Sequence record: PP759150 | Strand: one strand, 5' to 3' | Length of the DNA stretch: 44,661 bases | DNA from: Escherichia phage HH3 | In this document: one piece after another, positions 1 to 44,661 of the stretch | Position numbering within the stretch: the stretch's first letter is position 1 | How the letters are laid out: each line of letters begins with the position of its first letter | The notes under the pieces: generated by a model | Told to the model about the DNA's origin: nothing | Seen by the model: only the letters and a program-made list of their open reading frames with translations | Databases searched by the model: none | Translations under genes and position numbers: made by a program

Positions 1-59
1 AATCCGGGATTGCATAATACACGGCAGCGGGGTGCGGATTGCGGTCGTCGATGAACTAG

Positions 60-190
60 GCAACCAATGCGAGTTGCAGAATGGTGGGTGAGAAATGCAG
101 TTTGCGGACACAGCAGATAGCGATCGACTTTTTCATGCGCGTGATTAATATTGGTTGCATTCGTGCCCGCACCCTGCTAGATTGGTTGCA
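60..190. promoter_or_regulatory. Cluster of three copies of the 9-mer TGCAACCAA / TTGGTTGCA upstream of the first plus-strand ORF
   Basis: gcaaccaa at 60-67, ttggttgca at 151-159 and 182-190; the last is followed by caccaacacgagg and the ATG at 212. Confidence 0.5.
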
Positions 191-211
191 CACCAACACG
201 AGGACTGAGCG

Positions 212-502
212 ATGAGAAAATTAATCTGGAATTACACAATGGCCCTGGCGAAGCCGGTCGAAGTGAAACACACAAACGGCAGCGCACCCGAGGCGTTCAT
301 GACCGCTCTGGCCTGGCAAGCGATCGTGAACGCGACCGCGGGCCTGAAAGACCCCGAACCACTGCGCATGGCAATCCAGGCCTACGCGCTGGCATTTGCC
401 CGTGAGCGCCTGGCGTATCGCTTCGGTGTCGGTGAGACGGCAGCGACAAACATCGCCCGGATTGCAGCCCAACGCGAGCTATTCGCCCAGCTTGCGAAAT
501 AA
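212..502 (+). CDS. hypothetical protein (96 aa)
   Basis: ORF with upstream acgaggac RBS-like sequence; no recognisable motif. Confidence 0.5.
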   Translation: MRKLIWNYTMALAKPVEVKHTNGSAPEAFMTALAWQAIVNATAGLKDPEPLRMAIQAYALAFARERLAYRFGVGETAATNIARIAAQRELFAQLAK

Positions 503-511
503 GGGGCCAAA

Positions 512-781
512 ATGGACCGTAGACGAGCTAAACAGCTTTCGTGGCATATTCCACTGCATTGCATACGAATATGGGCGCAGAATGCGGTTGAGGGCGATTC
601 TGTGTTCTGGTGCTATCGCGACGATGTGAAGCCATTAACGCAGACACGCTACTTGCACCAGTTCGCAGCAAAACACGATTTCAGGGTGCGGACTTCCTTG
701 CAACCAATGGGAATCCGTATTACATTACGCCGGAAGCCCGCCGTTGAGCGGGTAGGCAAACACTGGAGACTGAGCAAATGA
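512..781 (+). CDS. hypothetical protein (89 aa)
   Basis: ORF with RBS aagggg 7 nt upstream of ATG; contains one in-frame copy of the gcaaccaa motif at 700-707. Confidence 0.5.
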   Translation: MDRRRAKQLSWHIPLHCIRIWAQNAVEGDSVFWCYRDDVKPLTQTRYLHQFAAKHDFRVRTSLQPMGIRITLRRKPAVERVGKHWRLSK

Positions 782-921
782 CACCAGCACTAATGGCGGG
801 ATTCTCGCAGAAGTTTATTTCTGTTGATGCCTGCATAGCAGATTATGAGATAGACGGCATCGCTACTGTGTGCGATGGCGACACGAAAACTGCCGATGAG
901 ATTGAGGAGACAGAACAATGA
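778..921 (+). CDS. small hypothetical protein (47 aa)
   Basis: Hand-translated; ATGA overlaps with both neighbours (778 and 918) suggest translational coupling; not in ORF track because under 60 aa. Confidence 0.3.
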   Translation: MTPALMAGFSQKFISVDACIADYEIDGIATVCDGDTKTADEIEETEQ

Positions 922-1448
922 AATTACTATTCCGCCGCAAATCAGACGGTTATATCCTAAAGCCGATCCAGGCCCTGACTAAGCATGTGCGCCTGCAGCA
1001 TGTCGCAAGTGATCGGGTCTGGCGGGCGACAAAAGCAAGGATGCCGGAAGACTACGAGATTCTCACGCATGATATTGAGCGCGGCGATGTGCTGCGTGAT
1101 ATCCGCGACGGTAGTATGTGGATCGTGGAGTATGTCGGGCCGCACGCGTTGCGTATGCAAAACCGCAAGGATGGCGTAGCCGGTATGACTTACTTCGGCC
1201 TCGTAAATTACGAGCGAGTGGGTCGCAAATACAGCCTTCGGGGCCGCCAGCCGCATGAGCGAGCGAACACCTACGACGCCCACCAGGTGCAGGCGAAGAT
1301 GAAACGCGCCGCACACGAAATCATCAATCGCTTTGACGCCGTGACGAATGCACAGCGCCATGCGCAGGAATACGGCGTTGGATTCATCCGGGTAGAACGA
1401 GACGGCAGCATGAAAGCCATCGACCCGCGCTCGGTGATTCTGAAATGA
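918..1448 (+). CDS. hypothetical protein (176 aa)
   Basis: ORF, RBS gaggagacagaacaATG. Confidence 0.55.
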   Translation: MKLLFRRKSDGYILKPIQALTKHVRLQHVASDRVWRATKARMPEDYEILTHDIERGDVLRDIRDGSMWIVEYVGPHALRMQNRKDGVAGMTYFGLVNYERVGRKYSLRGRQPHERANTYDAHQVQAKMKRAAHEIINRFDAVTNAQRHAQEYGVGFIRVERDGSMKAIDPRSVILK

Positions 1449-1532
1449 ATAAATTCGATTTAGTGCGGGATAAATTAACCCGCGATTTGTATCTGGTTGT
1501 AGCCGTAACCCATTACCAGGTTAAACTACGTA

Positions 1533-1736
1533 ATGTGGCTACTAAGCAAGCGCACTGGGCACCACGCCATAACCCACATCTGGAGGTCGTATCCCGTGTC
1601 GGCTGTGATTCGTGATTTGTTGGTGTATAACCGCTTTGAGATAGGCGGTCGGGTATTTCGCAATTACTTCGTGGCGCGTGCATGGGCGCGCCATATTGGC
1701 AAACCGGAAGGGGCAATTAGATGTTACACGATGTGA
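1533..1736 (+). CDS. hypothetical protein (67 aa)
   Basis: ORF overlapping start of next gene by 16 nt; weak support. Confidence 0.3.
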   Translation: MWLLSKRTGHHAITHIWRSYPVSAVIRDLLVYNRFEIGGRVFRNYFVARAWARHIGKPEGAIRCYTM

Positions 1737-2008
1737 TTTATTGGTTTGGTTTGATCTGCGGGCTGTGCCTGCTTACAGCGGTGCTGTTGGGCGTCCTGAT
1801 GTTCGTAGTGTGGCCCGCCGTGGAAGCCGCCAGCATTACCCGCATGACGTTCGAGATATACAAGCGCCGTGGAATCACGGAGCACCCGCCCCGGCTTCGG
1901 ATGTGGTGGCTGTGGTATCGGGATATGATAGGCGGTCGAACATTCGAAGCCGTCCGATCATCCGGGTGGGAGTGGAAAGGCGTCGGCAAGTGGTCCATTT
2001 TCGATTAA
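1721..2008 (+). CDS. small membrane protein (95 aa, one N-terminal transmembrane segment)
   Basis: Hydrophobic stretch WFGLICGLCLLTAVLLGVLMFVVWPAV. Confidence 0.5.
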   Translation: MLHDVIYWFGLICGLCLLTAVLLGVLMFVVWPAVEAASITRMTFEIYKRRGITEHPPRLRMWWLWYRDMIGGRTFEAVRSSGWEWKGVGKWSIFD

Positions 2009-2060
2009 TTATGCAAGCGTGATATAGTCCCAGTGAGATAAAACTTACTGGGACTTTTTT

Positions 2061-2351
2061 ATGGATAAGCTAAACGAGTGGCTATTCGCCCTGGCATGTC
2101 TGGCGGGTGGCTTCGTAGGCGCACGCATTCATGGCGATGCTACGAAGGGGCCGCTAAACTTCGTTTTGTATGTCGTAGTTGGCTTCCTGTGTGCCATATT
2201 TGGCGCACCGGCTATTGCCGAGTGGGCTGGTTTGTCGGGGGAGCGCACTGTCGCCGGTTTGGGCTTCGTAACCGCAATCTTCTGGATGCCAATCGCCGAC
2301 CGGATCAGGGAGACTATTGCGTCGTTCCGACTTCCGGGAGGTGCAAAATGA
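2061..2351 (+). CDS. holin-like membrane protein (96 aa)
   Basis: Two to three hydrophobic segments; immediately upstream of the endolysin; ATGA overlap with next gene. Confidence 0.6.
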   Translation: MDKLNEWLFALACLAGGFVGARIHGDATKGPLNFVLYVVVGFLCAIFGAPAIAEWAGLSGERTVAGLGFVTAIFWMPIADRIRETIASFRLPGGAK

Positions 2352-2593
2352 TTATCTCCGTCCTGTTGTTTGTTATCATCGGGGCTTCGTCCCTGTTTAA
2401 CGTGTATGCGCCGTCCGTCCAGGATGGCATTTTCGGTCGGGTGCTGTATCTGCTAACGGCAATGGTCTGTATTATCGGATTGTTGCAAACAGGAGACGTA
2501 TCTGATACCACCTGGACCGCGTTAATCTGGCTGTTTGCATTGCGCACCCTGCGTAATGCTGTTTTGAATGAGGTAAAACATGCGATTCAGTGA
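2348..2593 (+). CDS. small membrane protein, holin or antiholin partner (81 aa)
   Basis: Strong RBS gggagg; two hydrophobic segments; C-terminal part of track ORF 2078-2593, which I consider N-terminally over-extended. Confidence 0.5.
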   Translation: MIISVLLFVIIGASSLFNVYAPSVQDGIFGRVLYLLTAMVCIIGLLQTGDVSDTTWTALIWLFALRTLRNAVLNEVKHAIQ

Positions 2594-3071
2594 CAACGGT
2601 CTAAGATTCACGGCAGCATGGGAGGCTTTCAGCCCGGTGCCGTATTTCGCGACCAAGAAAGAGCAGGCCCGCGGCCTGTACACCTGGGGTTATGGTCATA
2701 CAGGCACTAATCCGCCTCGAAGCATTACCCGCGAGGAAGCGCTGGCACTGCTCAAGCGCGATGTGGCGTATGCCGAGGCTTGGGTGAACAAATACGCGCA
2801 TAAGAGCATTAACCAGGCGCAATTCGACGCGCTGGTGGACCTGGTAATCAACGCCGGTCCTGGCCCGATCGTACCGGATGACGTCGCCGGTGACTTCGAC
2901 GATGCTGTCCGCCTGGGTGACTGGGCAAAAGTCCGGGCTACACTGCCACAATTCCGCAAGCAAGGCGGGGAAGTGCTTAAGGGTCTGGTACGCCGTGCAA
3001 TCGGCAGACAGGCGTTATTTGATGGTAAGCAGTGGGACGTTGCCGAGCGAATCGGTCGTAACGCTGCATAA
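2580..3071 (+). CDS. endolysin, glycoside hydrolase family 24 (T4-lysozyme-like)
   Basis: Motif region ...KKEQARGLYTWGYGHTG... matches the GH24 lysozyme catalytic-region pattern; follows holin-like genes. Confidence 0.8.
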   Translation: MRFSDNGLRFTAAWEAFSPVPYFATKKEQARGLYTWGYGHTGTNPPRSITREEALALLKRDVAYAEAWVNKYAHKSINQAQFDALVDLVINAGPGPIVPDDVAGDFDDAVRLGDWAKVRATLPQFRKQGGEVLKGLVRRAIGRQALFDGKQWDVAERIGRNAA

Positions 3072-3087
3072 TACGAGGTGACACGAT

Positions 3088-3255
3088 ATGTTAAAAAGTA
3101 TTCTTGATCATAATGCGGACGCGCTTGCCGCACTGGCTAAAACCGAAGACCCAGGCGCACGCGCTATCATCGCGGACACTATCAACCACGCTGGGGTCTT
3201 TGATGCGAAGCTGCCAAGCCCACCACCGCCGGAAGAACCCGGCCCCGAAGCGTAA
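3088..3255 (+). CDS. small hypothetical protein (55 aa, Pro-rich C-terminus)
   Basis: Hand-translated ORF with RBS gaggtg; below ORF-track size cutoff. Confidence 0.3.
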   Translation: MLKSILDHNADALAALAKTEDPGARAIIADTINHAGVFDAKLPSPPPPEEPGPEA

Positions 3256-3262
3256 ACAATCA

Positions 3263-3286
3263 AGCCCGGTTAATTCCGGGCTTTTT
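3263..3286 (+). terminator. rho-independent terminator
   Basis: agcccgg-ttaatt-ccgggct followed by TTTTT. Confidence 0.7.
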
Positions 3287-3327
3287 ATTGCTTGACTTGC
3301 AACCAACCAACAAGAGGAGTAATCAAG

Positions 3328-3486
3328 ATGGCACGTAAAGATGTTTGGGTATTGGCAATCTGGACCACCGCGGCTTTTATCGGCATGGTTATTTGCGAAT
3401 TGATATTGCCCGCCGCCATATGGACCGTGGTATATTGTCCACGGTCCACTAATCAGGAATTAATTAAATATGCACCCGCAAACTAA
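3328..3486 (+). CDS. small membrane protein (52 aa)
   Basis: RBS agaggag 8 nt upstream of ATG at 3328; hydrophobic core VWVLAIWTTAAFIGMVICELILPAAIWTVVY; 9-mer motif at 3299-3306 just upstream. Confidence 0.45.
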   Translation: MARKDVWVLAIWTTAAFIGMVICELILPAAIWTVVYCPRSTNQELIKYAPAN

Positions 3487-4612
3487 AATTACCGATGAGC
3501 AATTGATCGCAGAAATTCAGGCAGGGACTACGGTTAAAGAGATTGCGAAGAAATACGGCATTGCACTTCGAAATGTCTATATGCGCAAAGCCCGCCTATC
3601 GAAAAAGGGAATTGGTCACGGTAATGATGCCGTGATCCGTAAGCGAGTTGCAGATGGCTTCGGGGTTAAACGCGTGTCTGCCCTGGTGCGCGGTAATGGC
3701 GAAGAGGTCATGTCGTGGGTCATCACTGAGCAGGATAAGGAGCGCCAACTCGAAGCCATGCGCGCTGTGGTCGAGGGTATGAACAGCGAAATCACACCGG
3801 CAGCGCCCGTAAACGCCCCATGCCAGTATACCCAGGCGCTCGACTTGCTCAACCTGTACACTGTGTCCGACTTCCACCTGGGTATGCTGGCATGGGGCGA
3901 GGAGACTGGAGAAGATTGGGATATGGCGATCGCCGAAGACCTGTTCTACCGCTGGTTTGTCGAAGCCTTCGCACGCGCACCAGACGCAGGCACTGCCGTG
4001 ATCAACATCCTCGGGGATATGGCCCACTTTGATAGTCTCGATGCCGTCACCCCTGCCAGCGGGCACGTATTGGACGCCGACACCCGGTACCAGAAGTTGG
4101 TCCGCTACATGATTCGCATGGTGCGCAACGTCGTAGAACTTGCGCTGCAAAAACACTACAAAGTCAAACTGCTAATCGTCCAGGGTAATCATGACGAATC
4201 CGGTATGATTTGGCTTGCTGAGATGTTCAATACCTTGTATGAGAACGAGCCGCGCGTCGATGTGGACACGTCCCCGGACGTCTACAAAATGGTGCAGCAC
4301 GGTAAGACTACGCTATTTTTCCACCACGGGCACAAAGCGCGATTCGATGTTATCGAGCAGGTTATGATCGCTAAATTCAGACAGGCGTTCGGGGCGAGCG
4401 AATACAGCTACGCGCACGTAGGCCATTTGCACCACCAGAAGATTGTTGAATCCCGCAACATGATTGTTGAACAGCACCGGACGCTCGCAGCGAAAGACGC
4501 CTACGCCAGTCGTGGCGGTTGGATGTCCGGTCGCAGCGCAAACGTCATCACCTATAGCGCCAACTACGGAGAAGTAGCGCGCTTAACCATTAGCCCGGAA
4601 ATGTTGAAATGA
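3470..4612 (+). CDS. HTH domain fused to calcineurin-like metallophosphoesterase (Mre11/SbcD-like motif set), 380 aa
   Basis: N-terminal HTH-like TTVKEIAKKYGIALRNVY; phosphoesterase motifs SDFHLG, GDMAHFD, GNHDE, GHLHH in canonical order. Confidence 0.6.
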   Translation: MHPQTKITDEQLIAEIQAGTTVKEIAKKYGIALRNVYMRKARLSKKGIGHGNDAVIRKRVADGFGVKRVSALVRGNGEEVMSWVITEQDKERQLEAMRAVVEGMNSEITPAAPVNAPCQYTQALDLLNLYTVSDFHLGMLAWGEETGEDWDMAIAEDLFYRWFVEAFARAPDAGTAVINILGDMAHFDSLDAVTPASGHVLDADTRYQKLVRYMIRMVRNVVELALQKHYKVKLLIVQGNHDESGMIWLAEMFNTLYENEPRVDVDTSPDVYKMVQHGKTTLFFHHGHKARFDVIEQVMIAKFRQAFGASEYSYAHVGHLHHQKIVESRNMIVEQHRTLAAKDAYASRGGWMSGRSANVITYSANYGEVARLTISPEMLK

Positions 4613-4821
4613 TCAGACAAGTATTCATGAGCACGCAGGCCACCCGCCTGAAAGAACTACGCAAACAACTCGAAGGCTTGCGCCGATTCGAACAAACGGC
4701 AGCGGCGGTAGGCATGTCTATCAGCGAACGGATCGAGATACTATCGCAAATACGCTACACAGAGGGCGCGATAAGCGAAGTACAAAGCATGTTAACCCGA
4801 TACTACGGGCGCGACGTTTAA
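4609..4821 (+). CDS. hypothetical coiled-coil protein (70 aa)
   Basis: ATGA coupling with upstream gene. Confidence 0.4.
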   Translation: MIRQVFMSTQATRLKELRKQLEGLRRFEQTAAAVGMSISERIEILSQIRYTEGAISEVQSMLTRYYGRDV

Positions 4822-4938
4822 ACCGCATAGCCTGCCGATTTGGTGGGCTTTTTTGTGCCTGTTATAATCCCCCTTAGATGGCAGGGCCGTCTCCTATGTT
4901 GCCGATGGTCGGCGCATATGAACAAAAGGGCTTATATC

Positions 4939-5490
4939 ATGGCAGAAATCAAAGTTAAGGGCCGACGCGCCAAACTGGACGGACGAGTAGCAGTAACCCC
5001 GCGCCGTAAACCAGGCGAGCAAACCGAGCATACCAATCTCGGACCTGAAATCGAGTACGGAAAGCGCCGTAAAGGCGGCAAATGTGGACGCCCTACTGAC
5101 TACCGATCCGTTTACTGCGACCAGCTTCGCCGCTATTTTGCCGACGCCGACGCCTGGCAGGTAAACTACTCCGATAAAGGCGCTGCGCAAGTAATCCCCC
5201 GCAACAAAATGCCAACCTTCGGTCGATTTGCCGCGGAAATCGGTGTGGGCGTAGCTTGCCTGTATCGCTGGGCGCGTGCGCATGAGGAGTTCGCCGAGGC
5301 GATGGCTGACGCTATGGAGTTGCAGAAAACCTTCCTGATGGAAGCTGGCGGCGTGACCATCGCGGCGGGCTTCGCTACATTCCTGCTTAAAGCAAACCAC
5401 GGCGTCCGCGACGACGTACCGCTGGATGACGACGAAGATGATAACGGCGACGTCGTTGTGGAACCTACCGGCAAAGGTCAGGGTGATTAA
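4939..5490 (+). CDS. terminase small subunit (start uncertain, 4918 or 4939)
   Basis: Position directly upstream of TerL; TerS-like segment FGRFAAEIGVGVACLYRWARAHEEFAEAM; acidic C-terminus. Confidence 0.6.
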   Translation: MAEIKVKGRRAKLDGRVAVTPRRKPGEQTEHTNLGPEIEYGKRRKGGKCGRPTDYRSVYCDQLRRYFADADAWQVNYSDKGAAQVIPRNKMPTFGRFAAEIGVGVACLYRWARAHEEFAEAMADAMELQKTFLMEAGGVTIAAGFATFLLKANHGVRDDVPLDDDEDDNGDVVVEPTGKGQGD

Positions 5491-6875
5491 TGCGTAACTA
5501 TGCGGCAGAACATCGCGCACTGGAACGCGCGATCGCAAAGCGCAACCGACCGCCACGCCCTACACGCGTTGCGCAGGCCGTCCGCCTTTACCAACCTGAT
5601 TGCCTTCCGCACCAGGTCGAACTATTGCGCGACACGAAGACTAAAATCCTCGGCCTGTGTTCCGGCTTCGGTGGTGGAAAGTCGTGGGTCGCTGCGCGTA
5701 AGGTCATCCAGCTTTTAACCCTGAACCCAGGCCATGACGGCATCGTGACCGAACCGACTATTCCACTCCTGGTTAAAATCATGTATCCGGAACTGGAGAA
5801 GGCATTCGACGAGGCTGGCTTCCGGTGGAAGTTCAATAAGCAGGACAAGATCTACAACGTGCTGGTGAAAGGCAAATGGACCCGCGTTATATGTGAATCA
5901 ATGGAGAATTATACCCGCCTGATCGGGGTCAACGCCGCGTGGATTGTTGCCGATGAATTCGACACCACTAAGCAAGACGTTGCTATGGCGGCATATCACA
6001 AATTGCTCGGTCGTCTGCGTGCTGGCTTCGTCCGCCAGTTCGTCATCGTGTCAACGCCTGAAGGCTACCGGGCGATGTACCAAATTTTCGAGGTGGAGAA
6101 AGACAACCAGAAACGCTTGATCCGGGCGAAGACCACGGACAACCACCATTTACCGGCAGACTTTATCGACACGCTGCGCAGTCAGTACCCGGCTAACCTG
6201 ATCGACGCGTACCTGAACGGCCTGTTTGTTAACCTTACGTCGGGCGCGGTGTACAAGATGTTCAACCGCGAGGAGAACGCCAGCACCGAAGAAGTGAAGC
6301 CGGACGACACGCTGATTATCGGTATGGACTTTAACGTCACGAAGATGGCGGCGGTTGTGTACGTCAGACGGCAGCGAGTCACCGAGAACAAGGAGTTCCG
6401 TGACGAGATTCACGCGGTGGATGAATTTGTGGACCTGTTTGACACCCCGGCTATGATTGAGGCGATCGAAGAGCGCTACCCGGAACATTGTGCCGCCGGT
6501 AGGGTCGTCGTTTACCCGGATAGCAGTGGCAAGTCCCGCAAAACGGTTAACGCGTCGTCGTCCGATATCGCACAACTGGAAGACGCTGGCTTTGATGTGG
6601 AATATGACAGCGTTAACCCGCCAGTGAAAGACCGATTGATCGCGATGAATACGATGATGTGCAACTCGAAGGGGGTGCGCCAGTATTTTGTCAACCTGGA
6701 TAAATGCCCTACACTAGCGAAATGTCTGGAACAGCAGGTGTATGACCTGAAGAAAGGCGAACCGGATAAGACCGCCGGTGTGGACCACATGAATGACGCG
6801 GCTGGCTACCCTATTGCGCACTTGTTCCCTGTGATTCGTCCGATCGCCGTTGTTCCAACCGTAGACTTCTACTAA
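5490..6875 (+). CDS. terminase large subunit (461 aa)
   Basis: Walker A-like LCSGFGGGKSW near N-terminus; size and position before portal. Confidence 0.85.
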   Translation: MRNYAAEHRALERAIAKRNRPPRPTRVAQAVRLYQPDCLPHQVELLRDTKTKILGLCSGFGGGKSWVAARKVIQLLTLNPGHDGIVTEPTIPLLVKIMYPELEKAFDEAGFRWKFNKQDKIYNVLVKGKWTRVICESMENYTRLIGVNAAWIVADEFDTTKQDVAMAAYHKLLGRLRAGFVRQFVIVSTPEGYRAMYQIFEVEKDNQKRLIRAKTTDNHHLPADFIDTLRSQYPANLIDAYLNGLFVNLTSGAVYKMFNREENASTEEVKPDDTLIIGMDFNVTKMAAVVYVRRQRVTENKEFRDEIHAVDEFVDLFDTPAMIEAIEERYPEHCAAGRVVVYPDSSGKSRKTVNASSSDIAQLEDAGFDVEYDSVNPPVKDRLIAMNTMMCNSKGVRQYFVNLDKCPTLAKCLEQQVYDLKKGEPDKTAGVDHMNDAAGYPIAHLFPVIRPIAVVPTVDFY

Positions 6876-6886
6876 GGAAACCGACC

Positions 6887-8407
6887 ATGACCGTTAACGT
6901 TGACAACCAGCACCCGCTCTATGCGCGCATCGCGCCAGAGTGGAAAATGATCCGTGACTGCGTAGCAGGGGAGCGCGCCGTGAAGGCGTGCGGCCCATTA
7001 TACCTGCCACACCCCGCAAGCGGCGACACCACCGACCCTAAATCGCGTGCGCGTTATAAGGCGTATAAGCAGCGCGCCGTCTTCCTGAACGCCACCGCCC
7101 GAACCCTTAACGCACTGTTAGGTGTCGCCTTCGCCAAACCGGTGAGTCTCGACCTTTCCGGGGCAATGGCTGACCTGATTGATGACGTCGACGGCAGTGG
7201 TATGCCGCTGCCGCAACTCCTGCGCGGTGCTATGTCGGAAGTGCTGCAATCAGGCCGTGCGGGCTTTATGGTGGACTACGATCGCCAGGCGCATTTTGAT
7301 GAACTTGGTAACGTAGTGCCGCAGACAGCCGCTGAGATGGCGTCACACCGCCCGCTTATCCGCCTGTACACGGCTGAACAGATCATCAACTGGCGGCAGA
7401 CACACGGTGTCGACACGCTAATCGTGCTGAAGGAAACGGACGAAATCAGCACCGAAGACCCGGACGACTTCGCAAACCACGAGGTAACCATCTGGACCGA
7501 GCTTCGCATGATTGACGGCAAGGCACATGCCCGCCGCTGGTTTTACAACGCGGACACGTCCGAGGTGCAAATGGACTTGCCGCGGGGATTCACCCGCACC
7601 GACCTTGTACCACTGGTGGATGCCGCTGGTAACGCGCTTACGCAACTGCCTTTCTGTTGGTGTGGCGCGGTGGATAACAATGCAACACCAGATGCAGCAC
7701 CGCTGGCGGATATAGCGTCCATCAACATTAAGCACTACAACGCCGAAGCAGACGTCGCCGAGATTGCGCACATCGTGGGTCAACCTACACTCATTGCGAC
7801 GGGTCTGACCCAATCATGGGCGGATAAAAACCTGAAGGGCGGGATCGCACTCGGGGCAACTAAGGGCGTTATCCTGGGCCAGAACATGGACGCTAAACTG
7901 CTTCAGGCGGAGGAGAGAAACCTGTCAGTTGCGCTGTGTGAGCGACGCGAGTTGCAAATGGCTAAACTGGGAGCGGCCCTGGTCGAGAAGGGGACCGCAC
8001 CTAAGACGGCAACTGAAGCAGCCTACGATGCGCAGACTGATAACAGTATCCTGTCACTGATTGCCGGTAACGTTGAGAAGGCTTTCAACCGTGCGCTGCA
8101 AATCGTCAAGCTGTTCACTGGCGACACCGCAGATCAACGCGTAACGCTGAATAAGTTCTACACCGAGATCACGGTTGATGCACAGCTTATGACCGCGATG
8201 ATGGCGGGTGTGCAGACCGGTACGGTCCGTCTGGCGGACTTTATCAAGTGGATGATGGCCCAGGGCGTTATCGATGACTCGCAAACCGTTGAGCAGGTGG
8301 AAGACGAATTGCGAAATCAGAATCCATTGCCTCAAATGTCACCGGATGCGGTAGAATCTACCGAAGAAGACCCGGACAAGGTAGCGGACAATGGCGAAGA
8401 CAATTAA
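6887..8407 (+). CDS. portal protein (506 aa)
   Basis: Size and position immediately after TerL; acidic C-terminal tail. Confidence 0.75.
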   Translation: MTVNVDNQHPLYARIAPEWKMIRDCVAGERAVKACGPLYLPHPASGDTTDPKSRARYKAYKQRAVFLNATARTLNALLGVAFAKPVSLDLSGAMADLIDDVDGSGMPLPQLLRGAMSEVLQSGRAGFMVDYDRQAHFDELGNVVPQTAAEMASHRPLIRLYTAEQIINWRQTHGVDTLIVLKETDEISTEDPDDFANHEVTIWTELRMIDGKAHARRWFYNADTSEVQMDLPRGFTRTDLVPLVDAAGNALTQLPFCWCGAVDNNATPDAAPLADIASINIKHYNAEADVAEIAHIVGQPTLIATGLTQSWADKNLKGGIALGATKGVILGQNMDAKLLQAEERNLSVALCERRELQMAKLGAALVEKGTAPKTATEAAYDAQTDNSILSLIAGNVEKAFNRALQIVKLFTGDTADQRVTLNKFYTEITVDAQLMTAMMAGVQTGTVRLADFIKWMMAQGVIDDSQTVEQVEDELRNQNPLPQMSPDAVESTEEDPDKVADNGEDN

Positions 8408-9494
8408 TCAATATATGGCGGATCGAATGATTCGCCGACACATCTTCACCCAGCGCCTGAGTAATGACCAGGCGCGAAGGGTGCTGTCCATGTGGGGGAA
8501 GTTCCGGCCTACATTACTGGGAAAGCTGACTGAGTTACTTGATGGCAAATCGTCAATGAATAACAAGGCACTTTCCACTCTGTTAACGCAAATCGACAAG
8601 ACTGTTAAAGCAGAATTGCGCACCGAGTTTAAGGCGTTGGCTGAAAGCCTTCAGGAGTTTGCCGACACCGAGGCCGATTATCTCGCCGACACATTAACGG
8701 CAGCGATCCAGCCGGTGGTCGCCGTACCTGCGGTCGAGGTGGTTGGCGTAGTGACCGGTGCGCAGATCGCAGCGACTGCGATGAAGAACCCGTTCCAGGG
8801 TAATACTATGATGCAATGGCCTGACTCACTTTCTGAGTGGACCAGGACGCAGATCGGTAATCAGGTGCGGGCGGGATTCATCCAGGGCAAGCCAACGATG
8901 GAAATTATAGCGGACGTGAGGCGCGCACTCGGCGGTCGTAGTGCGCAAGCTATCTCAAGCGTTGTTAAGTCCGCAGTCAACCACTATGCGGCGACAGCCC
9001 GCGAATTAATGGTGAAAGCTAATGACGATATTCTCGAAGGTCGCCAATGGTTATCTACATTGGACACGCATACTTCTCCCATGTGCCAGCTACGCGATCG
9101 CCTGTTTTATCCGGTTGATGTTACTCCCGACACCAAAGGAAAGCGCGGCGGGAAAATGGTGGCTGGGTCACAATATGGCGCTGGGCCGGGCAAGTTGCAT
9201 TATTGTTGCCGGTCTACGGAGACGTGGAAGGTTAAAGGCATGGAAGATTGGCCCAGTGGTAAGCGTCCGGCACTAAAGGCTGACGCGGGCAGATTGCTGA
9301 GTGAGCAGGTTGACGCGCAGACTGATTTCTTCTCATGGGTGCAGCGCCAGCCGCGCCATATCCTGGAAGAGTTATACGGAGTGCAACGCGCCGACCAGAT
9401 TATGCGCGGCGTGAAAGTGCCGAAGATGTTCACCGATTCCGGCGAACTAATGACTATCGCACAGCTTAAAAACCGGGGGTTATGGCGTGATTAA
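8391..9494 (+). CDS. head morphogenesis protein (Mu gpF / SPP1 gp7-like minor head protein)
   Basis: Follows portal; contains the GKLHYCCRS Cys motif typical of the Mu F-like domain. Confidence 0.65.
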   Translation: MAKTINQYMADRMIRRHIFTQRLSNDQARRVLSMWGKFRPTLLGKLTELLDGKSSMNNKALSTLLTQIDKTVKAELRTEFKALAESLQEFADTEADYLADTLTAAIQPVVAVPAVEVVGVVTGAQIAATAMKNPFQGNTMMQWPDSLSEWTRTQIGNQVRAGFIQGKPTMEIIADVRRALGGRSAQAISSVVKSAVNHYAATARELMVKANDDILEGRQWLSTLDTHTSPMCQLRDRLFYPVDVTPDTKGKRGGKMVAGSQYGAGPGKLHYCCRSTETWKVKGMEDWPSGKRPALKADAGRLLSEQVDAQTDFFSWVQRQPRHILEELYGVQRADQIMRGVKVPKMFTDSGELMTIAQLKNRGLWRD

Positions 9495-9816
9495 GTATGC
9501 GGCTATTGGGCTGGTTATAGGTCTGGCGGTAGGATTCTGGCTAGGTGACTCCTATCGCGCTGGCGTAGTGGCGGAGGCGGCGCAAGAAGCGCAAGCCGAA
9601 GCACAACGGCAGCAAACTAAAGTTGTTGAGCGCTCCGTGCAGGCAGAACAAGCCCGCGACGTGGAATACCGGACTATCACGAAAGAGGTTGTAAAATATG
9701 TTACGCGCCCTAACCGCCCTGATTGTAGTTTTGATGCTGAGCGCGTGCGGATCAAGCAACGTGCCGTTGATGCCGCTAACGGAGTCGGCACTGCGACCGC
9801 CGTGCAAGTTCGATAG
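9487..9816 (+). CDS. Rz-like i-spanin (109 aa)
   Basis: N-terminal transmembrane anchor IGLVIGLAVGFWLG followed by charged coiled-coil region. Confidence 0.6.
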   Translation: MIKYAAIGLVIGLAVGFWLGDSYRAGVVAEAAQEAQAEAQRQQTKVVERSVQAEQARDVEYRTITKEVVKYVTRPNRPDCSFDAERVRIKQRAVDAANGVGTATAVQVR

Positions 9817-9928
9817 CCCGTCCGCAGACCCCGACGAGGATTTGATGATTGACGTGAAAAATATGGAATGCGGGGCGAAGCTAAGGGCGCAGGTGCTGGA
9901 GTTGCAGCAAATAATTAAGGGGCCGTAA
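9698..9928 (+). CDS. Rz1-like o-spanin lipoprotein (76 aa), overlapping Rz in another frame
   Basis: Signal peptide with lipobox LSAC, Pro-rich mature part; out-of-frame overlap with Rz-like gene is the classic spanin arrangement. Confidence 0.6.
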   Translation: MLRALTALIVVLMLSACGSSNVPLMPLTESALRPPCKFDSPSADPDEDLMIDVKNMECGAKLRAQVLELQQIIKGP

Positions 9929-9941
9929 TGGCCCCTTTTTC
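9917..9941. terminator. bidirectional rho-independent terminator
   Basis: ggggcc-gtaat-ggcccc followed by TTTTT; lies between convergent genes. Confidence 0.7.
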
Positions 9942-9942
9942 G

Positions 9943-10707
9943 TTAGCGCGGAATGCCACAAATCTCGTTGAGTGTTTTCACGTCCAGCGCCACCGCCGTG
10001 GTTTTTGGCTTGTCCGGGTATGGGATGAATTGCTCAACTTCAGGCCATGCCTTAATCAGCTTCTTGTCAGTATTGTGCAGGTCCAGCACACCGGTAACGG
10101 TGAGTTTGAACGCATCAAACTTCGCGCGCAACTCGCGACGGGCATTGTCGTTTCGGTCCAAGCGCTTACAGAAGTCATGGCCCGCCGGGTAGTCTACGCG
10201 ACCGCGAGGAAGATATATCGGCAGCGCTTTCCCGTCCTCGTCAACTTCGCACACTGACGCGAGCATAACTGTCTCGAACCCCGGAACGATATCGCCGAGA
10301 TCAGGCGCGAGCTTATTCATATATTTCTCTTCCCAGTATCCTCGATGTACGCGGTATTGGCGACCGTCACCGCTCAAGGACAAGGTGCGAACATTTCCGC
10401 CTGCGTTGATTTCGAAAGTGGCGTCGTAAACGCTGCCGATACCTTTCGGGCGGTCGGTGTTATAACTATACGTCGCCTTGTTGGTGTATACGCTGACGCC
10501 GTACATCTGCGACTGGTCATCGCGGATTGACAGGATATGCTCGCGTAGCGCGGCGAATGTGCGAATGCCGTCCGGCATACAGTCCAGCGTGATTGCGTAC
10601 GCCAGGTCGCGAGAGTCCATCATGATTGTTTTGGCTTCGGTAGCGATTTCGTGGTCGCGCAGGATGTTAGCCAGGATCTGATTTTTAATGTCTTTCGTCA
10701 GTCTCAT
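9943..10707 (-). CDS. hypothetical protein (254 aa), second gene of antisense cassette
   Basis: Minus-strand ORF inside plus-strand morphogenesis block; no motif recognised. Confidence 0.6.
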   Translation of the reverse strand: MRLTKDIKNQILANILRDHEIATEAKTIMMDSRDLAYAITLDCMPDGIRTFAALREHILSIRDDQSQMYGVSVYTNKATYSYNTDRPKGIGSVYDATFEINAGGNVRTLSLSGDGRQYRVHRGYWEEKYMNKLAPDLGDIVPGFETVMLASVCEVDEDGKALPIYLPRGRVDYPAGHDFCKRLDRNDNARRELRAKFDAFKLTVTGVLDLHNTDKKLIKAWPEVEQFIPYPDKPKTTAVALDVKTLNEICGIPR

Positions 10708-10746
10708 TTTTATGTCCTCATTTTAGGGGCTTTCGCCCCGATTGGT

Positions 10747-11061
10747 TTAGTTGAATTTGATGTTGCCACCGGTGGAAGTTAAGCGAGCACATACAGCTTC
10801 AACGGCATCGACGCACATGAAATCGTTAAAGGCTTCGACCAGGGCGTTTATGAAAGATGCCGGAACCAGGCAGCAAGCCGGATTATCGAATGTAGCGGAG
10901 TTGATCGCCGCTTTTGCCGCTTCAGAAGCATTCATGCTCTGGCACAGATTCAGCGCTTCCGCGTTACGCATTGCGTGAAAGGTAAAGGTATTCGCTACGG
11001 TAGCTTTATTGAAACGGGCCATTGCGGCGTCTACTGGAGTTGCTACGGTCATGTTAGTCAT
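10747..11061 (-). CDS. hypothetical protein (104 aa), first gene of antisense cassette
   Basis: Start chosen at ATG 11061 with strong RBS aaggaag; track ORF is extended to 11121. Confidence 0.5.
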   Translation of the reverse strand: MTNMTVATPVDAAMARFNKATVANTFTFHAMRNAEALNLCQSMNASEAAKAAINSATFDNPACCLVPASFINALVEAFNDFMCVDAVEAVCARLTSTGGNIKFN

Positions 11062-11085
11062 TTTGTCTTCCTTCATATCTCTGTT

Positions 11086-11115
11086 GGTGTGCAACCAATA
11101 TAAAGCAACCAACAT
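11086..11115. promoter_or_regulatory. Divergent control region with two TTGGTTGC copies (minus-sense reading TTGGTTGCTTTATATTGGTTGCACACCAACAGAG)
   Basis: Motif copies at 11089-11100 and 11106-11113 between minus gene 10747-11061 and plus scaffold gene. Confidence 0.45.
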
Positions 11116-11215
11116 CCGCAATGCAAGCGAATTTTGCGATTATTTTTATCGCTGATAATATTAAGGCGTGAAGTCAAGCGGGTGGCCCGCTTTGCCACAA
11201 TCCCAGGGGGATAGC

Positions 11216-11920
11216 ATGAAACTTACTAAAGCAGAATATGACGCGTTGCCGGAAGGTATGAAGGCGCTTTTTGTCGCCGATGGCGACGGGTACAAATCAA
11301 CGTTCATGACCGCCGAAGAAGTACAGGCGGAGATCAAGGGTCTGAAAGACAACAACGCGAAGCTGGTTAGCGAGAAGAAAGCAGAAGCCGAACGTCGCGC
11401 CGAAGCCGAGCGCATCGCGAAAGAGAAAGAGGAAGCCGCCGCGCGCAAAAATGGCGACCTCGAAGCGATCGATAAGTCCTGGAAAGATAAGTTCGCGAAA
11501 CACGAAGCAGACACATCAGGGAAAATCGAAGCCTATCGCAAGCAGATCCACGACCTAACCATCGGCAGCGCTGCCAAAGATTTGGCCTCGAAGCTGTTCG
11601 GTAAGAATGCCGGCATCATGCAACGCCACGTTATGGACCGCCTCACGCTGGAAGACGGAGAAGACGGCAGCCTGAAGGTGCGGGTATTGAAGGATGGCAA
11701 ACCGTCCGCGCTGACTATGGACGAACTGGAGAAAGAATTCCGTAGTAACGCCGATTTTGCATCCGTCCTGGCGGGCACGCCAGCCGGTGGTGCGCCGAGC
11801 AAACCGACGCAGGTCGTAGAAGATGTGAAGTCGAAAATCACTATGGGCCACAGCTTCGGTATCACTGACTTGACGAAACAGGCCGGGGATATCATCGCTA
11901 AAATGGGCGACGACGAGTAA
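11216..11920 (+). CDS. scaffolding protein (start at ATG 11216; track ORF begins at GTG 11168)
   Basis: RBS aggggg; Ala/Glu/Lys-rich coiled-coil sequence; directly upstream of major capsid gene. Confidence 0.6.
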   Translation: MKLTKAEYDALPEGMKALFVADGDGYKSTFMTAEEVQAEIKGLKDNNAKLVSEKKAEAERRAEAERIAKEKEEAAARKNGDLEAIDKSWKDKFAKHEADTSGKIEAYRKQIHDLTIGSAAKDLASKLFGKNAGIMQRHVMDRLTLEDGEDGSLKVRVLKDGKPSALTMDELEKEFRSNADFASVLAGTPAGGAPSKPTQVVEDVKSKITMGHSFGITDLTKQAGDIIAKMGDDE

Positions 11921-12017
11921 GCAGATCGCCCGCGAAAGCGGGCGATTTTGCGAGCGCGTAATTCTAAGGTAACATTAACGGTACTGGGCGAATGCTCACA
12001 ACTCAAAGGATTTCGAT

Positions 12018-13118
12018 ATGTCTTTAACAGTGTTCCAGCGTAAACTCGTCACCGCGGTTACGCAAATGATCCCTGATAACCTGAACGTGTTCAACGCTGC
12101 CGCTAACGGTGCTGTTGTTCTCGGCACGGGTGAAGTGCTGAAGGACGTTGTAGAAAAAATGTCCGTAGGCTTGATCGCCAACCTCGTTACCGACCGTAAC
12201 GCCTATGCCCCTGTTGGTACACCGGCAACCGCAAAAGTGCTGGCGCGTATGCTGACCAACTCGGTTAACCTTTCCGCGAAAGTGGGTCCGGTTGCGATCA
12301 CGAAGGCCATGATGGCTAAGATCGAAACCAACGTTAACAGCGTTGCGGCTGAGATTGCGGCACAGGCTACTCAAGCGATTATGCTGCATTACCTCAAAGC
12401 TGGTATCGGTGCGGGCAAAGCCGCTATTGAAAGCAACTCAGCGGCAAACTACACCCAACCTGCTCGCGTCGATGGCGTTGGTGGTCGTACCTTCCCGACC
12501 CTGGCAGACTTCCCGCTGGCGGCTTCTAAGTTTGGCGATCAGGCGTCTTTAATTAAATCCTGGTTTATGGACGGCGTTACCTGGGCTAACTTCATTGCTT
12601 ACCAGGCGCTTCCTTCCGCCGAGCAGGTATTCGCGATCGGCGATCTGCAGGTAATGGGCGATGGCCTGGGCCGCCGTTTCATTATCTCCGATGCCGCTGC
12701 CGATGCAATGGGTGCTGGTAAAATGCTGGGTCTGGTCCCTGGCGCGGTTGCAGTTACCACCAATGGCCTTGATATGCTGGCGCAAGAAAAAGGCGGTAAC
12801 GAGAACATTGAGCGCTGGTGGCAGGGCGAGTTCGACTTCAACGTGGCTGTTAAAGGCTATCGTCTGAAGGCGTCCGCTCGTACTCCGATCGAAGGTGTTC
12901 GCTCGTTCAAACTGGACGATATTACCACTTCCGCTAACTGGGAACTGGACCAGGGCCAGGTAGACAACGCACCGGCAACCGTGCAGGACGTGGGCACTGT
13001 TGGTGATGGCGATACCAAAGGCCGTCGTAAGACCCAGGCCGCACAGGCAGTGCCTACCCGTCACATCAAGGAAACGGCGGGCGTACTGGTTACTCTGACG
13101 GCGACCACAGCGTCCTAA
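12018..13118 (+). CDS. major capsid protein (366 aa)
   Basis: Position after scaffold, size, followed by a strong terminator. Confidence 0.7.
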   Translation: MSLTVFQRKLVTAVTQMIPDNLNVFNAAANGAVVLGTGEVLKDVVEKMSVGLIANLVTDRNAYAPVGTPATAKVLARMLTNSVNLSAKVGPVAITKAMMAKIETNVNSVAAEIAAQATQAIMLHYLKAGIGAGKAAIESNSAANYTQPARVDGVGGRTFPTLADFPLAASKFGDQASLIKSWFMDGVTWANFIAYQALPSAEQVFAIGDLQVMGDGLGRRFIISDAAADAMGAGKMLGLVPGAVAVTTNGLDMLAQEKGGNENIERWWQGEFDFNVAVKGYRLKASARTPIEGVRSFKLDDITTSANWELDQGQVDNAPATVQDVGTVGDGDTKGRRKTQAAQAVPTRHIKETAGVLVTLTATTAS

Positions 13119-13135
13119 CAGGCGCACATCCCAAA

Positions 13136-13161
13136 GGGGCGGGCTTATGCCCGCCTTTTTT
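13136..13161 (+). terminator. rho-independent terminator after capsid gene
   Basis: ggcgggc-ttat-gcccgcc followed by TTTTTT. Confidence 0.75.
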
Positions 13162-13176
13162 ATAGGAGTGAATGAA

Positions 13177-13677
13177 ATGTATGGCGACCCACAAACCTTT
13201 ATTGATTATGCCGCCGCGCGAGGCGTTGAAGTCACGCTGAGCGATGCAACGCGACACCTTACCATCGTTAATGACTTCCTTAACGGCATCAACTGGATCG
13301 GAGAACCAGCGGACCAGACAGGCATCGACGCATGGCCCCGCATCAATTACCCATCTGACGGTAAGCCGGTGCGCGACACGCTCACTGAAGTTTTGGCAGT
13401 AGTGCCTGCGGGGCAAATCGTAGACTTCGCATCAATCCCAGTTGCCGTTGAGCAAGCCGTTTACAGGTTGGCGATGTTGGTGGCGGACGAGGTCGATATT
13501 TCTCCTGTGGGCAGCGGTAAGGAGACTATCCGCGAAACTGTTGGCCCGATCACGATGGAATATGACCCTGCGACGATTGGTAGCGGTGTCTCGTTCCCGT
13601 GGTGGGATGGCTTGCTGGGCCACTGGATTAACTCAGACGGCAACGCAGCGGGTAATTTTGACGTATTCCGGGGGTGA
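13177..13677 (+). CDS. head-tail connector / adaptor protein (putative)
   Basis: RBS aggag; position after capsid; start trimmed from track ORF 13147 because 13147 lies in the terminator stem. Confidence 0.45.
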   Translation: MYGDPQTFIDYAAARGVEVTLSDATRHLTIVNDFLNGINWIGEPADQTGIDAWPRINYPSDGKPVRDTLTEVLAVVPAGQIVDFASIPVAVEQAVYRLAMLVADEVDISPVGSGKETIRETVGPITMEYDPATIGSGVSFPWWDGLLGHWINSDGNAAGNFDVFRG

Positions 13678-13678
13678 T

Positions 13679-13795
13679 ATGAATCCTGCATTACTGGCGG
13701 CTATTATCGCCGCAAATACTAAACGCCAACCAGAACAGGAACCAGCGCCAGAACCGGAACCACCGGTGCAGGAGGATGAAAATGGCGGGCTTTAA
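13679..13795 (+). CDS. small hypothetical protein (38 aa)
   Basis: Hand-translated; start overlaps upstream stop; low support. Confidence 0.25.
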   Translation: MNPALLAAIIAANTKRQPEQEPAPEPEPPVQEDENGGL

Positions 13796-14135
13796 TTACG
13801 CGGGATTAAAGCGGAAAGTCAATCCGCTGATTAAAAAGTACGGCATGACGGCTACGGTGACGCGTCCTGGTACAGTCGACCGCGTAGAAGGCGACGAAGT
13901 GGTCATCCCTCCGACCTCGTTTGATGTTATCGGACTTCGCGAGGAGTACAAGCCTAGCGAGATCGACGGGACGCGTATCGTTGCTGGGGATGTGAAGTTT
14001 TTGTGCCAGGCCGTCCAGCAGGTGAGGGTAGGGGATTTGGTTAGCCTGAACAATACAGACTACAGGGTTATCAATCCAAACCCACTGCAACCGGCGGGCA
14101 CTACCATGCTGTTTCAACTACAGCTAAGGGGCTAA
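13776..14135 (+). CDS. neck / head-tail joining protein (putative, 119 aa)
   Basis: Position in morphogenesis cluster. Confidence 0.45.
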   Translation: MKMAGFNYAGLKRKVNPLIKKYGMTATVTRPGTVDRVEGDEVVIPPTSFDVIGLREEYKPSEIDGTRIVAGDVKFLCQAVQQVRVGDLVSLNNTDYRVINPNPLQPAGTTMLFQLQLRG

Positions 14136-14136
14136 T

Positions 14137-14730
14137 GTGGCTGAAGTCTATTCATTCGCCGCCACTATCGCTACATGGGTGGATAAGACGAAGGAGAACA
14201 ACGATAAGGCGGTGCGGGCGTACGGGATGCAAATACTCGGACGCCTTATTGAGATCTCCCCGGTGGGCGACCCTCGCCGGTGGAAGATTAACAAGGCTTA
14301 TGCAATGGCCCGCCAGCACGCGAACAAGGTAAACGCCGCACAGCGCCGCAAGAATGGCGGCAAACTGAAGCGCGGTCAGAAGAAGCACGCCAGTGTGCTG
14401 GTATCATTCAAAACTAAAAACGGCAACGTCACGTTCCGCCAGCGTGGCTGGGCTGCGAAGAATTACACCGGCGGACGCTTCCGGGGAAACTGGCAGGTTA
14501 CGTTCGACCGCCCGGCTGTTGGCGCTATTGACCGCGTGGATAAGGCAGGAACGGCAACATTAGCCGCTGGGCGTGAAGTGCTGGCGCACTACGATTCGAG
14601 TGAATACGGGTCGATCTGGTTTACTAACAACGTGCCATACGCGCAGCGCCTAGAGTATGGCTGGAGTAAACAAGCGCCCGCGGGAATTGTTCGCGTTGTA
14701 GCGGCAGAAATTAATTCGAAGGTGAAATAA
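14137..14730 (+). CDS. head closure / tail completion protein (HK97 gp10-like, putative)
   Basis: GTG start; position; basic central region. Confidence 0.45.
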   Translation: MAEVYSFAATIATWVDKTKENNDKAVRAYGMQILGRLIEISPVGDPRRWKINKAYAMARQHANKVNAAQRRKNGGKLKRGQKKHASVLVSFKTKNGNVTFRQRGWAAKNYTGGRFRGNWQVTFDRPAVGAIDRVDKAGTATLAAGREVLAHYDSSEYGSIWFTNNVPYAQRLEYGWSKQAPAGIVRVVAAEINSKVK

Positions 14731-15152
14731 TGAGCAATACTGAAATCCGCAAGGCGCTTAACCGCGTAATAGAAGAATTATCGGTAAGCCTCAGCACCAG
14801 CCAGCGTCCGATCCAGGTTAACTGGGAGAACGTTAGCGGCGACCACGCAAACGGCAGCGGTGTCTACCTGGAGCCGTACCTGCTACCGGCCCCGACCCAG
14901 TTTGTGGGCTTCCAGCAGAAGGGCCGGATCTATGCTGGCGTATATCAGGTTGCCGTGGTGTTTCCAGCGGGCACGGGCACACAGTACGCGAGCGAACTGG
15001 CTGACGCCATCGCGACGTCGGATAAGTGGCTGGCGGTGAAGATTTCGGGAGCGGCCTTCCAGCTTCAGGACTCGCCTTATACCAGTTCGGTGGTCGAGGA
15101 CGTTGATCGCGCCCGCATCGTGGTTACAGTCCCCTACACCTGTTGCGCCTGA
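14730..15152 (+). CDS. tail terminator / tail completion protein (putative, 140 aa)
   Basis: Position immediately before major tail gene; ATGA coupling. Confidence 0.45.
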   Translation: MSNTEIRKALNRVIEELSVSLSTSQRPIQVNWENVSGDHANGSGVYLEPYLLPAPTQFVGFQQKGRIYAGVYQVAVVFPAGTGTQYASELADAIATSDKWLAVKISGAAFQLQDSPYTSSVVEDVDRARIVVTVPYTCCA

Positions 15153-15213
15153 TTTGGCGCAATTCTGCGCGTGCTGTATCATTAAACCGTATATCTAAAC
15201 AGGAGCGTTCATT

Positions 15214-15936
15214 ATGGGTTATCAACTTCCTAACGGGTCCAGCGTCCAGATCGGGTCCGTACTAGGCAATGGTATCGCGGTTACGGCAGCTACCAACGCC
15301 GCTGCGTCGATCTCCGACCTTACGCAAGGTTGCGTAATTACCTGCGCGGAGTCTCACGGTCTGGTTGTTGGCGACGTTGTTATGTTCACTAAAACCCCGT
15401 GGGTCCGTGCGCTGAACCGCGCGTTCATCGTGGGTAAAGTGTCCGGGAACGACGTGACGCTGGCGCGCTTCGATACTCAAGACGCCACCAAATACCCGAC
15501 CGGTGCTTTCGGCGTAGGCACACCGGGTGAGGTCGTGAAGGTGTCGAGCTTTATCGACTTCCCGTTTATCACTAACGTTGCCGTGTCGGGTGGCGACCAG
15601 CAGACCACCACCTTCCAGCCGTTGCAGGTGAATACCGCGATCAGTCTGAACACCACGAAAAACCCGTTGGTCCAGACCTACACTTTCACCCACGACGAAG
15701 AAGACCCGATCCGCCCGATTCTGGAAGACCTGGACGACACACAGAAAACCACTGTGATTAAGTTCACTAACCCGGCAGCGGCAAGCGGCAAAGGTGAAAT
15801 CCGTATTTACCCGGCTAAGGTGTCTTTCCGCAAGATTCCGTCGGCTGAAGTAAACAACGTGGAGACGGTGGAGTCCACCCTCACTATGCAGTCCGATATG
15901 GTTATTTACCGTAAGGACTTGGTCGAGGCGCTGTAA
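15214..15936 (+). CDS. major tail (tube) protein (240 aa)
   Basis: Strong RBS aggag; position before chaperone G/GT; followed by terminator. Confidence 0.6.
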   Translation: MGYQLPNGSSVQIGSVLGNGIAVTAATNAAASISDLTQGCVITCAESHGLVVGDVVMFTKTPWVRALNRAFIVGKVSGNDVTLARFDTQDATKYPTGAFGVGTPGEVVKVSSFIDFPFITNVAVSGGDQQTTTFQPLQVNTAISLNTTKNPLVQTYTFTHDEEDPIRPILEDLDDTQKTTVIKFTNPAAASGKGEIRIYPAKVSFRKIPSAEVNNVETVESTLTMQSDMVIYRKDLVEAL

Positions 15937-15966
15937 TTTGGTCGCTTAAATAGCGGGTGTTAATAT

Positions 15967-15989
15967 GGGGCCAGTACGGCCCCTTTTTT
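15967..15989 (+). terminator. rho-independent terminator after major tail gene
   Basis: ggggcc-agtac-ggcccc followed by TTTTTT. Confidence 0.75.
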
Positions 15990-16005
15990 ATTGGAGAATT
16001 ACATA

Positions 16006-16368
16006 ATGGCTAAATCACCACTCTTCACACTTGACCCTAAACCGACCTTTAAGCTGCCGATTGAGATCCCGCGCCCTGGTGAGAACGAACCGGGCAAAAT
16101 GACGTTTACCGTGCGCCACCGCCCTATCGACGAATTTTCGCAGACCATGCAGGACACTGAGCGCAAATTGTCGGAGTATGACGACAATGACCCGGAAGGA
16201 TTTAACGTTATGGTCGAGGCCATCATGCACGTCGCTGAAGGCTGGAATTTACCGGACGAATTTAATGCGGAGAACGTCCGCCGCCTGGTGGTCAACTACC
16301 CGCGCGCGTTCGGCGTGTTCCATACTTCGTACTATCTCGAACTGATGGGATTGCGTGAAAAAAACTAA
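16006..16368 (+). CDS. tail assembly chaperone G
   Basis: Position between major tail and tape measure genes; ends 3 nt after the slippery heptamer. Confidence 0.65.
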   Translation: MAKSPLFTLDPKPTFKLPIEIPRPGENEPGKMTFTVRHRPIDEFSQTMQDTERKLSEYDDNDPEGFNVMVEAIMHVAEGWNLPDEFNAENVRRLVVNYPRAFGVFHTSYYLELMGLREKN

Positions 16369-16682
16369 TTGAGGCGGCGCGACGATTTTATGGCCCGCCG
16401 CCACCCTCAGAAGATTTAGCCGCGAGTTTATGGGGCGCGACACCGGAAGACGTGTGTCCGCCTGTTGCGCTATGGCCCGACAACGCGAAGGTAGTCGCCG
16501 TATTCACAGATTGCTCCACGCAATGGCGCACCGGATTCGGTGGCGCATACGGCATCGACTACGGCGTTTTAGAATGGCTGTTTAAGATGCACGGTATCGA
16601 AAACGCGCAACGTGCGTTTAAAGATATTAAGCTAATGGAGCGCGTTGCGCTGGATGAAATGGCACGGCAGAACCCTGCATAA
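16359..16682 (+). CDS. T extension of tail assembly chaperone GT, reached by programmed -1 frameshift
   Basis: Slippery heptamer A_AAA_AAC at 16359-16365 in G frame; the -1 frame is open from 16359 to the stop at 16682 (checked codon by codon). Confidence 0.6.
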   Translation, partial: KKLIEAARRFYGPPPPSEDLAASLWGATPEDVCPPVALWPDNAKVVAVFTDCSTQWRTGFGGAYGIDYGVLEWLFKMHGIENAQRAFKDIKLMERVALDEMARQNPA

Positions 16683-17013
16683 TGGAGCGGGACAGGCGGG
16701 ACGTCCCGCTTTGTCCCGATCTGTCCCGCCCTCTAAAAACTGCATACCTATTCAGTTTTACTGCATAACCTGAAAGCGGGACGGCGGGACGTCCCGATCT
16801 GCCCCACCCCCCCAAAATGTGAATGGTTATGCAGTTTTCGTGCATAAAACAAACGGGACAAAAAGCGGGACAGAATGGGGCGGGACAAAGCGGGACGTCC
16901 CGCCGTCCCGCTCAGTGCTGCCGCGGGTTTCAGCCGATCGGGACAGGCGGGACAAAGCCCAGTCTTTCAGACTAGACGGGGGTCATTGGCCCCCCTCGTC
17001 TGAGACTGCATAA
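16683..17013. repeat. Repeat-dense non-coding element, copy A: about 17 CGGGAC(A) units in both orientations, three GCGGGACGTCCCGC palindromes, CTGCATAA repeats, terminal long hairpin (16960-17008)
   Basis: Read directly; last 187 bp (16827-17013) are a diverged copy of 44475-44661. Confidence 0.85.
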
Positions 17014-17077
17014 GATTTGTTTTAAATTCGCTGATACAATAACCCACGGCAACTGCATAAAAAGGGGGGACTGCATA

Positions 17078-19717
17078 ATGGCAGATCAGGCAGCGGGCAT
17101 TACGCTCAAGGCGGACGTCGCGCAAATTAAAACGGCGAATACTGTGCTGGACACATTTGCGCAGAAATCCGAGAACACAGAACAGAAAGTAAAGAAATTA
17201 AACGACACCCTCGGCAACACGAAAAAGGTCACTGGTGACGCCGCGGGTGGAATGGGGAAGTTAGCGACTGAATCGCAGCGCGCCGCCGACGGCATGACGA
17301 AACAGGAGCGACTCGCCAGCCGATTAGGCATGTCGACCAAAAACCTGGGATTCGCATCGCGAAACGCCGCATTTCAGTTACAGGATATCGCGGTAACGCT
17401 TGAAATGGGTATGCCGGTGCATCGAGTCATGCTTCAGCAGCTACCACAGCTTACTGGGGCGTTTGGCGGGTTGGGTAACACACTGCGTTATTTCGTCGGC
17501 ACCCTCGGCCCGTTAGGGGTTGGCCTCGCGGCATTAACGGCAACGCTAGGCGTAGGGGTGGCAATTACGTCCCGCGCAGAAAACCAGGTAGCGGCGCTCA
17601 ACAAGACGCTGGCGCTTTCCGGTAATATTTCTGGCCTCACCGCTAACCAGATCCTGGTGCTATCCGAGAACGCCGAGCGGATGGGCGGGTCATTCCGCAA
17701 GACGCGAGACACAATTCAGTCACTGGCGGCGGCGGGTGTGAAAGCGGGTGCGGACTTCGGCGGGTTAGCTAAGGTGGTTAATGACTTTGCAAAGACGTCG
17801 GGCCAGCCTATTGAGGACGTGGTATCGTCGGTGGCGAAATTGTCAAACGACCCAGTAGGCGGTTTGCGCGCACTGGCAGATAAGTATCACGTCGTAACCG
17901 AAGCGCAGATCCAGCAGGTGCAGTCATTGGTGAACGTGGGCCGCGAGACAGATGCGGTTGCGCTGGCGAACAAAACCGCCGCGGCGTCGTTTACCACTAT
18001 GACAAACGATATCAAGGCGAACATGGGTACGCTTGAGCGGTCGATGAACGTCGTCACATCGGCAGCTAAATCCATGTGGGACGCCATCCTGGATGTGGGC
18101 CGCGCTCAGTCCTCCAATGAGTCAGAGATGAAAGCGCGTGAATCCTTGCAGCGCATGACCACGGCTTACTATGCCGAGATGAAAGCGGTACACGCTGCCG
18201 GTGGGGTAATGACTGAAGCGCAGAAAGCACGTATTAACATGCTTTACAGCGAAATGGTCGCCCAGGAAAAAGTAGTGGCGTCGCTCACCCTGCGCAACCG
18301 CGCCGAGCGAGACAACGCCCGCGCCTCGGACGAATCAGCGAAGGAGAACGAGGAGGCCAACCGCGCTGCCCGCGACCGCGCCGCATTTGAGAAGGAATTC
18401 GCCACCAACGCGAAGAGGCGCTCCGACGAGATCGCCCGCCTCAATTTGCTGAATAAGCGCGGCGTGATTAGCGAGAAAGAGCTTGCCGAGGCGGTGAAGC
18501 AGGTAAACGAGCGCTACAAAGACCCCGCCCCGAAGAAGGCCGCCTCTGTACGGGTCGATGCCGGTACGAAAATGCTGGAAGTCGCACGGAGCGAACTGGC
18601 CCAGCTTCGAGAATCCGGCAAGCAGATCGAAGCCAACGCATCTGCGCAGACCCGCACGCAACGCGCTCAAGCGGCCTTAAACAAGCTGATCGCCGACCAT
18701 GAGCAGTTAATCGCTGCGAGCAAAGAAAGAGCGCTAACGGCAGCAGAGAAGCAGCAGATGGTGGAATTTGGACGCGTGAAGGAAGTCCGCGAGCAGATCG
18801 TCGAAGAAGCCAAATTGCTGGATGCGAAAGAGAAGCAGATCAAAGCCCACGCGCAGGTAGACGCTTTCCTCAAGAATCAGAACGCCGAAATAAAGGCCAC
18901 CGCTGCGGGCTACGCACTGTCTACGCGCGAAGCGGCTAACCTGCGCGAAGAATTGCAGCTAATCGACCGTCTGAAGAGGGTTGGCGCTAACGATACCGAT
19001 ATAGACAAGGCGGTGTCTAAGCTGCGGGAAGTGCAGGAGGCGCAGACCGGTGCTAACGCCTCGCTATGGGATGGCTTCAGCCACGGGCTTAAGGATAGCG
19101 TGGATGAAATGGGTAACGGATATACGCAGATGGCGTTGCTTACGAAATTCACGTTCAGCGCTATGCAAGACACGATGAACGAGTTTTTCGAGACCGGCAA
19201 GCTGAACGCAAAGGATATGGTTAAGTCCATCCTGAGCGAATTAATCAAGCTGGCTACCTCGCAAGCGTTCAAGTCCATCGTTGGCGCTTTCGGTGGCGGC
19301 GGCAAAAACGGATTGTTCGGCGCTATCTTCTCGGGCCTCACTAAGAATGCGGACGGCGGAGCGTACGCAGGAGGCAATCTCGCGGCCTATTCGGGGAAAG
19401 TGGTAAGCCAGCCCACCTTTTTCAGTTATGGCGTCCAGGCGTTCGCTAAGGGCGCAGGATTGATGGGTGAGGCTGGCCCCGAGGCCATCATGCCACTGAA
19501 GCGCGGGCCGGACGGGAGACTGGGCGTTGCCGCTTCTGGCGCAGGCGGAGGTATGGTCGTGACGACTAACGTTTACACGGGGGCCGGTAAAACAGACACC
19601 AGTGTGAGCGGCCCAGACCCCCGCACAGCGCAGGCGTTCGGCAAGCAAATCACCGAGGCGGTGAAGGCCGAGATCGTGAAAGCGACGAAACCGGGTGGAG
19701 TACTTTACAAACGATGA
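17078..19717 (+). CDS. tail tape measure protein (879 aa)
   Basis: Size, Ala/Gly-rich helical composition, position after G/GT and before tail-tip genes. Confidence 0.85.
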   Translation: MADQAAGITLKADVAQIKTANTVLDTFAQKSENTEQKVKKLNDTLGNTKKVTGDAAGGMGKLATESQRAADGMTKQERLASRLGMSTKNLGFASRNAAFQLQDIAVTLEMGMPVHRVMLQQLPQLTGAFGGLGNTLRYFVGTLGPLGVGLAALTATLGVGVAITSRAENQVAALNKTLALSGNISGLTANQILVLSENAERMGGSFRKTRDTIQSLAAAGVKAGADFGGLAKVVNDFAKTSGQPIEDVVSSVAKLSNDPVGGLRALADKYHVVTEAQIQQVQSLVNVGRETDAVALANKTAAASFTTMTNDIKANMGTLERSMNVVTSAAKSMWDAILDVGRAQSSNESEMKARESLQRMTTAYYAEMKAVHAAGGVMTEAQKARINMLYSEMVAQEKVVASLTLRNRAERDNARASDESAKENEEANRAARDRAAFEKEFATNAKRRSDEIARLNLLNKRGVISEKELAEAVKQVNERYKDPAPKKAASVRVDAGTKMLEVARSELAQLRESGKQIEANASAQTRTQRAQAALNKLIADHEQLIAASKERALTAAEKQQMVEFGRVKEVREQIVEEAKLLDAKEKQIKAHAQVDAFLKNQNAEIKATAAGYALSTREAANLREELQLIDRLKRVGANDTDIDKAVSKLREVQEAQTGANASLWDGFSHGLKDSVDEMGNGYTQMALLTKFTFSAMQDTMNEFFETGKLNAKDMVKSILSELIKLATSQAFKSIVGAFGGGGKNGLFGAIFSGLTKNADGGAYAGGNLAAYSGKVVSQPTFFSYGVQAFAKGAGLMGEAGPEAIMPLKRGPDGRLGVAASGAGGGMVVTTNVYTGAGKTDTSVSGPDPRTAQAFGKQITEAVKAEIVKATKPGGVLYKR

Positions 19718-19724
19718 TAAAATG

Positions 19725-19753
19725 GCCCCCACAACCATCGTGGGGGCTTTTCT
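19725..19753 (+). terminator. rho-independent terminator / attenuator after tape measure gene
   Basis: gcccccac-aaccatc-gtgggggc followed by TTTTCT. Confidence 0.6.
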
Positions 19754-20353
19754 ATGGCACAAGGTACAATCACACTAACGAACGGAAGTAAGACCGTTAC
19801 GGGCGCAGGGACGGCGTTCTTGAGCGAGATCGGGAAGGTCCGCGTATTCGCCCGCATCGACGGCAACGACTACACCGGCAAAATAGCCGCATTCAACTCG
19901 GATACAGAAATCACCCTGGCGGATAACTGGGCCGGTCCAACGAAATCCGGTGCGGTATATGAGCTAATCGAAGCGCACGACCCGCGGTCAAACGAATGGC
20001 CCTATTACTGGCACATGCAATTGCAAGGCGGCGGGGACGTGCAGTTGGCTTTCCGGTCCGAGGAATTGCAATTTGGTAACGGTTACGGTCAGAACATCGC
20101 GGACGGCCCGAACGCCGAAACTAAACAATTCCCCGTGCAATTCGTCGGACTGACTACCGACAAGTGGTGTAACCCTAAGCTGGTTTACAACTTCCTTCGC
20201 GGGCACTTCGTCAAGCCGTTTGTCGTCACAGCACCGGATGGCGAAACAGGTTTATTCGTGGTCGAGCGTTCGAGCTTGTCGTACACTGACAACGGGCACT
20301 ACACGGCAACGGTGTCCGCCACCCTTAAGACAGCTATTGGATTCGTAAGATGA
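19754..20353 (+). CDS. minor tail protein (lambda M position), 199 aa
   Basis: Position; N-terminus GTITLTNGSKTVTGAGTAF resembles the tail fiber N-terminus at 26659. Confidence 0.55.
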   Translation: MAQGTITLTNGSKTVTGAGTAFLSEIGKVRVFARIDGNDYTGKIAAFNSDTEITLADNWAGPTKSGAVYELIEAHDPRSNEWPYYWHMQLQGGGDVQLAFRSEELQFGNGYGQNIADGPNAETKQFPVQFVGLTTDKWCNPKLVYNFLRGHFVKPFVVTAPDGETGLFVVERSSLSYTDNGHYTATVSATLKTAIGFVR

Positions 20354-21138
20354 ATAAACTATATCGCGAGGCAACGCGCTTTGACCCATCGGGCCGCGTT
20401 CGCCTGATTCACATTGACGCACAGGACGTGGAGCCAGGCGACGGCGCGATCGGCGCAGGCCACCACTATTTTCACTATTGCTTTATTCCGCACACTGCCG
20501 ATGATATTGCCGCCGCCGGGGGAGACGAAGACAAGCTGAAGCCGAAATCCATCTTCTTCGGTGGGCAGGAGTTTGAATTTTGGCCCTTCGATTTATCCGG
20601 CCTTAACTTCTCCACATCAACGGCAGCAGAACCGCAGCTAACCATCGTCGATATTGGCGGGGTTATCACCAGGCTATCCCTGAATCACGACCAGCTACTG
20701 GGCGCGAAGGTTGAAATCATCGACACGTTTGCGAAGTTTCTGGACAACGGACCTGATCCAGACCCAACGCAAAAACGTGTCCAGGAGTTTTACATCGACG
20801 CCCAGGTGGGCCGAAATCCAGGCAAGCAAATCACCTTCGCATTATCCTCCCCCGCGGATATGGAGGGGCAAGTAGTACCCCGCCGCCAGATCATGAACAT
20901 GTGCGAGTGGGCGCTCAATGGGAAGTACGCCAGCGGGGACGGGTGCACCTGGAACCTTGCGAAGCCCGGTATCAAGTATTACGACGAGCGAGGTAATGAA
21001 GTCATAGCGATGAACATGGACCGATGCGGTGGCTGTTTGTCCGACTGTTATCTTCGATTCGGTCAAGGGCTTGCAAACCCTAAAGCTGCGGTACTTGACT
21101 TCGGCGGCTTTCCGGGATCCAGATTAATTAAGGGGTAG
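20350..21138 (+). CDS. minor tail protein L-like (262 aa)
   Basis: Position; C-terminal Cys cluster CEW...GDGCTW...RCGGCLSDC as in lambda gpL-like proteins. Confidence 0.65.
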   Translation: MNKLYREATRFDPSGRVRLIHIDAQDVEPGDGAIGAGHHYFHYCFIPHTADDIAAAGGDEDKLKPKSIFFGGQEFEFWPFDLSGLNFSTSTAAEPQLTIVDIGGVITRLSLNHDQLLGAKVEIIDTFAKFLDNGPDPDPTQKRVQEFYIDAQVGRNPGKQITFALSSPADMEGQVVPRRQIMNMCEWALNGKYASGDGCTWNLAKPGIKYYDERGNEVIAMNMDRCGGCLSDCYLRFGQGLANPKAAVLDFGGFPGSRLIKG

Positions 21139-21140
21139 TC

Positions 21141-21881
21141 ATGTTAACGAAGAAGGTTAAAAGCGATATCGCCGCACACGTCGCGGCATGTCTGCCGGAG
21201 GAAGCCTGCGGCCTGGTTGTAATGGCGGGCCGTAAACAAGTTTTTGTCCCATGCCAGAACGTTTTCGAAGACCCGACCGGTGCGCGCTCACGTAGAGACG
21301 CGTTTACTATTAGTGATACGGCATGGATGGATGCGGAGGATATGGGCGACGTCGTTCGCGTAGTCCACTCCCATCCAGGCCAGCGCGAGCTAACCCCATC
21401 ATTGGGCGACGTTAACGGATGCAACGGCAGCGGCATAGTGTGGGCCATTACCAATGAGTATGGCGACTTTATCGAGATTGACCCGGAAGACCCGCCACTG
21501 GTAGGTCGACGATTTGTTCTCGGAATTACGGATTGCTATGGCCTCGTCATGGACTGGCACAAAAAGCAGGGCGTGATTCTGCCGGACTTCCGCGTGCCGT
21601 ACAACTGGTGGGAAATGGGGGAGAACCTGTACATGGATAACTGGTACGGAGCAGGCTTCAGGGAATGCGAGGAGAATACACCGGGGGCGATGGTCATCAT
21701 GCAGATTAGCGCGCCAGTGCCAAACCATGCTGGGATCTTCCTTCCGGGCAACCAACTCCTACACCATATCTACGGCAGCATGTCGAGCGTCGTTCCCTTC
21801 CGTGCAGGATTTTTCCGCGACAATGTGGTTAAATGGGTACGTCATAAAGACCTACCGGGGAATATCACAGAATGGCAATGA
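21141..21881 (+). CDS. tail assembly protein K-like (JAB/MPN plus NlpC/P60-type domain)
   Basis: JAMM-like motif VVHSHPG; position between L-like and I-like genes. Confidence 0.7.
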   Translation: MLTKKVKSDIAAHVAACLPEEACGLVVMAGRKQVFVPCQNVFEDPTGARSRRDAFTISDTAWMDAEDMGDVVRVVHSHPGQRELTPSLGDVNGCNGSGIVWAITNEYGDFIEIDPEDPPLVGRRFVLGITDCYGLVMDWHKKQGVILPDFRVPYNWWEMGENLYMDNWYGAGFRECEENTPGAMVIMQISAPVPNHAGIFLPGNQLLHHIYGSMSSVVPFRAGFFRDNVVKWVRHKDLPGNITEWQ

Positions 21882-22486
21882 CCACCTTTAAATTATACGG
21901 CGTCTTAGGGCGTCGTTTTGGTAAAGTGCACAAGCTGGACTGCTTCACACCAGGCGAAGGCATCACCGGCCTGTGCGTGAAGTTACCAGGCTTACAGGAC
22001 TTTCTAATGTCGGCTCACCTGGAAAACATGATGTTCAAGGTGCGCAAGGGCAATCACACAATGACCGGTTACGACGAGTTGGGCGAGTTCCACGGTAACC
22101 GCGTAGTGACCATCGCGCCGGTTATGACTGGCGCAAAAAGAGGGCTAGGACAATTACTGGCGGGCGTAGCCATCGTGGTGGCATCATTCTACACTGGCGG
22201 GCTTGCTACTGCCGCTTTTGGTGCTTCAGCCGCGACCGCGGCTGCTATTGGTACGGCTACGTTTTCGTTCGGGATGTCGATGGCGCTGGGTGGCGTTATG
22301 CAATTGCTATCCCCGCAACCGAAAGGATTGCAGACACGGCAGGACGTGGACAACAAGGCGTCTTATGCGTTCGGCGGACCGGTAAACACGACCGCGCAAG
22401 GTACGGCACTTGGTGTATTATGGGGCGAGCGTGAGATCGGCGGCGCTATTATTTCCGCCGGAATCGTAACAGAGGATTTGAACTAA
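21872..22486 (+). CDS. tail assembly protein I-like (204 aa)
   Basis: Position before J; hydrophobic Gly/Ala-rich C-terminal half. Confidence 0.6.
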   Translation: MAMTTFKLYGVLGRRFGKVHKLDCFTPGEGITGLCVKLPGLQDFLMSAHLENMMFKVRKGNHTMTGYDELGEFHGNRVVTIAPVMTGAKRGLGQLLAGVAIVVASFYTGGLATAAFGASAATAAAIGTATFSFGMSMALGGVMQLLSPQPKGLQTRQDVDNKASYAFGGPVNTTAQGTALGVLWGEREIGGAIISAGIVTEDLN

Positions 22487-25400
22487 TGACGATTATCTAC
22501 GACGTCACGGGCCATAAAGGCGGCGGTGGTAAACAGCACACCCCGCAGGAAACTCCCGACAGCCTGCACTCGCAGGCTAAAGCCCGCATCTTGCTTGCAC
22601 TGGGTGAAGGTGAGTTCGAGGGGATCCCGAGCACCCGCGAATTACGGCAGCGCGTATATTTGGACGGAACGCCGATCCAGAACGCCGACCGGTCCGAAAA
22701 CTTCCCCGGCGCGCGCGTGGAGTTCCGCCCAGGCACACAGCATCAGGACGTGATTCACGGATTTTCCGCGGTGGAAAGCGAGCAAACAGTTGGTGTGAAA
22801 CTGGAATACGGCACGCCGTGGGTGCGCCAGATTAATGACACCAGTCTTGACGCCGTGCGCATTCGAATCGGTATTCCGGCTTTGTACACCAACAAAGACA
22901 ATGGCGACCTGGTGGGTGGGCGCATCGACTACAAAATTGTTGTGTACACCGACAACGCAAGTCCGCGCGAGTTCCGTTTCTCTGCCGTCGGCAAAACAAT
23001 GTCGCTGTACGAGCGAGACCACCGCATCGAGCTGCCATCGAACGTGAATACCGGCTGGCTCGTGGAGGTGCACCGCTTAACGGCAGATTCCACCTCTGCA
23101 AAAGTGGTTAACGATATCCGGGTACAATCCATTACAGAGATTATCGATGCCCGCCTGCGATATCCGCTAACCGCACTGTTGTTCGTGGAGTTCGACGCAA
23201 AGGCGTTCCAGAACATCCCGCGCGTATCCATTAAGTGCAAAGGACGAAAAGTTCTAATCCCGAACAACTACGACCCGATTAATCATACTTATTCTGGCGA
23301 CTGGGACGGGACGTTTAAACGCGCATGGACGGATAACCCGGCGTGGCACTGGTATGATATCTGTATTACGGAGCGCTTCGGCCTCGGTCGCCGGATAAAG
23401 CCGCAAATGCTAAACCGTTACGCGCTCTACCAGATTGCGCAGCGCTGCGATCAGATGGTAAGCGACGGAAACGGCGGACGGGAAATCCGCTTTAAGAATG
23501 ATATGTACATCCAGTCGCAGACCGACGCATGGACCGTGCTTAAGGATTTAGCAGCCATCTTTGCTGGTATGACCTGGTGGGGAAACCAGATGTTGAATAT
23601 CGTCAGTGACCAGCCGGTCGCAGCGGTATCGCACACTATCACCAACGCCTCGGTAATTGATGGGCGATTCGACTATGCGTCTGGCAGCCAGAAAACCCGG
23701 TATTCCACGTTCGCGGTAGCATACGGCAACCCGAAGAACCACTACGAGGACGCCATCGCAACGGGCCAGCGCGTCGAACTGGTGCGTCGCCATAAGATTA
23801 ACCGCCTCGATATTACGGCGATCGGCTGTACGCGTGAGTCTGAAGCGCAACGCCGTGGGCACTGGGCGCTAATCTCCAACCAACTCGACCAGCAAGTTAG
23901 CTTTAAGGTTGGCATGGAGGGACTTTTCTTTATTCCGGGTAGCGTAGTCGCTATCGCGGATACTAACATTTCCGGCGGCTTCGAGACCCGCGGCGGACGC
24001 CTGTTGTCAGATCCGGGCACGCGTACTGTGCTGAACACGGACAGCGAAATCACGTTCCGCCCTGGTGACAAATTCCTGGTGCGCACCGATAGCGGTAATG
24101 TGGAGACTCGCGAGATTGCCAGCGTCAACGGCAACAAGGTTATGCTGAAAAACGCACTGGATGCCGACCCGATTCCCGATCAACCGTTTTGCGTTGATGG
24201 CGATGATATCCAGTTGCAGAAGTTCCGCATCACCGACCTGGAATATGACGACGCTACCAGCACTTTCTCGGTGCGCGGGATTGAATACCACGACAGCAAA
24301 TATGATGCCGTTGATAATGGCGCGCGCCTTGATCCGGGCATCTTTACGCAAGTTCCCGACGGCGTAATTAAGGGGCCGGAATCCGTGACCATCACCCCGT
24401 CGCAGATCTCATCACAAGGCCAGCTAATCACCAACGTGGATATTGTTTTCCCTCCGGTGAAAGATGCCGTTGTGTACGAAATCCAGTGGCGGCGCACCAG
24501 CTTGCAGAATATGGAAATCCAGTGGGGTAACGACTGGGTGAATATCCCCCGCACGGCATCGAACGGCGCGCACATCCCTAACGTGTTCTCCGGCAACTAC
24601 CAGGCCCGCGTCCGCGCGATCGGTATGGGCGAGATTTCATCCCCGTGGGTGGAGTCTGCCATCACGCCGGTAGAAGGTCGTCTCGGCGGGCTTAACGCGC
24701 CTATCATCACCAACGCGATTTCTGGCCTCCACCAGATTTTGTGGAAGTGGAACCATAACAACGCCGCGACGGATATCTCTTACACCGAGCTTGAAGTGCG
24801 TAAGACCGGAGAGACGGAATGGAAATTTCTTACAAACGTCCCATACCCGGGGGCGGAGTATGCCCAAACGTCGCTGGAGTTCGGGATCTATCAGCAGTTG
24901 CGCGCCCGTGTAGCTGATAAAATCGGCAACCTGTCGGACTGGTCGGACCCGTTTGAAGGGCAGGTGAGTGACAAAGTTGACGAGTACATGAAGGGGCTTG
25001 ATGACGAGTTCTTGACTTCCGAGGATGGTAGACGCTTCCAGGAAGCGATCGACACCATGCCGCAGGGCATTTACGAGGCGATTCTCACCGACGCGCAGCA
25101 ATTATTTAACGCCCGCGCCGAGTACAAGGGTATTTATGCGGAAATCTCGGTGGCATATAACGTGGCGGCGGACGCCCACAAGGCTGTCGCTCAACTGGAG
25201 ACGTTGATCGGCACGCGACTCGACGATGCTGAAGCGGCGATCCACACGTTGCAGACGGCACAGAGTACGCAAGAACAAGCCTTCGCCCAGTATCAGCAAA
25301 CTGTTGCCGCTAAGTTCGCGGATCAGGAAGCTGCCATCCAGCAGGTACAAACGGCAACGGCGGACGTAGCTGGCGCGCTGGCGGAGTACAAAACCCAGGT

Positions 25401-26304
25401 CGCGGCACAGTTCGGTCAGCAGTCCGCCGCTATTGAGCAGAAGATGACGTCCTCGTTTAACCATGCGGGTGGTAACGCCACGTACAGCCTTAAGGCGGGC
25501 GTGACGTATAACGGGACCTACTATGACGCCGGTATGCAGCTTTCCGTCGTGGCGGAGGGTGGCGCGGTTAAATCCCGCATCGCGTTCAAAGCGGACCAGT
25601 TCTACATCATGCACCCGTCTAATGGGACGCTTTCGTCCGCGTTTATCGTGGATGGCGGGCAGGTGTATATCGACACGGCGCGCATTAAAGACGCATCTAT
25701 CAACTTTGCGCAGATCACGGACACGCTGCGGTCTGATGGCTTCTTAACAGGGTCACGCGGCTGGAACCTGCCTAAATCGGGTAATGCGGAGTTTAACAAC
25801 GCGACAGTCCGCGGCACCGTTTACGCGAGTGATGGTGTGTTTAAGGGCACGGTTTATGCAAGGGATGGGGTATTTACCGGAACGGTCGAAGCCACCAGCT
25901 TTGTCGGTGACGTTGCAAATATGTGTGTTATTGGTGCGAAAGCAATCCCAAACACAGACAGGAATGGGTCAAGGTCATGGTCGGTGACTTTCAACGACTC
26001 GTCCAGGTCATCGAAACTCAAAGACTTTGTGTTGCTGTTAAGTTACTCACTGGTCGGGCACACCGCAAGCCAGTCAAGTCGCATTGCTGTTACCGCCAAT
26101 ATTGGCGGTAAAGTAGTATCAAGGACTATTGAGCGAGCGGCAAGCGGAAACGCAATCCATACAACGATTCCTTTAGCTGCGGAAGGTGTAGCGGCGGGAA
26201 GTGTAACAATTAAAGTGACGGAAGTGTATACAAACGTCTACGGCAGCACATTGCACCCATCTGTAATATTAATGACTCGTGGAACTGGTAGCTGGTCGCA
26301 ATAA
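22486..26304 (+). CDS. host specificity / central tail fiber protein, lambda J-like (1272 aa)
   Basis: N-terminal GHKGGGGKQHTP and internal YSGDWDGTFKRAWTDNPAWHWYD...RCDQMVSDGNGGRE segments closely resemble lambda gpJ as I recall it. Confidence 0.9.
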   Translation: MTIIYDVTGHKGGGGKQHTPQETPDSLHSQAKARILLALGEGEFEGIPSTRELRQRVYLDGTPIQNADRSENFPGARVEFRPGTQHQDVIHGFSAVESEQTVGVKLEYGTPWVRQINDTSLDAVRIRIGIPALYTNKDNGDLVGGRIDYKIVVYTDNASPREFRFSAVGKTMSLYERDHRIELPSNVNTGWLVEVHRLTADSTSAKVVNDIRVQSITEIIDARLRYPLTALLFVEFDAKAFQNIPRVSIKCKGRKVLIPNNYDPINHTYSGDWDGTFKRAWTDNPAWHWYDICITERFGLGRRIKPQMLNRYALYQIAQRCDQMVSDGNGGREIRFKNDMYIQSQTDAWTVLKDLAAIFAGMTWWGNQMLNIVSDQPVAAVSHTITNASVIDGRFDYASGSQKTRYSTFAVAYGNPKNHYEDAIATGQRVELVRRHKINRLDITAIGCTRESEAQRRGHWALISNQLDQQVSFKVGMEGLFFIPGSVVAIADTNISGGFETRGGRLLSDPGTRTVLNTDSEITFRPGDKFLVRTDSGNVETREIASVNGNKVMLKNALDADPIPDQPFCVDGDDIQLQKFRITDLEYDDATSTFSVRGIEYHDSKYDAVDNGARLDPGIFTQVPDGVIKGPESVTITPSQISSQGQLITNVDIVFPPVKDAVVYEIQWRRTSLQNMEIQWGNDWVNIPRTASNGAHIPNVFSGNYQARVRAIGMGEISSPWVESAITPVEGRLGGLNAPIITNAISGLHQILWKWNHNNAATDISYTELEVRKTGETEWKFLTNVPYPGAEYAQTSLEFGIYQQLRARVADKIGNLSDWSDPFEGQVSDKVDEYMKGLDDEFLTSEDGRRFQEAIDTMPQGIYEAILTDAQQLFNARAEYKGIYAEISVAYNVAADAHKAVAQLETLIGTRLDDAEAAIHTLQTAQSTQEQAFAQYQQTVAAKFADQEAAIQQVQTATADVAGALAEYKTQVAAQFGQQSAAIEQKMTSSFNHAGGNATYSLKAGVTYNGTYYDAGMQLSVVAEGGAVKSRIAFKADQFYIMHPSNGTLSSAFIVDGGQVYIDTARIKDASINFAQITDTLRSDGFLTGSRGWNLPKSGNAEFNNATVRGTVYASDGVFKGTVYARDGVFTGTVEATSFVGDVANMCVIGAKAIPNTDRNGSRSWSVTFNDSSRSSKLKDFVLLLSYSLVGHTASQSSRIAVTANIGGKVVSRTIERAASGNAIHTTIPLAAEGVAAGSVTIKVTEVYTNVYGSTLHPSVILMTRGTGSWSQ

Positions 26305-26310
26305 ACAATT

Positions 26311-26337
26311 AGCCCCTCATTCGAGGGGCTATCTTTT
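26311..26337. terminator. bidirectional rho-independent terminator
   Basis: agcccctc-attc-gaggggct followed by ATCTTTT. Confidence 0.65.
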
Positions 26338-26578
26338 AATAATCAATGACGCAGTTTGATGGGGAACCAATCCTGCGGTGTTCGTGGCTAATCTCCTGGC
26401 ACCACTGACCGGTATATGGTAGCTTTTCGGTATCGTAAACCAAAGACCCGTCTTCATGTCGCTCAATAGGATGAGGTATTACACCCGAATTTGGAACGCC
26501 TGTGTTTAAGCCATTGCCACATGCTGTCATTAGAAGGCACGCCGCGGGTATTATCAGATTTTTGATTAAAGTTTTCAT
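26336..26578 (-). CDS. small lipoprotein (80 aa), candidate receptor-blocking superinfection exclusion protein
   Basis: Strong RBS ggagatga; signal peptide MKTLIKNLIIPAACLLMTAC with lipobox Cys; encoded antisense between J-like gene and tail fiber gene. Confidence 0.55.
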   Translation of the reverse strand: MKTLIKNLIIPAACLLMTACGNGLNTGVPNSGVIPHPIERHEDGSLVYDTEKLPYTGQWCQEISHEHRRIGSPSNCVIDY

Positions 26579-26658
26579 GGTATCATCTCCTGTATTGGGT
26601 TGAGTTTTAGTATTACACCGCTCAACCAAGAATGCAACCAATTTAAGAGGATTCAGCT

Positions 26659-28980
26659 ATGGCAGCGGGTACGCTCTCCGTAACGAACAATAGCAAGGCG
26701 GTAGTAGGGGTTGGCACAACGTTTACCGCGTTCAAGGCTGGCGACTTTCTGTCGCTGGTAGTGGGGCAAGCCCCTTACACAATCGCAATTTCATCCATTG
26801 AAAGCGACACTGCGCTAACGCTGGTGCTGCCGTTCGACGGCCCAACGGCAACGGGACTCGCCTGGGACGGCATCAAACGTGACACCATGTCACTGGCAAC
26901 GATGGGCGTAACCGTACAGGCACAGAAAGCATTGCGCTTGATGATTGCAGATGAAAACAACTGGCGTGCAATCTTCGGCGACGCTGAAGAAATCACAGTC
27001 ACACTCCCGAACGGGCAGGTTATGCAGGGCATGTCATGGGGCTATCTGTCGCAGTTGATGAAGGAAATCGACCCCGTTGAGATGCGCAACCTGCAACAAC
27101 AAGCCGCTGCGGCGGAGGCTGCCGCGCAGGGGTTTTGCAATGAGGCCGAAGGCTTCAAAAACGACACCAATACCATCAAGACGCAGACCGACCAGATTAA
27201 GACTGATACGCAGGCCATCAAAGACCAGACGAACCAGATTAAGACTGACACCGGCGTTATGAGGGACGAGGCCAACACCGCGAAGACGGACGCGCAAGCT
27301 GCCAGCGCCGCCGCGCAGGGCTTCCGCGATCAGGCCGAAGAATTGGCGCAAAGCATAAACCCAGATAACCTGCTAACCAAATCCGGCAACCTGGCAGGAC
27401 TCACCGACAAACCGCAAACCTGGCTTAACGTTCGCCCGGACGGGGCGACGCCACTGGCGGGCGACCCAGTAGGTGACTACGACGCCGCGACAAAGCGTTG
27501 GGTAGAGAACCTGATTAACACAGGTACTGTCGGGCCTACTATGAACGGCGTGATGAACTACGGTGTAGGTCAGGTTACGCTGTGGCATTCTCGCGCGTTC
27601 ATTCCGTCTTACGCAGTTGTTGCAGACGGCCAGTTGTTGTCACGTACAGCTTACCCTGAACTGTGGGCACATGCTCAGATGCACAACCCTATCAACGACA
27701 GCGTATGGTTAACGGGTAGCGGCAATCGCGCTAAATTCTCAACAGGTGACGGTAGTACCACGTTCCGTGTACCGGACCTCAACGGTGTTCAAGCTGGGTC
27801 GCCGGCGAATCTTTTCGGGCGCGGGTCCAACGGGTCCAGTAATTTGCTACCCGGTACAACCTTGGAAAGTGCGTTACCTGATATCGCAGGTGAAAGCCCT
27901 TCGACTCTGATTCGTTACGTCGACGCAGCTTCTGCGGCGTTTCGGACTACGGAGGTAAGTACTTACGGTTACGGCTCGGATACAAACAACGCGCCTATCA
28001 AGTGGAAGCAGCTGAGCTTCCGGGCCTCACGGTCATCTCCTGTTTACGGTCGCTACAATACGACCGAGGTTGTACCGAACTCTTTCGTCGGCGTATGGAT
28101 TATCCGCGCATCTGGCGGCTTCGTGGCGGCAAATACGTCGTGGTCGGTAATTAACGGTGACGCGTCTCGTCCGGCAGACGGGACGACAGCTGATGGCGGT
28201 CGCGTAATTTCGAAGTACCAGGTTAACGGAGTTGATGAAGCTATCACATCTCTTCAAGTGATGGCCCAAATTGGCGGTAAATATTATACCAGGTTGGCCG
28301 TTGAAAATGCCACGTCAAGTAATGTTGCTTGGTATGATTTTAATGAGGATGGCGGATTTTCGGCTGGCTCAATAAACTCTGCTGATAAAGTAACAGCAAA
28401 TGGACCGTTTTACTCAAGGGGTAATGGATACCCAAGCATTTGCTTTTTGTCTGATAGATACAACAATCCAAACACAAACATAGGCGCGATCACAGTCTTG
28501 GAATGCACAGGCACTGATGGAAACGTATCAACCGTCAACTTAATCAGAAGGCGGGGGGATGGAAGTCATACAGGGCAGGTGACTGTGAAATTCCCGACTA
28601 CAACAGGAACATTAGCACTGCAAGGAACATCGGGCCGCGAGTATAAGAAAGACATTGCCGATGCGGACGCAAGCGAAGCTATGGACCGCATTAACAGCCA
28701 GCGCCTTGTTAACTTCGTGTATAAGGATGATGCGCAAGCCCGCCAGCGCTTCGGTATTATCGCCGAGGAAGCGGAGTTAATTGCGCCGCAGTACGTTAAG
28801 CACCACGAGTTCCCGATCGAGGATATTCTCGACGAAGACGGCAACAAGATCGGGGAGAAAATGACGGACCGCCCATCCATCGACGTTAACCCTATCGTCA
28901 TGGATTTGATGGGATGTGTTCAATATCTCAATAAGCAGGTGGAGGATTTGAAGGCCGAGATCGCGGCGTTGAAGAAATAA
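26659..28980 (+). CDS. tail fiber protein with C-terminal intramolecular chaperone (peptidase S74-like) domain, 773 aa
   Basis: RBS aagagg; C-terminal ~150 aa resemble self-cleaving chaperone domains of endosialidase / L-shaped tail fibers; Thr/Gln-rich repeats at 27140-27300. Confidence 0.7.
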   Translation: MAAGTLSVTNNSKAVVGVGTTFTAFKAGDFLSLVVGQAPYTIAISSIESDTALTLVLPFDGPTATGLAWDGIKRDTMSLATMGVTVQAQKALRLMIADENNWRAIFGDAEEITVTLPNGQVMQGMSWGYLSQLMKEIDPVEMRNLQQQAAAAEAAAQGFCNEAEGFKNDTNTIKTQTDQIKTDTQAIKDQTNQIKTDTGVMRDEANTAKTDAQAASAAAQGFRDQAEELAQSINPDNLLTKSGNLAGLTDKPQTWLNVRPDGATPLAGDPVGDYDAATKRWVENLINTGTVGPTMNGVMNYGVGQVTLWHSRAFIPSYAVVADGQLLSRTAYPELWAHAQMHNPINDSVWLTGSGNRAKFSTGDGSTTFRVPDLNGVQAGSPANLFGRGSNGSSNLLPGTTLESALPDIAGESPSTLIRYVDAASAAFRTTEVSTYGYGSDTNNAPIKWKQLSFRASRSSPVYGRYNTTEVVPNSFVGVWIIRASGGFVAANTSWSVINGDASRPADGTTADGGRVISKYQVNGVDEAITSLQVMAQIGGKYYTRLAVENATSSNVAWYDFNEDGGFSAGSINSADKVTANGPFYSRGNGYPSICFLSDRYNNPNTNIGAITVLECTGTDGNVSTVNLIRRRGDGSHTGQVTVKFPTTTGTLALQGTSGREYKKDIADADASEAMDRINSQRLVNFVYKDDAQARQRFGIIAEEAELIAPQYVKHHEFPIEDILDEDGNKIGEKMTDRPSIDVNPIVMDLMGCVQYLNKQVEDLKAEIAALKK

Positions 28981-28984
28981 ATAA

Positions 28985-29009
28985 AAGGGGCCATGCGGCC
29001 CCTTTTTTA
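28985..29009. terminator. bidirectional rho-independent terminator
   Basis: ggggcc-atgc-ggcccc followed by TTTTTT, A-run on the other side. Confidence 0.75.
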
Positions 29010-29582
29010 GTTTGAGTTTTCCCAGTCCATTTTGCGCCGCACCAGCGGGCTTTCGTAATATTCTTTACCCTCAACTTCCACTAAAGGCCAGTCATTAACA
29101 ATCACGTACGGCTCCGCGATATCTTCAATAACTCCGTGCGCGCTTTGCGGCCCTAACGACACACCAACCAGGATAACACCGGCAACGCGACGGGTCAGAT
29201 ATTCGCGAGCGCAACGAGCCTCTACCAGTCCGCGACGGATGCCGCTGGTGGCTTTAACCTCGTAGGTCCAGACGGCATCAATCATGTGCTCTTTGTAGTC
29301 GGGACCGGATTTTACCTTGCGCTTGCCGACCATGATAATATCGCCGCGGTCGATAGTGTTAGCGCTAAACAGGCCCGTACGCATGAGTAAGCCTTGCGGG
29401 ATACAACTTCGACCGCCTGCCTGCCCTTCGAGGTACATGCCTGCAAACATTTCGCCCAGCACACCGACAAGACGGCTTTGCTTGCACGCGTCAGACTTGT
29501 ATCGCCACTGGTCAAACTCGATGCTTGCTATCATTGCCGCCAGGTGGAATTGTTTACCAGATATTTCGTATTCGCCGTACAT
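29007..29582 (-). CDS. hypothetical protein (191 aa), possible PD-(D/E)xK-type nuclease
   Basis: RBS gaggga; weak GDII ... DAVWTYEVK motif pattern. Confidence 0.5.
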   Translation of the reverse strand: MYGEYEISGKQFHLAAMIASIEFDQWRYKSDACKQSRLVGVLGEMFAGMYLEGQAGGRSCIPQGLLMRTGLFSANTIDRGDIIMVGKRKVKSGPDYKEHMIDAVWTYEVKATSGIRRGLVEARCAREYLTRRVAGVILVGVSLGPQSAHGVIEDIAEPYVIVNDWPLVEVEGKEYYESPLVRRKMDWENSN

Positions 29583-29623
29583 TGTGGATCCCTCATTGAT
29601 GCGGGCCGAAGCCCGCGATTAAA

Positions 29624-30133
29624 TTATTTAAGTGCGCCAGTCACCAGTGTTTTTTCCATGTTACGGAAATCTTCCTGCGTCATGCAGATTTTCGATCCGT
29701 CTTCACCGGTTAGCACGACCATAGGCTGGACGTCCTGGGCTACAACTCCAAAATTGGCGGCTGTAACCGTTTTACCGGGGGTAAATGCGCCGCCTGTTTT
29801 GACGGGCCAACCTTTGAGGCTATCGAATTGTGCTGCCGTTGTATCGATCTGAATCTCGTCATGCACGGTCATGTAAGACTCGCCCAGCAGGGCGGCATAC
29901 GCCACCAGATCCACGATGTTATCTTCCTGGTGCTTACGGTGCTGGCGCACCAGCTTCAGGCAGATCAGGAAGGTCCAGGCTTCTTGCTCGGTAAGGTCGC
30001 GCCCGGTAAGCGCGTTAAACACGGCAGCGATTTGTTTAGCGCTGCGTTCTTCTTTCGCGTTGTCATAGCCGTTTTCTTTCCCGCGCTGTTCCATAGTGGT
30101 GGCGGCGTTTTTGCAGTATTCGTATGCTTTCAC
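29624..30133 (-). CDS. hypothetical protein (start uncertain, GTG 30133 or ATG 30094)
   Basis: Track ORF runs to 30214 but would read through the palindromic operator and hairpin; trimmed. Confidence 0.4.
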   Translation of the reverse strand: MKAYEYCKNAATTMEQRGKENGYDNAKEERSAKQIAAVFNALTGRDLTEQEAWTFLICLKLVRQHRKHQEDNIVDLVAYAALLGESYMTVHDEIQIDTTAAQFDSLKGWPVKTGGAFTPGKTVTAANFGVVAQDVQPMVVLTGEDGSKICMTQEDFRNMEKTLVTGALK

Positions 30134-30191
30134 AGTATTACCCTTTTTTTTTAGCGAGGGGGCGGTATTGCCCCCGACACGTTTACTATAG

Positions 30192-30213
30192 TGCAACCAA
30201 CCTATTGGTTGCA
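30192..30213. promoter_or_regulatory. Perfect palindrome TGCAACCAA-ccta-TTGGTTGCA (full dyad of the recurrent 9-mer)
   Basis: Read directly; overlaps the last codons of the HAD-like gene and precedes the next minus gene; followed by hairpin 30156-30178. Confidence 0.7.
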
Positions 30214-30672
30214 AGTGAATTTTGCAACGTTTATTGCGTAAATTTTCGGGACCAAATCACCACACGCCCGACGAATTGCCGCGATGTTCTTCTCGCAATC
30301 TTCAATGATGACCAGTTCAGACACGTCCGCGTAACATACCATTTTGAACACGGCGCACGCTTTAAACTCTGGCGGCGGGGTGTCGTCCAGCATGTGGCGC
30401 ATAAACAACCTGCCTACCGGGAAGACCTCCAATTGCTCGGCGGTGGTGTCCCAACATTCTCGCTGCCGGTTGGTCAGATACGCGATCTCGAAGCCTTGCT
30501 CTTTATACATGCGCAGTAGCGGCAGCATATCCATGTTAAGGTCTTCGCGGACGTGCGCTTTGTGCCACTTCGCCCAGAAGGTGGATTTAGTTTTTATGCC
30601 CGGCACCAGGTCGGCACGCGCATCGCTTGACCCATTAATAACGCCATCCAGATCACAAATCAGTAATTTCAT
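30202..30672 (-). CDS. HAD-superfamily hydrolase (phosphatase-like), 156 aa
   Basis: N-terminal motif LLICDLDGVI (HAD motif I DxDG). Confidence 0.65.
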   Translation of the reverse strand: MKLLICDLDGVINGSSDARADLVPGIKTKSTFWAKWHKAHVREDLNMDMLPLLRMYKEQGFEIAYLTNRQRECWDTTAEQLEVFPVGRLFMRHMLDDTPPPEFKACAVFKMVCYADVSELVIIEDCEKNIAAIRRACGDLVPKIYAINVAKFTCNQ

Positions 30673-30893
30673 TTCAATTCCTCAATAAGGGTGTATCGGG
30701 CGCTGCGCGCGGTTAAGGAGTTGCACACGAAATGGCAACGCCGAGTCATGACAAGCCAACCGGTGAGGTCAAGGCCCAGGATGTATTCGGGGCGAGACGC
30801 GCGCACCACACGATTGCGTCGCGGGTCGATGTTATAGTCTCTTAGCATTTGGTCTACGACCGCGGGGTCGCGGTCAACGATTAAGATATTCAT
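30669..30893 (-). CDS. hypothetical protein (74 aa)
   Basis: ORF, ATGA coupling with the HAD gene. Confidence 0.4.
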   Translation of the reverse strand: MNILIVDRDPAVVDQMLRDYNIDPRRNRVVRASRPEYILGLDLTGWLVMTRRCHFVCNSLTARSARYTLIEELK

Positions 30894-31359
30894 GTAACTC
30901 ACTCTCGCTCATTATTTCAATTTGTGCGCTGCCGATGGGCGGCGCTTCGTCAAATATTATTAATTGCTGGCACTTGTTATTGCTCGGACCGACTTCGCCG
31001 GTGGCGGCGTGAATGAATCTAATCCGCCAGTCCAGAAGAATTATCATATTGGCGGTATTCCGGGCCAGCTTCGCCCACTTAGTCGACGTGTCCTGATTCA
31101 GTAGCATGACGGTCCGGCGTCCGTGCGCTGCGCACTCGACCCACGGCAGCGGATCGGAATACGGCGGATTGCACCACTTCCACCCTTTCAACTCTGCCCA
31201 GTCCACATCAAGCGCGCTGTGCTCTGCCGTGAAGTAACGCGGTAGAAGGTGGTTGGCGTCGCTTGCCGCCATATCGTAACGGAATCGGTATTTCCGACGA
31301 AGCGGTTTAAATAACGCTGGCGGCGTGCGCCAGCTATCTTTTTGCTCATTCTTCGTCAT
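30874..31359 (-). CDS. DNA N6-adenine methyltransferase (phage Dam-type), 161 aa
   Basis: Catalytic motif NPPY in WKWCNPPYSDPLPW; N-terminal WRTPPALF pattern typical of small phage Dam enzymes. Confidence 0.8.
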   Translation of the reverse strand: MTKNEQKDSWRTPPALFKPLRRKYRFRYDMAASDANHLLPRYFTAEHSALDVDWAELKGWKWCNPPYSDPLPWVECAAHGRRTVMLLNQDTSTKWAKLARNTANMIILLDWRIRFIHAATGEVGPSNNKCQQLIIFDEAPPIGSAQIEIMSESELHEYLNR

Positions 31360-31804
31360 GGTCGGGGGCTATCGCGTACAGGGCGATATTGTTGCCTTTC
31401 TTCAGGACCCGCTGCACGCGCTTTGACTCCTCGGCGCTCATAGGGCGACCATGAAAATAGCCATTTGTGGGATTGCGCCACGCCACAAGCACCAGATCTT
31501 TACGGTCGATCTTAGACTGGCTACCCTTCGGACGCACGTACTCCTCGGCCCGTTTGCAATGCTCGCGCAGACCTTCGGCAGTGATGCGGTTTAGCGAGAC
31601 GGTGGTGGTGTATCCGGTGCGCTGCATAATACCCATCAATTTGAAAAGCAGTTCGAAGCGCTCCTCTAGCTCCTTGCGCATCTTTTCCTCGCCTTCATAG
31701 CTCGCCAGGTAGGTATCCGCCAACGCGTTCGCCCGTTCGGCTTGCTCGCGGGCTTCGAGGCATTGCGCGGCCCAGTAATCTTTTTCTTCTTGTAAAATTT
31801 TCAT
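31346..31804 (-). CDS. hypothetical protein (152 aa)
   Basis: ORF in replication block. Confidence 0.5.
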   Translation of the reverse strand: MKILQEEKDYWAAQCLEAREQAERANALADTYLASYEGEEKMRKELEERFELLFKLMGIMQRTGYTTTVSLNRITAEGLREHCKRAEEYVRPKGSQSKIDRKDLVLVAWRNPTNGYFHGRPMSAEESKRVQRVLKKGNNIALYAIAPDHDEE

Positions 31805-32047
31805 TTATTTAATCTCCGTAGTGCGAATCTCTTTGCGTGGGATAAATTTGCCGTCCATCTCCACCCAACAGACTCCGTATCGCCATTGGGTGTTACGACC
31901 TGTTTGCTCGGCGTACACGGTCTTGCATCCGTAGCGTTCCGTGTAGTAAATAGCTGCGGTAGGTACGCAAACACAAACGGCAATCATGAGGGTGAGTATC
32001 ACCCAAAATCTAAGGTCGCCGTCGTAGTCAAAAAATAATGATTTCAT
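31805..32047 (-). CDS. small membrane protein (80 aa)
   Basis: RBS ggagac; hydrophobic segment FWVILTLMIAVCVCVPTAAIYY. Confidence 0.5.
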   Translation of the reverse strand: MKSLFFDYDGDLRFWVILTLMIAVCVCVPTAAIYYTERYGCKTVYAEQTGRNTQWRYGVCWVEMDGKFIPRKEIRTTEIK

Positions 32048-32065
32048 CGTTATGTCTCCAGGTAT

Positions 32066-32091
32066 TAAAAAGGGCGTCCAACCGGACACCC
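32066..32091 (-). terminator. rho-independent terminator (minus strand)
   Basis: Minus-sense gggtgtcc-ggtt-ggacgccc followed by TTTTT; 9-mer motif at 32101-32109 immediately upstream. Confidence 0.6.
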
Positions 32092-32110
32092 TCAATATAA
32101 TGCAACCAAT

Positions 32111-32434
32111 TTACGCATAAAAGTTAGGGTCGCGCGCTACGTCTACCAGATACAGGTTACTAATGCGGTTGCCGTAGTGGCCTGGTGTGCGCTGACGGCA
32201 CACTACGGCATAGCCTGGAGGGATTGTATTGCCAGTCTCAATAATCCACGCCACGCGTGCGCCAGACAGCGTCTTACCGTTGTATTCGATACGTGTTCCG
32301 CCATCGGCAGTGTTAAGGTTGCCAATCTTGCAGCCTGTGGACTTCAGGCGAATGACGCCGGTCTTGCTGTCGTATGAAAAAAGCTGATTGGTCATTGCCA
32401 CTGAAAAGTCGATGGCGTCGAATGTAGTATTCAT
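32111..32434 (-). CDS. HNH_3-like small protein (107 aa), possibly degenerate homing-endonuclease-like
   Basis: Pattern YNGKTLSGARVAWIIETGNTIPPGYAV...PGHYGNRISNLYLV resembles HNH_3 endonucleases but the canonical DH-NG core is altered. Confidence 0.45.
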   Translation of the reverse strand: MNTTFDAIDFSVAMTNQLFSYDSKTGVIRLKSTGCKIGNLNTADGGTRIEYNGKTLSGARVAWIIETGNTIPPGYAVVCRQRTPGHYGNRISNLYLVDVARDPNFYA

Positions 32435-33141
32435 TTTAAATTTTCCTCGTTAACCGCTATCGCGAAGCCGCGCGGGGTGAGTGAGCGGATTAATTTTGTA
32501 CGAGCGGATTTACCACCGAGGCGACTATACTGTTTCGAGTACCCTTTTTCAACGAAAACAGGTTTCTTCTCTGGCATACGGAAGCCGTTGCCGGTCCATA
32601 AGCAGGTCAGCTTCGGATATGAATCGCGGGCGTTGATGTATTCAGGGAATAACGGGTGTACGTCATCCTCTGGCAAATAGCCGCCATACTCCCACGGGTC
32701 AAACGAGTGGTCCGGCTTACGCCATTGAGTGGAGAGCACGCTGCGCGGATTCTCAATCATATATGGCACTTCGAAGAAATCGCCCAGGTAAGCGGCGATC
32801 TTCGCGGTGCGCACCGCCTTAAGCTGGAAGGCAGGGTCGCGGGCGCGTTTGCGCGGGAAAGCTGGCGCGCCGCTCACCGCCAGATCAGTACACGGCGGGA
32901 ATGCATAGATAATATCCGGCGTGCCGAAGTCGCCATTCATCGCGCGGTCCACGAAGTCCAGGTCAATAAACTCATTGCGATATCGGATACCGCGACCATA
33001 GATACGGTAATCAAGGTAAGACCCGTGATCGGCTTCGGAGTAGTTGAAGCAATAACACTTATGCCCCATCTCGGCAGCACGCTCAATCATCAAGCCGCTG
33101 CCGTCAAACAATGACCAGATTGTCATTTTAGCAATAGTCAT
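32431..33141 (-). CDS. compact DNA C5-cytosine methyltransferase-like protein (236 aa) with variant motifs
   Basis: Motifs in C5-MTase order: I SLFDGSG, IV FPPCTD (PC-T instead of PC-Q), VI ENP (instead of ENV), VIII-like QWRKP; about 100 aa shorter than typical C5 MTases. Confidence 0.55.
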   Translation of the reverse strand: MTIAKMTIWSLFDGSGLMIERAAEMGHKCYCFNYSEADHGSYLDYRIYGRGIRYRNEFIDLDFVDRAMNGDFGTPDIIYAFPPCTDLAVSGAPAFPRKRARDPAFQLKAVRTAKIAAYLGDFFEVPYMIENPRSVLSTQWRKPDHSFDPWEYGGYLPEDDVHPLFPEYINARDSYPKLTCLWTGNGFRMPEKKPVFVEKGYSKQYSRLGGKSARTKLIRSLTPRGFAIAVNEENLK

Positions 33142-34562
33142 TTGCGCGCCTTTTTAGCTTTCATGTACTCCATCAAGTCGTCCTGTATATCTCGCTTACT
33201 GTCGCGACGCTCGGCGACCAGTTCGTCCAGTGTCCCGCGCGCCTGGATAATATAGACGAATACTGGACGGGGGTGTCCGGCTTGCATCTGGCGAACCGGC
33301 CCGATACGCTCCACGATCTGCGAAAAGTGCTCAAAGTTCCAGGTGTCTGAGAAGATAGCAAGGTGGTGTCCGCCGTCCTGCAGGTTGAGGCCGTGGCCCG
33401 CCGATGCCGGGTGCGCAAACATGATGGGGATCTCGCCCCTGTTCCACGCTTCCATATCCTTATTGCCCTGCTTGCCCTTGCCCAACGCAACGCCGTGCGG
33501 GAATTTCTTCTTGAGACGCGCCAGATCATGCTTGTACTGGTACGCGACGAGCAACGGTGCGCCGTTCAACTCCTCCACGATACTTTCCAGCGCGTCCAGT
33601 TTAGCGTCGTGAATTTTCACCCATTCGTCGGTCCGTTCGCCGTCTTCGTCGACCTTATACACGGCCCCGGAAGCAAGCTGAAGGCACTTAATGGTCTTCG
33701 AAGCAGCGTTCGCCGCCTCCACCGTTCCGCTTTCCAGTTCGGCAAATAGCTCCGCTTCGAACTGGTCATAAATCTTGCGGGCTTTCTTCGGCAGGTCCAC
33801 TACAACCGGCGTATAGATTGGCTTGTCACATCCGAAGTATTCAGCCGCATCAACGGTGAGCGACACGTCGGACAGGCGTTGTTGTATTTCTTTCTCGGAG
33901 TTCTTAAGCGGGGCGTGCTGCATAGAAAAGCTGCCAGGCTTAACAGGCTTGCTAATAAACCAGCGATCCGTGAATGCCTTATAACTACTGCCGAGACGTT
34001 CGCCGCCATCGACAAACCACGTCTGACCCCACAGGTCTTTCAGTCCGTTTGGTGCGGGTGTGCCGGTGAGGTTAATCCATCGCTTGACGTGCTTATGGGC
34101 AATCGCCGCCAGTGCGCGGGCGCGCTTACTCCCCTGCTTGCTTCTATAGCCTTTCAGCTTAGTGGATTCATCGGCAACAACGACCGTAAAGGGCCACGCA
34201 TCGCCGTAATAGTCAACCAGCCACTCAACTACATCATAGTTAACACAAACCACGTTAGCGTCGCTCTCGAGAGCAGCAATGCGGTCCTTCTCTGGTCCTG
34301 TGCCGTCTACTACCAGCAGGGCGGGGAAGCGCCATTTCTCCTGCTCCGGGGGCCATGTACCGGACGCAACGCGCAGCGGGGCCAGCACCAGTACGCGGTC
34401 CTCCTGGTTGGACAGGATACCAGTCTGGAACATTTTATTCAGTGCCCACATGGTCGCGCCAGTTTTACCCGACCCCATTGTCGCCCATATATTGCATCGC
34501 TTATGCTTGAGGATGAACGCGGTTATCAACTTCTGATATTCGCGACGTCGGAAACGTGCCAT
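33138..34562 (-). CDS. SNF2/DEAD-like superfamily 2 helicase (about 474 aa; start at ATG 34562)
   Basis: Walker A MGSGKTGAT, DExx-like VVADEST, C-terminal helicase domain; track ORF over-extended to 34652. Confidence 0.75.
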   Translation of the reverse strand: MARFRRREYQKLITAFILKHKRCNIWATMGSGKTGATMWALNKMFQTGILSNQEDRVLVLAPLRVASGTWPPEQEKWRFPALLVVDGTGPEKDRIAALESDANVVCVNYDVVEWLVDYYGDAWPFTVVVADESTKLKGYRSKQGSKRARALAAIAHKHVKRWINLTGTPAPNGLKDLWGQTWFVDGGERLGSSYKAFTDRWFISKPVKPGSFSMQHAPLKNSEKEIQQRLSDVSLTVDAAEYFGCDKPIYTPVVVDLPKKARKIYDQFEAELFAELESGTVEAANAASKTIKCLQLASGAVYKVDEDGERTDEWVKIHDAKLDALESIVEELNGAPLLVAYQYKHDLARLKKKFPHGVALGKGKQGNKDMEAWNRGEIPIMFAHPASAGHGLNLQDGGHHLAIFSDTWNFEHFSQIVERIGPVRQMQAGHPRPVFVYIIQARGTLDELVAERRDSKRDIQDDLMEYMKAKKARK

Positions 34563-34566
34563 ATCT

Positions 34567-34785
34567 TTATTCCGCCTTTTTCCAGACTTCTGTCTCACTG
34601 TTCCAGTTCCTTTTTGTGGCGTCGTAGTTGGTGCGGTGACCGATGTGCACACCCGTCGCCCGGAAGCTCTTAAATTTTTGCCAGCACACCGTTAACGGCA
34701 GCGGGTTATTCATGCCTGCGATAAACCATACGCGATCGCCTGGTTTGCATTCGCCCAGTGTGGTGAGTCGATAATGTTCTTTCAT
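34567..34785 (-). CDS. hypothetical protein (72 aa)
   Basis: RBS gggaga 9 nt upstream of ATG 34785. Confidence 0.4.
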   Translation of the reverse strand: MKEHYRLTTLGECKPGDRVWFIAGMNNPLPLTVCWQKFKSFRATGVHIGHRTNYDATKRNWNSETEVWKKAE

Positions 34786-34796
34786 CGTCATGTCTC

Positions 34797-34821
34797 CCAA
34801 AAATGGCGGGACAAGCCCGCC
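34797..34821 (-). terminator. hairpin GGCGGGACAAGCCCGCC with T-run on the minus strand
   Basis: Contains the same GCGGGACA unit as the iteron elements. Confidence 0.5.
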
Positions 34822-34828
34822 GTATTAA

Positions 34829-35002
34829 TTATTTTTGCTCTGCGCGGTAGCGGCGCTGCCGTTCGCGCTCTTTCTTATTGCGGCACGATTTGCACTCGGC
34901 CCGATACCCGTCTGGACTGCGCGCAGTCTTTCCGGTGTATTTGTGGAACTGGGAAAGCGGTTTAACGCAACCGCAATTACTGCAGCGTTTTTCTTCAATC
35001 AT
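34829..35002 (-). CDS. small zinc-ribbon protein (57 aa)
   Basis: CSNCGC ... CKSC four-Cys arrangement; RBS gagga. Confidence 0.5.
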   Translation of the reverse strand: MIEEKRCSNCGCVKPLSQFHKYTGKTARSPDGYRAECKSCRNKKERERQRRYRAEQK

Positions 35003-35042
35003 TTCTAAAATCCTCGATAGTGCTAACCTGCTCACTATACTG

Positions 35043-35321
35043 TTAAGCGACCAATTCAGCAACCAATAAATCACAGTCGGCTATGTTGTCTATGACGCGA
35101 ACGTCCGCACCGCGGCGGGCCATTCGCTCATGTTCTCGTACCTGGTGCGGCTTCGGTTTGCCACCGGGGCGCTTCACCTCGACGAACACTATTCTGCCGT
35201 TGATGATGATTATCAGGTCTGGCGCACCTGCTCGCCCCTCCCACGCCACTTTGCGGCAGAATCCGCCGACGGCTTTCACCCGTCTCATCAAGTGACTTTG
35301 AATCTTGCCTTCGGGTGTCAT
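35043..35321 (-). CDS. VRR-NUC domain nuclease (92 aa)
   Basis: GAPDLIII ... VFVEVKRPGGKPKPHQ motif; start overlaps the Pol I stop. Confidence 0.7.
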   Translation of the reverse strand: MTPEGKIQSHLMRRVKAVGGFCRKVAWEGRAGAPDLIIIINGRIVFVEVKRPGGKPKPHQVREHERMARRGADVRVIDNIADCDLLVAELVA

Positions 35322-37612
35322 TATTTTCTGTACCTGTACATAATGTCGCCTTCCGCGGCAAGCGGGAAGCCTTTCGCCCAAACCGGCAGGTCGCACATCA
35401 GCGCGCACAACTCCTCAGTTGTGTAGTCGTCGGTATCCGGCACTTCGGTTATCAGTTCATCGTGTACGGACAGTACGATCTCATATCCCGCAGCTTCAAC
35501 GCCAGGCATGGACCATGCGAGGATATCGCGACACAGCGCCTGCACGATGTTCTCTGTCAGTTTGCCGCCGTAGGTGTACTGGGATCCCCACTGGCGCGTC
35601 GTCTGATTCTCACCCTGGTATTTAATGCGGGTGCTGGTGCGTTTCTTGCCGGTGTCGTCGTCGATCTCGGTCGTCACTGACAGCGCAATGCCTGGATAAC
35701 TCATAATACGCCCAGACGGCAACTCAATTTTCAACCACCACCCCGCGGCGTTCGGGTCGTCGCGTTCCTCGTCGAAGGTTGGGTCATGCTTCGCCTTCGT
35801 GCGGACTATCTTGAGCGCTTTCTTTCCATCCGGGCGAACGTTCGCTCCAGCCCAGTACGCTTTGCCCGGATTGCGGATTGCACACAACACCGCGTCCTCA
35901 AGCTCGGCCCAAAAAGCTACCGTCTTCGGGTGAGCCTCGCGCCACATGCGTTTAATCGCATCACACGTAAGCCATACGTTTTTCGGCAGTATGTAAGTCG
36001 GACGCTCGTCCTTCTTGCCCGGCTTCGGCGGGCGCTTAGCTTCGTTAATGCGGGCATACTCATAACCACGTTTCGCCGCGGCCCAAATGTGATCGGGGAA
36101 TGTGCCCTTCATCACGTCAGCCATCGCATAAAGGTCGAGGCCCAGGTTTTTAGCGAACTGCAAGAACGCCGCCACGCCGCCGCCATAGCCTAGTCCCAAC
36201 TCACACGCCTTACCGATCTGGCGTAAGTCTTTGCGGTTGGCTTTAATGTATTCCGGATCGAGGCCGAACATCTTACCGGCAGTCTCACAATAAATATCGC
36301 GACCGGCCCTAAACACCATTAGCGCGGTTTTCTCTCCAGCGATCCAGGCGAGGCCACGCCCTTCCACGTTGGAGTAGTCCGCCACGACAAACTTCTTACC
36401 CTTCGCCGGAATAATGCACCCGCGAACAGTCGAGGCTGTTAGCTTCGATATGTCATACGCCCAGTGCGCTGTCCCGCGTAACAGGGAGTTGATGCCGTTG
36501 GTGAGCATGTGCGACCGGACCCAAAAAGAAACGTCGCTCTCGCCTTCACGGCGTTTAATCTTCCCTTCGTGGTCATCACTATACTCGCCGCGTGCCAGGT
36601 TTTGCGGCTGGAAGCCTTTACCAGCCCAGCGCAGCGTGCGCTTTGCCCCACCATACTGAAGACAACCACGGCGGCGACCATCGGAAGACAGGCCATTTAC
36701 GAGCGGATTGTACTTAGTCGATGCCGTTGATGATGCCCCGAGGCGCATCTCGATAAGCACTTTGCCTTCGTCTGGGAAGTCCGGGTCTTCCAGCAGGTCG
36801 TTAAGTGTGGACTTCTGCGCGTTGTGGATCGTGAACGCAGGCGCGAGGTCGCGCAGCGCGGGCAAGAAGTCATTGCCGGTCAGCTTACCGCCGAAGCGCT
36901 CCCAGGCTTCTTCCTTCAATTCTTCTTTATGCGCCTGTACCGCTTTGATCGCGGCGTTCGCCAGATCAACGTCCACGTAGAAGCCGCGGTCGTTGATCAA
37001 CTGGTCAATAAGCAGGATTTCGTCTTCCTTCGGCGTGTTGCCCCAGTCCGGTATGCGCCAATAGACTTCCCTCATAGCGATGATATCCAACGCGGCATAG
37101 CGAAGGAATTTAGCCCACTCCTCTGGGTGCGTCTCGCGCGTGTAGCGGCGGATTTTGTAGGTCTTAGGGGTAGGCTTACAGAATCGTTTGATCAGCGCCT
37201 TGCCCGCCTTATCCTTCGCGTGCTCTGCATCAACGCCCAACACCTGACACTGCATATCGAGGCCGCCCGGCAACGCGTGCCGAAAGGCCATAATCATGGT
37301 GTCTTCGATCTGGCACACGGGGAGGTCAATGCCCCACTTCTCGCGAATAACCAGGCGGTCAAACAGGAGGCCGTTAGCCATCACGATTTTTGCTTTCTTG
37401 CGGGATACCCGGCGGAGCGCCTTGCGCAGTTCACGCGGCATTGTGGGGGACTCGGTGCAATCCCACGTTTGCACGCGGCCCTCGTCGATGGCGTATGTGC
37501 AAATCATAATCTCAGTAGTTGGGTGTTCCGCGTAGGCGTATGCGCCCACTTTCTTCAGATCCACCCCGCTAAATGTCTCGGTATCGAGAAACAGGCGTTC
37601 AAAGTCTTTCAT
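35321..37612 (-). CDS. DNA polymerase I (family A) with 3'-5' exonuclease domain, 763 aa
   Basis: Exo I motif FLDTET near N-terminus; C-terminal motif C region SVHDELI; size. Confidence 0.9.
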   Translation of the reverse strand: MKDFERLFLDTETFSGVDLKKVGAYAYAEHPTTEIMICTYAIDEGRVQTWDCTESPTMPRELRKALRRVSRKKAKIVMANGLLFDRLVIREKWGIDLPVCQIEDTMIMAFRHALPGGLDMQCQVLGVDAEHAKDKAGKALIKRFCKPTPKTYKIRRYTRETHPEEWAKFLRYAALDIIAMREVYWRIPDWGNTPKEDEILLIDQLINDRGFYVDVDLANAAIKAVQAHKEELKEEAWERFGGKLTGNDFLPALRDLAPAFTIHNAQKSTLNDLLEDPDFPDEGKVLIEMRLGASSTASTKYNPLVNGLSSDGRRRGCLQYGGAKRTLRWAGKGFQPQNLARGEYSDDHEGKIKRREGESDVSFWVRSHMLTNGINSLLRGTAHWAYDISKLTASTVRGCIIPAKGKKFVVADYSNVEGRGLAWIAGEKTALMVFRAGRDIYCETAGKMFGLDPEYIKANRKDLRQIGKACELGLGYGGGVAAFLQFAKNLGLDLYAMADVMKGTFPDHIWAAAKRGYEYARINEAKRPPKPGKKDERPTYILPKNVWLTCDAIKRMWREAHPKTVAFWAELEDAVLCAIRNPGKAYWAGANVRPDGKKALKIVRTKAKHDPTFDEERDDPNAAGWWLKIELPSGRIMSYPGIALSVTTEIDDDTGKKRTSTRIKYQGENQTTRQWGSQYTYGGKLTENIVQALCRDILAWSMPGVEAAGYEIVLSVHDELITEVPDTDDYTTEELCALMCDLPVWAKGFPLAAEGDIMYRYRK

Positions 37613-37779
37613 TGCTTAATCCTCACCACGGCGTCAGCACTGCCGATCATGGAGAAGATACCGTCGGAAAGGGTAATCTCCTCGCCGTTGTTGCGAATCT
37701 CGGCAACTGTGAAATATTCGCCCAGCATTTTGGACCATACTCGCATTCCGACTTTTACTTCGCTGGCTTTAATGCGCAT
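37609..37779 (-). CDS. small hypothetical protein (56 aa) coupled to Pol I
   Basis: Hand-translated; stop overlaps Pol I start (ATGA); RBS agga. Confidence 0.4.
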   Translation of the reverse strand: MRIKASEVKVGMRVWSKMLGEYFTVAEIRNNGEEITLSDGIFSMIGSADAVVRIKQ

Positions 37780-37795
37780 TTTTCATTGTCCTATT

Positions 37796-37817
37796 AAAAA
37801 GCCCGCATTAAGCGGGC
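37796..37817 (-). terminator. rho-independent terminator (minus strand)
   Basis: gcccgc-attaa-gcgggc with TTTTT on the minus strand. Confidence 0.65.
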
Positions 37818-37837
37818 TTGAATAGTGGGCTTTGCCC

Positions 37838-38626
37838 TTAACGGCGACGTTTACGCGGTGCTTTGTCTTCGTCGTCGTCGTCGTCGTCGTCGTCGTCCTC
37901 ATCTTCGTCATCGCGTGGCTTACGACGTTTGCGAGGTGTTTCATCATCGTCGTCATCGCGGCGCTTGGACTTTTTGGACTTGCGCGGCTTGTCGTCTTCA
38001 TCATCGTCATCGCGACGTTTTGACTTTTTGGACTTGCGCGGGCTTTCATCTTCGTCATCGTCGCCCAGGTCCTCGTCCGAGCAAGAAGACCCGCCACCGC
38101 CGAAGGCTTCACCGTCATCACGGAAGCGTAACCCCAGCAAGCCCGCACCGAGTCCCTTGCCGTTGGTATTGTTCCACGCCCAAATATCCAGGGACACGTT
38201 GCAATAACAACCGGAGTAGATCTCCTGGCCTTCAATCTCGTCGCCTTCTACGGTCAGACCCTGTTCGGTCTGCTTCTCGCCGAGTGACGTTTGAATGATC
38301 GGCTGTTTGAACGATTTGGCGTTGATGTACAACATGCCTTCGAATTCTTCGGTTACTTCGTCGCGCTCGTCACCGTCGCGAACTGCGCATTCCTTAGAAT
38401 CCTGGGCGTAGTGGCGGTCCATCCACTTATCAGCATTCTTCTCGGATTTCAGCTTGTCGGTGAGCACTGCGCGCGCTGCCGCTTCCACTTTGTCCACCTG
38501 CGGATCTTCTTTATCAAGAAGAATCACTGCACGGTATGCCGGTTTTTGTCCATCCTGTTTAGGGGTATCGCGCTCCCAAATTTTAAGGAAACATACGCGC
38601 ACATTTTTCAGGTTGACTTTAGCCAT
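37838..38626 (-). CDS. putative ssDNA-binding protein (gp2.5-like / DUF2815-like) with C-terminal poly-Asp and Lys/Arg-rich tandem repeats
   Basis: N-terminus MAKVNLKNVRVCF; position between Cas4-like nuclease and Pol I (a module order I recall as common in phages); start at ATG 38626 with RBS gaggaa. Confidence 0.5.
   Translation of the reverse strand: MAKVNLKNVRVCFLKIWERDTPKQDGQKPAYRAVILLDKEDPQVDKVEAAARAVLTDKLKSEKNADKWMDRHYAQDSKECAVRDGDERDEVTEEFEGMLYINAKSFKQPIIQTSLGEKQTEQGLTVEGDEIEGQEIYSGCYCNVSLDIWAWNNTNGKGLGAGLLGLRFRDDGEAFGGGGSSCSDEDLGDDDEDESPRKSKKSKRRDDDDEDDKPRKSKKSKRRDDDDDETPRKRRKPRDDEDEDDDDDDDDDEDKAPRKRRR
37857..38070. repeat. In-frame tandem repeat (about 57-bp unit x2 plus GAC/GTC triplet run) inside the SSB-like gene
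   Basis: cgtcgtcgtcgtc run and duplicated ...gactttttggacttgcgcgg... unit. Confidence 0.7.
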
Positions 38627-38716
38627 TTTCCAATTCCTCATTCTCGCATGTATCGGGGTTATTATGAGCCACCCCGTTCGGCTTGGTTGCTAATCTACTT
38701 GGTTGCGCCTGGGTGG

Positions 38717-38959
38717 TCAAGCATTTTCATTAAAAAGATTTCGGGTCACGTAGTTGGTGGCGTTCTCGACCCAGCTTAGCGGCGGGCGTTCGATGTTCTT
38801 TTCCACCCAATAGACGGCAGCTTCGCTATAGCCGTCGTCCAGCCAGCGGGTCGGGTGGCGAATCATCCAGGCCACCATTAACACGCCTTGCACACAATGC
38901 AGGATAAAGCCCAGTGCGCCGAGCAAAAACATCAATAAGATTGCGAATACTTTATTCAT
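38717..38959 (-). CDS. small membrane protein (80 aa)
   Basis: Two hydrophobic segments FAILLMFLLGALGFIL and VLMVAWMI. Confidence 0.5.
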   Translation of the reverse strand: MNKVFAILLMFLLGALGFILHCVQGVLMVAWMIRHPTRWLDDGYSEAAVYWVEKNIERPPLSWVENATNYVTRNLFNENA

Positions 38960-40382
38960 TGCTTAAGTCCTCGTCTGTAGCTTCCGACCACGCAGGGCGC
39001 GGGTCGTCGATTGGTGCTAACACAGGTTTAGCGGGTGCGCGTGTGATTTTAGCACACAGCTTCGCCCACACTTTCGGTTTTTCGTCCTTCAGCACCTTCT
39101 CGGCATCTGTCGGGCTGAGCAATGTTTCTTTGTACATCACATCGCGCTTGATCCGGGCCTTCGTGAATATTTCAATCACTTCGCTCTCGTCCGCCCACTT
39201 ACGGATCCCTTCCTTACCGGCAACCATCTTAAGGCCCAACGATTCGCCATCGCCCGCCATGACCGCCTTGAATACCGCGGATTCGATAGCTTTGATGTGC
39301 TGGCGCATTGCGTCAAGTCCTTCATAAGCCTTGCGCAGTTCCGCCGCGCTCATAGCGCCTGGGGTGGATTCCTTCTTGCCCCGTTTAGCACGTCGGGCAG
39401 CCTTCCGGGCTTCGCGGGCCATATTGCGGTCGTGGTTGGCGCACTCTTCCTCGGTTGCCACGCTCACGTCGTCGCCCAGGTCTTCGTCGGTTGCCGTTGG
39501 TGGCGTCATCGTGTCGATTGCGGCCTTCGCCCGGATGCTGCACTGGTCCGCAAATCTGCACCACTGGCACGCATCGACGCTGGGCCGGAAGTCGGCGCGG
39601 GTTAGTCCCTTCTTGCCGCGGGCGTATGCATCGAGCGCGGCGATAGCACGCTTGGACGCAAACGTCGCGAATATCTCCAGCGCTTCCACTGAGATATCCC
39701 ACTCTGACGCCCCGCCGCAATACGGCTGGAAGATGACCAGGCGCACGGTCGTAATGTCATACATGGTTTGCAGCTTGCGCAGCAGTCCGAGCGCGTACAA
39801 CATAAGCTGTTTGTTTTCTTTCGCCTCGACCTTATGCCGCCCGGTCTTCAGGTCGCCAACAATCAGCATGTACGTGCCATCGGTCTTCTTCGTGACCATG
39901 ACCATATCGGCAGTGCCGAACGTCTTAACCTTGTTACCGTCGATCTCGACTCCTGGGTGGAGGACGCGGGTGAGATCGGCGCGCATCTCAAGCTGGACAA
40001 ACTCCGCCACTTCGAGGAGCGGTCGCCAGTGGTCGATGTACGCGTCGCACTGTTTCACCATATCGTCGTTGACCAGTACGCCGCCTTTCGGTGCTTTCGG
40101 GTGCGCCTTTACTGGCCCCTTGCCTTCATTCTCGACGTAACACCCTTTATACGTCTTTGCTGTTATCAGCTTTTCACCGGCGATAATGCGGTTTAGCACC
40201 ACTTCAGATACGGTGTGCATACTCGTACCATTAATCGCGGCCTGTCCTGATTCGTTCGGGATATCTTTTTCGACCACCAGGGCGGCGGGACACCCCATCC
40301 ATTTTTTAGCACCGGATGGGCCAAGTAATGAGTGTTCCGTATTGCTACCGGATTGCGTTTTACGTTTTGGTTTAATCGCCAT
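38952..40382 (-). CDS. PD-(D/E)xK exonuclease, Cas4/RecB-like (DUF2800-like), 476 aa
   Basis: N-terminal HSLLGPSGAKKWMGCP signature; C-terminal Cys cluster CQWCRFADQC. Confidence 0.65.
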   Translation of the reverse strand: MAIKPKRKTQSGSNTEHSLLGPSGAKKWMGCPAALVVEKDIPNESGQAAINGTSMHTVSEVVLNRIIAGEKLITAKTYKGCYVENEGKGPVKAHPKAPKGGVLVNDDMVKQCDAYIDHWRPLLEVAEFVQLEMRADLTRVLHPGVEIDGNKVKTFGTADMVMVTKKTDGTYMLIVGDLKTGRHKVEAKENKQLMLYALGLLRKLQTMYDITTVRLVIFQPYCGGASEWDISVEALEIFATFASKRAIAALDAYARGKKGLTRADFRPSVDACQWCRFADQCSIRAKAAIDTMTPPTATDEDLGDDVSVATEEECANHDRNMAREARKAARRAKRGKKESTPGAMSAAELRKAYEGLDAMRQHIKAIESAVFKAVMAGDGESLGLKMVAGKEGIRKWADESEVIEIFTKARIKRDVMYKETLLSPTDAEKVLKDEKPKVWAKLCAKITRAPAKPVLAPIDDPRPAWSEATDEDLSNE

Positions 40383-40570
40383 TATTCCACCCTTGAAAAC
40401 TGAGCAATGTAATAGTCATGTTTAACACCGGCCCGCTTCGCGGCTTCGTTCATGGTAGCCGCCAAACCTCTGGCTTGAGTCCAGCAGCAATTCCAGTTCT
40501 GATTCATAACGATTTCTGGTTGCGCATCGCCGGTAATACGGCAGCGAAATAAAACGAAAAATATAGCCAT
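40382..40570 (-). CDS. hypothetical protein (62 aa)
   Basis: RBS gggaga. Confidence 0.4.
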   Translation of the reverse strand: MAIFFVLFRCRITGDAQPEIVMNQNWNCCWTQARGLAATMNEAAKRAGVKHDYYIAQFSRVE

Positions 40571-40822
40571 TTATTTTGTCTCCCAGCGGTCAATTGTTTT
40601 TGCTTCGGATGCAACGGCGAAACGAACATATTCCGGATTTGAATCCGCCCAAATATAAAAGTCTGGATTGGTAAATGTGGTGCGCTTAATTTGCGCGGGG
40701 GTGTTACGGCGTTTATCTATTACGGCAACGCGTGACTGAAAGCTGCCGATACGTTCGAATAGCCAATAATATGGGCGCTGGTCGCGGGAATCCACCGCCT
40801 CGATTAGCGTGAAGCGTGCCAT
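40571..40822 (-). CDS. hypothetical protein (83 aa)
   Basis: RBS gaggacgag; follows terminator. Confidence 0.45.
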   Translation of the reverse strand: MARFTLIEAVDSRDQRPYYWLFERIGSFQSRVAVIDKRRNTPAQIKRTTFTNPDFYIWADSNPEYVRFAVASEAKTIDRWETK

Positions 40823-40833
40823 TGTCTCGTCCT

Positions 40834-40862
40834 CTAAAAAGAGGCCCGCAGATTAGCGGGCC
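40834..40862 (-). terminator. rho-independent terminator (minus strand) after the first early gene
   Basis: ggcccgc-taatct-gcgggcc followed by TCTTTTT on the minus strand. Confidence 0.65.
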
Positions 40863-40870
40863 GTATAATA

Positions 40871-41386
40871 TTAGTCTTCCAGTTCGAAATAGGTTTCTAC
40901 GATTTCTTTAAGTTCTGTGTGGAAGTCCGCCACGTCGTCGTCTTCCAGTTTAGCGATTGATTTGATCTCGAACGATTCCAGCAGGTCGTCGAATTCGTCG
41001 TTCGCATCGTCATCATCACCGCCTGCGATAATCGCGGCATACTGTTTGATCTCGTCGCGCATCTCCGCCAGCGGATCGGCATCTTTCTCACCTTTGCCTT
41101 TCGCTGGTGCTTTTTTACCCTTCGCCGGTTTTTCGTCTTCGGCGTCATCCTCGTCGTCATCATCCTCTACGACTTCTTTTTTGGCCTTACCTTTCGCCGG
41201 GGCTTTTTTGGTTTTCGCTGGTGCTTCGTCTTCAGCGTCGTCATCTTCTACGACTTCTTTTTTGGCCTTAGACGGCTTTTTATCTTCCTGCTTACCAACG
41301 GCAGCGCCAACGGTTTCATAATGTTTAGCGATGATTTCCAGTGCTACTACGCCGCGAGTGATCAGGTTTACGATTTGCTCAAACAT
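40871..41386 (-). CDS. highly acidic early protein with tandem mixed-charge repeats (171 aa), candidate DNA mimic
   Basis: Start ATG 41386 with RBS ggag; repeats EVVEDDDAEDE...PAKGKAKK; first gene downstream of the leftward early promoter. Confidence 0.55.
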   Translation of the reverse strand: MFEQIVNLITRGVVALEIIAKHYETVGAAVGKQEDKKPSKAKKEVVEDDDAEDEAPAKTKKAPAKGKAKKEVVEDDDDEDDAEDEKPAKGKKAPAKGKGEKDADPLAEMRDEIKQYAAIIAGGDDDDANDEFDDLLESFEIKSIAKLEDDDVADFHTELKEIVETYFELED

Positions 41387-41789
41387 GGTATATCTCCGAT
41401 TGGTTAAGTTTAGGTGTCGACAGTTAACTTCGTCGGTGGCCTTAACATAGTGCCTGGTTGCGCGTTCTCCCTTTCGGGTAGTGGACCAGGTTATATAATC
41501 ACGGTTGGGAATCCTGACACTTCGATCCGGCCCCTGCGTTGCCCCTCTCCAGTTTGCGTCCTGCATCCTGTCGACGGGGTGAATAATAGATTGGTTGCAG
41601 GATAGGTGTCAACAACTAATTTCAAAAAAAAAAGCGCCGAAGCAAAATGCGACGGCGCTAACCAATAAGAGACAATGAGACGGGAGTATTATTACACGCG
41701 TGCGCGCCCGTTTCAATATCCCAAAGGATTTGACACCTTGCGGTTTTAGGTGTAGTTTCGTTGGTCATTAACCAACTGGGGGCAGAGCA
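41387..41789. promoter_or_regulatory. Divergent early control region: leftward promoter (TTGACA at 41612-41607, TATTAT at 41589-41584, 9-mer in the spacer), rightward promoter (TTGACA 41730-41735, TAGTTT 41753-41758), GTCGAC-containing inverted repeats
   Basis: Hexamers read directly; region separates divergently transcribed replication genes. Confidence 0.5.
41623..41659 (-). terminator. rho-independent terminator on the minus strand inside the control region
   Basis: agcgccg-13 nt loop-cggcgct followed by ten T on the minus strand. Confidence 0.6.
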
Positions 41790-42119
41790 ATGAATGTAAA
41801 CGACGCAATCGAAATGTTAACGAAGACTGTTAGCAGTGAAACAAGCCGGTCCTGGGCTTATACCGATGCCGTTGGGGCGGTGTTATTTGAGGTCGAGCGC
41901 CTGCGCAGTGTAGAAAAAGAATTACGCGCCAGGCTGGAATTGCTCAACGGTACGGCGGCGAGCAAGCTACAAAAACACAATGAAGAAATGGAAGAATACA
42001 AAAAACAGGTTATCCGTTTACGTGATGAGGGGAAGTCATGGGCAATGATCGCGGAGTTGACAGGAATTAATCAGAGCACCGTGCGATCCTGGGTACGCAA
42101 TAACAAAACTTCTAAGTAA
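41790..42119 (+). CDS. HTH DNA-binding protein (109 aa), candidate transcription regulator
   Basis: C-terminal helix-turn-helix-like WAMIAELTGINQSTVRSW; first gene of the rightward early operon. Confidence 0.55.
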   Translation: MNVNDAIEMLTKTVSSETSRSWAYTDAVGAVLFEVERLRSVEKELRARLELLNGTAASKLQKHNEEMEEYKKQVIRLRDEGKSWAMIAELTGINQSTVRSWVRNNKTSK

Positions 42120-42129
42120 GGCCACGGCA

Positions 42130-44394
42130 ATGAGCTTAATTAAATTCGCTGTAACACGACCCGCTAAAAAAGGCGAAAAAGCCAGGGCGGAAAACTTCCA
42201 GATGACAACTGATGAATTTTTCGAATTTATCAATGACGCGAAAGAAATCTCATCGGTGCACATCAACAAGACCGAGGATAAAGCCGAGTATGCGCGCCGC
42301 AAGCGCAAGGCCGATGGCATCGTGGCATATACCAGTGACGGCCTACGCCGTAAGACCAGCGCGGTGGACCGCTCGATCCTGTTCTTTGATATTGACCGCA
42401 CCGACACTCGCACCTTGCGCCGCTGCCGTAAGGCTTTCATCGACGCGGGCCTGGAACACGTATTCCACACCACAACCGGCGACCGTCACCCACTGAAAGG
42501 CGGCACGCGTTGCGCCCGTTTCCTGGTGTTGACGGACAAGCCTGTCCCGGCGGAAGACCTGGGCCGTGTCCAGTATGCGCTATTACACCAACTTGGTCTG
42601 TCAGATGTGGACTTCGACGATTGCACGAAAGACACAAACCGCCTGATGTACCTGCCGCACCAGCAATCGGTTATTAAGTGCCACTACGGCAAACGTGCCA
42701 ATGTGCGGCGTCTGCTCCGCCTGGCGGACAAGCTGGGGGTGGAGAAAGAGGAAGTACGCCGCGAACTAACCCAGGGCGACGACGAAGTGGCTGACGGCAT
42801 TCTTGATTGGTGCTTTCAGGCTGGATTCGAGCCACTATCGTCCGGGCGTGGCTATGAAGTGCCGTGTCCGAACGAACATCTGCACAGCGGCGAAGGGTCG
42901 ACGGCTATCATGGTCAAGGATGGCGAGATCCGTTTCAAGTGTATGCACACCGGAAACGAGTGTTGCTCGGAACTGAACCGACACCAGCACCTGGCGCTAC
43001 GTCTTATCGGGATCCCGGACCACCTGAACGTCGAGCCACACAATATGTCCCGTAAGCAAATCGCCGCCATCCTGCCAGGTCTGGACGACGAGGAAGTCGA
43101 ATCCTTATATGATCACATTGTTGATGCGGTTGGCGACGGCGAAGAATATGGCGTGTGCACCGATGCGGATCTGGATAACGAGCCGGTTGCGCTGTTCAGT
43201 AAGCACGACCCGATCATCGAAGGTCTGATTAACTTCAAATCGACCTGGTATATGGCGGGCGAGTCGAACATCGGCAAGTCCTTCTATGTGCTGGGGCAGA
43301 TGGGCGCGGTTGCCGCGGGTATCCCGTTTGGCGGTGCGAAGGTCGTCCAGTCTCATTGCTTCTATTTCGACGCGGAAGGCGGCGAAGCCTCCAACCAGCG
43401 CAAAGAAGCATTGCAGATTAAATACGAGCACGACCTCGACAAGCTGCACATTATCGATCTGCAGTCACGCGGATGGGATATCACCAGCAAGTCCGGTTTG
43501 CGCGAAGTTATCAGCTATATCAACCGCACTGCTAACGGCGAGCCGGTCGGCCTGGTGGCGTTCGACTCACTCAACCAGACTGTTGCGCTGCGGTCCGCCG
43601 AGGCTAAACCGTTCGACGAGAACAACGCCAGCGATATGGGTGAAGTAGTCAAAGCGCTGAAAGCCATTGCGGAAAACACGGGCGGCAGTGCGGGCGTCAT
43701 CCACCACCCGGCGAAGGGTGCAAACGGCAGCAGATCCCCGCGTGGGTCCGGTGCGCTTCATGGCGCTGTCGATTCCGCTTTCTTCCTGGAACAGCCGGAC
43801 GACAACCAGCCGGGGCAATTGAACCTTTATCACGAAAAGTCACGTAACGGCATCAAGCAAGCGCCGCGTGGCTTCGTCCTGCTCAAGTGCAAGGTGGCGG
43901 TAGATCTCCGCAAGTCAGAAGCGTTCGCGTCGCACCAGTCCACCAGCACCGGGCCAGACTTCGGTGACGTAGTTGCTGGTTGGGACGTCAAACCAATTGC
44001 GTCCACCCCGCGCGACGAGACTTTATACCTCGTACCGGTCGCCCTGGCACCGTTCGCTATAGAACAGGCGAAGGCCGCAGGAAAAGCCGCAGTTAAGGAA
44101 GAGAACACCGCCGGACCGCGCACCGAAAAAGAGAAAGTGCTTTATGCGGCCCTGGAAAAACTGATGGAAGATAACCCGGACCATACTGGTTTCAGTAAAT
44201 CGGCAATCGTCCGCCAGGCGGGACTCGCAAAGGGTGGCACTTCGACGAAGGCAATAGACGATATGGTCGAGCGCGGCGTGATTGGTTTCTATACAGACCC
44301 GCACACCGGGGCCATATATGGGTCATCGAATTTAGTCATTAAATCGGATATCCCCATTACACTTTCTGCGACCGATGACGACCTGAAAGATTAA
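42130..44394 (+). CDS. primase-helicase (AEP-type primase-like N-terminus, zinc-binding region, P-loop ATPase C-terminus), 754 aa
   Basis: LFFDIDRTD acidic motif, Cys cluster CPNEHLHSGEGS...CMHTGNECC, Walker A GESNIGKS, Walker B LVAFDSLNQ. Confidence 0.7.
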   Translation: MSLIKFAVTRPAKKGEKARAENFQMTTDEFFEFINDAKEISSVHINKTEDKAEYARRKRKADGIVAYTSDGLRRKTSAVDRSILFFDIDRTDTRTLRRCRKAFIDAGLEHVFHTTTGDRHPLKGGTRCARFLVLTDKPVPAEDLGRVQYALLHQLGLSDVDFDDCTKDTNRLMYLPHQQSVIKCHYGKRANVRRLLRLADKLGVEKEEVRRELTQGDDEVADGILDWCFQAGFEPLSSGRGYEVPCPNEHLHSGEGSTAIMVKDGEIRFKCMHTGNECCSELNRHQHLALRLIGIPDHLNVEPHNMSRKQIAAILPGLDDEEVESLYDHIVDAVGDGEEYGVCTDADLDNEPVALFSKHDPIIEGLINFKSTWYMAGESNIGKSFYVLGQMGAVAAGIPFGGAKVVQSHCFYFDAEGGEASNQRKEALQIKYEHDLDKLHIIDLQSRGWDITSKSGLREVISYINRTANGEPVGLVAFDSLNQTVALRSAEAKPFDENNASDMGEVVKALKAIAENTGGSAGVIHHPAKGANGSRSPRGSGALHGAVDSAFFLEQPDDNQPGQLNLYHEKSRNGIKQAPRGFVLLKCKVAVDLRKSEAFASHQSTSTGPDFGDVVAGWDVKPIASTPRDETLYLVPVALAPFAIEQAKAAGKAAVKEENTAGPRTEKEKVLYAALEKLMEDNPDHTGFSKSAIVRQAGLAKGGTSTKAIDDMVERGVIGFYTDPHTGAIYGSSNLVIKSDIPITLSATDDDLKD

Positions 44395-44407
44395 ATTTTG
44401 CGCGCAT

Positions 44408-44468
44408 TGGTTGCCATTTTGAGTGTTTTTAGCCGGTCGCATTGGTTGCCGTGTAGTGTAAATATAAT
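44408..44468 (+). promoter_or_regulatory. Two direct CATTGGTTGCC copies followed by a consensus TATAAT hexamer
   Basis: ttggttgcc at 44408-44416 and 44442-44450, tataat at 44463-44468. Confidence 0.45.
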
Positions 44469-44474
44469 GCATAG

Positions 44475-44661
44475 TTATGCAATAAAACTGCATAAAGTAG
44501 GCGGGACAAAAAGCGGGACAGACCAGGGGCGGGACAAAGCGGGACAGCACCCCGTCCCGCCCCGGATGACGCGGCCTGGAGAGGAGCGGGACAGCGGGAC
44601 AGCACCCCAGTCTTTCAGACTAGACGGGGGTCAACGGCCCCCCTCGTCTGAGACTGCATAA
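44475..44661. repeat. Repeat element copy B: six or more CGGGACA units plus terminal hairpin (44608-44656) ending in CTGCATAA at the window edge
   Basis: Aligns with 16827-17013 over 187 bp; hairpin arms identical and only the loop differs by two bases. Confidence 0.85.

What the first reader, a model, noticed from the sequence alone, without database searches (positions are those of the whole stretch)
3470..4612. HTH-fused metallophosphoesterase with Mre11/SbcD-like motifs directly upstream of the terminase genes
The 380-aa protein has an N-terminal helix-turn-helix and a complete calcineurin-like phosphoesterase motif set (SDFHLG, GDMAHFD, GNHDE, GHLHH). In cos-type phages an HNH endonuclease often sits beside the terminase and assists DNA end processing; a DNA-binding phosphoesterase or nuclease here could play a similar role. 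Alternatively it could be a protein phosphatase or a nucleotide-signal-degrading enzyme. The fusion and its position are unusual.
Basis: partly seen in the sequence, partly recalled or inferred. Interest (0 to 1): 0.55.

Follow-up and report, generated by a model that had tools for sequence, protein, structure and literature searches.

The report
HTH-tethered Mre11-like phage phosphoesterase
This gene encodes a DNA-binding domain fused to an Mre11-like metal-dependent phosphoesterase; it belongs to a very common, already catalogued but biochemically untested phage family that sits among DNA-metabolism genes in other phages, so its place next to the terminase here is probably incidental.

Summary
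ORF 3470-4612 (+, 380 aa) encodes an N-terminal helix-turn-helix, a flexible linker, a conserved beta-hairpin/helix element and a complete binuclear metallophosphoesterase (MPE) core, and every metal ligand is invariant in 75 diverse relatives.

The window is the genome of Escherichia phage HH3 (a Dhillonvirus), where the gene is already annotated 'DNA repair exonuclease'. It matches PHROG 704 end to end (E 1e-160) and has homologues in more than 2,000 phage records.

The catalytic core is specifically related to phage Mre11/SbcD:
- Profile against T4 gp47: 92% probability over the whole nuclease domain.

It is not a canonical Mre11. It has no capping domain, and the phage encodes no Rad50/SbcC partner.

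The terminase-helper idea is not supported. Only Dhillonviruses place the gene before TerS, and there a 70-aa ORF and a terminator-like hairpin intervene. In ten other lineages, which use different packaging strategies, it sits among nucleases, PNK, ligase and nucleotide-salvage genes.

Best reading: a Rad50-independent nuclease, tethered to DNA, that acts in phage DNA metabolism. This is inferred; no activity has been tested. Interest is low to moderate.

The parts
3262..3283 (+). Terminator-like hairpin upstream of the unit (8-bp stem with 6 GC pairs, followed by TTTTATT)
   Evidence: Found by the consensus scan. Folds at -16.4 kcal/mol, z -4.6 against shuffles. Function inferred.
3328..3486 (+). 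Unannotated 52-aa ORF with a hydrophobic core. GAGGAG lies 8 nt before its ATG, and it overlaps the MPE start by 17 nt.
   Evidence: Sequence. No PHROG or PADLOC match. Whether it is a gene is uncertain.
3470..4612 (+). HTH-metallophosphoesterase gene (380 aa), a member of PHROG 704
   Evidence: ORF. PHROG 704 E 1.4e-160 over aa 5-380. 100% identical to the Escherichia phage HH3 protein named 'DNA repair exonuclease'.
3494..3604 (+). N-terminal three-helix HTH (aa 9-45), followed by a low-confidence linker (aa 46-60)
   Evidence: Model helices at 9-17, 22-29 and 33-45; block-mean pLDDT falls to 68 (aa 41-50) and 55 (aa 51-60). HTH Pfam hits across family members.
3659..3787 (+). Conserved beta-hairpin plus helix (aa 64-106; G77 and W83 nearly invariant). 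It is part of the family core and is kept even in HTH-less members.
   Evidence: Model strands 64-73 and 79-88, helix 90-106. Conservation. Campylobacter phage F374 protein starts at this element.
3836..4609 (+). Binuclear metallophosphoesterase core (aa 123-380). Motifs: I D134-x-H136; II G182-D183-x-x-H186; family-specific insertion VTPxSGHxLDADxR (T194, D202, R206); III G239-N240-H241-D242; IV H286; V G318-H319-x-H321; C-terminal TLAAxDAYAxRGGW signature shared with T4 gp47.
4609..4821 (+). 70-aa ORF translationally coupled to the MPE gene through an ATGA overlap; function unknown (phrog_20931)
   Evidence: It is not homologous to the small ORFs found at the same position in other lineages.
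4829..4849 (+). Terminator-like hairpin between the unit and TerS (9-bp stem followed by TTTTTTG)
   Evidence: Folds at -15.2 kcal/mol, z -2.8. Function inferred.
4918..6875 (+). Context only: terminase small subunit (about 4918-5490) and large subunit (5490-6875)
   Evidence: phrog_3064 E 2e-73. Terminase_6N E 1.4e-13 and Terminase_6C E 1.8e-7.

Best explanation
The gene encodes a stand-alone, Rad50-independent nuclease of the Mre11/gp47-like branch of the binuclear metallophosphoesterases.

Proposed mechanism: a flexible N-terminal helix-turn-helix holds the enzyme on DNA, and the two-metal active site hydrolyses phosphodiester bonds. The enzyme acts in phage DNA metabolism. It would trim DNA ends or replication and recombination intermediates, break down host DNA to supply nucleotides, or do both. 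It probably works alongside the phage's PD-(D/E)XK exonuclease and Gp2.5-like annealing protein. It is not a dedicated partner of the terminase.

Shown here: the domain architecture, an intact and invariant active site, the specific remote homology to gp47, the absence of a capping domain and of a Rad50 partner, and the variable genomic position of the gene.

Inferred: DNA as the substrate, nuclease activity, and the biological role.
For: 1. Catalytic competence: all metal ligands are invariant in 75 diverse relatives, and the model is confident (pLDDT 91.3).
2. Nuclease-branch affinity:
- Profile-profile match to T4 gp47: 92%, E 6.4e-7, covering gp47 residues 3-221.
- Like-for-like single-sequence hhalign: 83.5% for gp47, against 0.1-5% for lambda NinI, a NinI-like phosphatase, Bxb1 gp47, E. 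coli CpdA and E. coli SbcD.
- The Foldseek top hit is Thermotoga Mre11.
- Related phage proteins are independently auto-named 'DNA polymerase II small subunit'.
3. DNA targeting: the N-terminal module is always a DNA-binding module but is interchangeable. It is a single HTH in most members, a tandem HTH in P0140 and an InsA-type zinc ribbon in phage P24.
4. Neighbourhood in other lineages:
- helicase, VRR-NUC nuclease and Dam methylase (tonn);
- primase and PNK (MEW1);
- exonuclease, endonuclease and PNK (megetsur);
- resolvase-like nuclease, dNMP phosphatase and dNMP kinase (P24);
- thymidylate synthase (V17);
- DNA ligase (F374);
- HNH endonuclease;
- deoxyribosyltransferase-like protein.
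5. The same full-length architecture occurs in T7-like and N4-like phages that encode their own RNA polymerases. That argues against a role for the HTH in host-RNAP gene regulation.
6. Precedent: T4 gp46/47 is required for recombination and host-DNA degradation (record annotation), and the mycobacteriophage MPE Gp48 damages host DNA (PMC12287305).
Against: - No biochemical or genetic data exist for any member of this family that I could find.
- E. coli SbcD as a single sequence is not detected (3%), and gp47 does not cross-hit phrog_704. The link to Mre11 is therefore remote.
- The gp47 profile used for the 92% match is shallow (9 sequences, at least 73% identical).
- Neighbours such as PNK, dNMP phosphatase and dNMP kinase fit a nucleotide or end-healing phosphoesterase equally well.
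Confidence: 0.55

Rival explanations
1. Terminase accessory nuclease. The HTH-MPE binds near pac or the genome ends and helps the terminase cut or trim DNA during packaging, as HNH proteins do in cos phages.
For: - In Dhillonviruses the gene lies about 300 bp upstream of TerS.
- The orthologue in phage vB_EcoS-B2 (97% identical) was found in CsCl-purified virions: 13 peptides, 36.6% coverage (PMC5945888). This could reflect association with packaged DNA.
Against: - The adjacency is lineage-specific. Ten other lineages place the gene elsewhere.
- The family spans phages with pac-headful, direct-terminal-repeat and T4-type packaging.
- A terminator-like hairpin separates the gene from TerS.
- TerL keeps its own nuclease domain.
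- DNA polymerase I was also detected in the same virion preparation, which suggests carry-over of DNA-binding proteins.
Confidence: 0.07
2. Nucleic-acid end-healing or nucleotide-salvage phosphoesterase. The enzyme removes 2',3'-cyclic or 3'-phosphates, or hydrolyses nucleotides or short oligonucleotides. It would work with PNK and ligase in RNA or DNA repair, or with dNMP kinase and phosphatase in nucleotide-pool remodelling, rather than cutting long DNA.
For: - PNK lies immediately downstream in MEW1 and one gene away in megetsur.
- DNA ligase is adjacent in F374.
- dNMP phosphatase, dNMP kinase, a deoxyribosyltransferase-like protein and thymidylate synthase are neighbours.
- From general knowledge of the family: MPE-type phosphatase modules exist in bacterial Pnkp end-healing enzymes.
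Against: - No PNK was annotated in the collinear slur05 genome; the small protein named 'DNA ligase' there was not examined.
- A small-molecule enzyme has no obvious need for a conserved DNA-binding head.
- Sequence and fold affinities point to gp47, Mre11 and DP1 rather than to lambda-phosphatase-like modules.
Confidence: 0.12
3. Anti-defence enzyme that degrades cyclic nucleotide or oligonucleotide immune signals (CBASS, Pycsar, type III CRISPR, Thoeris-like).
For: - The family is phage-specific and widespread.
Against: - hhalign to E. coli CpdA gives 4.2%.
- The DNA-binding N-terminal modules are conserved in kind.
- The gene sits in core DNA-metabolism modules rather than in early accessory or anti-defence islands.
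- It is reported among the most conserved genes of phi80-18-like podoviruses (PMC7316996); that phi80-18 g34 belongs to this family was not verified.
- No PADLOC-related model matches.
- No defence-escape screen that used Dhillonviruses hit it.
Confidence: 0.08
4. Transcription factor with an attached enzyme domain. The sigma-70 region 4/LuxR-like HTH would switch on late (lysis and packaging) genes.
For: - HTH hits to Sigma70_r4_2 and GerE.
- In several siphophages the gene lies at the boundary between replication genes and lysis or packaging genes.
Against: - The same architecture occurs in T7-like and N4-like phages that have their own RNA polymerases, and there it sits inside DNA-metabolism modules.
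- The HTH is the least conserved part of the protein and can be replaced by a zinc ribbon or be absent.
- The catalytic residues, by contrast, are invariant.
Confidence: 0.05
5. Lambda-type Ser/Thr (or Tyr) protein phosphatase acting on host proteins.
For: The protein belongs to the same calcineurin-like superfamily.
Against: - hhalign gives 0.8% to lambda NinI and 0.1% to a phage NinI-like phosphatase.
- NinI falls in phrog_246 with no cross-hit to phrog_704.
- The motifs are DxHLG, GDxxH and GNHD, not GDxHG, GDxVDRG and GNHE.
- Vibrio phage pYD21-A carries both a NinI-like phosphatase and this family, so the two are not redundant.
Confidence: 0.02

Closest known systems
T4 gp47 / bacterial SbcD / archaeal-eukaryal Mre11 (nuclease subunit of the Mre11-Rad50 complex; phrog_100)
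   Same: - Same five-motif binuclear MPE nuclease domain, including the His after the GD of motif II.
- 92% hhalign probability over the whole gp47 nuclease domain.
- A shared C-terminal TL(A/T)AxD...RGxW signature.
   Different: - No capping domain and no Rad50-binding C-terminus: gp47 residues 222-339 have no counterpart.
- The phage encodes no Rad50/SbcC/gp46.
- About 120 extra N-terminal residues (HTH plus beta-hairpin/helix).
- A family-specific insertion between motifs II and III.
- No cross-hit between phrog_704 and phrog_100.
PolD small subunit DP1 (archaeal 3'-5' proofreading exonuclease)
   Same: - Also an Mre11-like MPE nuclease with an N-terminal nucleic-acid-binding module.
- Phage relatives are auto-annotated with this name.
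   Different: - 13% sequence identity.
- No PolD catalytic subunit in the phage, which carries a PolA-type polymerase.
- DP1's N-terminal module is an OB fold, not an HTH (general knowledge).
Mycobacteriophage Cluster A MPE (Bxb1 gp47 / A10ZJ24 Gp48; phrog_221)
   Same: A stand-alone phage MPE with no Rad50 partner. Gp48 has phosphodiesterase activity, damages host DNA and is needed for phage replication in M. tuberculosis (PMC12287305). It is the closest functional precedent.
   Different: - Not detectably related beyond superfamily motifs: hhalign 5.1%, 2.8 bits against the family profile.
- A different PHROG.
- No HTH, and only 255 aa.
Pseudomonas putida MPE / PdeM (Mn-dependent ssDNA endonuclease of the Lhr-ligase repair operon)
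   Same: A stand-alone MPE nuclease next to ligase and helicase genes (PMC7826289, listed). The Campylobacter phage homologue also neighbours a DNA ligase.
   Different: - NCBIfam PdeM E 0.64, not significant.
- No HTH.
Lambda NinI Ser/Thr protein phosphatase (phrog_246)
   Same: A phage-encoded member of the calcineurin-like superfamily.
   Different: - Different motif variants.
- hhalign 0.8%.
- Both proteins occur together in one phage.

Membership tests
Calcineurin-like binuclear metallophosphoesterase superfamily | Five motifs supplying the metal ligands (DxH, GD, GNH[DE], H, GHxH) | tested here: met
   D134/H136, D183, N240/H241, H286 and H319/H321 are present. All are invariant except H319, which is at least 90% conserved, in 75 relatives.
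Calcineurin-like binuclear metallophosphoesterase superfamily | Beta-sandwich MPE fold | tested here: met
   [not shown]
Calcineurin-like binuclear metallophosphoesterase superfamily | Pfam Metallophos or Metallophos_2 at the gathering score | tested here: not met
   22.6 bits against a cut-off of 27, and 20.3 against 21.5. This divergent family sits just under the Pfam thresholds. 21 of 75 members hit Metallophos at E <= 0.01.
PHROG 704 ('DNA repair exonuclease') | Full-length match to the family profile | tested here: met
   E 1.4e-160, 535.7 bits, aa 5-380 against profile positions 2-390 of 390.
Mre11 / SbcD / T4 gp47 nucleases | Homologous nuclease (MPE) domain | tested here: met
   [not shown]
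Mre11 / SbcD / T4 gp47 nucleases | Match to an SbcD/Mre11 family model | tested here: not met
   No hit to phrog_100, and gp47 and SbcD do not hit phrog_704. No NCBIfam SbcD model matched.
Mre11 / SbcD / T4 gp47 nucleases | C-terminal capping domain and Rad50-binding helices | tested here: not met
   The protein ends about 24 residues after the region aligned to gp47 residue 221, and gp47 residues 222-339 have no counterpart.
Mre11 / SbcD / T4 gp47 nucleases | Rad50/SbcC/gp46 ATPase partner encoded alongside | tested here: not met
   None appears in the collinear slur05 annotation. HH3 ORFs of at least 300 aa are structural proteins, polymerase, helicases and a PD-(D/E)XK nuclease. No conserved neighbour exists in other lineages.
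Mre11 / SbcD / T4 gp47 nucleases | Mn-dependent exo- and endonuclease activity on DNA | not testable with these tools
   Requires purified protein.
PPP-type Ser/Thr phosphatases (lambda NinI) | GDxHG, GDxVDRG and GNHE motifs and profile similarity | tested here: not met
   [not shown]
Class III cyclic-nucleotide phosphodiesterases (CpdA / Rv0805) | Profile or fold similarity exceeding that to other MPE branches | tested here: inconclusive
   [not shown]
HNH-terminase packaging module of cos phages | Accessory nuclease gene conserved next to terminase genes across relatives | tested here: not met
   Adjacent to TerS only in Dhillonviruses; located elsewhere in ten other lineages.
Helix-turn-helix DNA-binding domains | Tri-helical HTH recognised by HTH profiles | tested here: met
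   The query itself is below threshold. Family members reach Sigma70_r4_2 1.5e-9 and GerE 2.4e-8. The model shows three helices at aa 9-45. DNA binding itself was not tested.

The most novel reading that the evidence does not exclude
The protein is a virion-associated, Rad50-independent Mre11-like nuclease. It would be packaged with, or bound to, the phage DNA and delivered into the cell, and it would act at the very start of infection. Possible early roles are attacking host DNA, processing the incoming genome ends, or blunting DNA-end-sensing defences. This would define a new functional class of minimal 'HTH-Mre11' enzymes shared by thousands of virulent phages.
Probability: 0.1. Interest if true: 0.65.

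Novelty: already known. Interest (0 to 1): 0.3.

Why it matters
The family is very large. It has homologues in more than 2,000 sequenced phages, comprises 4,636 clusters at 50% identity, and occurs in siphoviruses, T7-like and N4-like podoviruses and T4-like myoviruses. It also appears to behave as a conserved gene in several groups. Yet no member has been tested, and public names conflict: phosphoesterase, DNA repair exonuclease, transcriptional regulator, wHTH protein, hypothetical.

If it is indeed an Mre11-type nuclease that works without Rad50, using a simple DNA-binding head instead, it would be a minimal model for how Mre11 chemistry can be targeted. It would also fill a gap in the DNA-metabolism map of T1-like, Dhillonvirus and Jersey-like phages, which are widely used in therapy and in defence-system research.

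For this particular window the practical message is modest. The gene is ordinary for its phage group, and the terminase link is probably coincidental.

Tried and rejected
1. PDB sequence searches. The single-sequence search gave only spurious repeat-protein hits. The family profile gave marginal hits to GerE (E 0.026) and Thermotoga Mre11/SbcD (E 0.31).
2. NCBIfam and PADLOC found nothing significant.
3. The search for related loci with the 75-sequence alignment failed because no stretch was conserved enough. I replaced it with manual sampling of 11 annotated contexts.
4. Search for a conserved partner. The small ORFs that overlap the MPE stop codon in HH3, megetsur, V17 and AP-16-3 are not homologous. 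No Rad50/SbcC is present.
5. Nine literature searches found no functional study of this family.
- Phage Tn-seq covered unrelated phages.
- The defence-escape screens with SECphi18 and SECphi27 hit other genes.
- Ksap1, the Avs2 trigger of Dhillonviruses, is a different small gene at another locus.
- Proteomics of T1-like phages (seven gel bands) did not list this protein. The Sfin-1 and STEP3 papers do not mention it.
6. Homology to the characterised mycobacteriophage MPE (Bxb1 gp47 type) was rejected: hhalign 5%, different PHROG.
7. No sigma-70-like promoter was found between the upstream hairpin and the gene, so the timing of expression remains unknown.
8. The gp47 homologue search returned only close T-even relatives, at least 74% identical. 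The gp47 profile is therefore shallow.
Full report
**What is there.** The window is the complete 44,661-bp genome of Escherichia phage HH3. The 380-aa product of ORF 3470-4612 (+) is 100% identical to an NCBI protein of that phage named 'DNA repair exonuclease', found on a contig of exactly that length. Megablast places the phage among Dhillonviruses, with 90-95% identity to more than 100 records. In an alignment of 75 relatives sharing 32-81% identity with the query, D134, H136, G182, D183, N240, H241, H286, G318 and H321 are invariant, and H186 and H319 are at least 90% conserved. The active site is therefore under selection.

**The N-terminal helix-turn-helix.** For this protein alone the evidence is weak (GerE E 0.017). 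Across the family it is firm: Sigma70_r4_2 reaches 1.5e-9 and GerE 2.4e-8, and several other HTH models each hit 8-16 of the 75 members.

**Structure.** An AlphaFold2 model built from the 75-sequence alignment has mean pLDDT 91.3 and pTM 0.79. It shows:
- a three-helix bundle at aa 9-45;
- a low-confidence linker at aa 46-60;
- a beta-hairpin plus helix at aa 64-106;
- an MPE core at aa 123-380.

**How common it is.** The protein matches PHROG 704 over its full length (E 1.4e-160). tblastn finds it in 2,059 phage records: Escherichia, Klebsiella, Salmonella, Vibrio, Campylobacter, Flavobacterium, Roseobacter-group and other phages. An exhaustive HMMER scan finds 4,636 clusters at 50% identity with E <= 1e-3. 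Public names are inconsistent and include putative phosphoesterase, calcineurin-like phosphoesterase, DNA repair exonuclease, transcriptional regulator, HTH LuxR-type, sigma70_r4_2 domain protein, winged-HTH protein and hypothetical protein. The fusion is thus the standard architecture of a large family, not an oddity.

| Test | Result |
|---|---|
| Foldseek vs PDB | Thermotoga Mre11 first (E 2.6e-7); Rv0805, DP1, GpdQ and purple acid phosphatases within about tenfold |
| Foldseek vs BFVD (viral models) | relatives auto-named 'DNA polymerase II small subunit'; SbcD-named phage proteins only near E 1e-6 |
| hhalign, family profile vs single sequences | T4 gp47 83.5% (187 columns); Bxb1 gp47 5.1%; E. 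coli CpdA 4.2%; E. coli SbcD 3.1%; lambda NinI 0.8%; NinI-like phage phosphatase 0.1% |
| hhalign, profile vs 9-sequence gp47 profile | 92.0%, E 6.4e-7, 186 columns covering gp47 residues 3-221 |

The alignment to gp47 includes a C-terminal signature beyond the canonical motifs: TLAAKDAYASRGGW in HH3 against TLTAGDENDPRGFW in gp47. The catalytic domain is therefore specifically, though remotely, related to phage Mre11/SbcD. It is clearly not a lambda-type protein phosphatase.

**Why it is not a canonical Mre11.**
- gp47 and SbcD fall in phrog_100, Bxb1 gp47 in phrog_221 and NinI in phrog_246. None cross-hits phrog_704 or its sister phrog_284, and HH3 hits none of those families.
- The protein ends shortly after the region aligned to gp47 residue 221, so there is no capping domain and no Rad50-binding tail.
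- The phage encodes no Rad50/SbcC/gp46. HH3 is collinear with the annotated slur05 genome over 91% of its length.
- HH3's ORFs of at least 300 aa are structural proteins, a PolA-type polymerase, helicases and a DUF2800/PD-(D/E)XK exonuclease.
- The family has its own insertion between motifs II and III (VTPxSGHxLDADxR, with invariant T194 and nearly invariant D202 and R206), and an N-terminal extension of about 120 residues.

**Is it linked to the terminase?** Within Dhillonviruses the gene order is holins, endolysin, 55-aa ORF, MPE, 70-aa ORF, TerS, TerL, portal. Stable terminator-like hairpins flank the unit formed by the small ORF, the MPE gene and the 70-aa ORF. They lie at 3262-3283 (-16.4 kcal/mol, z -4.6) and 4829-4849 (-15.2 kcal/mol, z -2.8). 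Elsewhere the position differs:

| Phage | Lineage | Position of the gene |
|---|---|---|
| tonn | T1-like (Drexlerviridae) | end of the helicase/VRR-NUC/Dam module, before the holin |
| SE126_1PISJ | Jersey-like | an island between tail genes, with HNH and Ant |
| MEW1 | Jedunavirus | after primase, overlapping a PNK gene |
| megetsur | T7-like (Bonnellvirus) | DNA polymerase, exonuclease, endonuclease, MPE, small ORF, PNK, phosphodiesterase, RNA polymerase |
| V17 | N4-like | after dCMP deaminase and thymidylate synthase |
| F374 | T4-like Campylobacter phage | an HTH-less form next to DNA ligase |
| P24 | Alteromonas phage | between a resolvase-like nuclease and dNMP phosphatase plus dNMP kinase |
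| pYD21-A, 99E28-4b | Vibrio phages | next to a deoxyribosyltransferase-like gene, or next to HNH |
| AP-16-3 | Sinorhizobium phage | among hypothetical genes only |

These phages package DNA in different ways, so a conserved role in packaging is unlikely. HH3's TerL keeps its own RNaseH-like nuclease domain, and TerS weakly resembles the P22 gp3 and Sf6 types. Public Dhillonvirus records start at arbitrary points. Both observations fit headful packaging rather than cos packaging. That is an inference, not a measurement.

**Why DNA is the likely substrate.** The N-terminal module varies but is always a DNA-binding type: a single HTH in most members, a tandem HTH in P0140, and an InsA-type zinc ribbon in phage P24. 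The beta-hairpin and MPE core stay constant. The HTH is the least conserved part of the protein, and a flexible linker connects it to the core. That pattern fits a tether better than a sequence-specific regulator. The same architecture occurs in phages with their own RNA polymerases. Together with the affinity to gp47, Mre11 and DP1 and the DNA-metabolism neighbourhoods, the most economical reading is a Rad50-independent nuclease. It would act on DNA ends, on replication or recombination intermediates, or on host DNA. Precedents are T4 gp46/47, annotated as required for recombination and host-DNA degradation, and the unrelated mycobacteriophage MPE Gp48, a phosphodiesterase that damages host DNA (PMC12287305). 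This step is inferred. I give it about 0.55.

**Loose end.** In phage vB_EcoS-B2, whose orthologue is 97% identical, the protein was detected in CsCl-purified virions with 13 peptides and 36.6% coverage, ranking above several tail proteins. DNA polymerase I was detected in the same preparation (PMC5945888). This may be carry-over of abundant DNA-binding proteins. If it is real, it would mean delivery with the genome, which is the novel case (probability about 0.1). Gel-band proteomics of T1-like phages did not list the protein.

**Literature.** I found no functional study of this family. Defence-escape screens that used the Dhillonvirus SECphi18 hit SSB, the DNA polymerase and Ksap1, not this gene. 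In phi80-18-like podoviruses a phosphoesterase gene (g34) is listed among the most conserved genes (PMC7316996). I did not verify that g34 belongs to this family.

**Verdict.** The terminase-helper idea and the claim of unusualness are not. The gene is an ordinary member of a catalogued but uncharacterised phage family. Interest is 0.3, mainly because the family is very large, conserved and untested.

Noticed in passing
window 2061-3071 and 9487-9928: The lysis genes are split. The holin(s) and endolysin lie upstream of the MPE. An Rz-like i-spanin ORF (9487-9816), with an embedded +1-frame lipoprotein-like ORF (9698-9928, ...LSACGSS...), lies after the head-morphogenesis gene, about 6.4 kb away. 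The packaging genes sit in between.
   Followed up: partly
window 3328-3486 (+): An unannotated 52-aa ORF with a strong Shine-Dalgarno sequence and a hydrophobic core overlaps the MPE start by 17 nt. It has no PHROG or PADLOC match. Some relatives annotate an opposite-strand ORF here instead.
   Followed up: partly
window 4609-4821 (+): A 70-aa ORF (phrog_20931, unknown function) is translationally coupled to the MPE gene through an ATGA overlap. Small ORFs overlap the MPE stop in the same way in megetsur, V17 and AP-16-3, but they are not homologous to it or to each other.
   Followed up: yes
window 3262-3283 and 4829-4849: Two stable terminator-like hairpins bracket the MPE unit, which suggests it is transcriptionally insulated from both the lysis genes and the terminase genes. 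No sigma-70-like promoter was found between the first hairpin and the gene.
   Followed up: partly
public records OQ221563.1 and MG065667.1: 'Acinetobacter phage NJ01' is 93.7% identical to this E. coli Dhillonvirus over 2.6 kb. 'Campylobacter phage A127' (47 kb) carries a T1-like full-length homologue. The host labels look doubtful.
   Followed up: no
L007 (Alteromonas phage P24) 3375-4475: The homologue carries an InsA-type zinc ribbon (Pfam E 2e-5) in place of the HTH. Representative P0140 has two HTH domains in tandem. The family swaps its DNA-binding head.
   Followed up: partly
other phage records (Jk06 JK_64P, Salmonella phage 36, phiJLA23, KpV79, P-GXEC-L2P5); phrog_20703 and phrog_20762: In several genomes the family appears as split or truncated ORFs, and separate PHROGs exist for the N-terminal half and the C-terminal end. 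The cause could be sequencing errors, pseudogenes or insertions of mobile elements.
   Followed up: no
Dhillonvirus genomes (PMC11564622); not located in the window: Dhillonviruses encode Ksap1, a 74-aa trigger of the Avs2 defence protein. It is described as lying between a methyltransferase gene and a 'phosphatase' gene, that is, at another locus with a second phosphatase-like gene.
   Followed up: no
window 38952-40382 (-): The 476-aa 'exonuclease' is a DUF2800/PD-(D/E)XK nuclease. With the Gp2.5-like annealing protein annotated in slur05, it probably forms the phage's recombination pair, so the MPE would be an additional nuclease.
   Followed up: partly

Follow-up and report, generated by a model that had tools for sequence, protein, structure and literature searches.

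Escherichia phage HH3 (sequence record PP759150) was analysed over a stretch of 44,661 nucleotides, hereafter the window, in which a pair of small overlapping genes resembling Rz and Rz1 lies in the head gene cluster and the holin and endolysin genes lie elsewhere. The locus raises the question of whether this pair is the spanin of the phage, and of whether its position is peculiar to this phage or common to its relatives. The region is 94-96% identical in nucleotide sequence to many Dhillonvirus (HK578-like) coliphages, and the window belongs to a phage of that group.

Holin and endolysin genes

Two holin genes, at 2061-2351 (+; phrog_2359, E = 8.3e-32) and 2348-2593 (+; phrog_2508, E = 2.2e-27), overlap through an ATGA, the second being a possible holin/antiholin partner of the first, and are followed by an endolysin gene at 2580-3071 (+) that encodes a GH24 phage lysozyme (PF00959, E = 9.5e-21; phrog_7) without an N-terminal signal-anchor. 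The terminator scan returned a strong hairpin with a T6 tract at 2026-2055 (+), just 5' of the holin start codon, and the 91-nt stretch around this hairpin is 99% identical in three Dhillonviruses. A terminator hairpin at 3262-3283 (+), found in the same scan and identical in phage Oekolampad, closes the holin-endolysin unit. The ORFs after the endolysin encode a 55-aa acidic soluble protein (3088-3255; phrog_11068, E = 1.5e-38) and a 52-aa membrane protein that lacks a lipobox (3328-3486).

The endolysin stop is separated from the start of the Rz-like gene by 6,415 nt and eight genes, namely the 55-aa and 52-aa ORFs, a DNA repair exonuclease, a 70-aa ORF, the small and large terminases, the portal and a head-morphogenesis gene. 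The lysis genes had been described in a sequence-only reading of the window as split, with holin and endolysin at 2061-3071 and the spanins at a distance, and the measured gap bears this out. The gene order differs from that of a canonical lambda-type cassette in that neither the endolysin nor the holins have spanin genes next to them, and the ORFs that do adjoin the endolysin carry no spanin signals. Another spanin, two-component or unimolecular, was sought beside the endolysin and across the whole window, and none was found.

An overlapping gene pair read in two frames

The Rz-like (i-spanin) gene is an ORF of 109 aa with a GTG start at 9487-9816 (+), and its product matched phrog_2536 'Rz-like spanin' in the PHROG search (E = 1.7e-36). 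This start and the stop of the head-morphogenesis gene have an 8-nt overlap (GTGATTAA), and a Shine-Dalgarno-like GGGGG run is located 7 nt upstream of the GTG. Residues 1-19 form the sole hydrophobic segment of the protein (Kyte-Doolittle mean 1.9), with Lys3 on its N side, and the rest is hydrophilic (later hydropathy windows ≤0.1). The product thus has a single N-terminal transmembrane domain (about residues 1-20), with the remainder predicted to be periplasmic, and the transmembrane anchor ascribed to the Rz-like gene from the letters alone agrees with both the hydropathy and the PHROG match. The predicted periplasmic part contains one cysteine, Cys80, which is invariant in 17 Dhillonvirus relatives. 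A single-sequence AF2 model of low confidence (pLDDT 61) placed helices at residues 5-72 and 84-97, with a break at PNRPDC. Two helices are also the published prediction for the 'EP23 to SO-1' i-spanin subfamily (PMC6139136). The low-confidence model suggests the same two-helix-plus-linker layout here, and likewise suggests a coiled coil in the periplasmic domain.

The Rz1-like (o-spanin) gene is an ORF at 9698-9928 (+) with an ATG start, preceded 9 nt 5' by AAGAGG, and encodes a lipoprotein precursor of 76 aa. Its frame is +1 relative to the i-spanin gene and the two genes have 119 nt in common, which places the pair in the overlapped class of spanins. The N-terminus of the precursor reads MLRALTALIVVLMLSAC followed by GSS and comprises Arg3, a hydrophobic core and the lipobox L-S-A-C, with Cys17 as the lipobox cysteine and Gly at +2, that is, a signal peptidase II signal without a Lol-avoidance residue at +2. 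The mature protein would comprise 60 aa, including 7 Pro and two further cysteines (Cys36 and Cys58), and Cys17, Cys36 and Cys58 are invariant in the 17 Dhillonvirus relatives. The cysteines available in the periplasm for an intermolecular disulfide are therefore C80 of the i-spanin and C36 and C58 of the o-spanin.

Both PHROG matches of the o-spanin are to 'Rz-like spanin' profiles (phrog_5672, E = 4.1e-26; phrog_1267, E = 1.5e-11), so that the ORF, the N-terminal signal and the profile matches all support the out-of-frame overlapping Rz1-like lipoprotein gene, with lipobox LSAC, that had been proposed at this place. Spanin prediction had been suggested as a check at the same time, and PHROGs call both proteins Rz-like spanins. 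A Pfam search gave no match for either protein, its spanin-related models included, and in this the pair differs from lambda Rz/Rz1. A lipobox scan from every possible start in six frames of the whole window returned other lipobox ORFs only antisense to large genes; the o-spanin is the only credible lipobox ORF of the window.

An ORF by itself means little here, because the window holds 227 ORFs of at least 60 aa. Coding was assessed in an alignment of 17 distinct Dhillonvirus sequences (16 IMG/VR loci together with GenBank loci), in all 17 of which the i-spanin and o-spanin frames are open. Before the overlap, nucleotide diversity was highest at the third codon position of the i-spanin frame (0.225, against 0.080 and 0.039 at the other two); after it, diversity was highest at the third position of the o-spanin frame (0.229, against 0.096 and 0.028). 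Within the overlap the differences between codon positions were flattened, and the most variable position changed frame at the overlap boundaries. Nei-Gojobori counts over the non-overlapping parts of the genes gave pN/pS values of 0.17 for the i-spanin and 0.13 for the o-spanin in their own frames, against 1.2-4.6 for the same DNA in the wrong frames. It follows from codon-position diversity and pN/pS that both genes are real and constrained: both frames are truly coding and under purifying selection.

These values bear on the idea that the pair is a decaying relic and that outer-membrane disruption has passed to the product of the 55-aa gene, in the manner of the phiKT disruptin. That gene, a conserved small ORF, does fill the usual spanin slot after the endolysin, but its acidic product lacks amphipathic cationic character and it is swapped for an unrelated gene in SSL-2009a, whereas in each relative both spanin frames are under strong purifying selection and keep their signals intact. 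Such a takeover is extremely improbable.

Packaging-gene surroundings and gene order in related phages

The head-morphogenesis (minor head) gene that precedes the pair (8391-9494, +; phrog_241, E = 2.5e-116) follows tightly packed small terminase, large terminase and portal genes (4918-8407, +; phrog_3064, phrog_10250/phrog_2 and phrog_145, respectively). The overlap of its stop with the i-spanin start suggests translational coupling of the i-spanin. Upstream of the small terminase gene, the terminator scan placed a hairpin at 4829-4849 (+), and a perfect extended -10 promoter-like element, TGTTATAAT, lies 3' of it at 4860-4868 (+); the latter was recognised by eye and falls under the -35 criterion of the scan tool. 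Terminator and promoter-like element (4829-4868) are conserved in 11 Dhillonvirus loci, where changes in the stem retain pairing. At the other end of the gene series, an intrinsic terminator hairpin at 9917-9937 (+; terminator scan) contains the o-spanin stop codon and is kept in 17 loci, with compensatory changes in its arms (AAGGGGCC/GGCCCCTT versus CGGGGGCC/GGCCCCC).

A convergent gene with an Nmad5 domain (9943-10707, -; PF18757, E = 1.3e-57) ends 6 nt past this terminator and is accompanied by a second antisense gene (10747-11076, -; phrog_24635). These two genes (9943-11076) are cargo whose presence varies among relatives and are not part of the lysis system. The head scaffolding gene (11216-11920, +; phrog_206, E = 2.4e-51) is preceded by a promoter-like motif, TGATAATAT, at 11153-11161. 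The spanins had been placed between the head-morphogenesis and scaffold genes; this position is correct, but the pair does not adjoin the scaffold gene directly, as the two antisense genes intervene.

On this arrangement, the spanin genes are the predicted final cistrons of a packaging/head operon of ~5 kb that runs from the terminase to the spanins and is distinct from the holin-endolysin unit. Separate regulation of the spanins and of the holin-endolysin unit had been taken to be implied by their separation. At the level of transcription units it is plausible from the motifs, since the terminators at 3262-3283, 4829-4849 and 9917-9937 and the element TGTTATAAT suggest separate units, but 'implies' is too strong a word for a reading of this kind. 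Literature searches for transcript or expression data in these phages found none; the conserved terminator and promoter punctuation is a testable transcript map for the Dhillonvirus group.

A tblastn search with the i-spanin returned 666 phage records, the majority from Salmonella and Escherichia phages of the Dhillonvirus and Guernseyvirinae groups. The pair is located directly 3' of the head-morphogenesis gene in 17/17 Dhillonvirus loci, and spanins lie between the head-morphogenesis and scaffold genes also in Jersey, K1G, Hafnia TS33 and Oekolampad. A comparison of lysis-gene synteny, proposed with the sequence-only reading, therefore yielded the same spanin placement throughout the relatives compared (17 Dhillonvirus loci, Jersey, K1G and Hafnia TS33). 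At the homologous place 'Rz-like spanin' is annotated twice in RefSeq SSL-2009a, and 'i-spanin' and 'o-spanin' are annotated in the BASEL phage Oekolampad; many deposited Dhillonvirus records label both genes 'hypothetical protein'.

HK578, JL1, SSL-2009a, EP23 and SO-1 were placed by Kongari et al. 2018 in the 'Jersey' overlapped i-/o-spanin families, which also take in Salmonella Jersey-like and K1G-like phages and within which 'EP23 to SO-1' is a subfamily with a shorter, two-helix i-spanin and conserved o-spanin cysteines (PMC6139136). Against the Jersey pair, the window proteins show 44% (i-spanin, E = 2e-16) and 47% (o-spanin, E = 1e-21) identity, and by sequence the pair is a member of this overlapped family. 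EP23, JL1 and SSL-2009a have i-spanins that match that of the window at 95-99% identity, and the pair resembles the 'EP23 to SO-1' subfamily in its overlapped +1 architecture, o-spanin cysteines and place after the head-morphogenesis gene, and perhaps in a two-helix i-spanin. Differences from that subfamily are at the level of alleles only, for example at the C-terminus of the i-spanin, which has 109 aa in the window as against 102 aa for the Oekolampad clade.

The Guernseyvirinae (Salmonella phage Jersey gp09/gp10, E. coli phage K1G ORF5/ORF6, phage Schulenberg) carry a homologous pair in the same split layout, and in Jersey the holin-holin-endolysin block lies upstream of the terminase, as in the window. 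Between the head-morphogenesis gene and the spanins, Jersey and K1G carry a Hoc-like decoration gene together with a small ORF, and their scaffold gene follows the spanins directly on the same strand, unlike in the window, where the i-spanin start overlaps the head-morphogenesis stop, and a terminator and the antisense Nmad5 cargo precede the scaffold gene. The separation of the spanins from the holin and endolysin is stated outright in the Schulenberg genome announcement (PMC6763661).

The T4 spanins pseT.3/pseT.2 are likewise unlinked to the endolysin (PMC6139136). They resemble the window pair in this respect and belong to an unrelated spanin family of separated architecture. Phage T7 encodes its endolysin as gp3.5 and its spanins, a pair of another unrelated family and of embedded architecture, as gp18.5 and gp18.7, so that these too are unlinked to the endolysin; the T7 gene numbers put 18.5 and 18.7 between terminase genes 18 and 19, and the T7 spanins are therefore also within packaging genes. 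The split layout is thus the conserved norm of Dhillonvirus and Guernseyvirinae, already published, and a minority arrangement among phages overall. To call it unusual, as had been done, was an overstatement for an arrangement that is fixed across the lineage, whose spanins are in a published census, whose split is in print for Schulenberg and which has precedents in T4 and T7.

Conservation of place also weighs on a different account, implied when the separation was called unusual, namely that a mobile lysis module (a moron) with independent regulation was recently gained or translocated in this phage alone. There is indeed a variable cargo slot just downstream of the pair, from the o-spanin terminator to the scaffold promoter, and the spanins of the Oekolampad clade have only 75-86% amino acid identity, compared with 96-99% for the head-morphogenesis and major capsid proteins, a hint of allele exchange. 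Recent acquisition is nevertheless very unlikely: the position is the same in 17/17 Dhillonvirus loci and is kept in Jerseyvirus, Kagunavirus and Hafnia TS33, phages that share only 24-27% identity with the window in the head-morphogenesis protein, and a dedicated promoter would not fit in front of the i-spanin start, which overlaps the upstream stop codon.

Homologues were also found in canonical cassettes. The order in the lambdoid Klebsiella phage ST13-OXA48phi12.5 is Q, holin, lysozyme and homologous i-/o-spanin, and that in Vibrio phage pYD38-A is endolysin, holin and i-/o-spanin, with an i-spanin 36% identical over the full length; in each, the i-spanin homologue has an overlapping lipoprotein ORF. 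By sequence homology, these cassettes lend independent support to a lysis role of the window pair. They stand against the view that the pair is a membrane protein and an outer-membrane lipoprotein with a function other than lysis, such as superinfection exclusion or receptor blocking of the Cor or Llp kind, in which case the outer membrane would be disrupted by something else or its disruption would not be needed. Small phage lipoproteins with exclusion roles exist (T5 Llp, phi80/N15 Cor), a location apart from the lysis genes would fit such a role, and literature searches found no experimental test, by complementation or localisation, of any Jersey-family spanin. The view is nonetheless highly improbable, given that a transmembrane protein with an overlapping lipoprotein gene in the +1 frame is the defining spanin architecture, that homologues directly follow holin and endolysin genes in the Klebsiella and Vibrio phages, and that the window contains no other candidate for a spanin, which a phage of a Gram-negative host normally needs.

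The pYD38-A cassette follows the portal and head-morphogenesis genes of that phage. This arrangement invites the reading that the spanins are the remnant of a complete ancestral lysis cassette at the head-morphogenesis/scaffold junction, that the ancestor of Dhillonvirus and Guernseyvirinae later gained a different holin-holin-endolysin block upstream of the terminase, and that the original holin and endolysin were lost, leaving 'orphaned' spanins hard-wired to the packaging operon. Such a history is unlikely; a BLASTP comparison of the pYD38-A and window head-morphogenesis proteins gave no significant similarity (E = 0.19), which weakens the idea. If it were true, spanin supply would be set by the head-assembly programme and not by the lysis-timing unit.

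Predicted mode of action and meaning for the phage group

Taking together the gene structure, the sorting signals, the sequence family, purifying selection in both frames and the conserved synteny, the pair is read, with a probability of about 0.9, as the only two-component spanin of the phage, at a position ancestral to Dhillonvirus and Guernseyvirinae and at the end of a terminase-portal-head-morphogenesis operon.

The mechanism of lambda Rz/Rz1 is established, and the account of spanin action given here is borrowed from it. Like the lambda pair, that of the window is predicted to combine a type II inner-membrane protein, perhaps with a helical periplasmic domain, and an outer-membrane lipoprotein encoded in the +1 frame, and to have periplasmic cysteines. 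The two differ in that Rz1 is fully embedded in Rz and the window genes are overlapped, and in that Rz/Rz1 sit in the S-R-Rz/Rz1 cassette under the control of pR' and Q.

By analogy with lambda, the i-spanin would insert into the inner membrane through its N-terminal helix in an N-in/C-out orientation, and the o-spanin would be lipidated at Cys17, cut by signal peptidase II and, with Gly at +2 and no Asp retention signal, carried by the Lol system into the inner leaflet of the outer membrane. The periplasmic C-terminal regions of the two proteins would bind each other through the peptidoglycan mesh, and C80 of the i-spanin and C36 and C58 of the o-spanin may form intermolecular disulfides. Expression of the pair would start from the extended -10 promoter at 4860-4868 and end at the terminator at 9917-9937, with translation of the i-spanin probably coupled to that of the head-morphogenesis gene. 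Spanin complexes would then build up harmlessly during late expression, caged by the peptidoglycan, until the holins (2061-2593) have triggered and the peptidoglycan has been destroyed by the endolysin (2580-3071); the freed complexes would fuse or disrupt the inner and outer membranes and so complete lysis. Late accumulation is all that the lambda paradigm requires of spanins, since intact peptidoglycan restrains them. Linkage of the spanins to the holin and endolysin genes is not required, because the holin sets the timing and the spanins are only needed late.

By sequence, the spanin identification is correct, and the split layout is already known and ordinary for this phage group. The finding matters little beyond correct annotation and has no bearing on an open question of phage lysis. 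As spanin genes need not be linked to holin and endolysin genes, annotation pipelines should search the head gene cluster for them, and phage engineers, for instance builders of lysis-deficient or lysis-tuned Dhillonvirus therapeutics, should look for them in the same place.

Spanin alleles of the Oekolampad clade and a homologous i-spanin in a Vibrio phage

The i-spanin gene (9487-9816, + strand) and the overlapping o-spanin gene (9698-9928, + strand) were compared with their counterparts in the clade of the Dhillonvirus relative Oekolampad, in which the i-spanin ends at codon 103 as against codon 109 in the window (region 9790-9816; comparison loci L004, L011, L016 and L020). Within this clade, spanin alleles share only 75-86% identity with those of the window, whereas the proteins encoded on either side, head-morphogenesis and major capsid, share 96-99%, which suggests that the head-morphogenesis/spanin junction marks a mosaic or recombination boundary. 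In Vibrio phage pYD38-A (L022), a full endolysin-holin-i/o-spanin cassette occupies 4203-5337, shortly 3' of the genes for the portal and head-morphogenesis proteins. The i-spanin encoded there is a homologue of that of the window (36% identity); the o-spanin ORF that overlaps it (5092-5337) is unannotated in the phage's record.

Variable slots and small membrane proteins

Amid the head gene cluster, two antisense genes occupy 9943-11076 (- strand), one encoding a product with nucleotide modification associated domain 5 (Nmad5; PF18757, 1.3e-57) and the other a protein matching phrog_24635. Dhillonviruses carry both genes, Nmad5 alone or phrog_24635 alone, depending on the locus, and both are absent from comparison loci L009, L010 and L016; the slot that runs from the spanin terminator (9917-9937) to the scaffold promoter is thus a hot-spot for cargo genes.

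A further variable cargo slot lies directly 3' of the endolysin gene (2580-3071), where the window encodes a conserved acidic protein of 55 aa whose tail is rich in proline (3088-3255; phrog_11068, 1.5e-38). The same gene fills this slot in Oekolampad; in SSL-2009a, another Dhillonvirus, it holds an unrelated 133-aa gene annotated as "structural protein with Ig domain". The 3088-3255 product is not a spanin.

Two small membrane proteins flank the lysis block: a 95-aa protein (1721-2008; phrog_2531) encoded shortly upstream of the holin hairpin, and a 52-aa single-TMD protein (3328-3486) encoded downstream of the 3262-3283 terminator behind a strong ribosome-binding site, AAGAGGAG, for which no PHROG match was found. 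Either could be a regulator of lysis or an exclusion protein.

The pre-holin hairpin and a shared extended -10 motif

Directly upstream of the holin ATG (2061) lies a strong 12-bp hairpin followed by T6 (2026-2055), the 3' arm of which contains the holin Shine-Dalgarno GGGA and the 5' arm of which is overlapped by an extended -10-like element, TGATATAGT (2020-2028). The 91-nt stretch around this hairpin is 99% identical among the window, Oekolampad and SSL-2009a, differing solely at a loop base. The hairpin may block read-through out of upstream genes, and transcripts initiating within it may evade termination and free the holin ribosome-binding site. The 2020-2028 element shares the extended -10 motif TGnTAnnnT with sites upstream of the predicted terminase operon (TGTTATAAT, 4860-4868) and of the scaffold and capsid genes (TGATAATAT, 11153-11161), and the -35 element is poor at all three. 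These phages may depend on promoters of the extended -10 type, which a standard two-hexamer scan would overlook.

Follow-up and report, generated by a model that had tools for sequence, protein, structure and literature searches.

The minus-strand genes lying between the spanin and scaffold genes of Escherichia phage HH3, a Dhillonvirus, probably constitute a leftward accessory operon, made up of a variable cargo slot and the conserved nmad5 gene and embedded in a rightward block of head genes. The two genes were shown to be independent of each other, nmad5 being conserved, dispensable and non-structural. All positions given below are those of the window, i.e. the whole stretch of 44,661 nucleotides that was analysed (record PP759150).

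Gene order and control signals of the leftward unit

The preliminary description had placed a minus-strand pair encoding 254 and 104 aa between the spanin genes and the scaffold gene, and both the open reading frames and their flanks agreed with this. The two genes are real, as attested by their Pfam and PHROG matches, and are flanked by Rz (9487-9816, plus strand) and Rz1 (9698-9928, plus strand) on one side and by the scaffold gene (11216-11920, plus strand) on the other. nmad5 occupies positions 9943 to 10707 on the minus strand and encodes, from an ATG start, a protein of 254 aa that matches PF18757 (Nmad5) over its full length (E 1.3e-57) and belongs to phrog_1965. The cargo gene (10747-11061, minus strand) encodes an acidic (pI 5.1) helical protein of 104 aa assigned to phrog_24635. 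Its open reading frame as listed extends from 10747 to 11121 and counts 124 aa from a TTG codon. The cassette end initially given, 11121, was that of this mechanically extended frame and not of the gene, whose start is likely the ATG at 11061, behind an AAGGAAG Shine-Dalgarno sequence. An in-frame ATG at 11076 provides an alternative start, leading to a protein of 109 aa, the length annotated in RefSeq relatives. The surrounding late region is nearly, though not entirely, plus-strand as had been stated: one more small minus-strand open reading frame was found at 26336-26641, where the relative SSL-2009a has its Cor-like gene. Within the left arm, only the 10-11 kb bin has a negative AT skew. 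The GC content of the insert (0.526 vs 0.52-0.55 in neighbouring bins) revealed no clear compositional anomaly, and an Rfam scan of positions 9400-11700 gave no matches.

A sigma-70-like promoter is predicted at 11097-11137 on the minus strand. It consists of a 16-nt upstream/-35 block, GCAAAATTCGCTTGCA (11137-11122), a -35 box TTGCAT (11126-11121), an 18-nt spacer and a -10 box TATATT (11102-11097), the latter confirming the TATATT box previously reported upstream of the pair. A generic promoter scan did not detect any promoter upstream of the cargo gene, because this -35 box scores just 3/6. The 16-nt block occurs twice, its exact twin being found within the same architecture at 30225-30185 on the minus strand, and the pattern TTGCAW-N16-19-TATWNT is present in the window only at the nmad5/cargo promoter and at 30214-30185. 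In relatives with an empty slot, the promoter reads TTGCAA-N17-TATATT and stands directly ahead of nmad5. From these sequence features we infer that the promoter at 11137-11097 is active.

Two copies of a 9-mer had also been described in this upstream region. Two copies are indeed present, but the exact word that they share is the 8-mer TTGGTTGC, located on the minus strand at 11112-11105, in the promoter spacer, and at 11098-11091, overlapping the end of the -10 box. This 8-mer is found 18 times in the window vs 2.1 expected, a number that none of 100 shuffles reached. Both boxes are kept in relatives although the spacer around them varies, and an identical TTGGTTGCACACCAACA lies upstream of the gene at 212-502. 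By their sequence and placement, the boxes at 11091-11112 look like operators. Such boxes also mark the promoter regions that the phage has elsewhere, away from the late block, suggesting that the unit is probably co-regulated with early/middle genes and not with the head genes.

At the opposite end of the unit, a terminator scan predicted a bidirectional intrinsic terminator at 9917-9937, with folding energies of -15.4 and -15.9 kcal/mol on the two strands, in agreement with the bidirectional terminator earlier noted at 9917-9941. It would be common to the rightward spanin and the leftward nmad5 transcripts; the stop codon of Rz1 (TAA) is inside the terminator loop and that of nmad5 is 6 nt off. 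Another hairpin, GGGGC-GAAA-GCCCC, with a GNRA loop, is located between the cargo gene and nmad5 (10726-10739, minus strand, -11.4 kcal/mol). As no U-run follows it, a terminator function was ruled out for this hairpin. Host RNA polymerase would most likely start at the sigma-70-like promoter, whose -10 box is bracketed by the two TTGGTTGC boxes, and the transcript would run through the cargo slot, the GNRA hairpin and nmad5 to end at the terminator shared with the spanin genes.

The Nmad5 family and the question of DNA modification

No motif had at first been recognised in either protein. The 254-aa protein is, however, a textbook Pfam Nmad5, with a score of 195.7 bits (gathering cut-off 27) over profile positions 1-206 of 206, and nmad5 has already been named and studied in Dhillonvirus. 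The HH3 protein has the whole family signature, namely an N-terminal MRLT, G104, G113, the motif T213-x3-L217-x3-W221-P222-E223 and a C-terminal L-N-x3-G-L/I-P at its very end. Conservation was assessed on 151 diverse representatives sampled from the 2784-cluster family: N247 was present in 100% of the sequences, W221 and P222 in 99% each and L217 in 98%. The conserved residues of this sample are mostly hydrophobic or Gly/Pro and are clustered at both termini, the conserved polar ones being R2, T213, E223 and N247. At position 216, 132 of the 151 sequences have K, R or Q; neither Asp nor Glu belongs to the six residues commonest there. The predicted model of Nmad5 was moderately confident (pLDDT 76.8); with this value and these polar residues, a novel enzyme fold is possible. 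A constant association of Nmad5 with a replication module (PolA, Enc34 SSB, DUF2800), hinted at by the metagenomic clades, eiAU and YuA, was not retained, as C130_2 and Susuwatari have Nmad5 and no annotated DNA polymerase.

Yamashita et al. (2025, Commun Biol 8:290, PMC11846954) reported that the K216E substitution in Dhillonvirus nmad5 escapes Tmn defence, that a phage deleted for nmad5 is viable and still Tmn-sensitive and that the cloned gene is toxic; they named Nmad5 a DNA-modification enzyme. HH3 carries K216, the wild-type form of the residue altered in the escape mutants. HH3 shares its nmad5 gene with SM_S22 and SM_A8, where it likewise lies beside the scaffold and capsid genes; the HH3 protein is about 86% identical to theirs, and that of SM_A8 also counts 254 aa. 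The 334-aa form of SM_S22 appears to result from an annotation that starts 80 codons further upstream, inside the scaffold gene; K296 would then be K216. Because of this identity of gene and position, the ~86% identity, the length match with SM_A8 and the presence of K216, the published observations (K216E escape, viable and sensitive deletion, toxicity) are expected to apply to HH3. The natural isolate SM_S24 has an nmad5 without residues from about 173 to 249.

If Nmad5 were indeed a DNA (nucleotide) modification enzyme, the cassette would be a DNA-modification module and Tmn would sense modified phage DNA. The name of the Pfam family, which says nucleotide modification, speaks for this reading (the Nmad families were reportedly defined by Iyer in 2013), as do the conserved polar residues, a metagenomic homologue that adjoins DNA methylase genes and the homologues of YuA (gp15) and of SN1 and M6, which lie inside a thymidine-hypermodification cluster. 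However, this association with modification genes, the basis of the family name, was found in YuA and SN1 and not in C130_2, Susuwatari, eiAU or the metagenomic clades, and most Nmad5 homologues have early genes around them and no modification enzyme in their vicinity. In HH3, the nmad5 neighbourhood is made up of the spanin and scaffold genes and contains no nucleotide-modification genes. The annotation of the close relative SSL-2009a lists no gene of the 5-hmdU pathway, be it a dU-hydroxymethylase, a 5-hmdU kinase or an aGPT-Pplase, but only two ordinary DNA methyltransferases located far away. In the case of M6, the 5-NedU steps described used gp51-gp54, gp55 being unneeded for the first product, and no Nmad5 protein is among the M6 proteins studied (PMC8989533). 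Our searches did not reveal any fold or sequence similarity of Nmad5 to an enzyme: a PDB sequence search with profiles of both HH3 proteins gave nothing below E 0.7, the BFVD search returned Nmad5 family members only, and neither PADLOC nor NCBIfam matched either protein. Finally, the unchanged Tmn sensitivity of the nmad5 deletion phage (PMC11846954) misfits a Tmn that senses an Nmad5-made modification. We found no support for the label of DNA-modification enzyme; judged from these comparisons, Nmad5 probably does not act as an enzyme that modifies DNA, and a modification module sensed by Tmn appears quite unlikely.

Independence of the two genes and exchange in the cargo slot

The accessory operon that we favour contains genes of very different distribution. 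Inspection of syntenic relatives, suggested in the preliminary description, detected nmad5 in about 149 of the 156 Dhillonvirus records (~95%) and the facultative 104-aa gene in 60 of about 156; nmad5 is without the 104-aa gene in ~60% of Dhillonviruses (roughly 80-90 records). The state of the slot was read in sampled records of this set of ~156. It is empty in most relatives, and the small genes found in the others are of at least three unrelated kinds. SM_A8 and HH3 carry the 104-aa cargo upstream of nmad5, and the slot of SM_S22 is empty; a 135/172-aa cargo occupies the same slot in Zar3M, PTXU06, HK578 and SM_W22, and a 53-aa cargo in Dru_SM5 and EK99P-1. Outside Dhillonvirus, the 104-aa gene was found in Dibbivirus and Ackermannviridae, with 51-63% identity in unrelated phages, and in Pantoea phage AAM37, a phage without Nmad5 (best E 0.07). 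The 135-aa cargo is also present in Serratia and Erwinia phages.

The cargo cassette of HH3 is bordered on its 5' side by a leader with the RBS, GAGATATGAAGGAAGACAAA (11062-11081, minus strand), and on its 3' side by the conserved GNRA hairpin, GGGGCGAAAGCCCC. In Zar3M and SM_W22, the unrelated 135/172-aa cargo lies between the leader found in HH3 and the same CTAAACCAA-n-GGGGCGAAAGCCCC. Phages with an empty slot are without the leader, and CACACCAACA directly abuts the nmad5 RBS. That two cargo types are flanked by an identical leader (5') and an identical hairpin (3') suggests that cargos may be swapped by recombination through these flanks. The hairpin was also considered as a repeated PeSL-like element; this was rejected, as it has a single occurrence in the window, where the promoter block is found twice.

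The pair had been proposed as a candidate system. In such a two-component system, the small protein would act as antidote or regulator of a toxic Nmad5, or both proteins would form an anti-defence pair. The two genes are neighbours on the same strand and apparently share a single transcript, with one promoter and one terminator, and nmad5 cloned alone was reported to be toxic (PMC11846954). However, either gene is found in the absence of the other, nmad5 in the 80-90 records mentioned above and the 104-aa gene in AAM37 and Ackermannviridae, and unrelated genes replace the latter in the same slot. Their co-occurrence is not obligate, and this gene distribution largely refutes the two-component reading, which we hold to be highly improbable. 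What remains of the accessory function first proposed is a non-structural unit of which one product, Nmad5, is genetically tied to Tmn, and not a paired system. The other alternative already named at the outset, that both are ordinary head-module proteins (decoration, internal or assembly) encoded on the opposite strand, would fit their location between the head-morphogenesis and scaffold genes and the retention of nmad5 in ~95% of the genus but is scarcely credible, given that the engineered nmad5 deletion (PMC11846954) and the natural truncation of SM_S24 are viable, that the sister genus Eiauvirus has no gene at this site, that homologues elsewhere are in early or replication operons and that Pfam, phrog and BFVD searches revealed no similarity of either protein to structural proteins. 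In Eiauvirus (eiAU-183), the scaffold gene comes immediately after the head-morphogenesis gene, and the Nmad5 homologue is found in an operon after the primase-helicase.

Two known phage proteins were considered as counterparts of the 104-aa protein. It is not the published anti-Tmn protein ORF35, which is encoded elsewhere in the genome, SM_A8 being Tmn-sensitive despite its cargo; nor is it the Avs2 trigger Ksap1, which also maps elsewhere in the genome. The copy of the 104-aa gene in SM_A8 is 98% identical, and the cargo target is therefore not the Tmn variant tested. A possible His/Cys zinc site in the 104-aa protein was dropped, as C83 is not conserved outside Dhillonvirus.

Proposed function and comparison with known systems

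Within the proposed operon, Nmad5 would more likely be a protein-binding effector, made before late expression and acting on the host or on the infection process, although we put this forward with lower confidence. The K216E charge reversal lies in the family's most conserved motif, T213-x3-L217-x3-W221-P222-E223, and was reported to evade Tmn where deletion does not (PMC11846954). The 104-aa cargo would most likely be a horizontally mobile gene for host interaction or counter-defence; we infer the counter-defence role purely from its layout and mobility. A wider model, which we regard as rather unlikely in its entirety, would make Nmad5 a widespread (~2800 clusters) early effector and not an enzyme, whose ultra-conserved, flexibly tethered C-terminal peptide L-N-x3-G-L-P and neighbouring T-x3-L-x3-WPE motif dock onto a conserved bacterial target, an interaction that the membrane NTPase Tmn would read either directly or indirectly, while the upstream leader/GNRA-hairpin exchange slot trades small counter-defence genes among Enterobacterales phages.

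Dhillonviruses are common therapeutic coliphage candidates, and nmad5 is already an engineering handle for Tmn evasion. If nmad5 is without detectable enzyme features, a protein-interaction model should replace the idea that Tmn senses modified DNA, which matters in practice for such engineering. The interchangeable 104-aa, 135/172-aa and 53-aa cargos provide a few concrete orphan genes that could be screened for counter-defence activity, and the cargo variants offer natural, isogenic-like comparisons inside one genus.

A parallel to Nmad5 is provided by T2 RIIB, a phage protein produced in the early to middle phase of infection and described as the direct trigger of Tmn, in which, as in Nmad5, single substitutions abolish Tmn defence (bioRxiv 2026.03.01.708804, PMC13001434). 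No sequence or fold similarity was detected between the two proteins. Nonsense mutations of RIIB escape Tmn and RIIB alone activates it (PMC13001434), whereas deletion of nmad5 gives no escape; Nmad5 is therefore not the sole Tmn trigger.

The Nmad5 proteins of YuA (gp15), M6 and SN1 are homologous to that of HH3 (E 3e-26 for the YuA ORF with a profile built here) and share with it the N-terminal MRLT, the WPE motif and the C-terminal LN-x3-G-L-P. Their genes are co-directional with those of a dU-hydroxymethylase homologue, a kinase, a radical-SAM enzyme and an aGPT-Pplase, unlike the HH3 copy, which is antisense between spanin and scaffold genes.

The PeSL cassettes of T4-type phages, found in hyperplastic regions, consist of small orphan genes between a conserved early-type promoter/leader and a conserved stem-loop. 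As in these cassettes, unrelated open reading frames are exchanged in the HH3 slot between identical flanks; unlike them, the HH3 slot is a single site, with a hairpin present once in the HH3 genome and no sequence relationship to T4 PeSLs. Lambdoid morons have their own promoter and terminator and are inserted between conserved late genes. Like them, the HH3 unit, with its predicted promoter and its terminator, would be self-contained; it lies within a late morphogenesis block and its genes are dispensable. It differs from them in that nmad5 is fixed in the genus, with no clear compositional anomaly, and in that HH3 is a virulent phage, to which the logic of lysogenic conversion therefore does not apply. 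The moron-like layout initially described holds for a lineage-specific, apparently self-contained unit inside the head module, absent from this site in Eiauvirus, and for its sporadic cargo, whereas nmad5 itself is not sporadic.

Layout of the leftward unit

The region 9000-12500 of the window is 94-96% identical to many Dhillonvirus genomes, and its genes are arranged as in YD-2008.s and SSL-2009a, two annotated relatives: terminase, portal, head morphogenesis, Rz, Rz1, two leftward hypothetical genes, scaffold and major head protein. The two minus-strand ORFs are nmad5 (9943-10707, 254 aa) and a gene here called the cargo (10747-11121). As listed, the cargo ORF starts with a TTG. The ATG at 11061, preceded by AAGGAAG, is likely the start of the gene and gives a protein of 104 aa; in RefSeq relatives the start is an ATG located 15 nt upstream of 11061, giving 109 aa. 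The terminator scan picked up a hairpin at 9917-9937 on either strand (about -15 kcal/mol per direction). The stop codon of Rz1, the o-spanin (9926-9928), lies within its loop, so that the convergent Rz1 and nmad5 genes are just 14 nt apart and have one hairpin in common. The ORFs, the hairpin on both strands, the TATATT element and the upstream box copies confirm the layout proposed in the preliminary description, except that the end assigned to the second gene (11121) corresponds to the TTG and is likely to be replaced by the ATG at 11061.

A further minus-strand ORF (30669-30902, 77 aa) is flanked by genes for a DNA methyltransferase (30874-31359) and a phosphatase-like protein (30202-30672). 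By position, it matches Ksap1, a 74-aa Dhillonvirus trigger of KpAvs2 (PMC11564622).

The cargo slot

The states of the slot, the position between the leftward promoter and nmad5, were defined by a DNA search with the slot and its flanks as query. The full region was present in 60 records, many records showed an exact absence, with flanks 360 bp closer, and a few carried an insert that was larger or of another kind. The nmad5 ribosome-binding site of GeorgBuechner, bob, SM_S22 and LM40P1 directly adjoins the same promoter, in which both boxes are kept. The slot is occupied by an unrelated 135-aa gene in Zar3M, PTXU06, HK578 and SM_W22, and by a 53-aa gene in Dru_SM5 and EK99P-1. The SM_W22 cargo (1089-1607 of locus L023) contains an in-frame tandem duplication of 37 residues (RKKIMETEILNWNTHAKLFNRPELVITEKFERRQAL...), which brings it to 172 aa versus 135. 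The 104-aa and 135-aa cargos have in common a 5' leader, GAGAyATGAAGGaAraCAArATG, and a 3' element, CTAAACCAA-n-GGGGCGAAAGCCCC. Identical flanks around different cargos are the pattern expected if cargos were exchanged by recombination via these conserved sequences. The two cargos are also found, with 51-63% identity, in unrelated Enterobacterales phages, namely Dibbivirus AAM37, Ackermannviridae, Serratia siphoviruses and Erwinia phage Snitter. One record, PQ843332.1 (phage P-GXEC-L2P5, 88,607 bp), contains two Dhillonvirus-like copies of the locus, one with the 104-aa and the other with the 53-aa cargo; two phages were probably concatenated or mixed in this assembly.

The 104-aa protein belongs to phrog_24635 and had no match in Pfam, NCBIfam or PADLOC. 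Its predicted structure is a small helical bundle that has a C-terminal hairpin (pLDDT 83); a fold search with it returned nothing informative. At a threshold of at least 90% identity, the gene was found in 60 phage records only, the Dhillonvirus denominator being about 156 records as marked by the head-morphogenesis protein. Inhibition by this cargo of the tested Tmn, an anti-phage defence, was rejected, as phage SM_A8 carries a 98%-identical copy and is yet Tmn-sensitive. The cargo genes may serve host interaction or counter-defence.

The two genes had been proposed to form an uncharacterised system. A profile search of AAM37 did not detect Nmad5, although a 104-aa-type gene is present, indicating that nmad5 and the cargo are independent of each other; reciprocally, the empty-slot relatives carry nmad5 without any cargo. 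The two-gene system was therefore rejected.

Nmad5, Tmn escape and the modification hypothesis

No motif had been recognised in either protein, but the 254-aa product, 100% identical to an Escherichia phage HH3 protein, matches Pfam Nmad5 over its full length (PF18757; 195.7 bits, cut-off 27; phrog_1965). Earlier work on it exists for this genus: Yamashita et al. 2025 (PMC11846954) obtained Tmn-escape mutants from two Dhillonviruses, which shared one nmad5 substitution, numbered K216E in SM_A8 and K296E in SM_S22. Reverting the mutation restored Tmn sensitivity and introducing it led to escape, whereas a phage deleted for nmad5 was viable and remained sensitive; attempts at cloning the gene failed, apparently owing to its toxicity. 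The SM_A8 product was described as "N-terminally truncated". The SM_S22 CDS as deposited (PP627283, 2006-3010 of the locus) encodes 334 aa, with 80 extra upstream codons that run over the promoter and into the opposite-strand scaffold gene. The DNA under this extension is ordinary empty-slot sequence, and the 334-aa length appears to be an annotation artefact, which probably explains both the difference in numbering and the "truncated" label.

Residue 216 of HH3 Nmad5 is a lysine. Of 151 family members, 132 have K, R or Q here, and the six commonest residues include no acidic one. The position adjoins the invariant L217, so that K216E reverses the charge within the signature motif. This fits the conclusion of PMC11846954 that the function of the mutant is gained or altered rather than lost. 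SM_S24 (PP920554, 1501-2055 of the locus) has naturally lost about 240 bp that encode Nmad5 residues 173 to 249, and with them the whole conserved C-terminal signature, but retains Rz1 and the terminator. As SM_S24 is a viable isolate, reported to be inhibited by Tmn, this deletion provides independent evidence that nmad5 is dispensable.

The family comprises 2784 clusters (50% identity, E ≤ 0.001). Residues conserved across the 151 diverse members are R2-L3-T4, G104, G113, P167, T213-x3-L217-x3-W221-P222-E223 and P229, together with the extreme C-terminus, L246-N247-x3-G251-L-P253. In the AlphaFold model (pLDDT 76.8, pTM 0.73), the N-terminal helices and one long C-terminal helix form a confidently predicted bundle, accompanied by a small β-sheet; a lineage-specific insertion and the linker preceding the terminal motif are of low confidence. 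Nmad5 is proposed to bind a partner through its conserved termini.

A DNA-modification enzyme is suggested by the YuA and M6-type phages, in which the Nmad5 homologue lies within a thymidine-hypermodification cluster. However, gp51-gp54 were the proteins used in the published reactions of the M6 5-NedU pathway (PMC8989533), Nmad5 is located in early operons outside these phages, and the 5-hmdU pathway is absent from the annotation of the close relative SSL-2009a. In addition, comparison of the model with solved structures returned generic helical hairpins only, viral models matched its own family only, and a profile search of PDB sequences gave no match. A modification enzyme is thus an unproven rival that we consider improbable, and the presumed biochemical role of Nmad5 looks unsupported. 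A tie to a PolA replisome was rejected, as C130_2 and Susuwatari have Nmad5 and no annotated DNA polymerase.

The homologue follows the primase-helicase gene and precedes the holins in eiAU-183, precedes the lysis genes in C130_2 and Susuwatari, and, in three metagenomic clades, lies close to where the replication operon begins. It is directly 5' of the lysis genes in C130_2 (L004 5975-8078), Susuwatari (L005 5572-7564) and eiAU-183 (L014 28137-31500), whereas in Dhillonvirus nmad5 is convergent with the spanin genes. This recurrent proximity may merely reflect an end-of-early-operon position. In the sister genus Eiauvirus the head-morphogenesis gene adjoins the scaffold gene, the spanin genes and Nmad5 homologue being elsewhere in the genome; in Dhillonvirus the same junction is filled by Rz/Rz1 and the leftward unit, with one terminator in common. 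For the same genome pairs, Nmad5 is 83-86% identical and the portal, head-morphogenesis and capsid proteins are 96-98% identical; Nmad5 thus diverges faster than these proteins, at about the rate of the scaffold and spanins.

Predicted promoter, repeated boxes and known systems

The minus strand 5' of the 104-aa gene contains GCAAAATTCGCTTGCAT-N18-TATATT. A generic promoter scan did not pick up this site because its -35 is weak; the promoter is predicted to be active and early. Two boxes are present, one within the spacer and the other overlapping the end of the -10, as previously noted, the repeated word being the 8-mer TTGGTTGC rather than a 9-mer. This word occurs 18 times in the window (60, 151, 182, 700, 3299, 11091, 11105, 21748, 26634, 30193, 30205, 32102, 35059, 38683, 38699, 41591, 44407 and 44442) against 2.1 expected, an excess of about 9-fold that was reached in 0 of 100 shuffles. 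The majority of copies are intergenic and promoter-like, clustered in both arms and often paired or in inverted pairs, with five between the primase-helicase gene and the gene at 212. The box looks like the operator of a putative regulator, and could act as such at the nmad5 unit. A small leftward ORF within the rightward late block (26336-26641, minus strand) is located where SSL-2009a has an annotated Cor-like superinfection-exclusion gene, and the box at 26634 is in the adjoining intergenic region.

The specific promoter architecture occurs only twice in the genome. Its twin (30185-30225, minus strand) consists of an identical 16-nt block, GCAAAATTCACTTGCA, followed by TTGCAA-N18-TATAGT, with a box in the spacer and an inverted copy. 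It lies 5' of two leftward hypothetical genes (about 29624-30133 and 29007-29582), directly past the tail-fibre gene, and may drive a second accessory unit of the same regulon.

No description of a variable cargo slot with conserved flanks was found in the literature searched; such a slot is a familiar type of phage feature. Both nmad5 and its connection with Tmn have been described before, and in T2 the Tmn trigger is RIIB (PMC13001434).

Follow-up and report, generated by a model that had tools for sequence, protein, structure and literature searches.

The G/GT arrangement of long-tailed phages was reportedly set out by Xu, Hendrix and Duda (2004), and the gpG and gpGT proteins of lambda are said to have been studied by Levin et al. 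(1993) and by Xu, Hendrix and Duda (2004, 2013, 2014). In lambda, two open reading frames are located between the major tail and tape measure genes, the second of which, lying in the -1 frame, lacks a start codon of its own, and a slippery heptamer is present near the end of the first. Lambda needs GT and G in a ratio of about 1:30; G attaches to the tape measure protein, the T part brings in the tube protein, and both products remain outside the virion (PMC5009743).

Frameshifts in the tape measure chaperones of T1-like phages are also conserved and are mentioned in genome announcements (PMC4319613, PMC8407766). The heptamer A_AAA_AAC is the proven shift site of IS1, is common in insertion sequence elements, and in InsA/InsAB' acts at low efficiency in E. 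coli without an established stimulator (PMC4066793). In E. coli reporters, Sharma et al. obtained frameshifting at AAAAAAC of 0.163% without a stimulator, 0.189% with the stimulators of IS911, and 0.739% with the pseudoknot of IS3 (PMC4066793). A codon that is slow to decode in the ribosomal A site is a recognized class of stimulator, and the dnaX gene of E. coli, which encodes gamma and tau, combines a -1 shift on the A-rich heptamer A_AAA_AAG with an upstream Shine-Dalgarno-like element, a downstream hairpin, and very high efficiency, giving a shorter product (PMC5009743).

In the 44.6-kb stretch of Escherichia phage HH3 DNA that was analyzed (the window), we consider it probable, at roughly 0.88, that two overlapping genes, G and T, encode a tail assembly chaperone pair expressed by low-level programmed -1 ribosomal frameshifting. 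What the analysis shows directly is the arrangement of the sequence, the homologies, and the conservation at the nucleotide level, from which we infer the shift, how efficient it is, and what the proteins do. As in lambda, the two open reading frames lie between the major tail and tape measure genes, the second is in the -1 frame without its own start, the heptamer is near the end of G, and a low ratio of GT to G, with both products outside the virion, would be expected. No sequence similarity to lambda G and T was detectable by blastp (E > 0.4). The lambda proteins belong to Phage_TAC_2 (PF06894) and Phage_tail_T (PF06223), whereas those of HH3 belong to Phage_TAC_4 and DUF1799, with no Pfam match to the lambda families. 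The lambda heptamer, G_GGA_AAG, is located 15 nt (five codons) before the G stop, whereas A_AAA_AAC of HH3 adjoins the stop. In lambda, T and H share 8 nt, compared with a 395-nt repeat spacer after T in HH3. The relation to lambda G/GT would be one of arrangement and presumed function only. HH3 has the same heptamer as IS1, but the protein and function are unrelated, the IS1 site belonging to a transposable element and that of HH3 to a gene for virion assembly. With dnaX, the likeness is a -1 shift on an A-rich heptamer; the heptamer sequence, the stimulatory elements, the efficiency, and the shorter product are points of difference.

Genomic context and predicted products

Relatives were gathered by a related-locus search and by tblastn. 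When positions 15900 to 17200 were searched against phage records, 158 matches were obtained, 153 of which had at least 80% coverage at 80 to 93% identity, and nearly all were from Escherichia and Shigella siphophages of the genus Dhillonvirus (HK578, EC115, YD-2008.s, JL1, and others). Because Dhillonvirus records match this region, the window is assigned to the genome of an HK578-like (Dhillonvirus) virulent coliphage, an assignment made by nucleotide similarity over positions 15900 to 17200 only. The genes and signals around the G/T locus are as follows.

15214 to 15936, + strand: major tail (tube) protein gene, the upstream neighbor (Pfam PF08813 Phage_tail_3, E = 1.2e-32; phrog_584, major tail protein, E = 8e-74)
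15967 to 15992, + strand: terminator-like GC hairpin and T run between the tube gene and G (consensus scan: six G-C pairs, 5-nt loop, then TTTTTTATTG)
15993 to 15996, + strand: GGAG, the Shine-Dalgarno sequence of G, 9 nt 5' of the ATG (sequence reading)
16006 to 16368, + strand: G, putative tail assembly (tape measure) chaperone, 120 amino acids, 14.0 kDa (translation; Pfam PF08748 Phage_TAC_4, E = 8.7e-24 over residues 1 to 120; phrog_569, E = 1e-40)
16365 to 16682, + strand: T extension in the -1 frame, 105 amino acids plus stop (Pfam PF08809 DUF1799, E = 2.8e-21, residues 23 to 99; phrog_680, E = 3e-31; tblastn homology in the -1 frame of relatives)
17078 to 19717, + strand: tape measure protein gene, 879 amino acids (Pfam TMP_2, E = 1.9e-44, and Tape_meas_lam_C, E = 9e-13; phrog_24, E = 4e-178)

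G and T (16006 to 16682) are thus located between the Phage_tail_3 gene and the TMP_2/Tape_meas_lam_C gene, the position of a G/GT pair. The product of G matched Phage_TAC_4 with 84.5 bits (curated cut-off, 21.1) over the entire profile (positions 1 to 124 of 124), and the -1 translation matched DUF1799 with 76 bits (cut-off, 26) over positions 1 to 80 of 80, in residues 23 to 99. The predicted GT fusion has 225 amino acids and 25.6 kDa, with the junction ...GLREKN/LIEAARRF.... One profile, phrog_17368 (213 positions), spans both parts, G matching at profile positions 1 to 107 and T at positions 150 to 212, and therefore was built from joined G-T sequences. A sequence search of the PDB returned no solved relative, the best match (E = 1.5) being an unrelated Lrp/AsnC regulator, and only three matches were returned when the fused GT was the query in a word-indexed search of proteins.

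The terminator-like element between the tube gene and G (GGGGCC...GGCCCC, then TTTTTT) could make transcription into G, T, and the tape measure gene weaker than that of the tube protein. It is a chance-level pattern match, the same scan averaging 1.7 such sites in shuffled sequence. The HK578 record annotates a rho-independent terminator just past gp16.

The slippery site and the proposed frameshift

Read from the ATG at 16006, positions 16351 to 16368 of the G frame are TTG CGT GAA AAA AAC TAA. This confirms the claim of the initial annotation that G ends in GAA AAA AAC TAA, with A_AAA_AAC at 16359 to 16365 in the correct register. Three adjoining features define the site.

16356 to 16358, + strand: -1-frame TGA immediately 5' of the heptamer, which restricts the possible shift window to 16359 to 16368
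16359 to 16365, + strand: slippery heptamer A_AAA_AAC, within the A7 run at 16358 to 16364 (X_XXY_YYZ register relative to the G frame)
16366 to 16368, + strand: G-frame stop TAA immediately 3' of the heptamer, a possible "shifty stop" (adjacency conserved in relatives)

It was also correct that the -1 frame is open from 16359 for 107 codons to 16682. Preceded by the TGA and closed by TAA at 16680 to 16682, this frame has 108 codons including the stop, 107 of them sense. The G and T frames overlap by 10 nt only, comprising the heptamer and the stop codon, and the +1 frame closes after one codon. AAAAAAC occurs three times on the two strands of the 44.6-kb window, compared with 8.0 ± 2.7 occurrences expected from shuffles, and one of the three copies occupies, in the correct frame, the sole position that fits the 10-nt overlap. 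As the motif is rare in the window and is found at the one position and frame that fit, its placement is not attributable to chance. The remaining two copies are at 29649 to 29655 (- strand) and 42000 to 42006 (+ strand).

In the proposed mechanism, most ribosomes would translate G (16006 to 16368) and terminate at the TAA, with the 14-kDa chaperone as their product. In a minority of cases, probably below a few percent, the ribosome would shift back one base, either through slippage of tRNA-Lys and tRNA-Asn on AAA AAC or through slippage of tRNA-Asn alone in the P site while the stop codon occupies the A site. Shifted ribosomes would then read CTA ATT GAG and continue to 16682, yielding the 225-amino-acid GT with its C-terminal DUF1799 domain. 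By analogy with lambda, many G and few GT molecules would coat the tape measure protein (encoded at 17078 to 19717), the T domain would bring in the tube protein (encoded at 15214 to 15936), and both G and GT would be absent from the finished virion.

The heptamer had been called canonical at the outset. The term is appropriate for eukaryotic systems but not for E. coli, in which A_AAA_AAC is a low-efficiency heptamer (PMC4066793). The reporter values for AAAAAAC are well below the few percent of lambda, which counts against the frameshift explanation that we prefer, as do the altered ending of G in Webervirus and the lack of a conserved downstream RNA structure described below. The TAA that adjoins the heptamer could have a stimulatory role as a codon decoded slowly in the A site.

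Conservation of the site among relatives

The site was compared at 101 loci, consisting of 18 Dhillonvirus-like phages, one phage with 62% identity (L039), and about 80 prophages and viral contigs from Enterobacter, Klebsiella, Franconibacter, Providencia, Chromobacterium, and other hosts. Amino acid identity of G to that of the window ranged from 33 to 100%. The genome scan employed a pattern ending in ...REKN and was biased toward the site, whereas the peptide patterns of the viral-contig scan did not include the REKN end, so that this set was unselected for the site. AAAAAAC was kept in all 101 loci, and a stop codon (TAA or TGA) followed directly in 100 of them, the stop being two codons later in L036. 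Wherever homology to T was detectable, it was in the -1 frame, with a Leclercia locus (L038) as the sole apparent exception. In this prophage of Leclercia adecarboxylata NCTC13032 (L038:2680-2800), the site is kept and the frame of G is broken about 60 nt 5' of the heptamer, which points to decay of the prophage gene or to a faulty assembly.

Conservation of the heptamer extends to the nucleotide level. A codon alignment of 93 distinct sequences contained 180 columns in which the majority amino acid is degenerate; synonymous variation was absent in just 9 of these columns, and the median share of minor codons was 22%. Three of the nine were the consecutive codons of the heptamer, GAA, AAA, and AAC, in the 93 sequences. 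Other columns with invariant residues (N, E, Y, F, and H) vary in codon usage, for example N90 (AAC in 61 sequences and AAT in 32), E112 (GAA in 64 and GAG in 28), and H38 (CAC in 52 and CAT in 41). A change of C16365 to T would leave both encoded amino acids unaltered (AAC to AAT and CTR to TTR) but was absent from the 93 sequences. The T frame shows conserved amino acids (L, I, A, F, and Y) from the first codon after the shift onward.

The ninth codon of T, TAT (16389 to 16391, Tyr), located 24 nt 3' of the heptamer, is conserved as well, with TAC absent in the 93 sequences. It is the only other fully conserved residue without synonymous variation, and its invariance could reflect chance or a constraint at the nucleotide level.

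Searching the phage collection by tblastn with the fused sequence yielded 1,153 records, 807 of which covered at least 80% of the fusion, nearly always in two pieces. T1-like phages (Drexlerviridae; e.g., tinuso, IME347, Stevie, and Solomon) carry true homologues, with about 30 to 40% identity over G and T. G ended in GTA AAA AAC TAA in three of the four T1-like phages examined, with T in the -1 frame; the phages named with this ending are tinuso, IME347, KLB26, and vB_EcoS-12469III (about 30 to 40% identity). The stop abuts the site in four T1-like phages, three of them with A_AAA_AAC. These phages differ from HH3 in that the A run is A6 rather than A7 and in that about 40 nt, without the CGGGAC spacer, separate the end of T from the tape measure gene. 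Further endings of G were CGG GGA AAC TGA in Ralstonia phage YO020_1, corresponding to G_GGA_AAC, and GCA AAA AAC TGA in cyanophage S-CBS3. Because the A6 and GGGAAAC homologues share the layout, the conserved unit is an in-frame X_XXA_AAC heptamer adjoining the stop and not an A run of fixed length.

The exception is in Webervirus, members of which have lost the heptamer. In Klebsiella phage KPN N141 (L106:265-905), the end of G is GCA AAA GTT TAA, without A_AAA_AAC; the A_AAA tetramer alone is left, although the -1 frame continues to carry T. In this branch of the family, the shift site may have changed or become weaker.

A representative search with the T part returned 1,142 clusters at E ≤ 1e-3. 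The best 150 of the 1,142 T representatives were all 38 to 150 amino acids in length, and no natural in-frame GT fusion was found among them. Such fusions appear to be rare or absent, which fits the need for an excess of G. Shigella phage 1b and the Dhillonvirus LF50P3, both matched by tblastn in a single piece, were considered as candidate natural in-frame fusions and were rejected, as their sequences have the A7 run and two frames.

The start of T and alternative explanations

In the inspected GenBank records that annotate it, T is a gene of its own. Translation of T as a separate small protein would proceed by termination-reinitiation at an ATT that overlaps the G stop, as annotated for gp16 of HK578, or at the internal GTG at 16452, as annotated for Kenya-K19. 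In addition to the GenBank annotations, the products of gene callers are in line with this possibility, as they are stand-alone DUF1799 proteins of 65 to 150 amino acids, with no natural fusion among the 150 best representatives. However, the first in-frame ATG, GTG, or TTG of T shifts between codons 2 and 74 across the relatives, without a Shine-Dalgarno sequence in any of them, and most of these candidate starts would truncate the domain. In the window, the first such codon is the GTG at 16452, which has no Shine-Dalgarno sequence and would delete 29 conserved residues and part of the domain. In the HK578 RefSeq record (L001:3472-3786), the ATT shares its A with the G stop; the codon at this position is ATA in 70 of 93 relatives, and the ATT start is an annotation work-around for a missing start. 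T thus has no start or ribosome binding site of its own, as is characteristic of the second frame of a G/GT pair. A separate T protein is very unlikely because there is no conserved start and because the invariance of the heptamer at the nucleotide level would be left unexplained.

Annotation of T varies among the inspected records. T starts at the internal GTG in the Kenya-K19 record, is unannotated in that of phage "rolling," and is missing from that of Shigella phage 1b, in which G only is annotated. The inspected Dhillonvirus entries in GenBank and RefSeq present two separate genes without a join. No join annotation was present in the inspected T1-like records labeled "tape measure chaperone (x2)" or in the RefSeq record of lambda either, and the missing join is therefore uninformative. 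No description of a frameshift in the genus Dhillonvirus was found in the literature or in the inspected records.

A fusion of almost identical size (...REKK-LIEA...) could also arise if RNA polymerase added an extra A within the A7 run at 16358 to 16364. The run is uninterrupted, and AAAAAAA runs are prone to slippage and are depleted in E. coli genes (PMC4066793). However, it is the in-frame A6C heptamer that is conserved rather than the length of the run: the T1-like homologues have A6 only (GTA AAA AAC), the Ralstonia phage has GGGAAAC without an A run, and C16365 is invariant even though T at this position would extend no run and would be silent in both frames. Efficient transcriptional slippage in E. 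coli requires runs of about 8 to 9 or more. Given that the A6 and GGGAAAC homologues share the arrangement, transcriptional slippage has little probability as the source of the fusion.

A homopolymer sequencing error or a pseudogene, with G and T forming one continuous gene, is excluded for practical purposes because about 100 independent sequences agree: although homopolymer runs are easily miscounted and the G frame of L038 is interrupted, G and T stand in the same relative frames in 100 independent isolates, prophages, and metagenome contigs as well as in families with other heptamers, and the single-piece matches of Shigella phage 1b and LF50P3 actually have two frames.

Programmed -1 frameshifting in a G/GT tail chaperone pair, as put forward in the initial annotation, is therefore the reading that the comparisons support, all of the computational hallmarks of such a pair (its position, the missing start of the second frame, and the conserved slippery site) being present.

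RNA structure and a possible role of the stop codon

One stem-loop was predicted downstream of the heptamer.

16373 to 16402, + strand: hairpin GGCGGCG...CGCCGCC, 7 nt after the heptamer (MFE fold; of doubtful significance)

The hairpin is found throughout the Dhillonvirus clade and in L039 and is encoded by Ala-Ala and Pro-Pro codons. It was rejected as a selected stimulator, as its z-score against shuffles was 0.27 and the native folding energy was -15.5 kcal/mol versus a mean of -19.9 kcal/mol for synonymous-codon sequences, 85% of which folded as well or better. RNAalifold identified 0 conserved pairs in 28 diverse relatives, and hence no conserved hairpin or pseudoknot 5 to 9 nt downstream of the heptamer. 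The Rfam search returned no match, only sub-threshold miRNA-like matches that are due to a long palindrome in the spacer.

A broader proposal, which we regard as speculative and on balance rather unlikely, is that the Phage_TAC_4/DUF1799 family, from coliphages to a cyanophage, employs a termination-coupled "shifty stop" -1 shift at X_XXA_AAC plus stop. The weak heptamer would be boosted to the level needed for tail assembly by slow decoding of the stop in the A site and not by an RNA structure. In a variant of this proposal, the ratio of GT to G may be about 10-fold below that of lambda.

The repeat spacer downstream of T

The initial annotation had also noted that the T stop abuts a repeat element instead of the tape measure gene. 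This proved accurate, as 5 nt separate the T stop from the first CGGGAC/GTCCCG copy, and the tape measure gene begins with an ATG only at 17078.

16683 to 17077, no strand assigned: noncoding spacer of 395 nt from the T stop to the tape measure start (16 CGGGAC/GTCCCG copies and 4 to 5 ACTGCATAA copies)

A 395-nt spacer ahead of the tape measure gene is atypical for a G/GT arrangement. Its 16 CGGGAC/GTCCCG copies are located at 16688 to 16953 (266 nt). The gap between T and the tape measure gene is 357 to 406 nt in Dhillonviruses and -4 or -1 nt (an overlap) in 66 prophage relatives; the CGGGAC-repeat spacer is specific to the Dhillonvirus clade. Long inverted repeats are also present in the spacer. 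Its right part (16854 to 17013) is repeated, at the same offset, at the end of the window (44502 to 44661), the two copies agreeing at 96% between 16958 to 17013 and 44606 to 44661 and at 93% between 16854 to 16896 and 44502 to 44545, and the terminal copy contributes seven further CGGGAC copies. The repeats, for which iteron would be a tentative label, may be a protein-binding array involved in regulation, replication, or packaging.

An 11-mer, CTGCATAATGG, is found both at the T stop (16675 to 16685, CCT GCA TAA TGG) and at the tape measure start (17071 to 17081, CTGCATA ATG G), 396 nt apart. The spacer looks as if it had been inserted into an ancestral TAATG stop/start overlap like that of the prophage relatives. 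At the first of the two CTGCATAATGG sites, HK578 carries no more than CCGCATAA, and the duplication may for this reason be in part a coincidence with the repeated ACTGCATAA motif.

The junction between T and the tape measure gene is an insertion hotspot in this family. In L039 (L039:3178-4004), the junction carries 11 CGGGAC copies and a reverse-strand open reading frame of 126 amino acids. Low-GC (41%) inserts are present in L032 (L032:3115-3875), with a membrane-like open reading frame of 194 amino acids, and in L021 (L021:516-1104), with a secreted-looking open reading frame of 151 amino acids. The latter two inserts look like morons.

Implications

Judged from the comparisons above, the site is a real, deeply conserved case of textbook-type recoding in a poorly annotated family. 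The frameshift layout is already known from long-tailed phages, and Dhillonvirus adds another case. The main value of the finding is in annotation. In the inspected Dhillonvirus records, those of HK578, Kenya-K19, rolling, and Shigella phage 1b, G and T are treated as unrelated genes, and T is given an ATT or internal GTG start, is called a "hypothetical protein," or is omitted. The predicted product is instead a 225-amino-acid GT fusion, a correction that could be made in hundreds of related records. The heptamer is nearly inert in E. coli reporters, yet it has been kept beside the stop codon over long evolutionary distances. The locus thus offers a convenient natural setting in which to ask how small an amount of GT suffices for a siphophage tail and whether an adjacent stop codon stimulates -1 frameshifting.

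What the first reader, a model, noticed from the sequence alone, without database searches (positions are those of the whole stretch)
16683..17013. Duplicated GCGGGAC-iteron plus hairpin element; one copy splits the chaperone GT gene from the tape measure gene
A 187-bp element occurs twice (16827-17013 and 44475-44661), with the first copy extended upstream to 16683. Both carry dense arrays of the unit CGGGAC(A) in both orientations (copy A has about 17 units and three perfect GCGGGACGTCCCGC palindromes about 90-105 bp apart), repeated CTGCATAA boxes, and an identical roughly 49-nt imperfect hairpin. The two copies differ in the hairpin loop (tcattgg versus tcaacgg) while the arms are the same, which argues for selection on structure rather than recent duplication. 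Copy A sits in a 395-bp non-coding gap between GT and tape measure genes that are normally adjacent. Copy B directly follows the primase-helicase gene. The ends ttatgcag and ctgcataa are reverse complements, so an 8-bp terminal inverted repeat is possible. Candidate roles: replication origins bound by the primase-helicase, binding arrays for a phage regulator, or a small non-autonomous mobile element. I cannot tell these apart from sequence.
Basis: seen in the sequence. Interest (0 to 1): 0.85.

Follow-up and report, generated by a model that had tools for sequence, protein, structure and literature searches.

The report
Duplicated iteron-and-hairpin phage replication origin
The two repeat-rich non-coding elements of this E. 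coli phage (genus Dhillonvirus) are most likely its replication origin and an enlarged second copy, because the same CGGGACA repeats and a G/C hairpin sit directly after helicase or primase genes in many unrelated phages.

Summary
The window is a circularly permuted Dhillonvirus genome (HK578/SO-1-like).

- **Element A (16683-17013)** fills the 395-bp gap between the tail chaperone gene and the tape measure gene.
- **Element B (44475-44661)** lies 80 nt after the primase-helicase gene and runs across the window end.
- **Shared features:** CGGGAC(A) units in both orientations, TGCATAA boxes and a 49-nt hairpin.
- **Conservation:** both elements are present in every relative examined. They are absent from E. 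coli genomes and plasmids.
- **Prior record:** the SO-1 GenBank record (2009) already marks them as repeat regions A and B.

The new evidence comes from IMG/VR. Dense CGGGACA arrays directly abut the stop codon of a helicase or primase gene in 46 of 77 unrelated viral loci, against 2 of 40 sparse matches. The commonest layout is six forward and two reverse units. A perfect hairpin occurs more often in the arrays than in control DNA.

I conclude that B is an iteron-type origin for the primase-helicase, comparable to SaPI ori, P4 ori/crr and the pRN1 stem-loop. A is an expanded second copy. The binding protein is not identified, and nothing has been tested experimentally. The mobile-element, terminator and packaging-site readings are not supported. 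A transcriptional role remains a live rival.

In passing, I found the octamer ACGGCA(A/G)C 12-fold over-represented and strand-biased.

The parts
42130..44394 (+). Primase-helicase gene (754 aa). It has a RepA-like AAA_25 helicase core and a C-terminal domain that may be a winged helix.
   Evidence: Pfam AAA_25 E=1.4e-19. PHROG 3228 'replicative helicase-primase'. The single-sequence AF2 model of the C-terminal 111 aa has helix-helix-helix-strand-strand order but pLDDT 47.
41790..42119 (+). 109-aa HTH protein encoded 10 nt upstream of the primase-helicase gene. It is a candidate binder of the CGGGAC units.
   Evidence: HTH_23 and Sigma70_r4_2 hits. The family is confined to Dhillonvirus-like phages. 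The C-terminal 60 aa are invariant and the N-terminal 45 aa are hypervariable. AF2 pLDDT 87.7 shows a long helix plus a C-terminal HTH.
44406..44451 (+). Two ATTGGTTGCC boxes directly after the primase-helicase stop codon.
   Evidence: (family D16). The same box recurs at sigma-70-like promoters genome-wide and is dense after the eiAU primase-helicase gene.
44463..44495 (+). TATAAT hexamer, followed by the 14-bp palindrome TGCATAGTTATGCA and a TGCATAA half-box 21 bp later. The segment is AT-rich.
   Evidence: It resembles the E. coli carAB P2 operator pair TGAATTAATATGCA-N7-TGAGTGAATATTCT.
44502..44559 (+). Element B, first iteron cluster: 4 forward CGGGACA units (44502, 44514, 44530, 44540) and 1 reverse unit (44554).
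44587..44601 (+). Element B, second iteron cluster: 2 forward units.
44608..44656 (+). Element B hairpin (49 nt).
   Evidence: -26.2 kcal/mol, z -3.7. The exact 23-nt 5' arm is found in IMG/VR only in Dhillonvirus-like contigs, twice in most of them.
1..28 (+). Continuation of element B across the window end: a TGCATAA box inside the -10-like TTGCATAAT (9-17), then the octamer ACGGCAGC (21-28).
16683..16768 (+). Element A, module 1: 2 forward and 3 reverse CGGGAC units including the palindrome at 16696-16709, then the box pair TGCATACCTATTCA-N7-TGCATAA.
   Evidence: (D5, I3). HK578 annotates the palindrome as a rho-independent terminator, but the terminator scan finds none here.
16769..16847 (+). 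Element A, module 2: 2 forward and 1 reverse units, then the box pair TGAATGGTTATGCA-N7-TGCATAA.
16854..16954 (+). Element A, module 3, the counterpart of B: 4 forward and 2 reverse units, a 28-nt spacer, then 2 forward units.
   Evidence: (D11, D2).
16960..17008 (+). Element A hairpin (49 nt).
   Evidence: -27.6 kcal/mol, z -4.2. The arms are invariant in relatives and the apical loop varies.
17007..17078 (+). Region from the hairpin to the tape measure ATG: a TGCATAA box, the invariant extended -10-like TGATACAAT (17031-17039), ACGGCAAC (17046-17053), and two more TGCATAA boxes.

Best explanation
**Proposed role.** Element B is the phage's replication origin, the cis-acting site at which the RepA-like primase-helicase encoded just upstream is recruited. 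Element A is an enlarged second copy, with three iteron modules instead of one. It would serve as a second origin or as a cis-acting replication enhancer.

**Proposed mechanism (inferred).**
1. A phage DNA-binding protein coats the CGGGACA iterons. The protein is either the C-terminal domain of the primase-helicase or the 109-aa HTH protein co-transcribed with it.
2. The adjacent G/C-rich hairpin marks or becomes the site of helicase loading or priming.
3. The AT-rich TGCATAA-box segments on either side melt or bind an architectural factor. The boxes look like ArgR operator pairs.

**What is shown.** The anatomy, its conservation, and its tight linkage to helicase and primase genes across unrelated phages.

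**What is inferred.** Binding, melting and origin activity.
For: **Cross-phage linkage.** A scan of IMG/VR for three closely spaced TGTCCCG units returned at least 120 stretches, mostly not Dhillonvirus.
- Among loci with dense arrays (6 or more units in 300 nt), 46 of 77 carry a helicase or primase ORF whose stop codon abuts the array. Among sparse matches the figure is 2 of 40.
- In 36 of 36 tblastn-detected cases the array lies on the 3' side of the gene. The first unit is usually -150 to +70 nt from the stop codon.

**Shared layout.** The commonest arrangement is 6 forward and 2 reverse units over 130-180 bp. Window B has 6+1 and module 3 of A has 6+2.

**Hairpin.** A perfect hairpin occurs in 49 of 76 dense arrays against 47 of 328 control regions. 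It is often a C-run, a TAAA or TTTA loop, then a G-run, placed between forward and reverse units.

**Upstream genes.** They come from several replication families:
- Prim-Pol plus AAA_25
- DnaB
- DUF5906
- VapE
- PriCT plus DUF3987
- Toprim

**Position.** The first iteron of B starts 108 nt after the primase-helicase stop codon. A small HTH gene precedes the helicase gene.

**Conservation.** Both elements are present in all Dhillonvirus records and in a divergent clade with 65% protein identity.

**Published parallels.**
- SaPI ori has 6-12 short iterons immediately downstream of rep, read by a C-terminal winged helix of the helicase (PMC9371898).
- The pRN1 origin is a stem-loop downstream of a repressor/primase-helicase operon (PMC4234260).
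- From my own knowledge, P4 has two separated iteron regions, ori and crr.
Against: - There is no experimental evidence of origin activity or protein binding.
- **The binder is unidentified.** The window's primase-helicase C-terminus clusters with those of eiAU and Salmonella phage SaI_NFG_5579, which lack CGGGAC arrays. It is not significantly related to the shared C-terminal domain of the 36 array-linked AAA_25 proteins (E=0.052 in a database of 70).
- **Base composition.** The spacer between the two iteron clusters is G/C-rich. In SaPI origins the centre is AT-rich.
- **Position of A.** A sits inside the late operon, and both copies point the same way as the downstream genes, with conserved -10-like hexamers. 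That fits a transcriptional role as well.
- **GC skew.** The cumulative minimum is near 41.5 kb, 3 kb from B, although skew here follows gene direction.
Confidence: 0.65

Rival explanations
1. The arrays are binding sites for a phage transcription regulator, for example the 109-aa HTH protein. In this reading they control, insulate or activate weak promoters just downstream of each hairpin, one before the first rightward gene cluster and one before the tape measure and distal tail genes.
For: - Both copies lie upstream of a gene start and in the same orientation as the genes.
- A -10-like hexamer follows each hairpin: the invariant TGATACAAT in A, and TTGCA(T/A)AAT in B.
- The palindromic CGGGACGTCCCG suits a dimeric HTH protein.
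- The HTH family and the arrays co-occur only in Dhillonvirus-like phages.
- The TGCATAA box pairs look like operators.
- A canonical terminator after the major tail gene (15967-15990) would make a promoter before the tape measure gene useful.
Against: - This reading does not explain why the same heptamer arrays abut helicase or primase genes of many families in unrelated phages.
- Sixteen sites upstream of one promoter is excessive.
- B is followed by another 190 nt with further promoters before the first gene.
- The promoter scan finds no more sigma-70-like sites than shuffles do.
Confidence: 0.18
2. The element acts as RNA. The hairpin would be a processing site, a 3'-end stabiliser or an unusual terminator that ends the primase-helicase and chaperone transcripts.
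For: - The hairpin is stable on the plus strand.
- Two variants keep pairing only through G-U on the plus strand.
- There is one compensatory change, AGACG/CGTCT to GGACG/CGTCC.
- HK578 annotates a terminator in A.
Against: - No U-tract follows the hairpin, and the terminator scan finds nothing at these sites although it finds the canonical terminator at 15967.
- There is no Rfam match.
- No covarying pair is found across 18 distinct sequences.
- Units in both orientations and as palindromes point to recognition of double-stranded DNA.
Confidence: 0.07
3. The arrays are terminase small-subunit binding sites, that is, packaging (pac) sites.
For: - Two clusters of short repeats flanking a central region recall the P1 pac site (my own knowledge).
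- Dhillonviruses package by the headful mechanism (PMC9022532, PMC13348001).
- The window begins exactly at the end of B, and one GenBank record (NC_073077.1) begins inside A.
Against: - Two pac sites 17 kb apart would be odd.
- The small terminase subunit is of the P22 gp3 / Sf6 type (weak Pfam hits in a related contig). From my own knowledge, the pac site of such phages lies in or near the terS gene.
- Record starts at a repeat are what an assembler produces.
- The cross-phage linkage is to helicase genes, not terminase genes.
Confidence: 0.04
4. The 187-bp unit is a small non-autonomous mobile element with 8-bp terminal inverted repeats.
For: It occurs twice in unrelated contexts. TTATGCAG and CTGCATAA are reverse complements in A.
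Against: - It is absent from E. coli genomes and plasmids.
- It is fixed at the same two loci in all relatives, with no empty site.
- There is no target-site duplication.
- The terminal repeat is 7 of 8 in B, and in most relatives of A it is CTATTCA rather than TTATGCA.
Confidence: 0.02

Closest known systems
SaPI replication origin (the pri-rep-ori module of staphylococcal pathogenicity islands)
   Same: - Six to twelve short iterons lie immediately downstream of the helicase ORF, in both orientations around a central region.
- The helicase is a self-loading initiator that reads the iterons with a C-terminal winged helix (PMC9371898).
- Window B has 7 heptamer units starting 108 nt after the stop codon.
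   Different: - The helicase here is the RepA-like AAA_25 type, whereas the paper describes SaPI Rep as a 3'-to-5' helicase.
- The centre is G/C-rich with a hairpin, not AT-rich.
- The same heptamer recurs across many helicase families, whereas (my own knowledge) SaPI iterons differ between islands.
- There is a second copy far from the helicase gene.
Phage P4 ori and crr, bound by the alpha primase-helicase
   Same: - One multifunctional primase-helicase has a C-terminal winged-helix origin-binding domain.
- Two separated iteron regions lie kilobases apart (my own knowledge; P4 alpha is also described in PMC4234260).
   Different: - By my recollection the P4 iterons are the octamer TGTTCACC.
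- P4 alpha has a Toprim primase (PMC4234260) and, from my own knowledge, an SF3 helicase.
- No conserved hairpin is described for P4.
pRN1 plasmid origin (the orf56/orf904 operon plus a downstream stem-loop)
   Same: - A small DNA-binding protein gene is followed by a primase-helicase gene and then by a stem-loop required for replication.
- The authors note similar arrangements in some phages (PMC4234260).
   Different: - pRN1 has no iterons.
- Its stem-loop is about 100 nt.
- Its helicase is SF3 with a Prim-Pol domain, and Pfam finds no Prim-Pol domain in the window protein.
SPP1 oriL and oriR
   Same: A virulent siphophage with two copies of an origin-like repeat region, one in the replication gene cluster and one in the late region (my own knowledge, not checked here).
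   Different: Different repeats (AB boxes), and a separate origin-binding protein (G38P) with a DnaB-type helicase and loader.
Regions A and B in the Sodalis phage SO-1 GenBank record
   Same: These are the orthologous elements, annotated in 2009 as direct, inverted and palindromic repeats with mutual similarity.
   Different: It is annotation only.

Membership tests
Iteron origin next to a self-loading helicase gene (SaPI type) | Six to twelve short (5-7 bp) repeats | tested here: met
   B has 7 exact CGGGAC units and module 3 of A has 8.
Iteron origin next to a self-loading helicase gene (SaPI type) | Repeats immediately downstream of the helicase ORF | tested here: met
   In B the first unit is 108 nt after the stop codon at 44394. 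This is not true of A. The same adjacency holds in 46 of 77 unrelated dense arrays.
Iteron origin next to a self-loading helicase gene (SaPI type) | At least two iterons on each side of a central AT-rich region, pointing in opposite directions | tested here: not met
   The order is 4 forward, 1-2 reverse, a G/C-rich spacer, 2 forward, then the hairpin. The AT-rich DNA lies on the flanks.
Iteron origin next to a self-loading helicase gene (SaPI type) | C-terminal winged helix of the helicase binds the iterons | tested here: inconclusive
   The AF2 single-sequence model has pLDDT 47 with helix-helix-helix-strand-strand order. The HMM of the array-linked C-terminal domain scores the window at E=0.052 in a database of 70. 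Binding cannot be tested with these tools.
Iteron origin next to a self-loading helicase gene (SaPI type) | Supports initiation of replication | not testable with these tools
   Needs marker-frequency analysis or a plasmid origin assay.
P4 ori/crr | Two separated iteron regions in one genome | tested here: met
   A and B are 17 kb and 27.6 kb apart on the circle.
P4 ori/crr | Toprim primase plus SF3 helicase (alpha protein) | tested here: not met
   Pfam finds only AAA_25.
pRN1-type stem-loop origin | Small regulator gene, then a primase-helicase gene, then a downstream stem-loop | tested here: met
   HTH gene 41790-42119, primase-helicase gene 42130-44394, hairpin 44608-44656.
pRN1-type stem-loop origin | Prim-Pol domain in the replication protein | tested here: not met
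   No PF09250 hit in the window protein. The domain is present in the array-linked protein of L154.
Intrinsic terminator (as annotated in HK578) | G/C stem-loop followed directly by a T-run | tested here: not met
   The scan finds the canonical terminator at 15967 but nothing in A or B.
Miniature inverted-repeat mobile element | Terminal inverted repeats, target-site duplication, variable presence, many copies | tested here: not met
   The terminal repeat is exact only in A. The element is fixed at two loci in all relatives and absent from E. coli genomes and plasmids.
ArgR operator (ARG box pair), for the TGCATAA boxes only | Two imperfect palindromes of the type TGAAT-N4-ATTCA, 21 bp apart | tested here: inconclusive
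   Most relatives have TGAATAGTTATGCA-N7-TGCATAA, and the window's own B has TGCATAGTTATGCA. MG1655 carAB P2 has TGAATTAATATGCA-N7-TGAGTGAATATTCT. That carAB P2 is an ArgR operator is my own knowledge. No scoring matrix was applied and no binding data exist.
Known RNA families (Rfam) | Match at the gathering score | tested here: not met
   0 matches in the whole window.

The most novel reading that the evidence does not exclude
CGGGACA iterons plus a G/C hairpin would form one portable origin cassette. It would be shared by phages of very different hosts (locus G+C 46-71%) and used by at least six helicase or primase families, through a DNA-binding module not yet recognised. Dhillonviruses would carry two such cassettes that both fire or cooperate. 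The strand-biased octamer ACGGCA(A/G)C, one copy of which follows each hairpin, would be the recognition or start site of the primase.
Probability: 0.25. Interest if true: 0.8.

Novelty: new variant of a known kind. Interest (0 to 1): 0.6.

Why it matters
- **A testable origin for a widely used phage group.** Dhillonviruses are common E. coli phages used in the BASEL collection, in defence-system studies and in therapy work. I found no description of their origin or transcription signals. A defined origin candidate gives a direct target for marker-frequency, binding and plasmid-replication tests, and a site to avoid or exploit in phage engineering.
- **A possible marker for origins in other phages.** The same heptamer array and hairpin follow helicase and primase genes of several families in many uncultured phages. 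This suggests a sequence signature that could locate origins in metagenomic phage genomes. It also raises the question of how one short motif serves such different replication proteins.
- **The second copy.** Its position between the tail chaperone and tape measure genes offers a natural test of whether a phage can use two origins, or an origin plus an enhancer.

Tried and rejected
- **Rfam:** nothing in the whole window.
- **Promoter and terminator scans:** no more sites than shuffles, and none in the elements.
- **Literature:** searches for Dhillonvirus promoters, origins, transcriptomes, SO-1, the motif strings and iterons found no description of these elements. The search for ACGGCAGC returned only primer sequences.
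- **Cohesive end:** the 10-nt end ATCTTAAGGG reported for phage EE09 is not present in the window.
- **GC skew:** it follows gene direction and cannot place an origin.
- **Primase-helicase C-terminus:** the homologue search returned one fragment. The single-sequence AF2 model was too poor for a fold search.
- **HTH protein:** the fold search gave only generic HTH matches, E above 0.8. A profile comparison with the array-linked C-terminal domain found nothing, probability 0.2.
- **PDB sequence search of the primase-helicase:** only RSF1010 RepA, at E=0.41.
- **Hairpin covariation:** none found by RNAalifold.
- **Max-order Markov k-mer scoring:** uninformative, because the sub-words are themselves enriched.
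- **Record start positions:** I considered inferring genome ends from where GenBank records begin. Indels make the offsets unreliable for all but one record (NC_073077.1), so I dropped this.
- **Locus L167:** a very G/C-rich contig with a huge GGGAC array next to an FtsK-like gene. It is probably a different system.

Full report
**What the window is.** The 44,661-bp window is a complete, circularly permuted genome of a Dhillonvirus, an HK578/SO-1-like siphophage of E. coli. It is about 90% identical at the nucleotide level to known members and is not itself in the phage collection. Relatives show that the sequence runs on from the last base to the first.

Gene order, and the KarlBarth annotation:

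| Coordinates | Strand | Content |
|---|---|---|
| 212 to about 29,000 | + | small genes, lysis genes, terminase, head and tail genes |
| 29,007-41,566 | - | replication genes |
| 41,790-44,394 | + | a 109-aa HTH protein and a 754-aa primase-helicase |

- Element A (16683-17013) fills the 395-bp gap between the stop codon of the tail chaperone T part (16682) and the tape measure ATG (17078).
- Element B (44475-44661) begins 80 nt after the primase-helicase stop codon.
- The two 187-bp stretches are 81.6% identical.
- A has 16 exact CGGGAC units (10 forward, 6 reverse) and B has 7. Together they hold 23 of the genome's 39 units.
- GCGGGAC occurs 26 times against 9.2 expected, and TGCATAA 18 times against 5.9. 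No shuffle reached either count.
- The 49-nt hairpin folds at -27.6 and -26.2 kcal/mol, well below shuffled controls.

Corrections to the finding:
- Only two of the three 14-bp palindromes are perfect.
- The proposed 8-bp terminal inverted repeat is exact only in A.
- The pair of elements is not a new sighting. The 2009 GenBank record of Sodalis phage SO-1 annotates 'region A' and 'region B' as repeat regions similar to each other. I found no paper that discusses them.

**Anatomy.** A consists of three tandem modules of about 90-105 bp. Each has a CGGGAC array with a palindromic core, followed by an AT-rich pair of boxes: a 14-bp palindrome TG(C/A)ATA-NN-TAT(G/T)CA, then TGCATAA 21 bp later. 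The third module is the counterpart of B. Both read in this order:
1. the box pair
2. four forward units
3. one or two reverse units
4. a G/C-rich spacer of 26-28 nt
5. two forward units
6. the hairpin
7. a TGCATAA box
8. a -10-like hexamer
9. the octamer ACGGCA(A/G)C

B is additionally flanked by ATTGGTTGC boxes. These recur at sigma-70-like promoters across the genome.

**Conservation.**
- Both elements are present in every Dhillonvirus examined: about 158 GenBank records and 15 IMG/VR contigs.
- A divergent clade whose primase-helicase is only 65% identical also has both.
- The units and hairpin arms are nearly invariant, while spacers and the apical loop vary.
- Frame-breaking indels show the region is non-coding.
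- The element is absent from 5,426 complete E. coli genomes and 72,556 plasmids. With its fixed position, this removes the mobile-element idea.

More distant relatives share the primase-helicase but lack CGGGAC arrays and the hairpin:
- Edwardsiella phage eiAU has many GCAACCAAC boxes after the gene.
- Salmonella phage SaI_NFG_5579 has two copies of GTGAATAGTTATGCA after the gene.

**The decisive comparison.** I scanned IMG/VR for three closely spaced TGTCCCG units. The scan returned at least 120 stretches, most of them not Dhillonvirus, with locus G+C from 35% to 74%.

- **Linkage to replication genes.** Among loci with dense arrays (six or more units in 300 nt), 46 of 77 have a helicase or primase ORF whose stop codon abuts the array. 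Among sparse, chance-like matches the figure is 2 of 40. Of the 31 dense arrays with no such gene found, 18 lie within 1.5 kb of the locus end, where the gene could be cut off.
- **Side and distance.** In all 36 cases found by tblastn, the array lies on the 3' side of the gene. The first unit is usually between -150 and +70 nt from the stop codon.
- **Layout.** The commonest arrangement is six forward and two reverse units over 130-180 bp, the same as in the window.
- **Hairpin.** A perfect hairpin occurs in 49 of 76 dense arrays against 47 of 328 control regions. It is often a C-run, a TAAA or TTTA loop and a G-run, placed between forward and reverse units.
- **Upstream genes.** They belong to several replication families:
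  - Prim-Pol plus AAA_25
  - AAA_25 with a DnaB N-terminal domain
  - DnaB
  - DUF5906
  - VapE
  - PriCT plus DUF3987
  - Toprim

I can see no reason for a promoter, a terminator or a packaging site to track helicase and primase genes this closely.

**Interpretation.** The arrangement matches known origins that sit next to a self-loading initiator helicase.
- In SaPIs, six to twelve penta- or hexanucleotide iterons lie immediately downstream of rep. They are read by a winged helix in the C-terminal domain of the helicase (PMC9371898).
- In plasmid pRN1, a small repressor gene and a primase-helicase gene are followed by a stem-loop that is required for replication. The authors note similar arrangements in phages (PMC4234260).
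- P4, from my own knowledge, has two separated iteron regions, ori and crr.

I therefore read B as the origin for the RepA-like primase-helicase (AAA_25). I read A as an expanded second copy, either a second origin or a cis-acting enhancer. Variants of the distal iteron pair are shared between A and B copies in different genomes. This suggests sequence exchange between the two copies.

**What remains open.** The binding protein is not identified.
- **Primase-helicase C-terminus.** The last 90 residues look like a winged helix by sequence pattern, but the model is poor. This domain clusters with those of eiAU and SaI_NFG_5579, which lack the arrays. It is not significantly related to the C-terminal domain shared by 36 array-linked AAA_25 proteins.
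- **The 109-aa HTH protein.** It occurs only in phages that have the arrays. Its DNA-binding half is invariant while its N-terminus is hypervariable. That makes it an equally good candidate in Dhillonviruses.
- **The same facts keep a transcriptional role alive.** Both copies face downstream genes, a conserved -10-like hexamer follows each hairpin, and the box pairs look like operators.
- **Hairpin structure.** Support is modest: no covarying pair in 18 distinct sequences, one compensatory change in the divergent clade, and two variants that keep pairing only through G-U on the plus strand.

**TGCATAA boxes.** The phage box pair is TGAATAGTTATGCA-N7-TGCATAA in most relatives; the window's own B has TGCATAGTTATGCA. 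It has the same half-sites and 21-bp register as the carAB P2 operator of E. coli K-12, TGAATTAATATGCA-N7-TGAGTGAATATTCT. From my own knowledge, that operator is bound by ArgR. The same box occurs twice after the primase-helicase gene of the distant Salmonella phage. Host ArgR, or a conserved phage protein, may bind here. This is a lead, not a result.

**Verdict.** The finding is real and conserved, and it has already been noted in one database record. The best reading is an iteron-and-hairpin origin with a duplicated copy, at confidence about 0.65. It is a new variant of a known kind. The cross-phage recurrence of the same heptamer module is the part a specialist would find surprising.

Noticed in passing
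Whole window; for example 21-28 and 17046-17053: The octamer ACGGCA(A/G)C occurs 51 times against 4.2 expected (maximum 13 in 100 shuffles), 40 on the plus strand and 11 on the minus strand. It is the most frequent 8-mer in the genome and occurs in all three reading frames and in intergenic DNA. The bias does not flip in the minus-strand gene block. The enrichment is conserved in KarlBarth, eiAU and Salmonella phage SaI_NFG_5579. One copy follows each hairpin by about 40 nt. It could be a primase site or a Chi-like signal. E. coli Chi occurs only 5 times.
   Followed up: partly
Window 60, 151, 182, 700, 3299, 11091, 11105, 21748, 26634, 30193, 30205, 32102, 35059, 38683, 38699, 41591, 44407, 44442: There are 18 TTGGTTGC boxes. 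Many supply the -35 hexamer (TTGCAT or TTGCTG) or overlap the start of sigma-70-like promoters, including those of minus-strand accessory genes within the late region. The same box is among the commonest 8-mers in eiAU and is dense after its primase-helicase gene.
   Followed up: partly
Window 16742-16768, 16820-16847, 44468-44495; L126 positions 10-50 (minus strand): The TGCATAA boxes form pairs that resemble ArgR operator pairs (compare carAB P2). GTGAATAGTTATGCA occurs twice, 21 bp apart, right after the primase-helicase gene of the distant Salmonella phage SaI_NFG_5579.
   Followed up: partly
Window 1 and 44661: The window is linearised exactly at the 3' boundary of the sequence shared by A and B. 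GenBank record NC_073077.1 starts inside element A. This is what an assembler breaking at a two-copy repeat would produce, so the window ends need not be biological termini.
   Followed up: partly
L147 4464-4990; L129 42121-43000: The junction between the tail chaperone and tape measure genes is an insertion hot spot. The divergent clade carries a minus-strand 126-aa gene with its own TTGGTTGC-box promoter region between the chaperone gene and element A. eiAU has a gap of about 1.1 kb with a minus-strand ORF at the same place.
   Followed up: partly
Window 41790-42119: In the HTH protein family the N-terminal 45 residues are hypervariable, while the coiled coil and HTH are invariant across both clades. 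This suggests a fixed DNA target and a fast-evolving partner or target of host defence.
   Followed up: partly
Window 3470-4612: A 380-aa phosphoesterase / DNA repair exonuclease-like gene (PHROG 704) has no counterpart in phage KarlBarth but is present in other Dhillonviruses. It is an accessory gene.
   Followed up: no
Window 9920-9942, 15967-15990, 28987-29009: Three near-identical canonical terminators, GGGGCC-loop-GGCCCC followed by a T-run, lie after the spanin, major tail and last late genes.
   Followed up: no
L167 8200-9650: A 71% G+C viral contig has about 45 CGGGAC/GTCCCG units over 1.4 kb next to a gene with a weak FtsK/SpoIIIE hit. It is probably a different DNA-translocase recognition array, not the helicase-linked module.
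   Followed up: no

Follow-up and report, generated by a model that had tools for sequence, protein, structure and literature searches.

A small beta-barrel shared by the distal tail protein and the lateral tail fibre of Escherichia phage HH3

Two proteins of the tail tip of Escherichia phage HH3 (sequence record PP759150) begin with homologous small beta-barrels. One is the lateral tail fibre. The other, of 199 aa and homologous to lambda gpM, is the phage's distal tail protein (Dit), the predicted ring between tail tube and tip. This Dit is a two-domain 'evolved Dit' and not a fibre, which corrects its annotation as 'minor tail protein'. The extra domain probably serves as an optional decoration and not as the place where the fibre docks. 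The fastening of lateral fibres to lambda-like tails is known for a few systems only (Ur-lambda, T5/DT57C and F-pyocins), and in the pyocins, the sole solved context of the shared N-terminal domain (hereafter N-dom), the place of attachment is the central fibre and not Dit. N-dom begins the fibres of very many enterobacterial siphophages and prophages (N15-like, HK225-like and Dhillonvirus). Dhillonviruses, together with natural near-isogenic phages without the Dit barrel, offer a clean system for testing the role of the Dit decoration, the dock of the fibre and anchor swaps; such swaps bear on host-range engineering, and the phage group is one that features in the BASEL collection and in work directed at therapy.

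Two homologous N-terminal domains

The window (the whole stretch of 44,661 nucleotides analysed here) is that of a Dhillonvirus-type siphophage (a coliphage) with a lambda-like tail tip. Its tail-tip features are as follows, with positions counted in the window.

17078-26304, plus strand: lambda-type tail-tip module (Pfam and PHROG assignments; PDB 23gd chains gp20, gp21 and gp24, plus gp15)
17078-19717, plus strand: tape measure protein (TMP)
19754-20353, plus strand: Dit, 199 aa
19754-19972, plus strand: N-dom of Dit, an extra N-terminal beta-barrel of ~73 aa (BLASTP, HMM and phmmer matches given below)
19973-19999, plus strand: linker EAHDPRSNE between N-dom and Dit core (alignments with plain Dits; drop in pLDDT)
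20000-20353, plus strand: Dit core, gpM-type tail-tube fold
20350-21138, plus strand: gpL
21141-21881, plus strand: gpK
21872-22486, plus strand: gpI
22486-26304, plus strand: gpJ, the central fibre, 1272 aa
24970-25485, plus strand: helical shaft segment of gpJ (~residues 829-1000), candidate dock of the fibre anchor by analogy with F-pyocins (homology to 25vf_A, shaft alignments, co-variation with the fibre anchor)
26659-28980, plus strand: lateral tail fibre, 773 aa
26659-26877, plus strand: N-dom of the fibre, residues 1-73
26878-27093, plus strand: stem helix (residues 74-105) and small hairpin/helix module, the rest of the conserved anchor region (AlphaFold2; 94-98% identity)
27094-28980, plus strand: coiled-coil shaft and distal part like that of the T5 L-shaped fibre, with C-terminal intramolecular chaperone (8hqz_d; Pfam)

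An earlier note had reported an N-terminal motif common to the proteins starting at 19754 and 26659, and both ORFs are as it described, with residues 4-22 reading GTITLTNGSKTVTGAGTAF in Dit and GTLSVTNNSKAVVGVGTTF in the fibre. The similarity exceeds this short motif, since BLASTP aligns residues 1-73 of each protein without gaps (26/73 identical, i.e. 36%, and 40/73 positive; E=1e-8). Local BLOSUM62 scores were also compared with those of 5,000 composition-preserving shuffles. The score for the whole 80 aa was 107 versus 26.7 +/- 4.9 (z=16) and that for residues 23-80, which leave out the 22-residue motif, was 59 versus 21.6 +/- 4.4 (z=8.5), no shuffle scoring as high in either case. An independent HMM, trained on fibre N-termini from other organisms and without window sequences, matches the N-terminus of Dit at E=4.7e-20 and that of the fibre at E=8e-27; it finds no third copy among the six-frame ORFs of the window, which therefore holds exactly two N-dom copies. 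Strand order is the same in the AlphaFold2 models of the two domains (residues 4-8, 14-18, 28-35, 38-49, 52-55 and 64-73 in Dit; 5-8, 14-18, 30-35, 38-49, 52-55 and 64-72 in the fibre), both being six-stranded small beta-barrels like the F-pyocin-type anchor domain. The two N-doms are thereby shown to be homologous.

The copies share only 46% of their nucleotides and 30% at third codon positions, which indicates ancient protein homology. Recent copying within the genome, whether by duplication or by gene conversion from the 5' end of one gene to that of the other, would account for the identical position of the motif in both proteins, but is refuted by this codon-level divergence and is highly improbable also because the Dit copy matches the fibres of Midgardsormr38 (47%) and HK225 (42%) better than its own fibre (36%), resembles the pyocin fibre at least as closely as its own, and belongs to a fusion fixed throughout the genus. 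Chance likeness of two Gly/Thr-rich N-termini can be dismissed: both segments are indeed rich in G, T, S and V, but shuffled sequences never attain the observed score, inside or outside the motif, and both the independent HMM and the shared predicted strand topology speak against it.

N-dom is a large family without a Pfam model. An exhaustive representative search yielded 7,465 representatives, PHROG tail-fibre families match it, and neither the Dit nor the fibre copy gives a Pfam match even at E<=10. Sequence comparison makes it a homologue of the domain by which F-type pyocin side fibres are anchored at their N-terminus: residues 3-80 of Dit match residues 6-81 of the F2-pyocin side fibre (25ve_A) at E=0.002 (phmmer), and the fibre N-dom, which reaches only E=0.56 against the pyocin side fibre directly, is tied to the family by the profile HMM and by the PHROG tail-fibre families. 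In pyocins, the anchor domain fixes three fibre trimers onto the coiled coil of the central fibre (PMC13455828, PMC12874032, bioRxiv 10.64898/2026.02.24.707460). N-dom is also similar to tailspike anchor domains and to the decoration domain of T5 pb9. A word-indexed protein search with the N-dom profile returned only contig-end fragments of at most 138 aa, which carry no information on domain architecture. Tandem repeats of N-dom are found in giant proteins.

The earlier proposal of a common attachment domain or an ancient duplication thus stands in that the two domains are homologous, ancient and members of a family with solved fibre-to-tail anchors. A common mode of attachment for the two proteins is doubtful: it is the tube-fold core that holds Dit in the virion, and very close relatives without the Dit copy keep the fibre anchor unchanged (see below).

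The distal tail protein and the spread of its fusion

The Dit gene occupies the canonical slot between TMP and the gpL homologue. Pfam Phage_min_tail (PF05939) matches residues 86-187 with 44.5 bits (cut-off 39), PHROG 14 and PHROG 9922 match the protein, and its core has a tail-tube fold. In the AlphaFold2 model, the six-stranded N-dom has a pLDDT of 80-89, which falls at the linker, and the chain then runs straight into the tube-fold core. Plain Dits begin 2-5 residues ahead of an invariant Trp (W86 in the window protein, W6 in lambda gpM), and the closest plain Dits (P0005-P0010) are without N-dom. An internal start giving a barrel-less Dit was considered and rejected on inspection of the sequence, there being no Met at the core boundary. 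The protein is ~94% identical (E=7e-130) to PDB 23gd_B, 'Distal tail protein gp20', identified as gp20 of phage Oekolampad. This entry has two Dit chains per asymmetric unit and single hub and J chains, and HH3 Dit, by way of this deposited relative, is predicted to form a hexameric ring leading from tube to hub.

These features dispose of the claim that the 199-aa protein is a second fibre-like component attached at the tail tip through the shared domain. Its N-terminal domain is the one found in the fibre, but residues 83-199 are a gpM tube-fold domain, the gene lies in the Dit slot, a near-identical protein is modelled as distal tail protein in 23gd, and no stem helix, shaft or tip follows the barrel, so that a short or second fibre is scarcely credible.

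The fusion is shown to be confined to Dhillonvirus. N-dom and Dit core occur together in only four protein clusters, and the nearest Dits (56-66% identical) are of 122-125 aa. Among 66 loci with a gpM-like ORF, 11 have a fused Dit, all of them Dhillonvirus; in the other 55, N15, SPN3UB and Midgardsormr38 among them, gpM is plain and the fibre has an N-dom. Proteins of ~200 aa among the top N-dom representatives, taken as candidate further Dit fusions, turned out to be truncated fibres. All ~155 Dhillonvirus records have kept both N-dom copies, and over nine genomes dN/dS is 0.185 for the N-dom of Dit, 0.034 for the Dit core and 0.095 for the fibre N-dom. The fusion is shown to be ancient, by the third-codon divergence given above, and retained under purifying selection.

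Close relatives without the Dit barrel, a natural 'deletion' in which the fibre anchor is kept, are shown by the metagenomic contigs L002-L004. Their identity to the window is 94-99% for TTP, 94% for TMP, 95% for gpK, 98-99% for gpI, 97% for gpJ (residues 1-840) and 91-97% for the fibre anchor. Their Dit is plain, with a core 66% identical to that of the window, and their gpL has instead an insert of ~150 aa. This insert is unrelated to the barrel, has no Pfam match and weakly matches the 'Megatron' protein of R4C (E=1.6e-4). In bov25_1D, the Dit N-dom is present but only 66% identical to that of HH3 (27/80 positions changed), with an unchanged fibre anchor and the other conserved tail genes at >=92%.

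Where the lateral fibre may dock

By its distal homology and Pfam match, the fibre is a T5-type L-shaped lateral tail fibre with an intramolecular chaperone: PDB 8hqz_d ('L-shaped tail fiber assembly') matches residues 187-772 at E=1e-203, Peptidase_S74 (PF13884) matches residues 659-713 with 38.8 bits (cut-off 22), and a Pfam Collar match covers residues 360-376. In the AlphaFold2 model of the anchor, N-dom is followed by a helix (residues 74-105), two strands (112-115 and 121-124) and a second helix (127-149), and this region (26878-27093) is 94-98% identical among Dhillonvirus-like phages, which holds also for those whose Dit is plain.

The reading favoured here, with about even confidence, is that the Dit barrel is an accessory and exchangeable decoration of the Dit ring, the fibre docking rather on the shaft of J, as in F-pyocins. 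If docking on the J shaft is indeed the likeliest arrangement, the Dit copy becomes a peripheral ornament. Long ago, a gpM-type tube-fold core would have gained one N-terminal copy of a widely used small beta-barrel. The lateral fibre, by analogy with the homologous pyocin side fibre, would dock on the helical J shaft through its own barrel and stem helix. The Dit barrel may steady the fibres from the periphery or adhere weakly to the cell surface, being neither the primary dock nor a second fibre.

Co-variation over 54 loci is consistent with docking on J. The fibre anchor correlates with the J shaft (r=0.94) and the adjoining J C-terminal segment (r=0.93) more strongly than with the other tail genes tested, with partial r of 0.71 and 0.68, respectively, when mid-J is controlled, but nearness on the genome confounds this link to distal J: the correlation climbs steadily toward the fibre gene, which tells against the accessory reading. 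Between fibre anchor and Dit core, partial r is 0.15 with the J N-terminus controlled and ~0 with mid-J controlled, and the value among the 37 non-Dhillonvirus loci is 0.01. The two N-doms give a Mantel r of 0.20 (p=0.27) in an underpowered set of nine Dhillonviruses. As to the dock itself, gpJ matches the F2-pyocin central fibre (25vf_A) at E=7e-222; the pyocin docking segment (F2 residues ~848-975, with a kink at 953-956) has no aligned counterpart in HH3 J, a point against docking on J. At its start, the HH3 shaft has an acidic cluster (LDDEFLTSEDG, J ~residues 838-848), common to N15 and less acidic in lambda; it is a lead only.

Other observations count against an accessory role. Homology of the Dit appendage to the fibre's own anchor suggests a direct functional link, and pyocin anchor domains do pack laterally to form a ring. 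In most solved siphophages (Ur-lambda, T5, Sf11), the docking place of fibres or spikes is Dit or its surroundings, and in L002-type phages the gpL insert could take over from the Dit N-dom as docking site.

A possible, if rather doubtful, alternative is that the six Dit barrels form the platform of the lateral fibres, whose homologous barrels would pack against them by lateral contacts as in the pyocin ring, so that both sets of barrels would make up a mixed collar where the tube meets Dit, comparable with the 12-mer collar formed by Stf in Ur-lambda or with that of p132 in T5. The Dit N-terminus sits where the Ur-lambda collar touches gpM (gpM K2 and W6 contact the Stf collar; PMC12617516), W6 aligning with W86 of the window protein, Dit extensions dock receptor-binding proteins in Sf11 and other siphophages, and the joint conservation of both copies throughout Dhillonvirus fits as well; loss of the Dit copy would be tolerated if the fibre barrels also bind the tube/Dit core and each other. 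Against such a platform stand the L002-L004 contigs and bov25_1D, in which the fibre anchor outlasts absence or alteration of the Dit barrel, the 55 loci pairing plain gpM with an N-dom fibre, and the lack of co-variation between the two N-doms or between Dit core and anchor. No lateral-fibre chain is present in any PDB entry despite the deposited Oekolampad tail tip, and in pyocins, where Dit is plain, it is the central fibre that bears the homologous side fibre.

A bolder form of this alternative, which is unlikely, has the six Dit barrels co-assembling with those of the fibre trimers into one mixed collar where tube and tip meet (e.g. six from Dit and two from each of three fibres). Dit would then have captured the anchor domain of its ligand and pre-formed half of the docking ring, and swaps of the Dit/gpL cassette, seen with the barrel on Dit, the insert on gpL or neither, might tune the number or posture of the fibres and thus host range.

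Comparison with known systems

Lambda gpM and T1 Dit (PF05939) are of 109-117 aa and, unlike HH3 Dit, have no N-terminal appendage. Between HH3 Dit and either T5 pb9, a Dit decorated with an OB-fold domain, or the extended Dit of phage Chi, no sequence homology is detectable; the pb9 decoration domain is not N-terminal, and T5 fastens its fibres through a distinct collar protein (p132). In Ur-lambda Stf (N-terminal collar), T5 p132 and DT57C LtfC, the side fibres are held by small beta domains placed around the junction of tube and Dit, with the Dit N-terminus at that interface, a position shared with HH3. These collars are, however, Ig-like, of a different family, borne by the fibre or a separate protein and never by Dit, and have no sequence match; PDB sequence searches with Dit (E<=1) and with the fibre N-terminus (E<=10) gave no chain of lambda Stf or T5 p132, and the likeness is one of position only. 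In the adaptor gp17 (DTP) of Sf11 and the evolved Dits of Gram-positive siphophages, a Dit extension likewise serves as accessory or docking module, but these extensions are C-terminal or helical and unrelated in sequence to that of HH3, and docking is shown by structure in Sf11 whereas the HH3 module is known from sequence.

The closest system is Oekolampad (Bas18, Dhillonvirus), whose gp20 (23gd chain B; 199 aa) has the family and architecture of HH3 Dit and differs from it in ~6% of its sequence, mostly in the N-terminal barrel. Gene order and partner proteins are the same (gp15, gp21 and gp24 in 10lj/10xw/23gd), and a literature search found no publication describing these virion entries. 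HH3 J has 1272 aa with its own C-terminal extension, whereas Oekolampad J has 1148 aa and separate receptor-binding genes downstream. In the F-type pyocins, the side fibre (PyoF13 / PA0643 / PA0646; PDB 25ve/25vj) begins with an 'OB' anchor, a homologous barrel of ~75 aa that, as in the HH3 fibre, is followed by a stem helix, which the HH3 Dit copy lacks. The central fibres are homologous too, except that the docking segment of the pyocin shaft cannot be aligned to HH3 J. The anchor domain of pyocins is present only on the fibre, their Dit being plain (113 aa; 25vf_6), whereas HH3 carries a second copy on Dit.

The distal tail protein and its N-terminal barrel

Between 17 and 29 kb, the window holds a lambda-type tail-tip module that is ~90% identical in DNA to Dhillonvirus coliphages, for example PaulFeyerabend/Bas15, EP23 and HK578. 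Its genes are as follows.

17078-19717, tape measure protein
19754-20353, gpM-like protein (Dit), 199 aa
20350-21138, gpL
21141-21881, gpK
21872-22486, gpI
22486-26304, gpJ, 1272 aa
26659-28980, lateral tail fibre, 773 aa

In the 36 nt that separate the tape measure and Dit genes, a hairpin rich in G+C precedes a T run (19724-19748); the element is terminator-like on both strands (three such sites versus 0.3 expected in 200 nt). The 3' arm of this hairpin lies directly upstream of the Dit start codon, and phage WFI has an annotated terminator at the matching position. Between the gpJ and fibre genes, a small ORF on the minus strand (26336-26578) encodes a probable lipoprotein (MKTLIKNLIIPAACLLMTAC..., lipobox present), at a position matching 'Phage_lipoprotein' / superinfection-exclusion genes annotated in relatives.

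The 199-aa protein had been read in the earlier note as a second fibre-like component; this is wrong, since the protein is the distal tail protein (Dit). Pfam Phage_min_tail scores above threshold over residues 86-187, and the protein matches 'Distal tail protein gp20' (PDB 23gd chain B) with E=7e-130. The same entry contains homologues of gpL ('Hub protein gp21') and gpJ ('J-like tail tip protein gp24'), and tube protein gp15 occurs in related entries; the gene numbers, the J of 1148 aa and an identical Dit N-terminus (83 residues compared) identify 23gd as phage Oekolampad (Bas18). When the protein is aligned to lambda gpM and plain Dits (the core without N-terminal barrel), its tube-fold core starts at about residue 82, the invariant W86 corresponds to W6 of lambda gpM, and residues 1-73 with a 9-residue linker make up an N-terminal addition.

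The first 73 residues of this addition have a counterpart in the fibre. Both N-termini read as previously reported, and their similarity extends beyond the short motif first noticed, the whole ~73-residue domain being alignable, so that the proposal of a common domain or ancient duplication was right. Residues 1-73 of the two proteins align without gaps at 36% identity (BLASTP, E=1e-8), with a score 16 SD over the mean of composition-preserving shuffles and still 8.5 SD over it once the 22 motif-bearing residues are removed. An HMM built solely from fibre N-termini of other organisms matched the 199-aa Dit at E=4.7e-20; apart from the Dit and fibre copies, it found no further match in the window. 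In AlphaFold2 models, both N-termini display six strands in the same order, and in the fibre the barrel (residues 1-72) runs directly into a long helix (residues 74-105).

Over residues 187-772 (window 27217-28980), the fibre closely resembles an L-shaped tail fibre of T5 type (PDB 8hqz_d, E=1e-203); the similarity takes in the S74 intramolecular chaperone at the C-terminus. In other Dhillonviruses, these distal 590 residues are at most 77% identical, or unrelated. The conserved anchor (barrel, stem helix and small module) combined with a divergent distal part makes the fibre a mosaic with a swapped tip. gpJ departs from the Oekolampad J (1148 aa) past residue ~1120 (gpJ ~1121-1272, window 25846-26304), and the window is devoid of the separate downstream receptor-binding genes found in Oekolampad, HK578 or Bas15 (DUF6453-type, minus strand, or a gp25/gp26 pair); here J itself probably contains the terminal receptor module.

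Docking of the lateral fibre

On the role of the Dit barrel, natural variants are the most informative data. Near-isogenic relatives of the window occur among metagenomic phages: in three contigs (L002-L004), identity is 94-99% for the tube protein, 94% for the tape measure protein, 95% for gpK, 98-99% for gpI, 97% for gpJ residues 1-840, 91-93% for the helical J shaft (about residues 829-1000) and 91-97% for fibre residues 1-145. Their Dit is plain, with 123 aa and a core 66% identical to that of the window, and an insertion of ~150 aa follows residue ~55 of their gpL. L006 and L007 are similar to L002 in both respects, L005 has neither Dit barrel nor gpL insertion, and an HMM scan found a single barrel, on the fibre, in every one of loci L002-L007. 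A cassette limited to Dit and the 5' part of gpL has thus been swapped, with the fibre anchor left unadjusted.

The Dit/gpL-5' region behaves like an exchangeable cassette. The longer gpL has 415 aa (L002:10362-11609; also L003, L004, L006 and L007) versus 262 aa in the window (20350-21138); its insert has no Pfam match and weakly resembles the 'Megatron' protein of marine siphophage R4C (8gtc_M 497-617, E=1.6e-4). The insert could take over the function of the Dit barrel.

Co-variation was evaluated by comparing the pairwise divergence of the fibre anchor with that of tail-protein segments in 54 loci. The anchor tracks the J shaft (r=0.94) and the J C-terminus (r=0.93), with partial r of 0.71 and 0.68, respectively, when mid-J is controlled. 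No such relation holds for the Dit core, for which partial r is 0.15 with the J N-terminus controlled and about 0 with mid-J controlled. Among the 37 non-Dhillonvirus loci, r is 0.74 for the J shaft, 0.45-0.49 for proximal J parts and 0.19 for the Dit core (partial 0.01). The gradient of anchor co-variation follows gene order, which makes linkage a confounder. Within Dhillonvirus, no co-variation was found between the Dit and fibre barrels (Mantel r=0.20, p=0.27), at the low power of nine genomes. A lateral-fibre chain is absent from all PDB entries, although the Oekolampad tip has been deposited.

Variants, co-variation and PDB absence are evidence against the Dit barrel as primary dock and, together with the strong homology of gpJ to the pyocin central fibre (E=7e-222), point to docking of the fibre on the J shaft. 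The preferred mechanism, an accessory decoration on Dit with docking on the J shaft, is given about even chances. The J shaft of the window is shorter, and the docking segment of the pyocin (F2 ~848-975) has no alignable counterpart in it. An acidic cluster, LDDEFLTSEDG, stands at the start of this shaft (window 24997-25029, gpJ residues ~838-848); in alignments it is common to phages with barrel-type fibres (Dhillonvirus-like and N15, partly SPN3UB and Midgardsormr38), whereas lambda J has a less acidic, Lys-containing stretch in its place. The cluster recalls the acidic docking patch on the F7-pyocin shaft, to which it may correspond.

A collar in which Dit and fibre barrels mix stays a live, if rather unlikely, alternative, because the dodecameric Stf collar of Ur-lambda contacts gpM at K2 and W6, i.e. 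at the Dit N-terminus (PMC12617516), pyocin anchor barrels pack side by side, and receptor-binding proteins of Sf11 and other siphophages are docked by Dit extensions (PMC12724387).

Age, spread and selection of the Dit fusion

The Dit and fibre barrel copies of the window share 46% nucleotide identity (30% at third codon positions), and the Dit barrel is no farther from the fibres of other phages, or from the pyocin fibre, than from the fibre of its own phage. A recent duplication or gene conversion is thereby excluded.

Only Dhillonvirus carries the fusion. Barrel and core occur together in just four clusters (≥85% identical) of a 5.8-billion-protein collection, where the next-nearest Dits have 122-125 aa and a core 56-66% identical. 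A tblastn search of 50,697 phage records found the Dit-type copy in Dhillonvirus-like records only; the remaining weaker matches, where inspected, fell within tail-fibre genes. The 66 loci compared that have a gpM-like ORF comprise 11 with a fused Dit, all Dhillonvirus, and 55 with a plain gpM and a barrel-bearing fibre.

In nine Dhillonvirus genomes, dN/dS is 0.185 for the Dit barrel, indicating purifying selection on a domain that is not decaying. With values of 0.034 for the Dit core, 0.023 for gpL and 0.095 for the fibre barrel, it is nevertheless the fastest-evolving part of the tip; in phage bov25_1D it is 66% identical, versus at least 92% for other conserved tail genes. The protein can best be regarded as an evolved Dit: its gpM core bears a fibre-anchor barrel that was acquired anciently, is specific to Dhillonvirus and is kept by selection, and that sister lineages can do without.

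The barrel family and the pyocin parallel

The domain has no match to any Pfam or NCBIfam model. HMMER, run exhaustively on 1.84 billion representatives, retrieved 7,465 proteins with the barrel at E≤1e-3. Most are fibres of phages and prophages, 250-800 aa long, with the domain at residues 1-77. The highest scores belong to giant proteins in which 4-22 tandem internal copies bear the GT-x-x-V-TNGS-x-x-V-x-G-x-GT-x-F signature as in the window copies. The motif of the earlier note is therefore the hallmark of a beta-barrel family that is large, modular and uncurated. Giants with 3-22 internal repeats of ~65-75 aa, 660-2,894 aa long and outside the window (P0118, P0121, P0124, P0131 and P0168), include a 'PKD repeat protein' and an FCB-group bacterium protein; a cyanobacterial 'putative baseplate assembly protein' (MDJ0716953.1) is also among them.

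Novelty is limited, since >150 sequenced phages, PHROG 9922 and a deposited structure already show the barrel-on-Dit architecture. No publication was found on the homology linking the Dit appendage to the anchor of the fibre, on the cassette variants seen in nature, or on how large the family is and how its repeats are built; together, these features make fibre attachment directly testable.

[quoted passage not shown] The Dit barrel matches the F2-pyocin side-fibre N-terminus (25ve_A residues 6-81, E=0.002). The window fibre resembles the F-pyocin side fibre in having a barrel followed by a stem helix, whereas the pyocin Dit is plain (113 aa, 25vf_6) and the window Dit carries the barrel.
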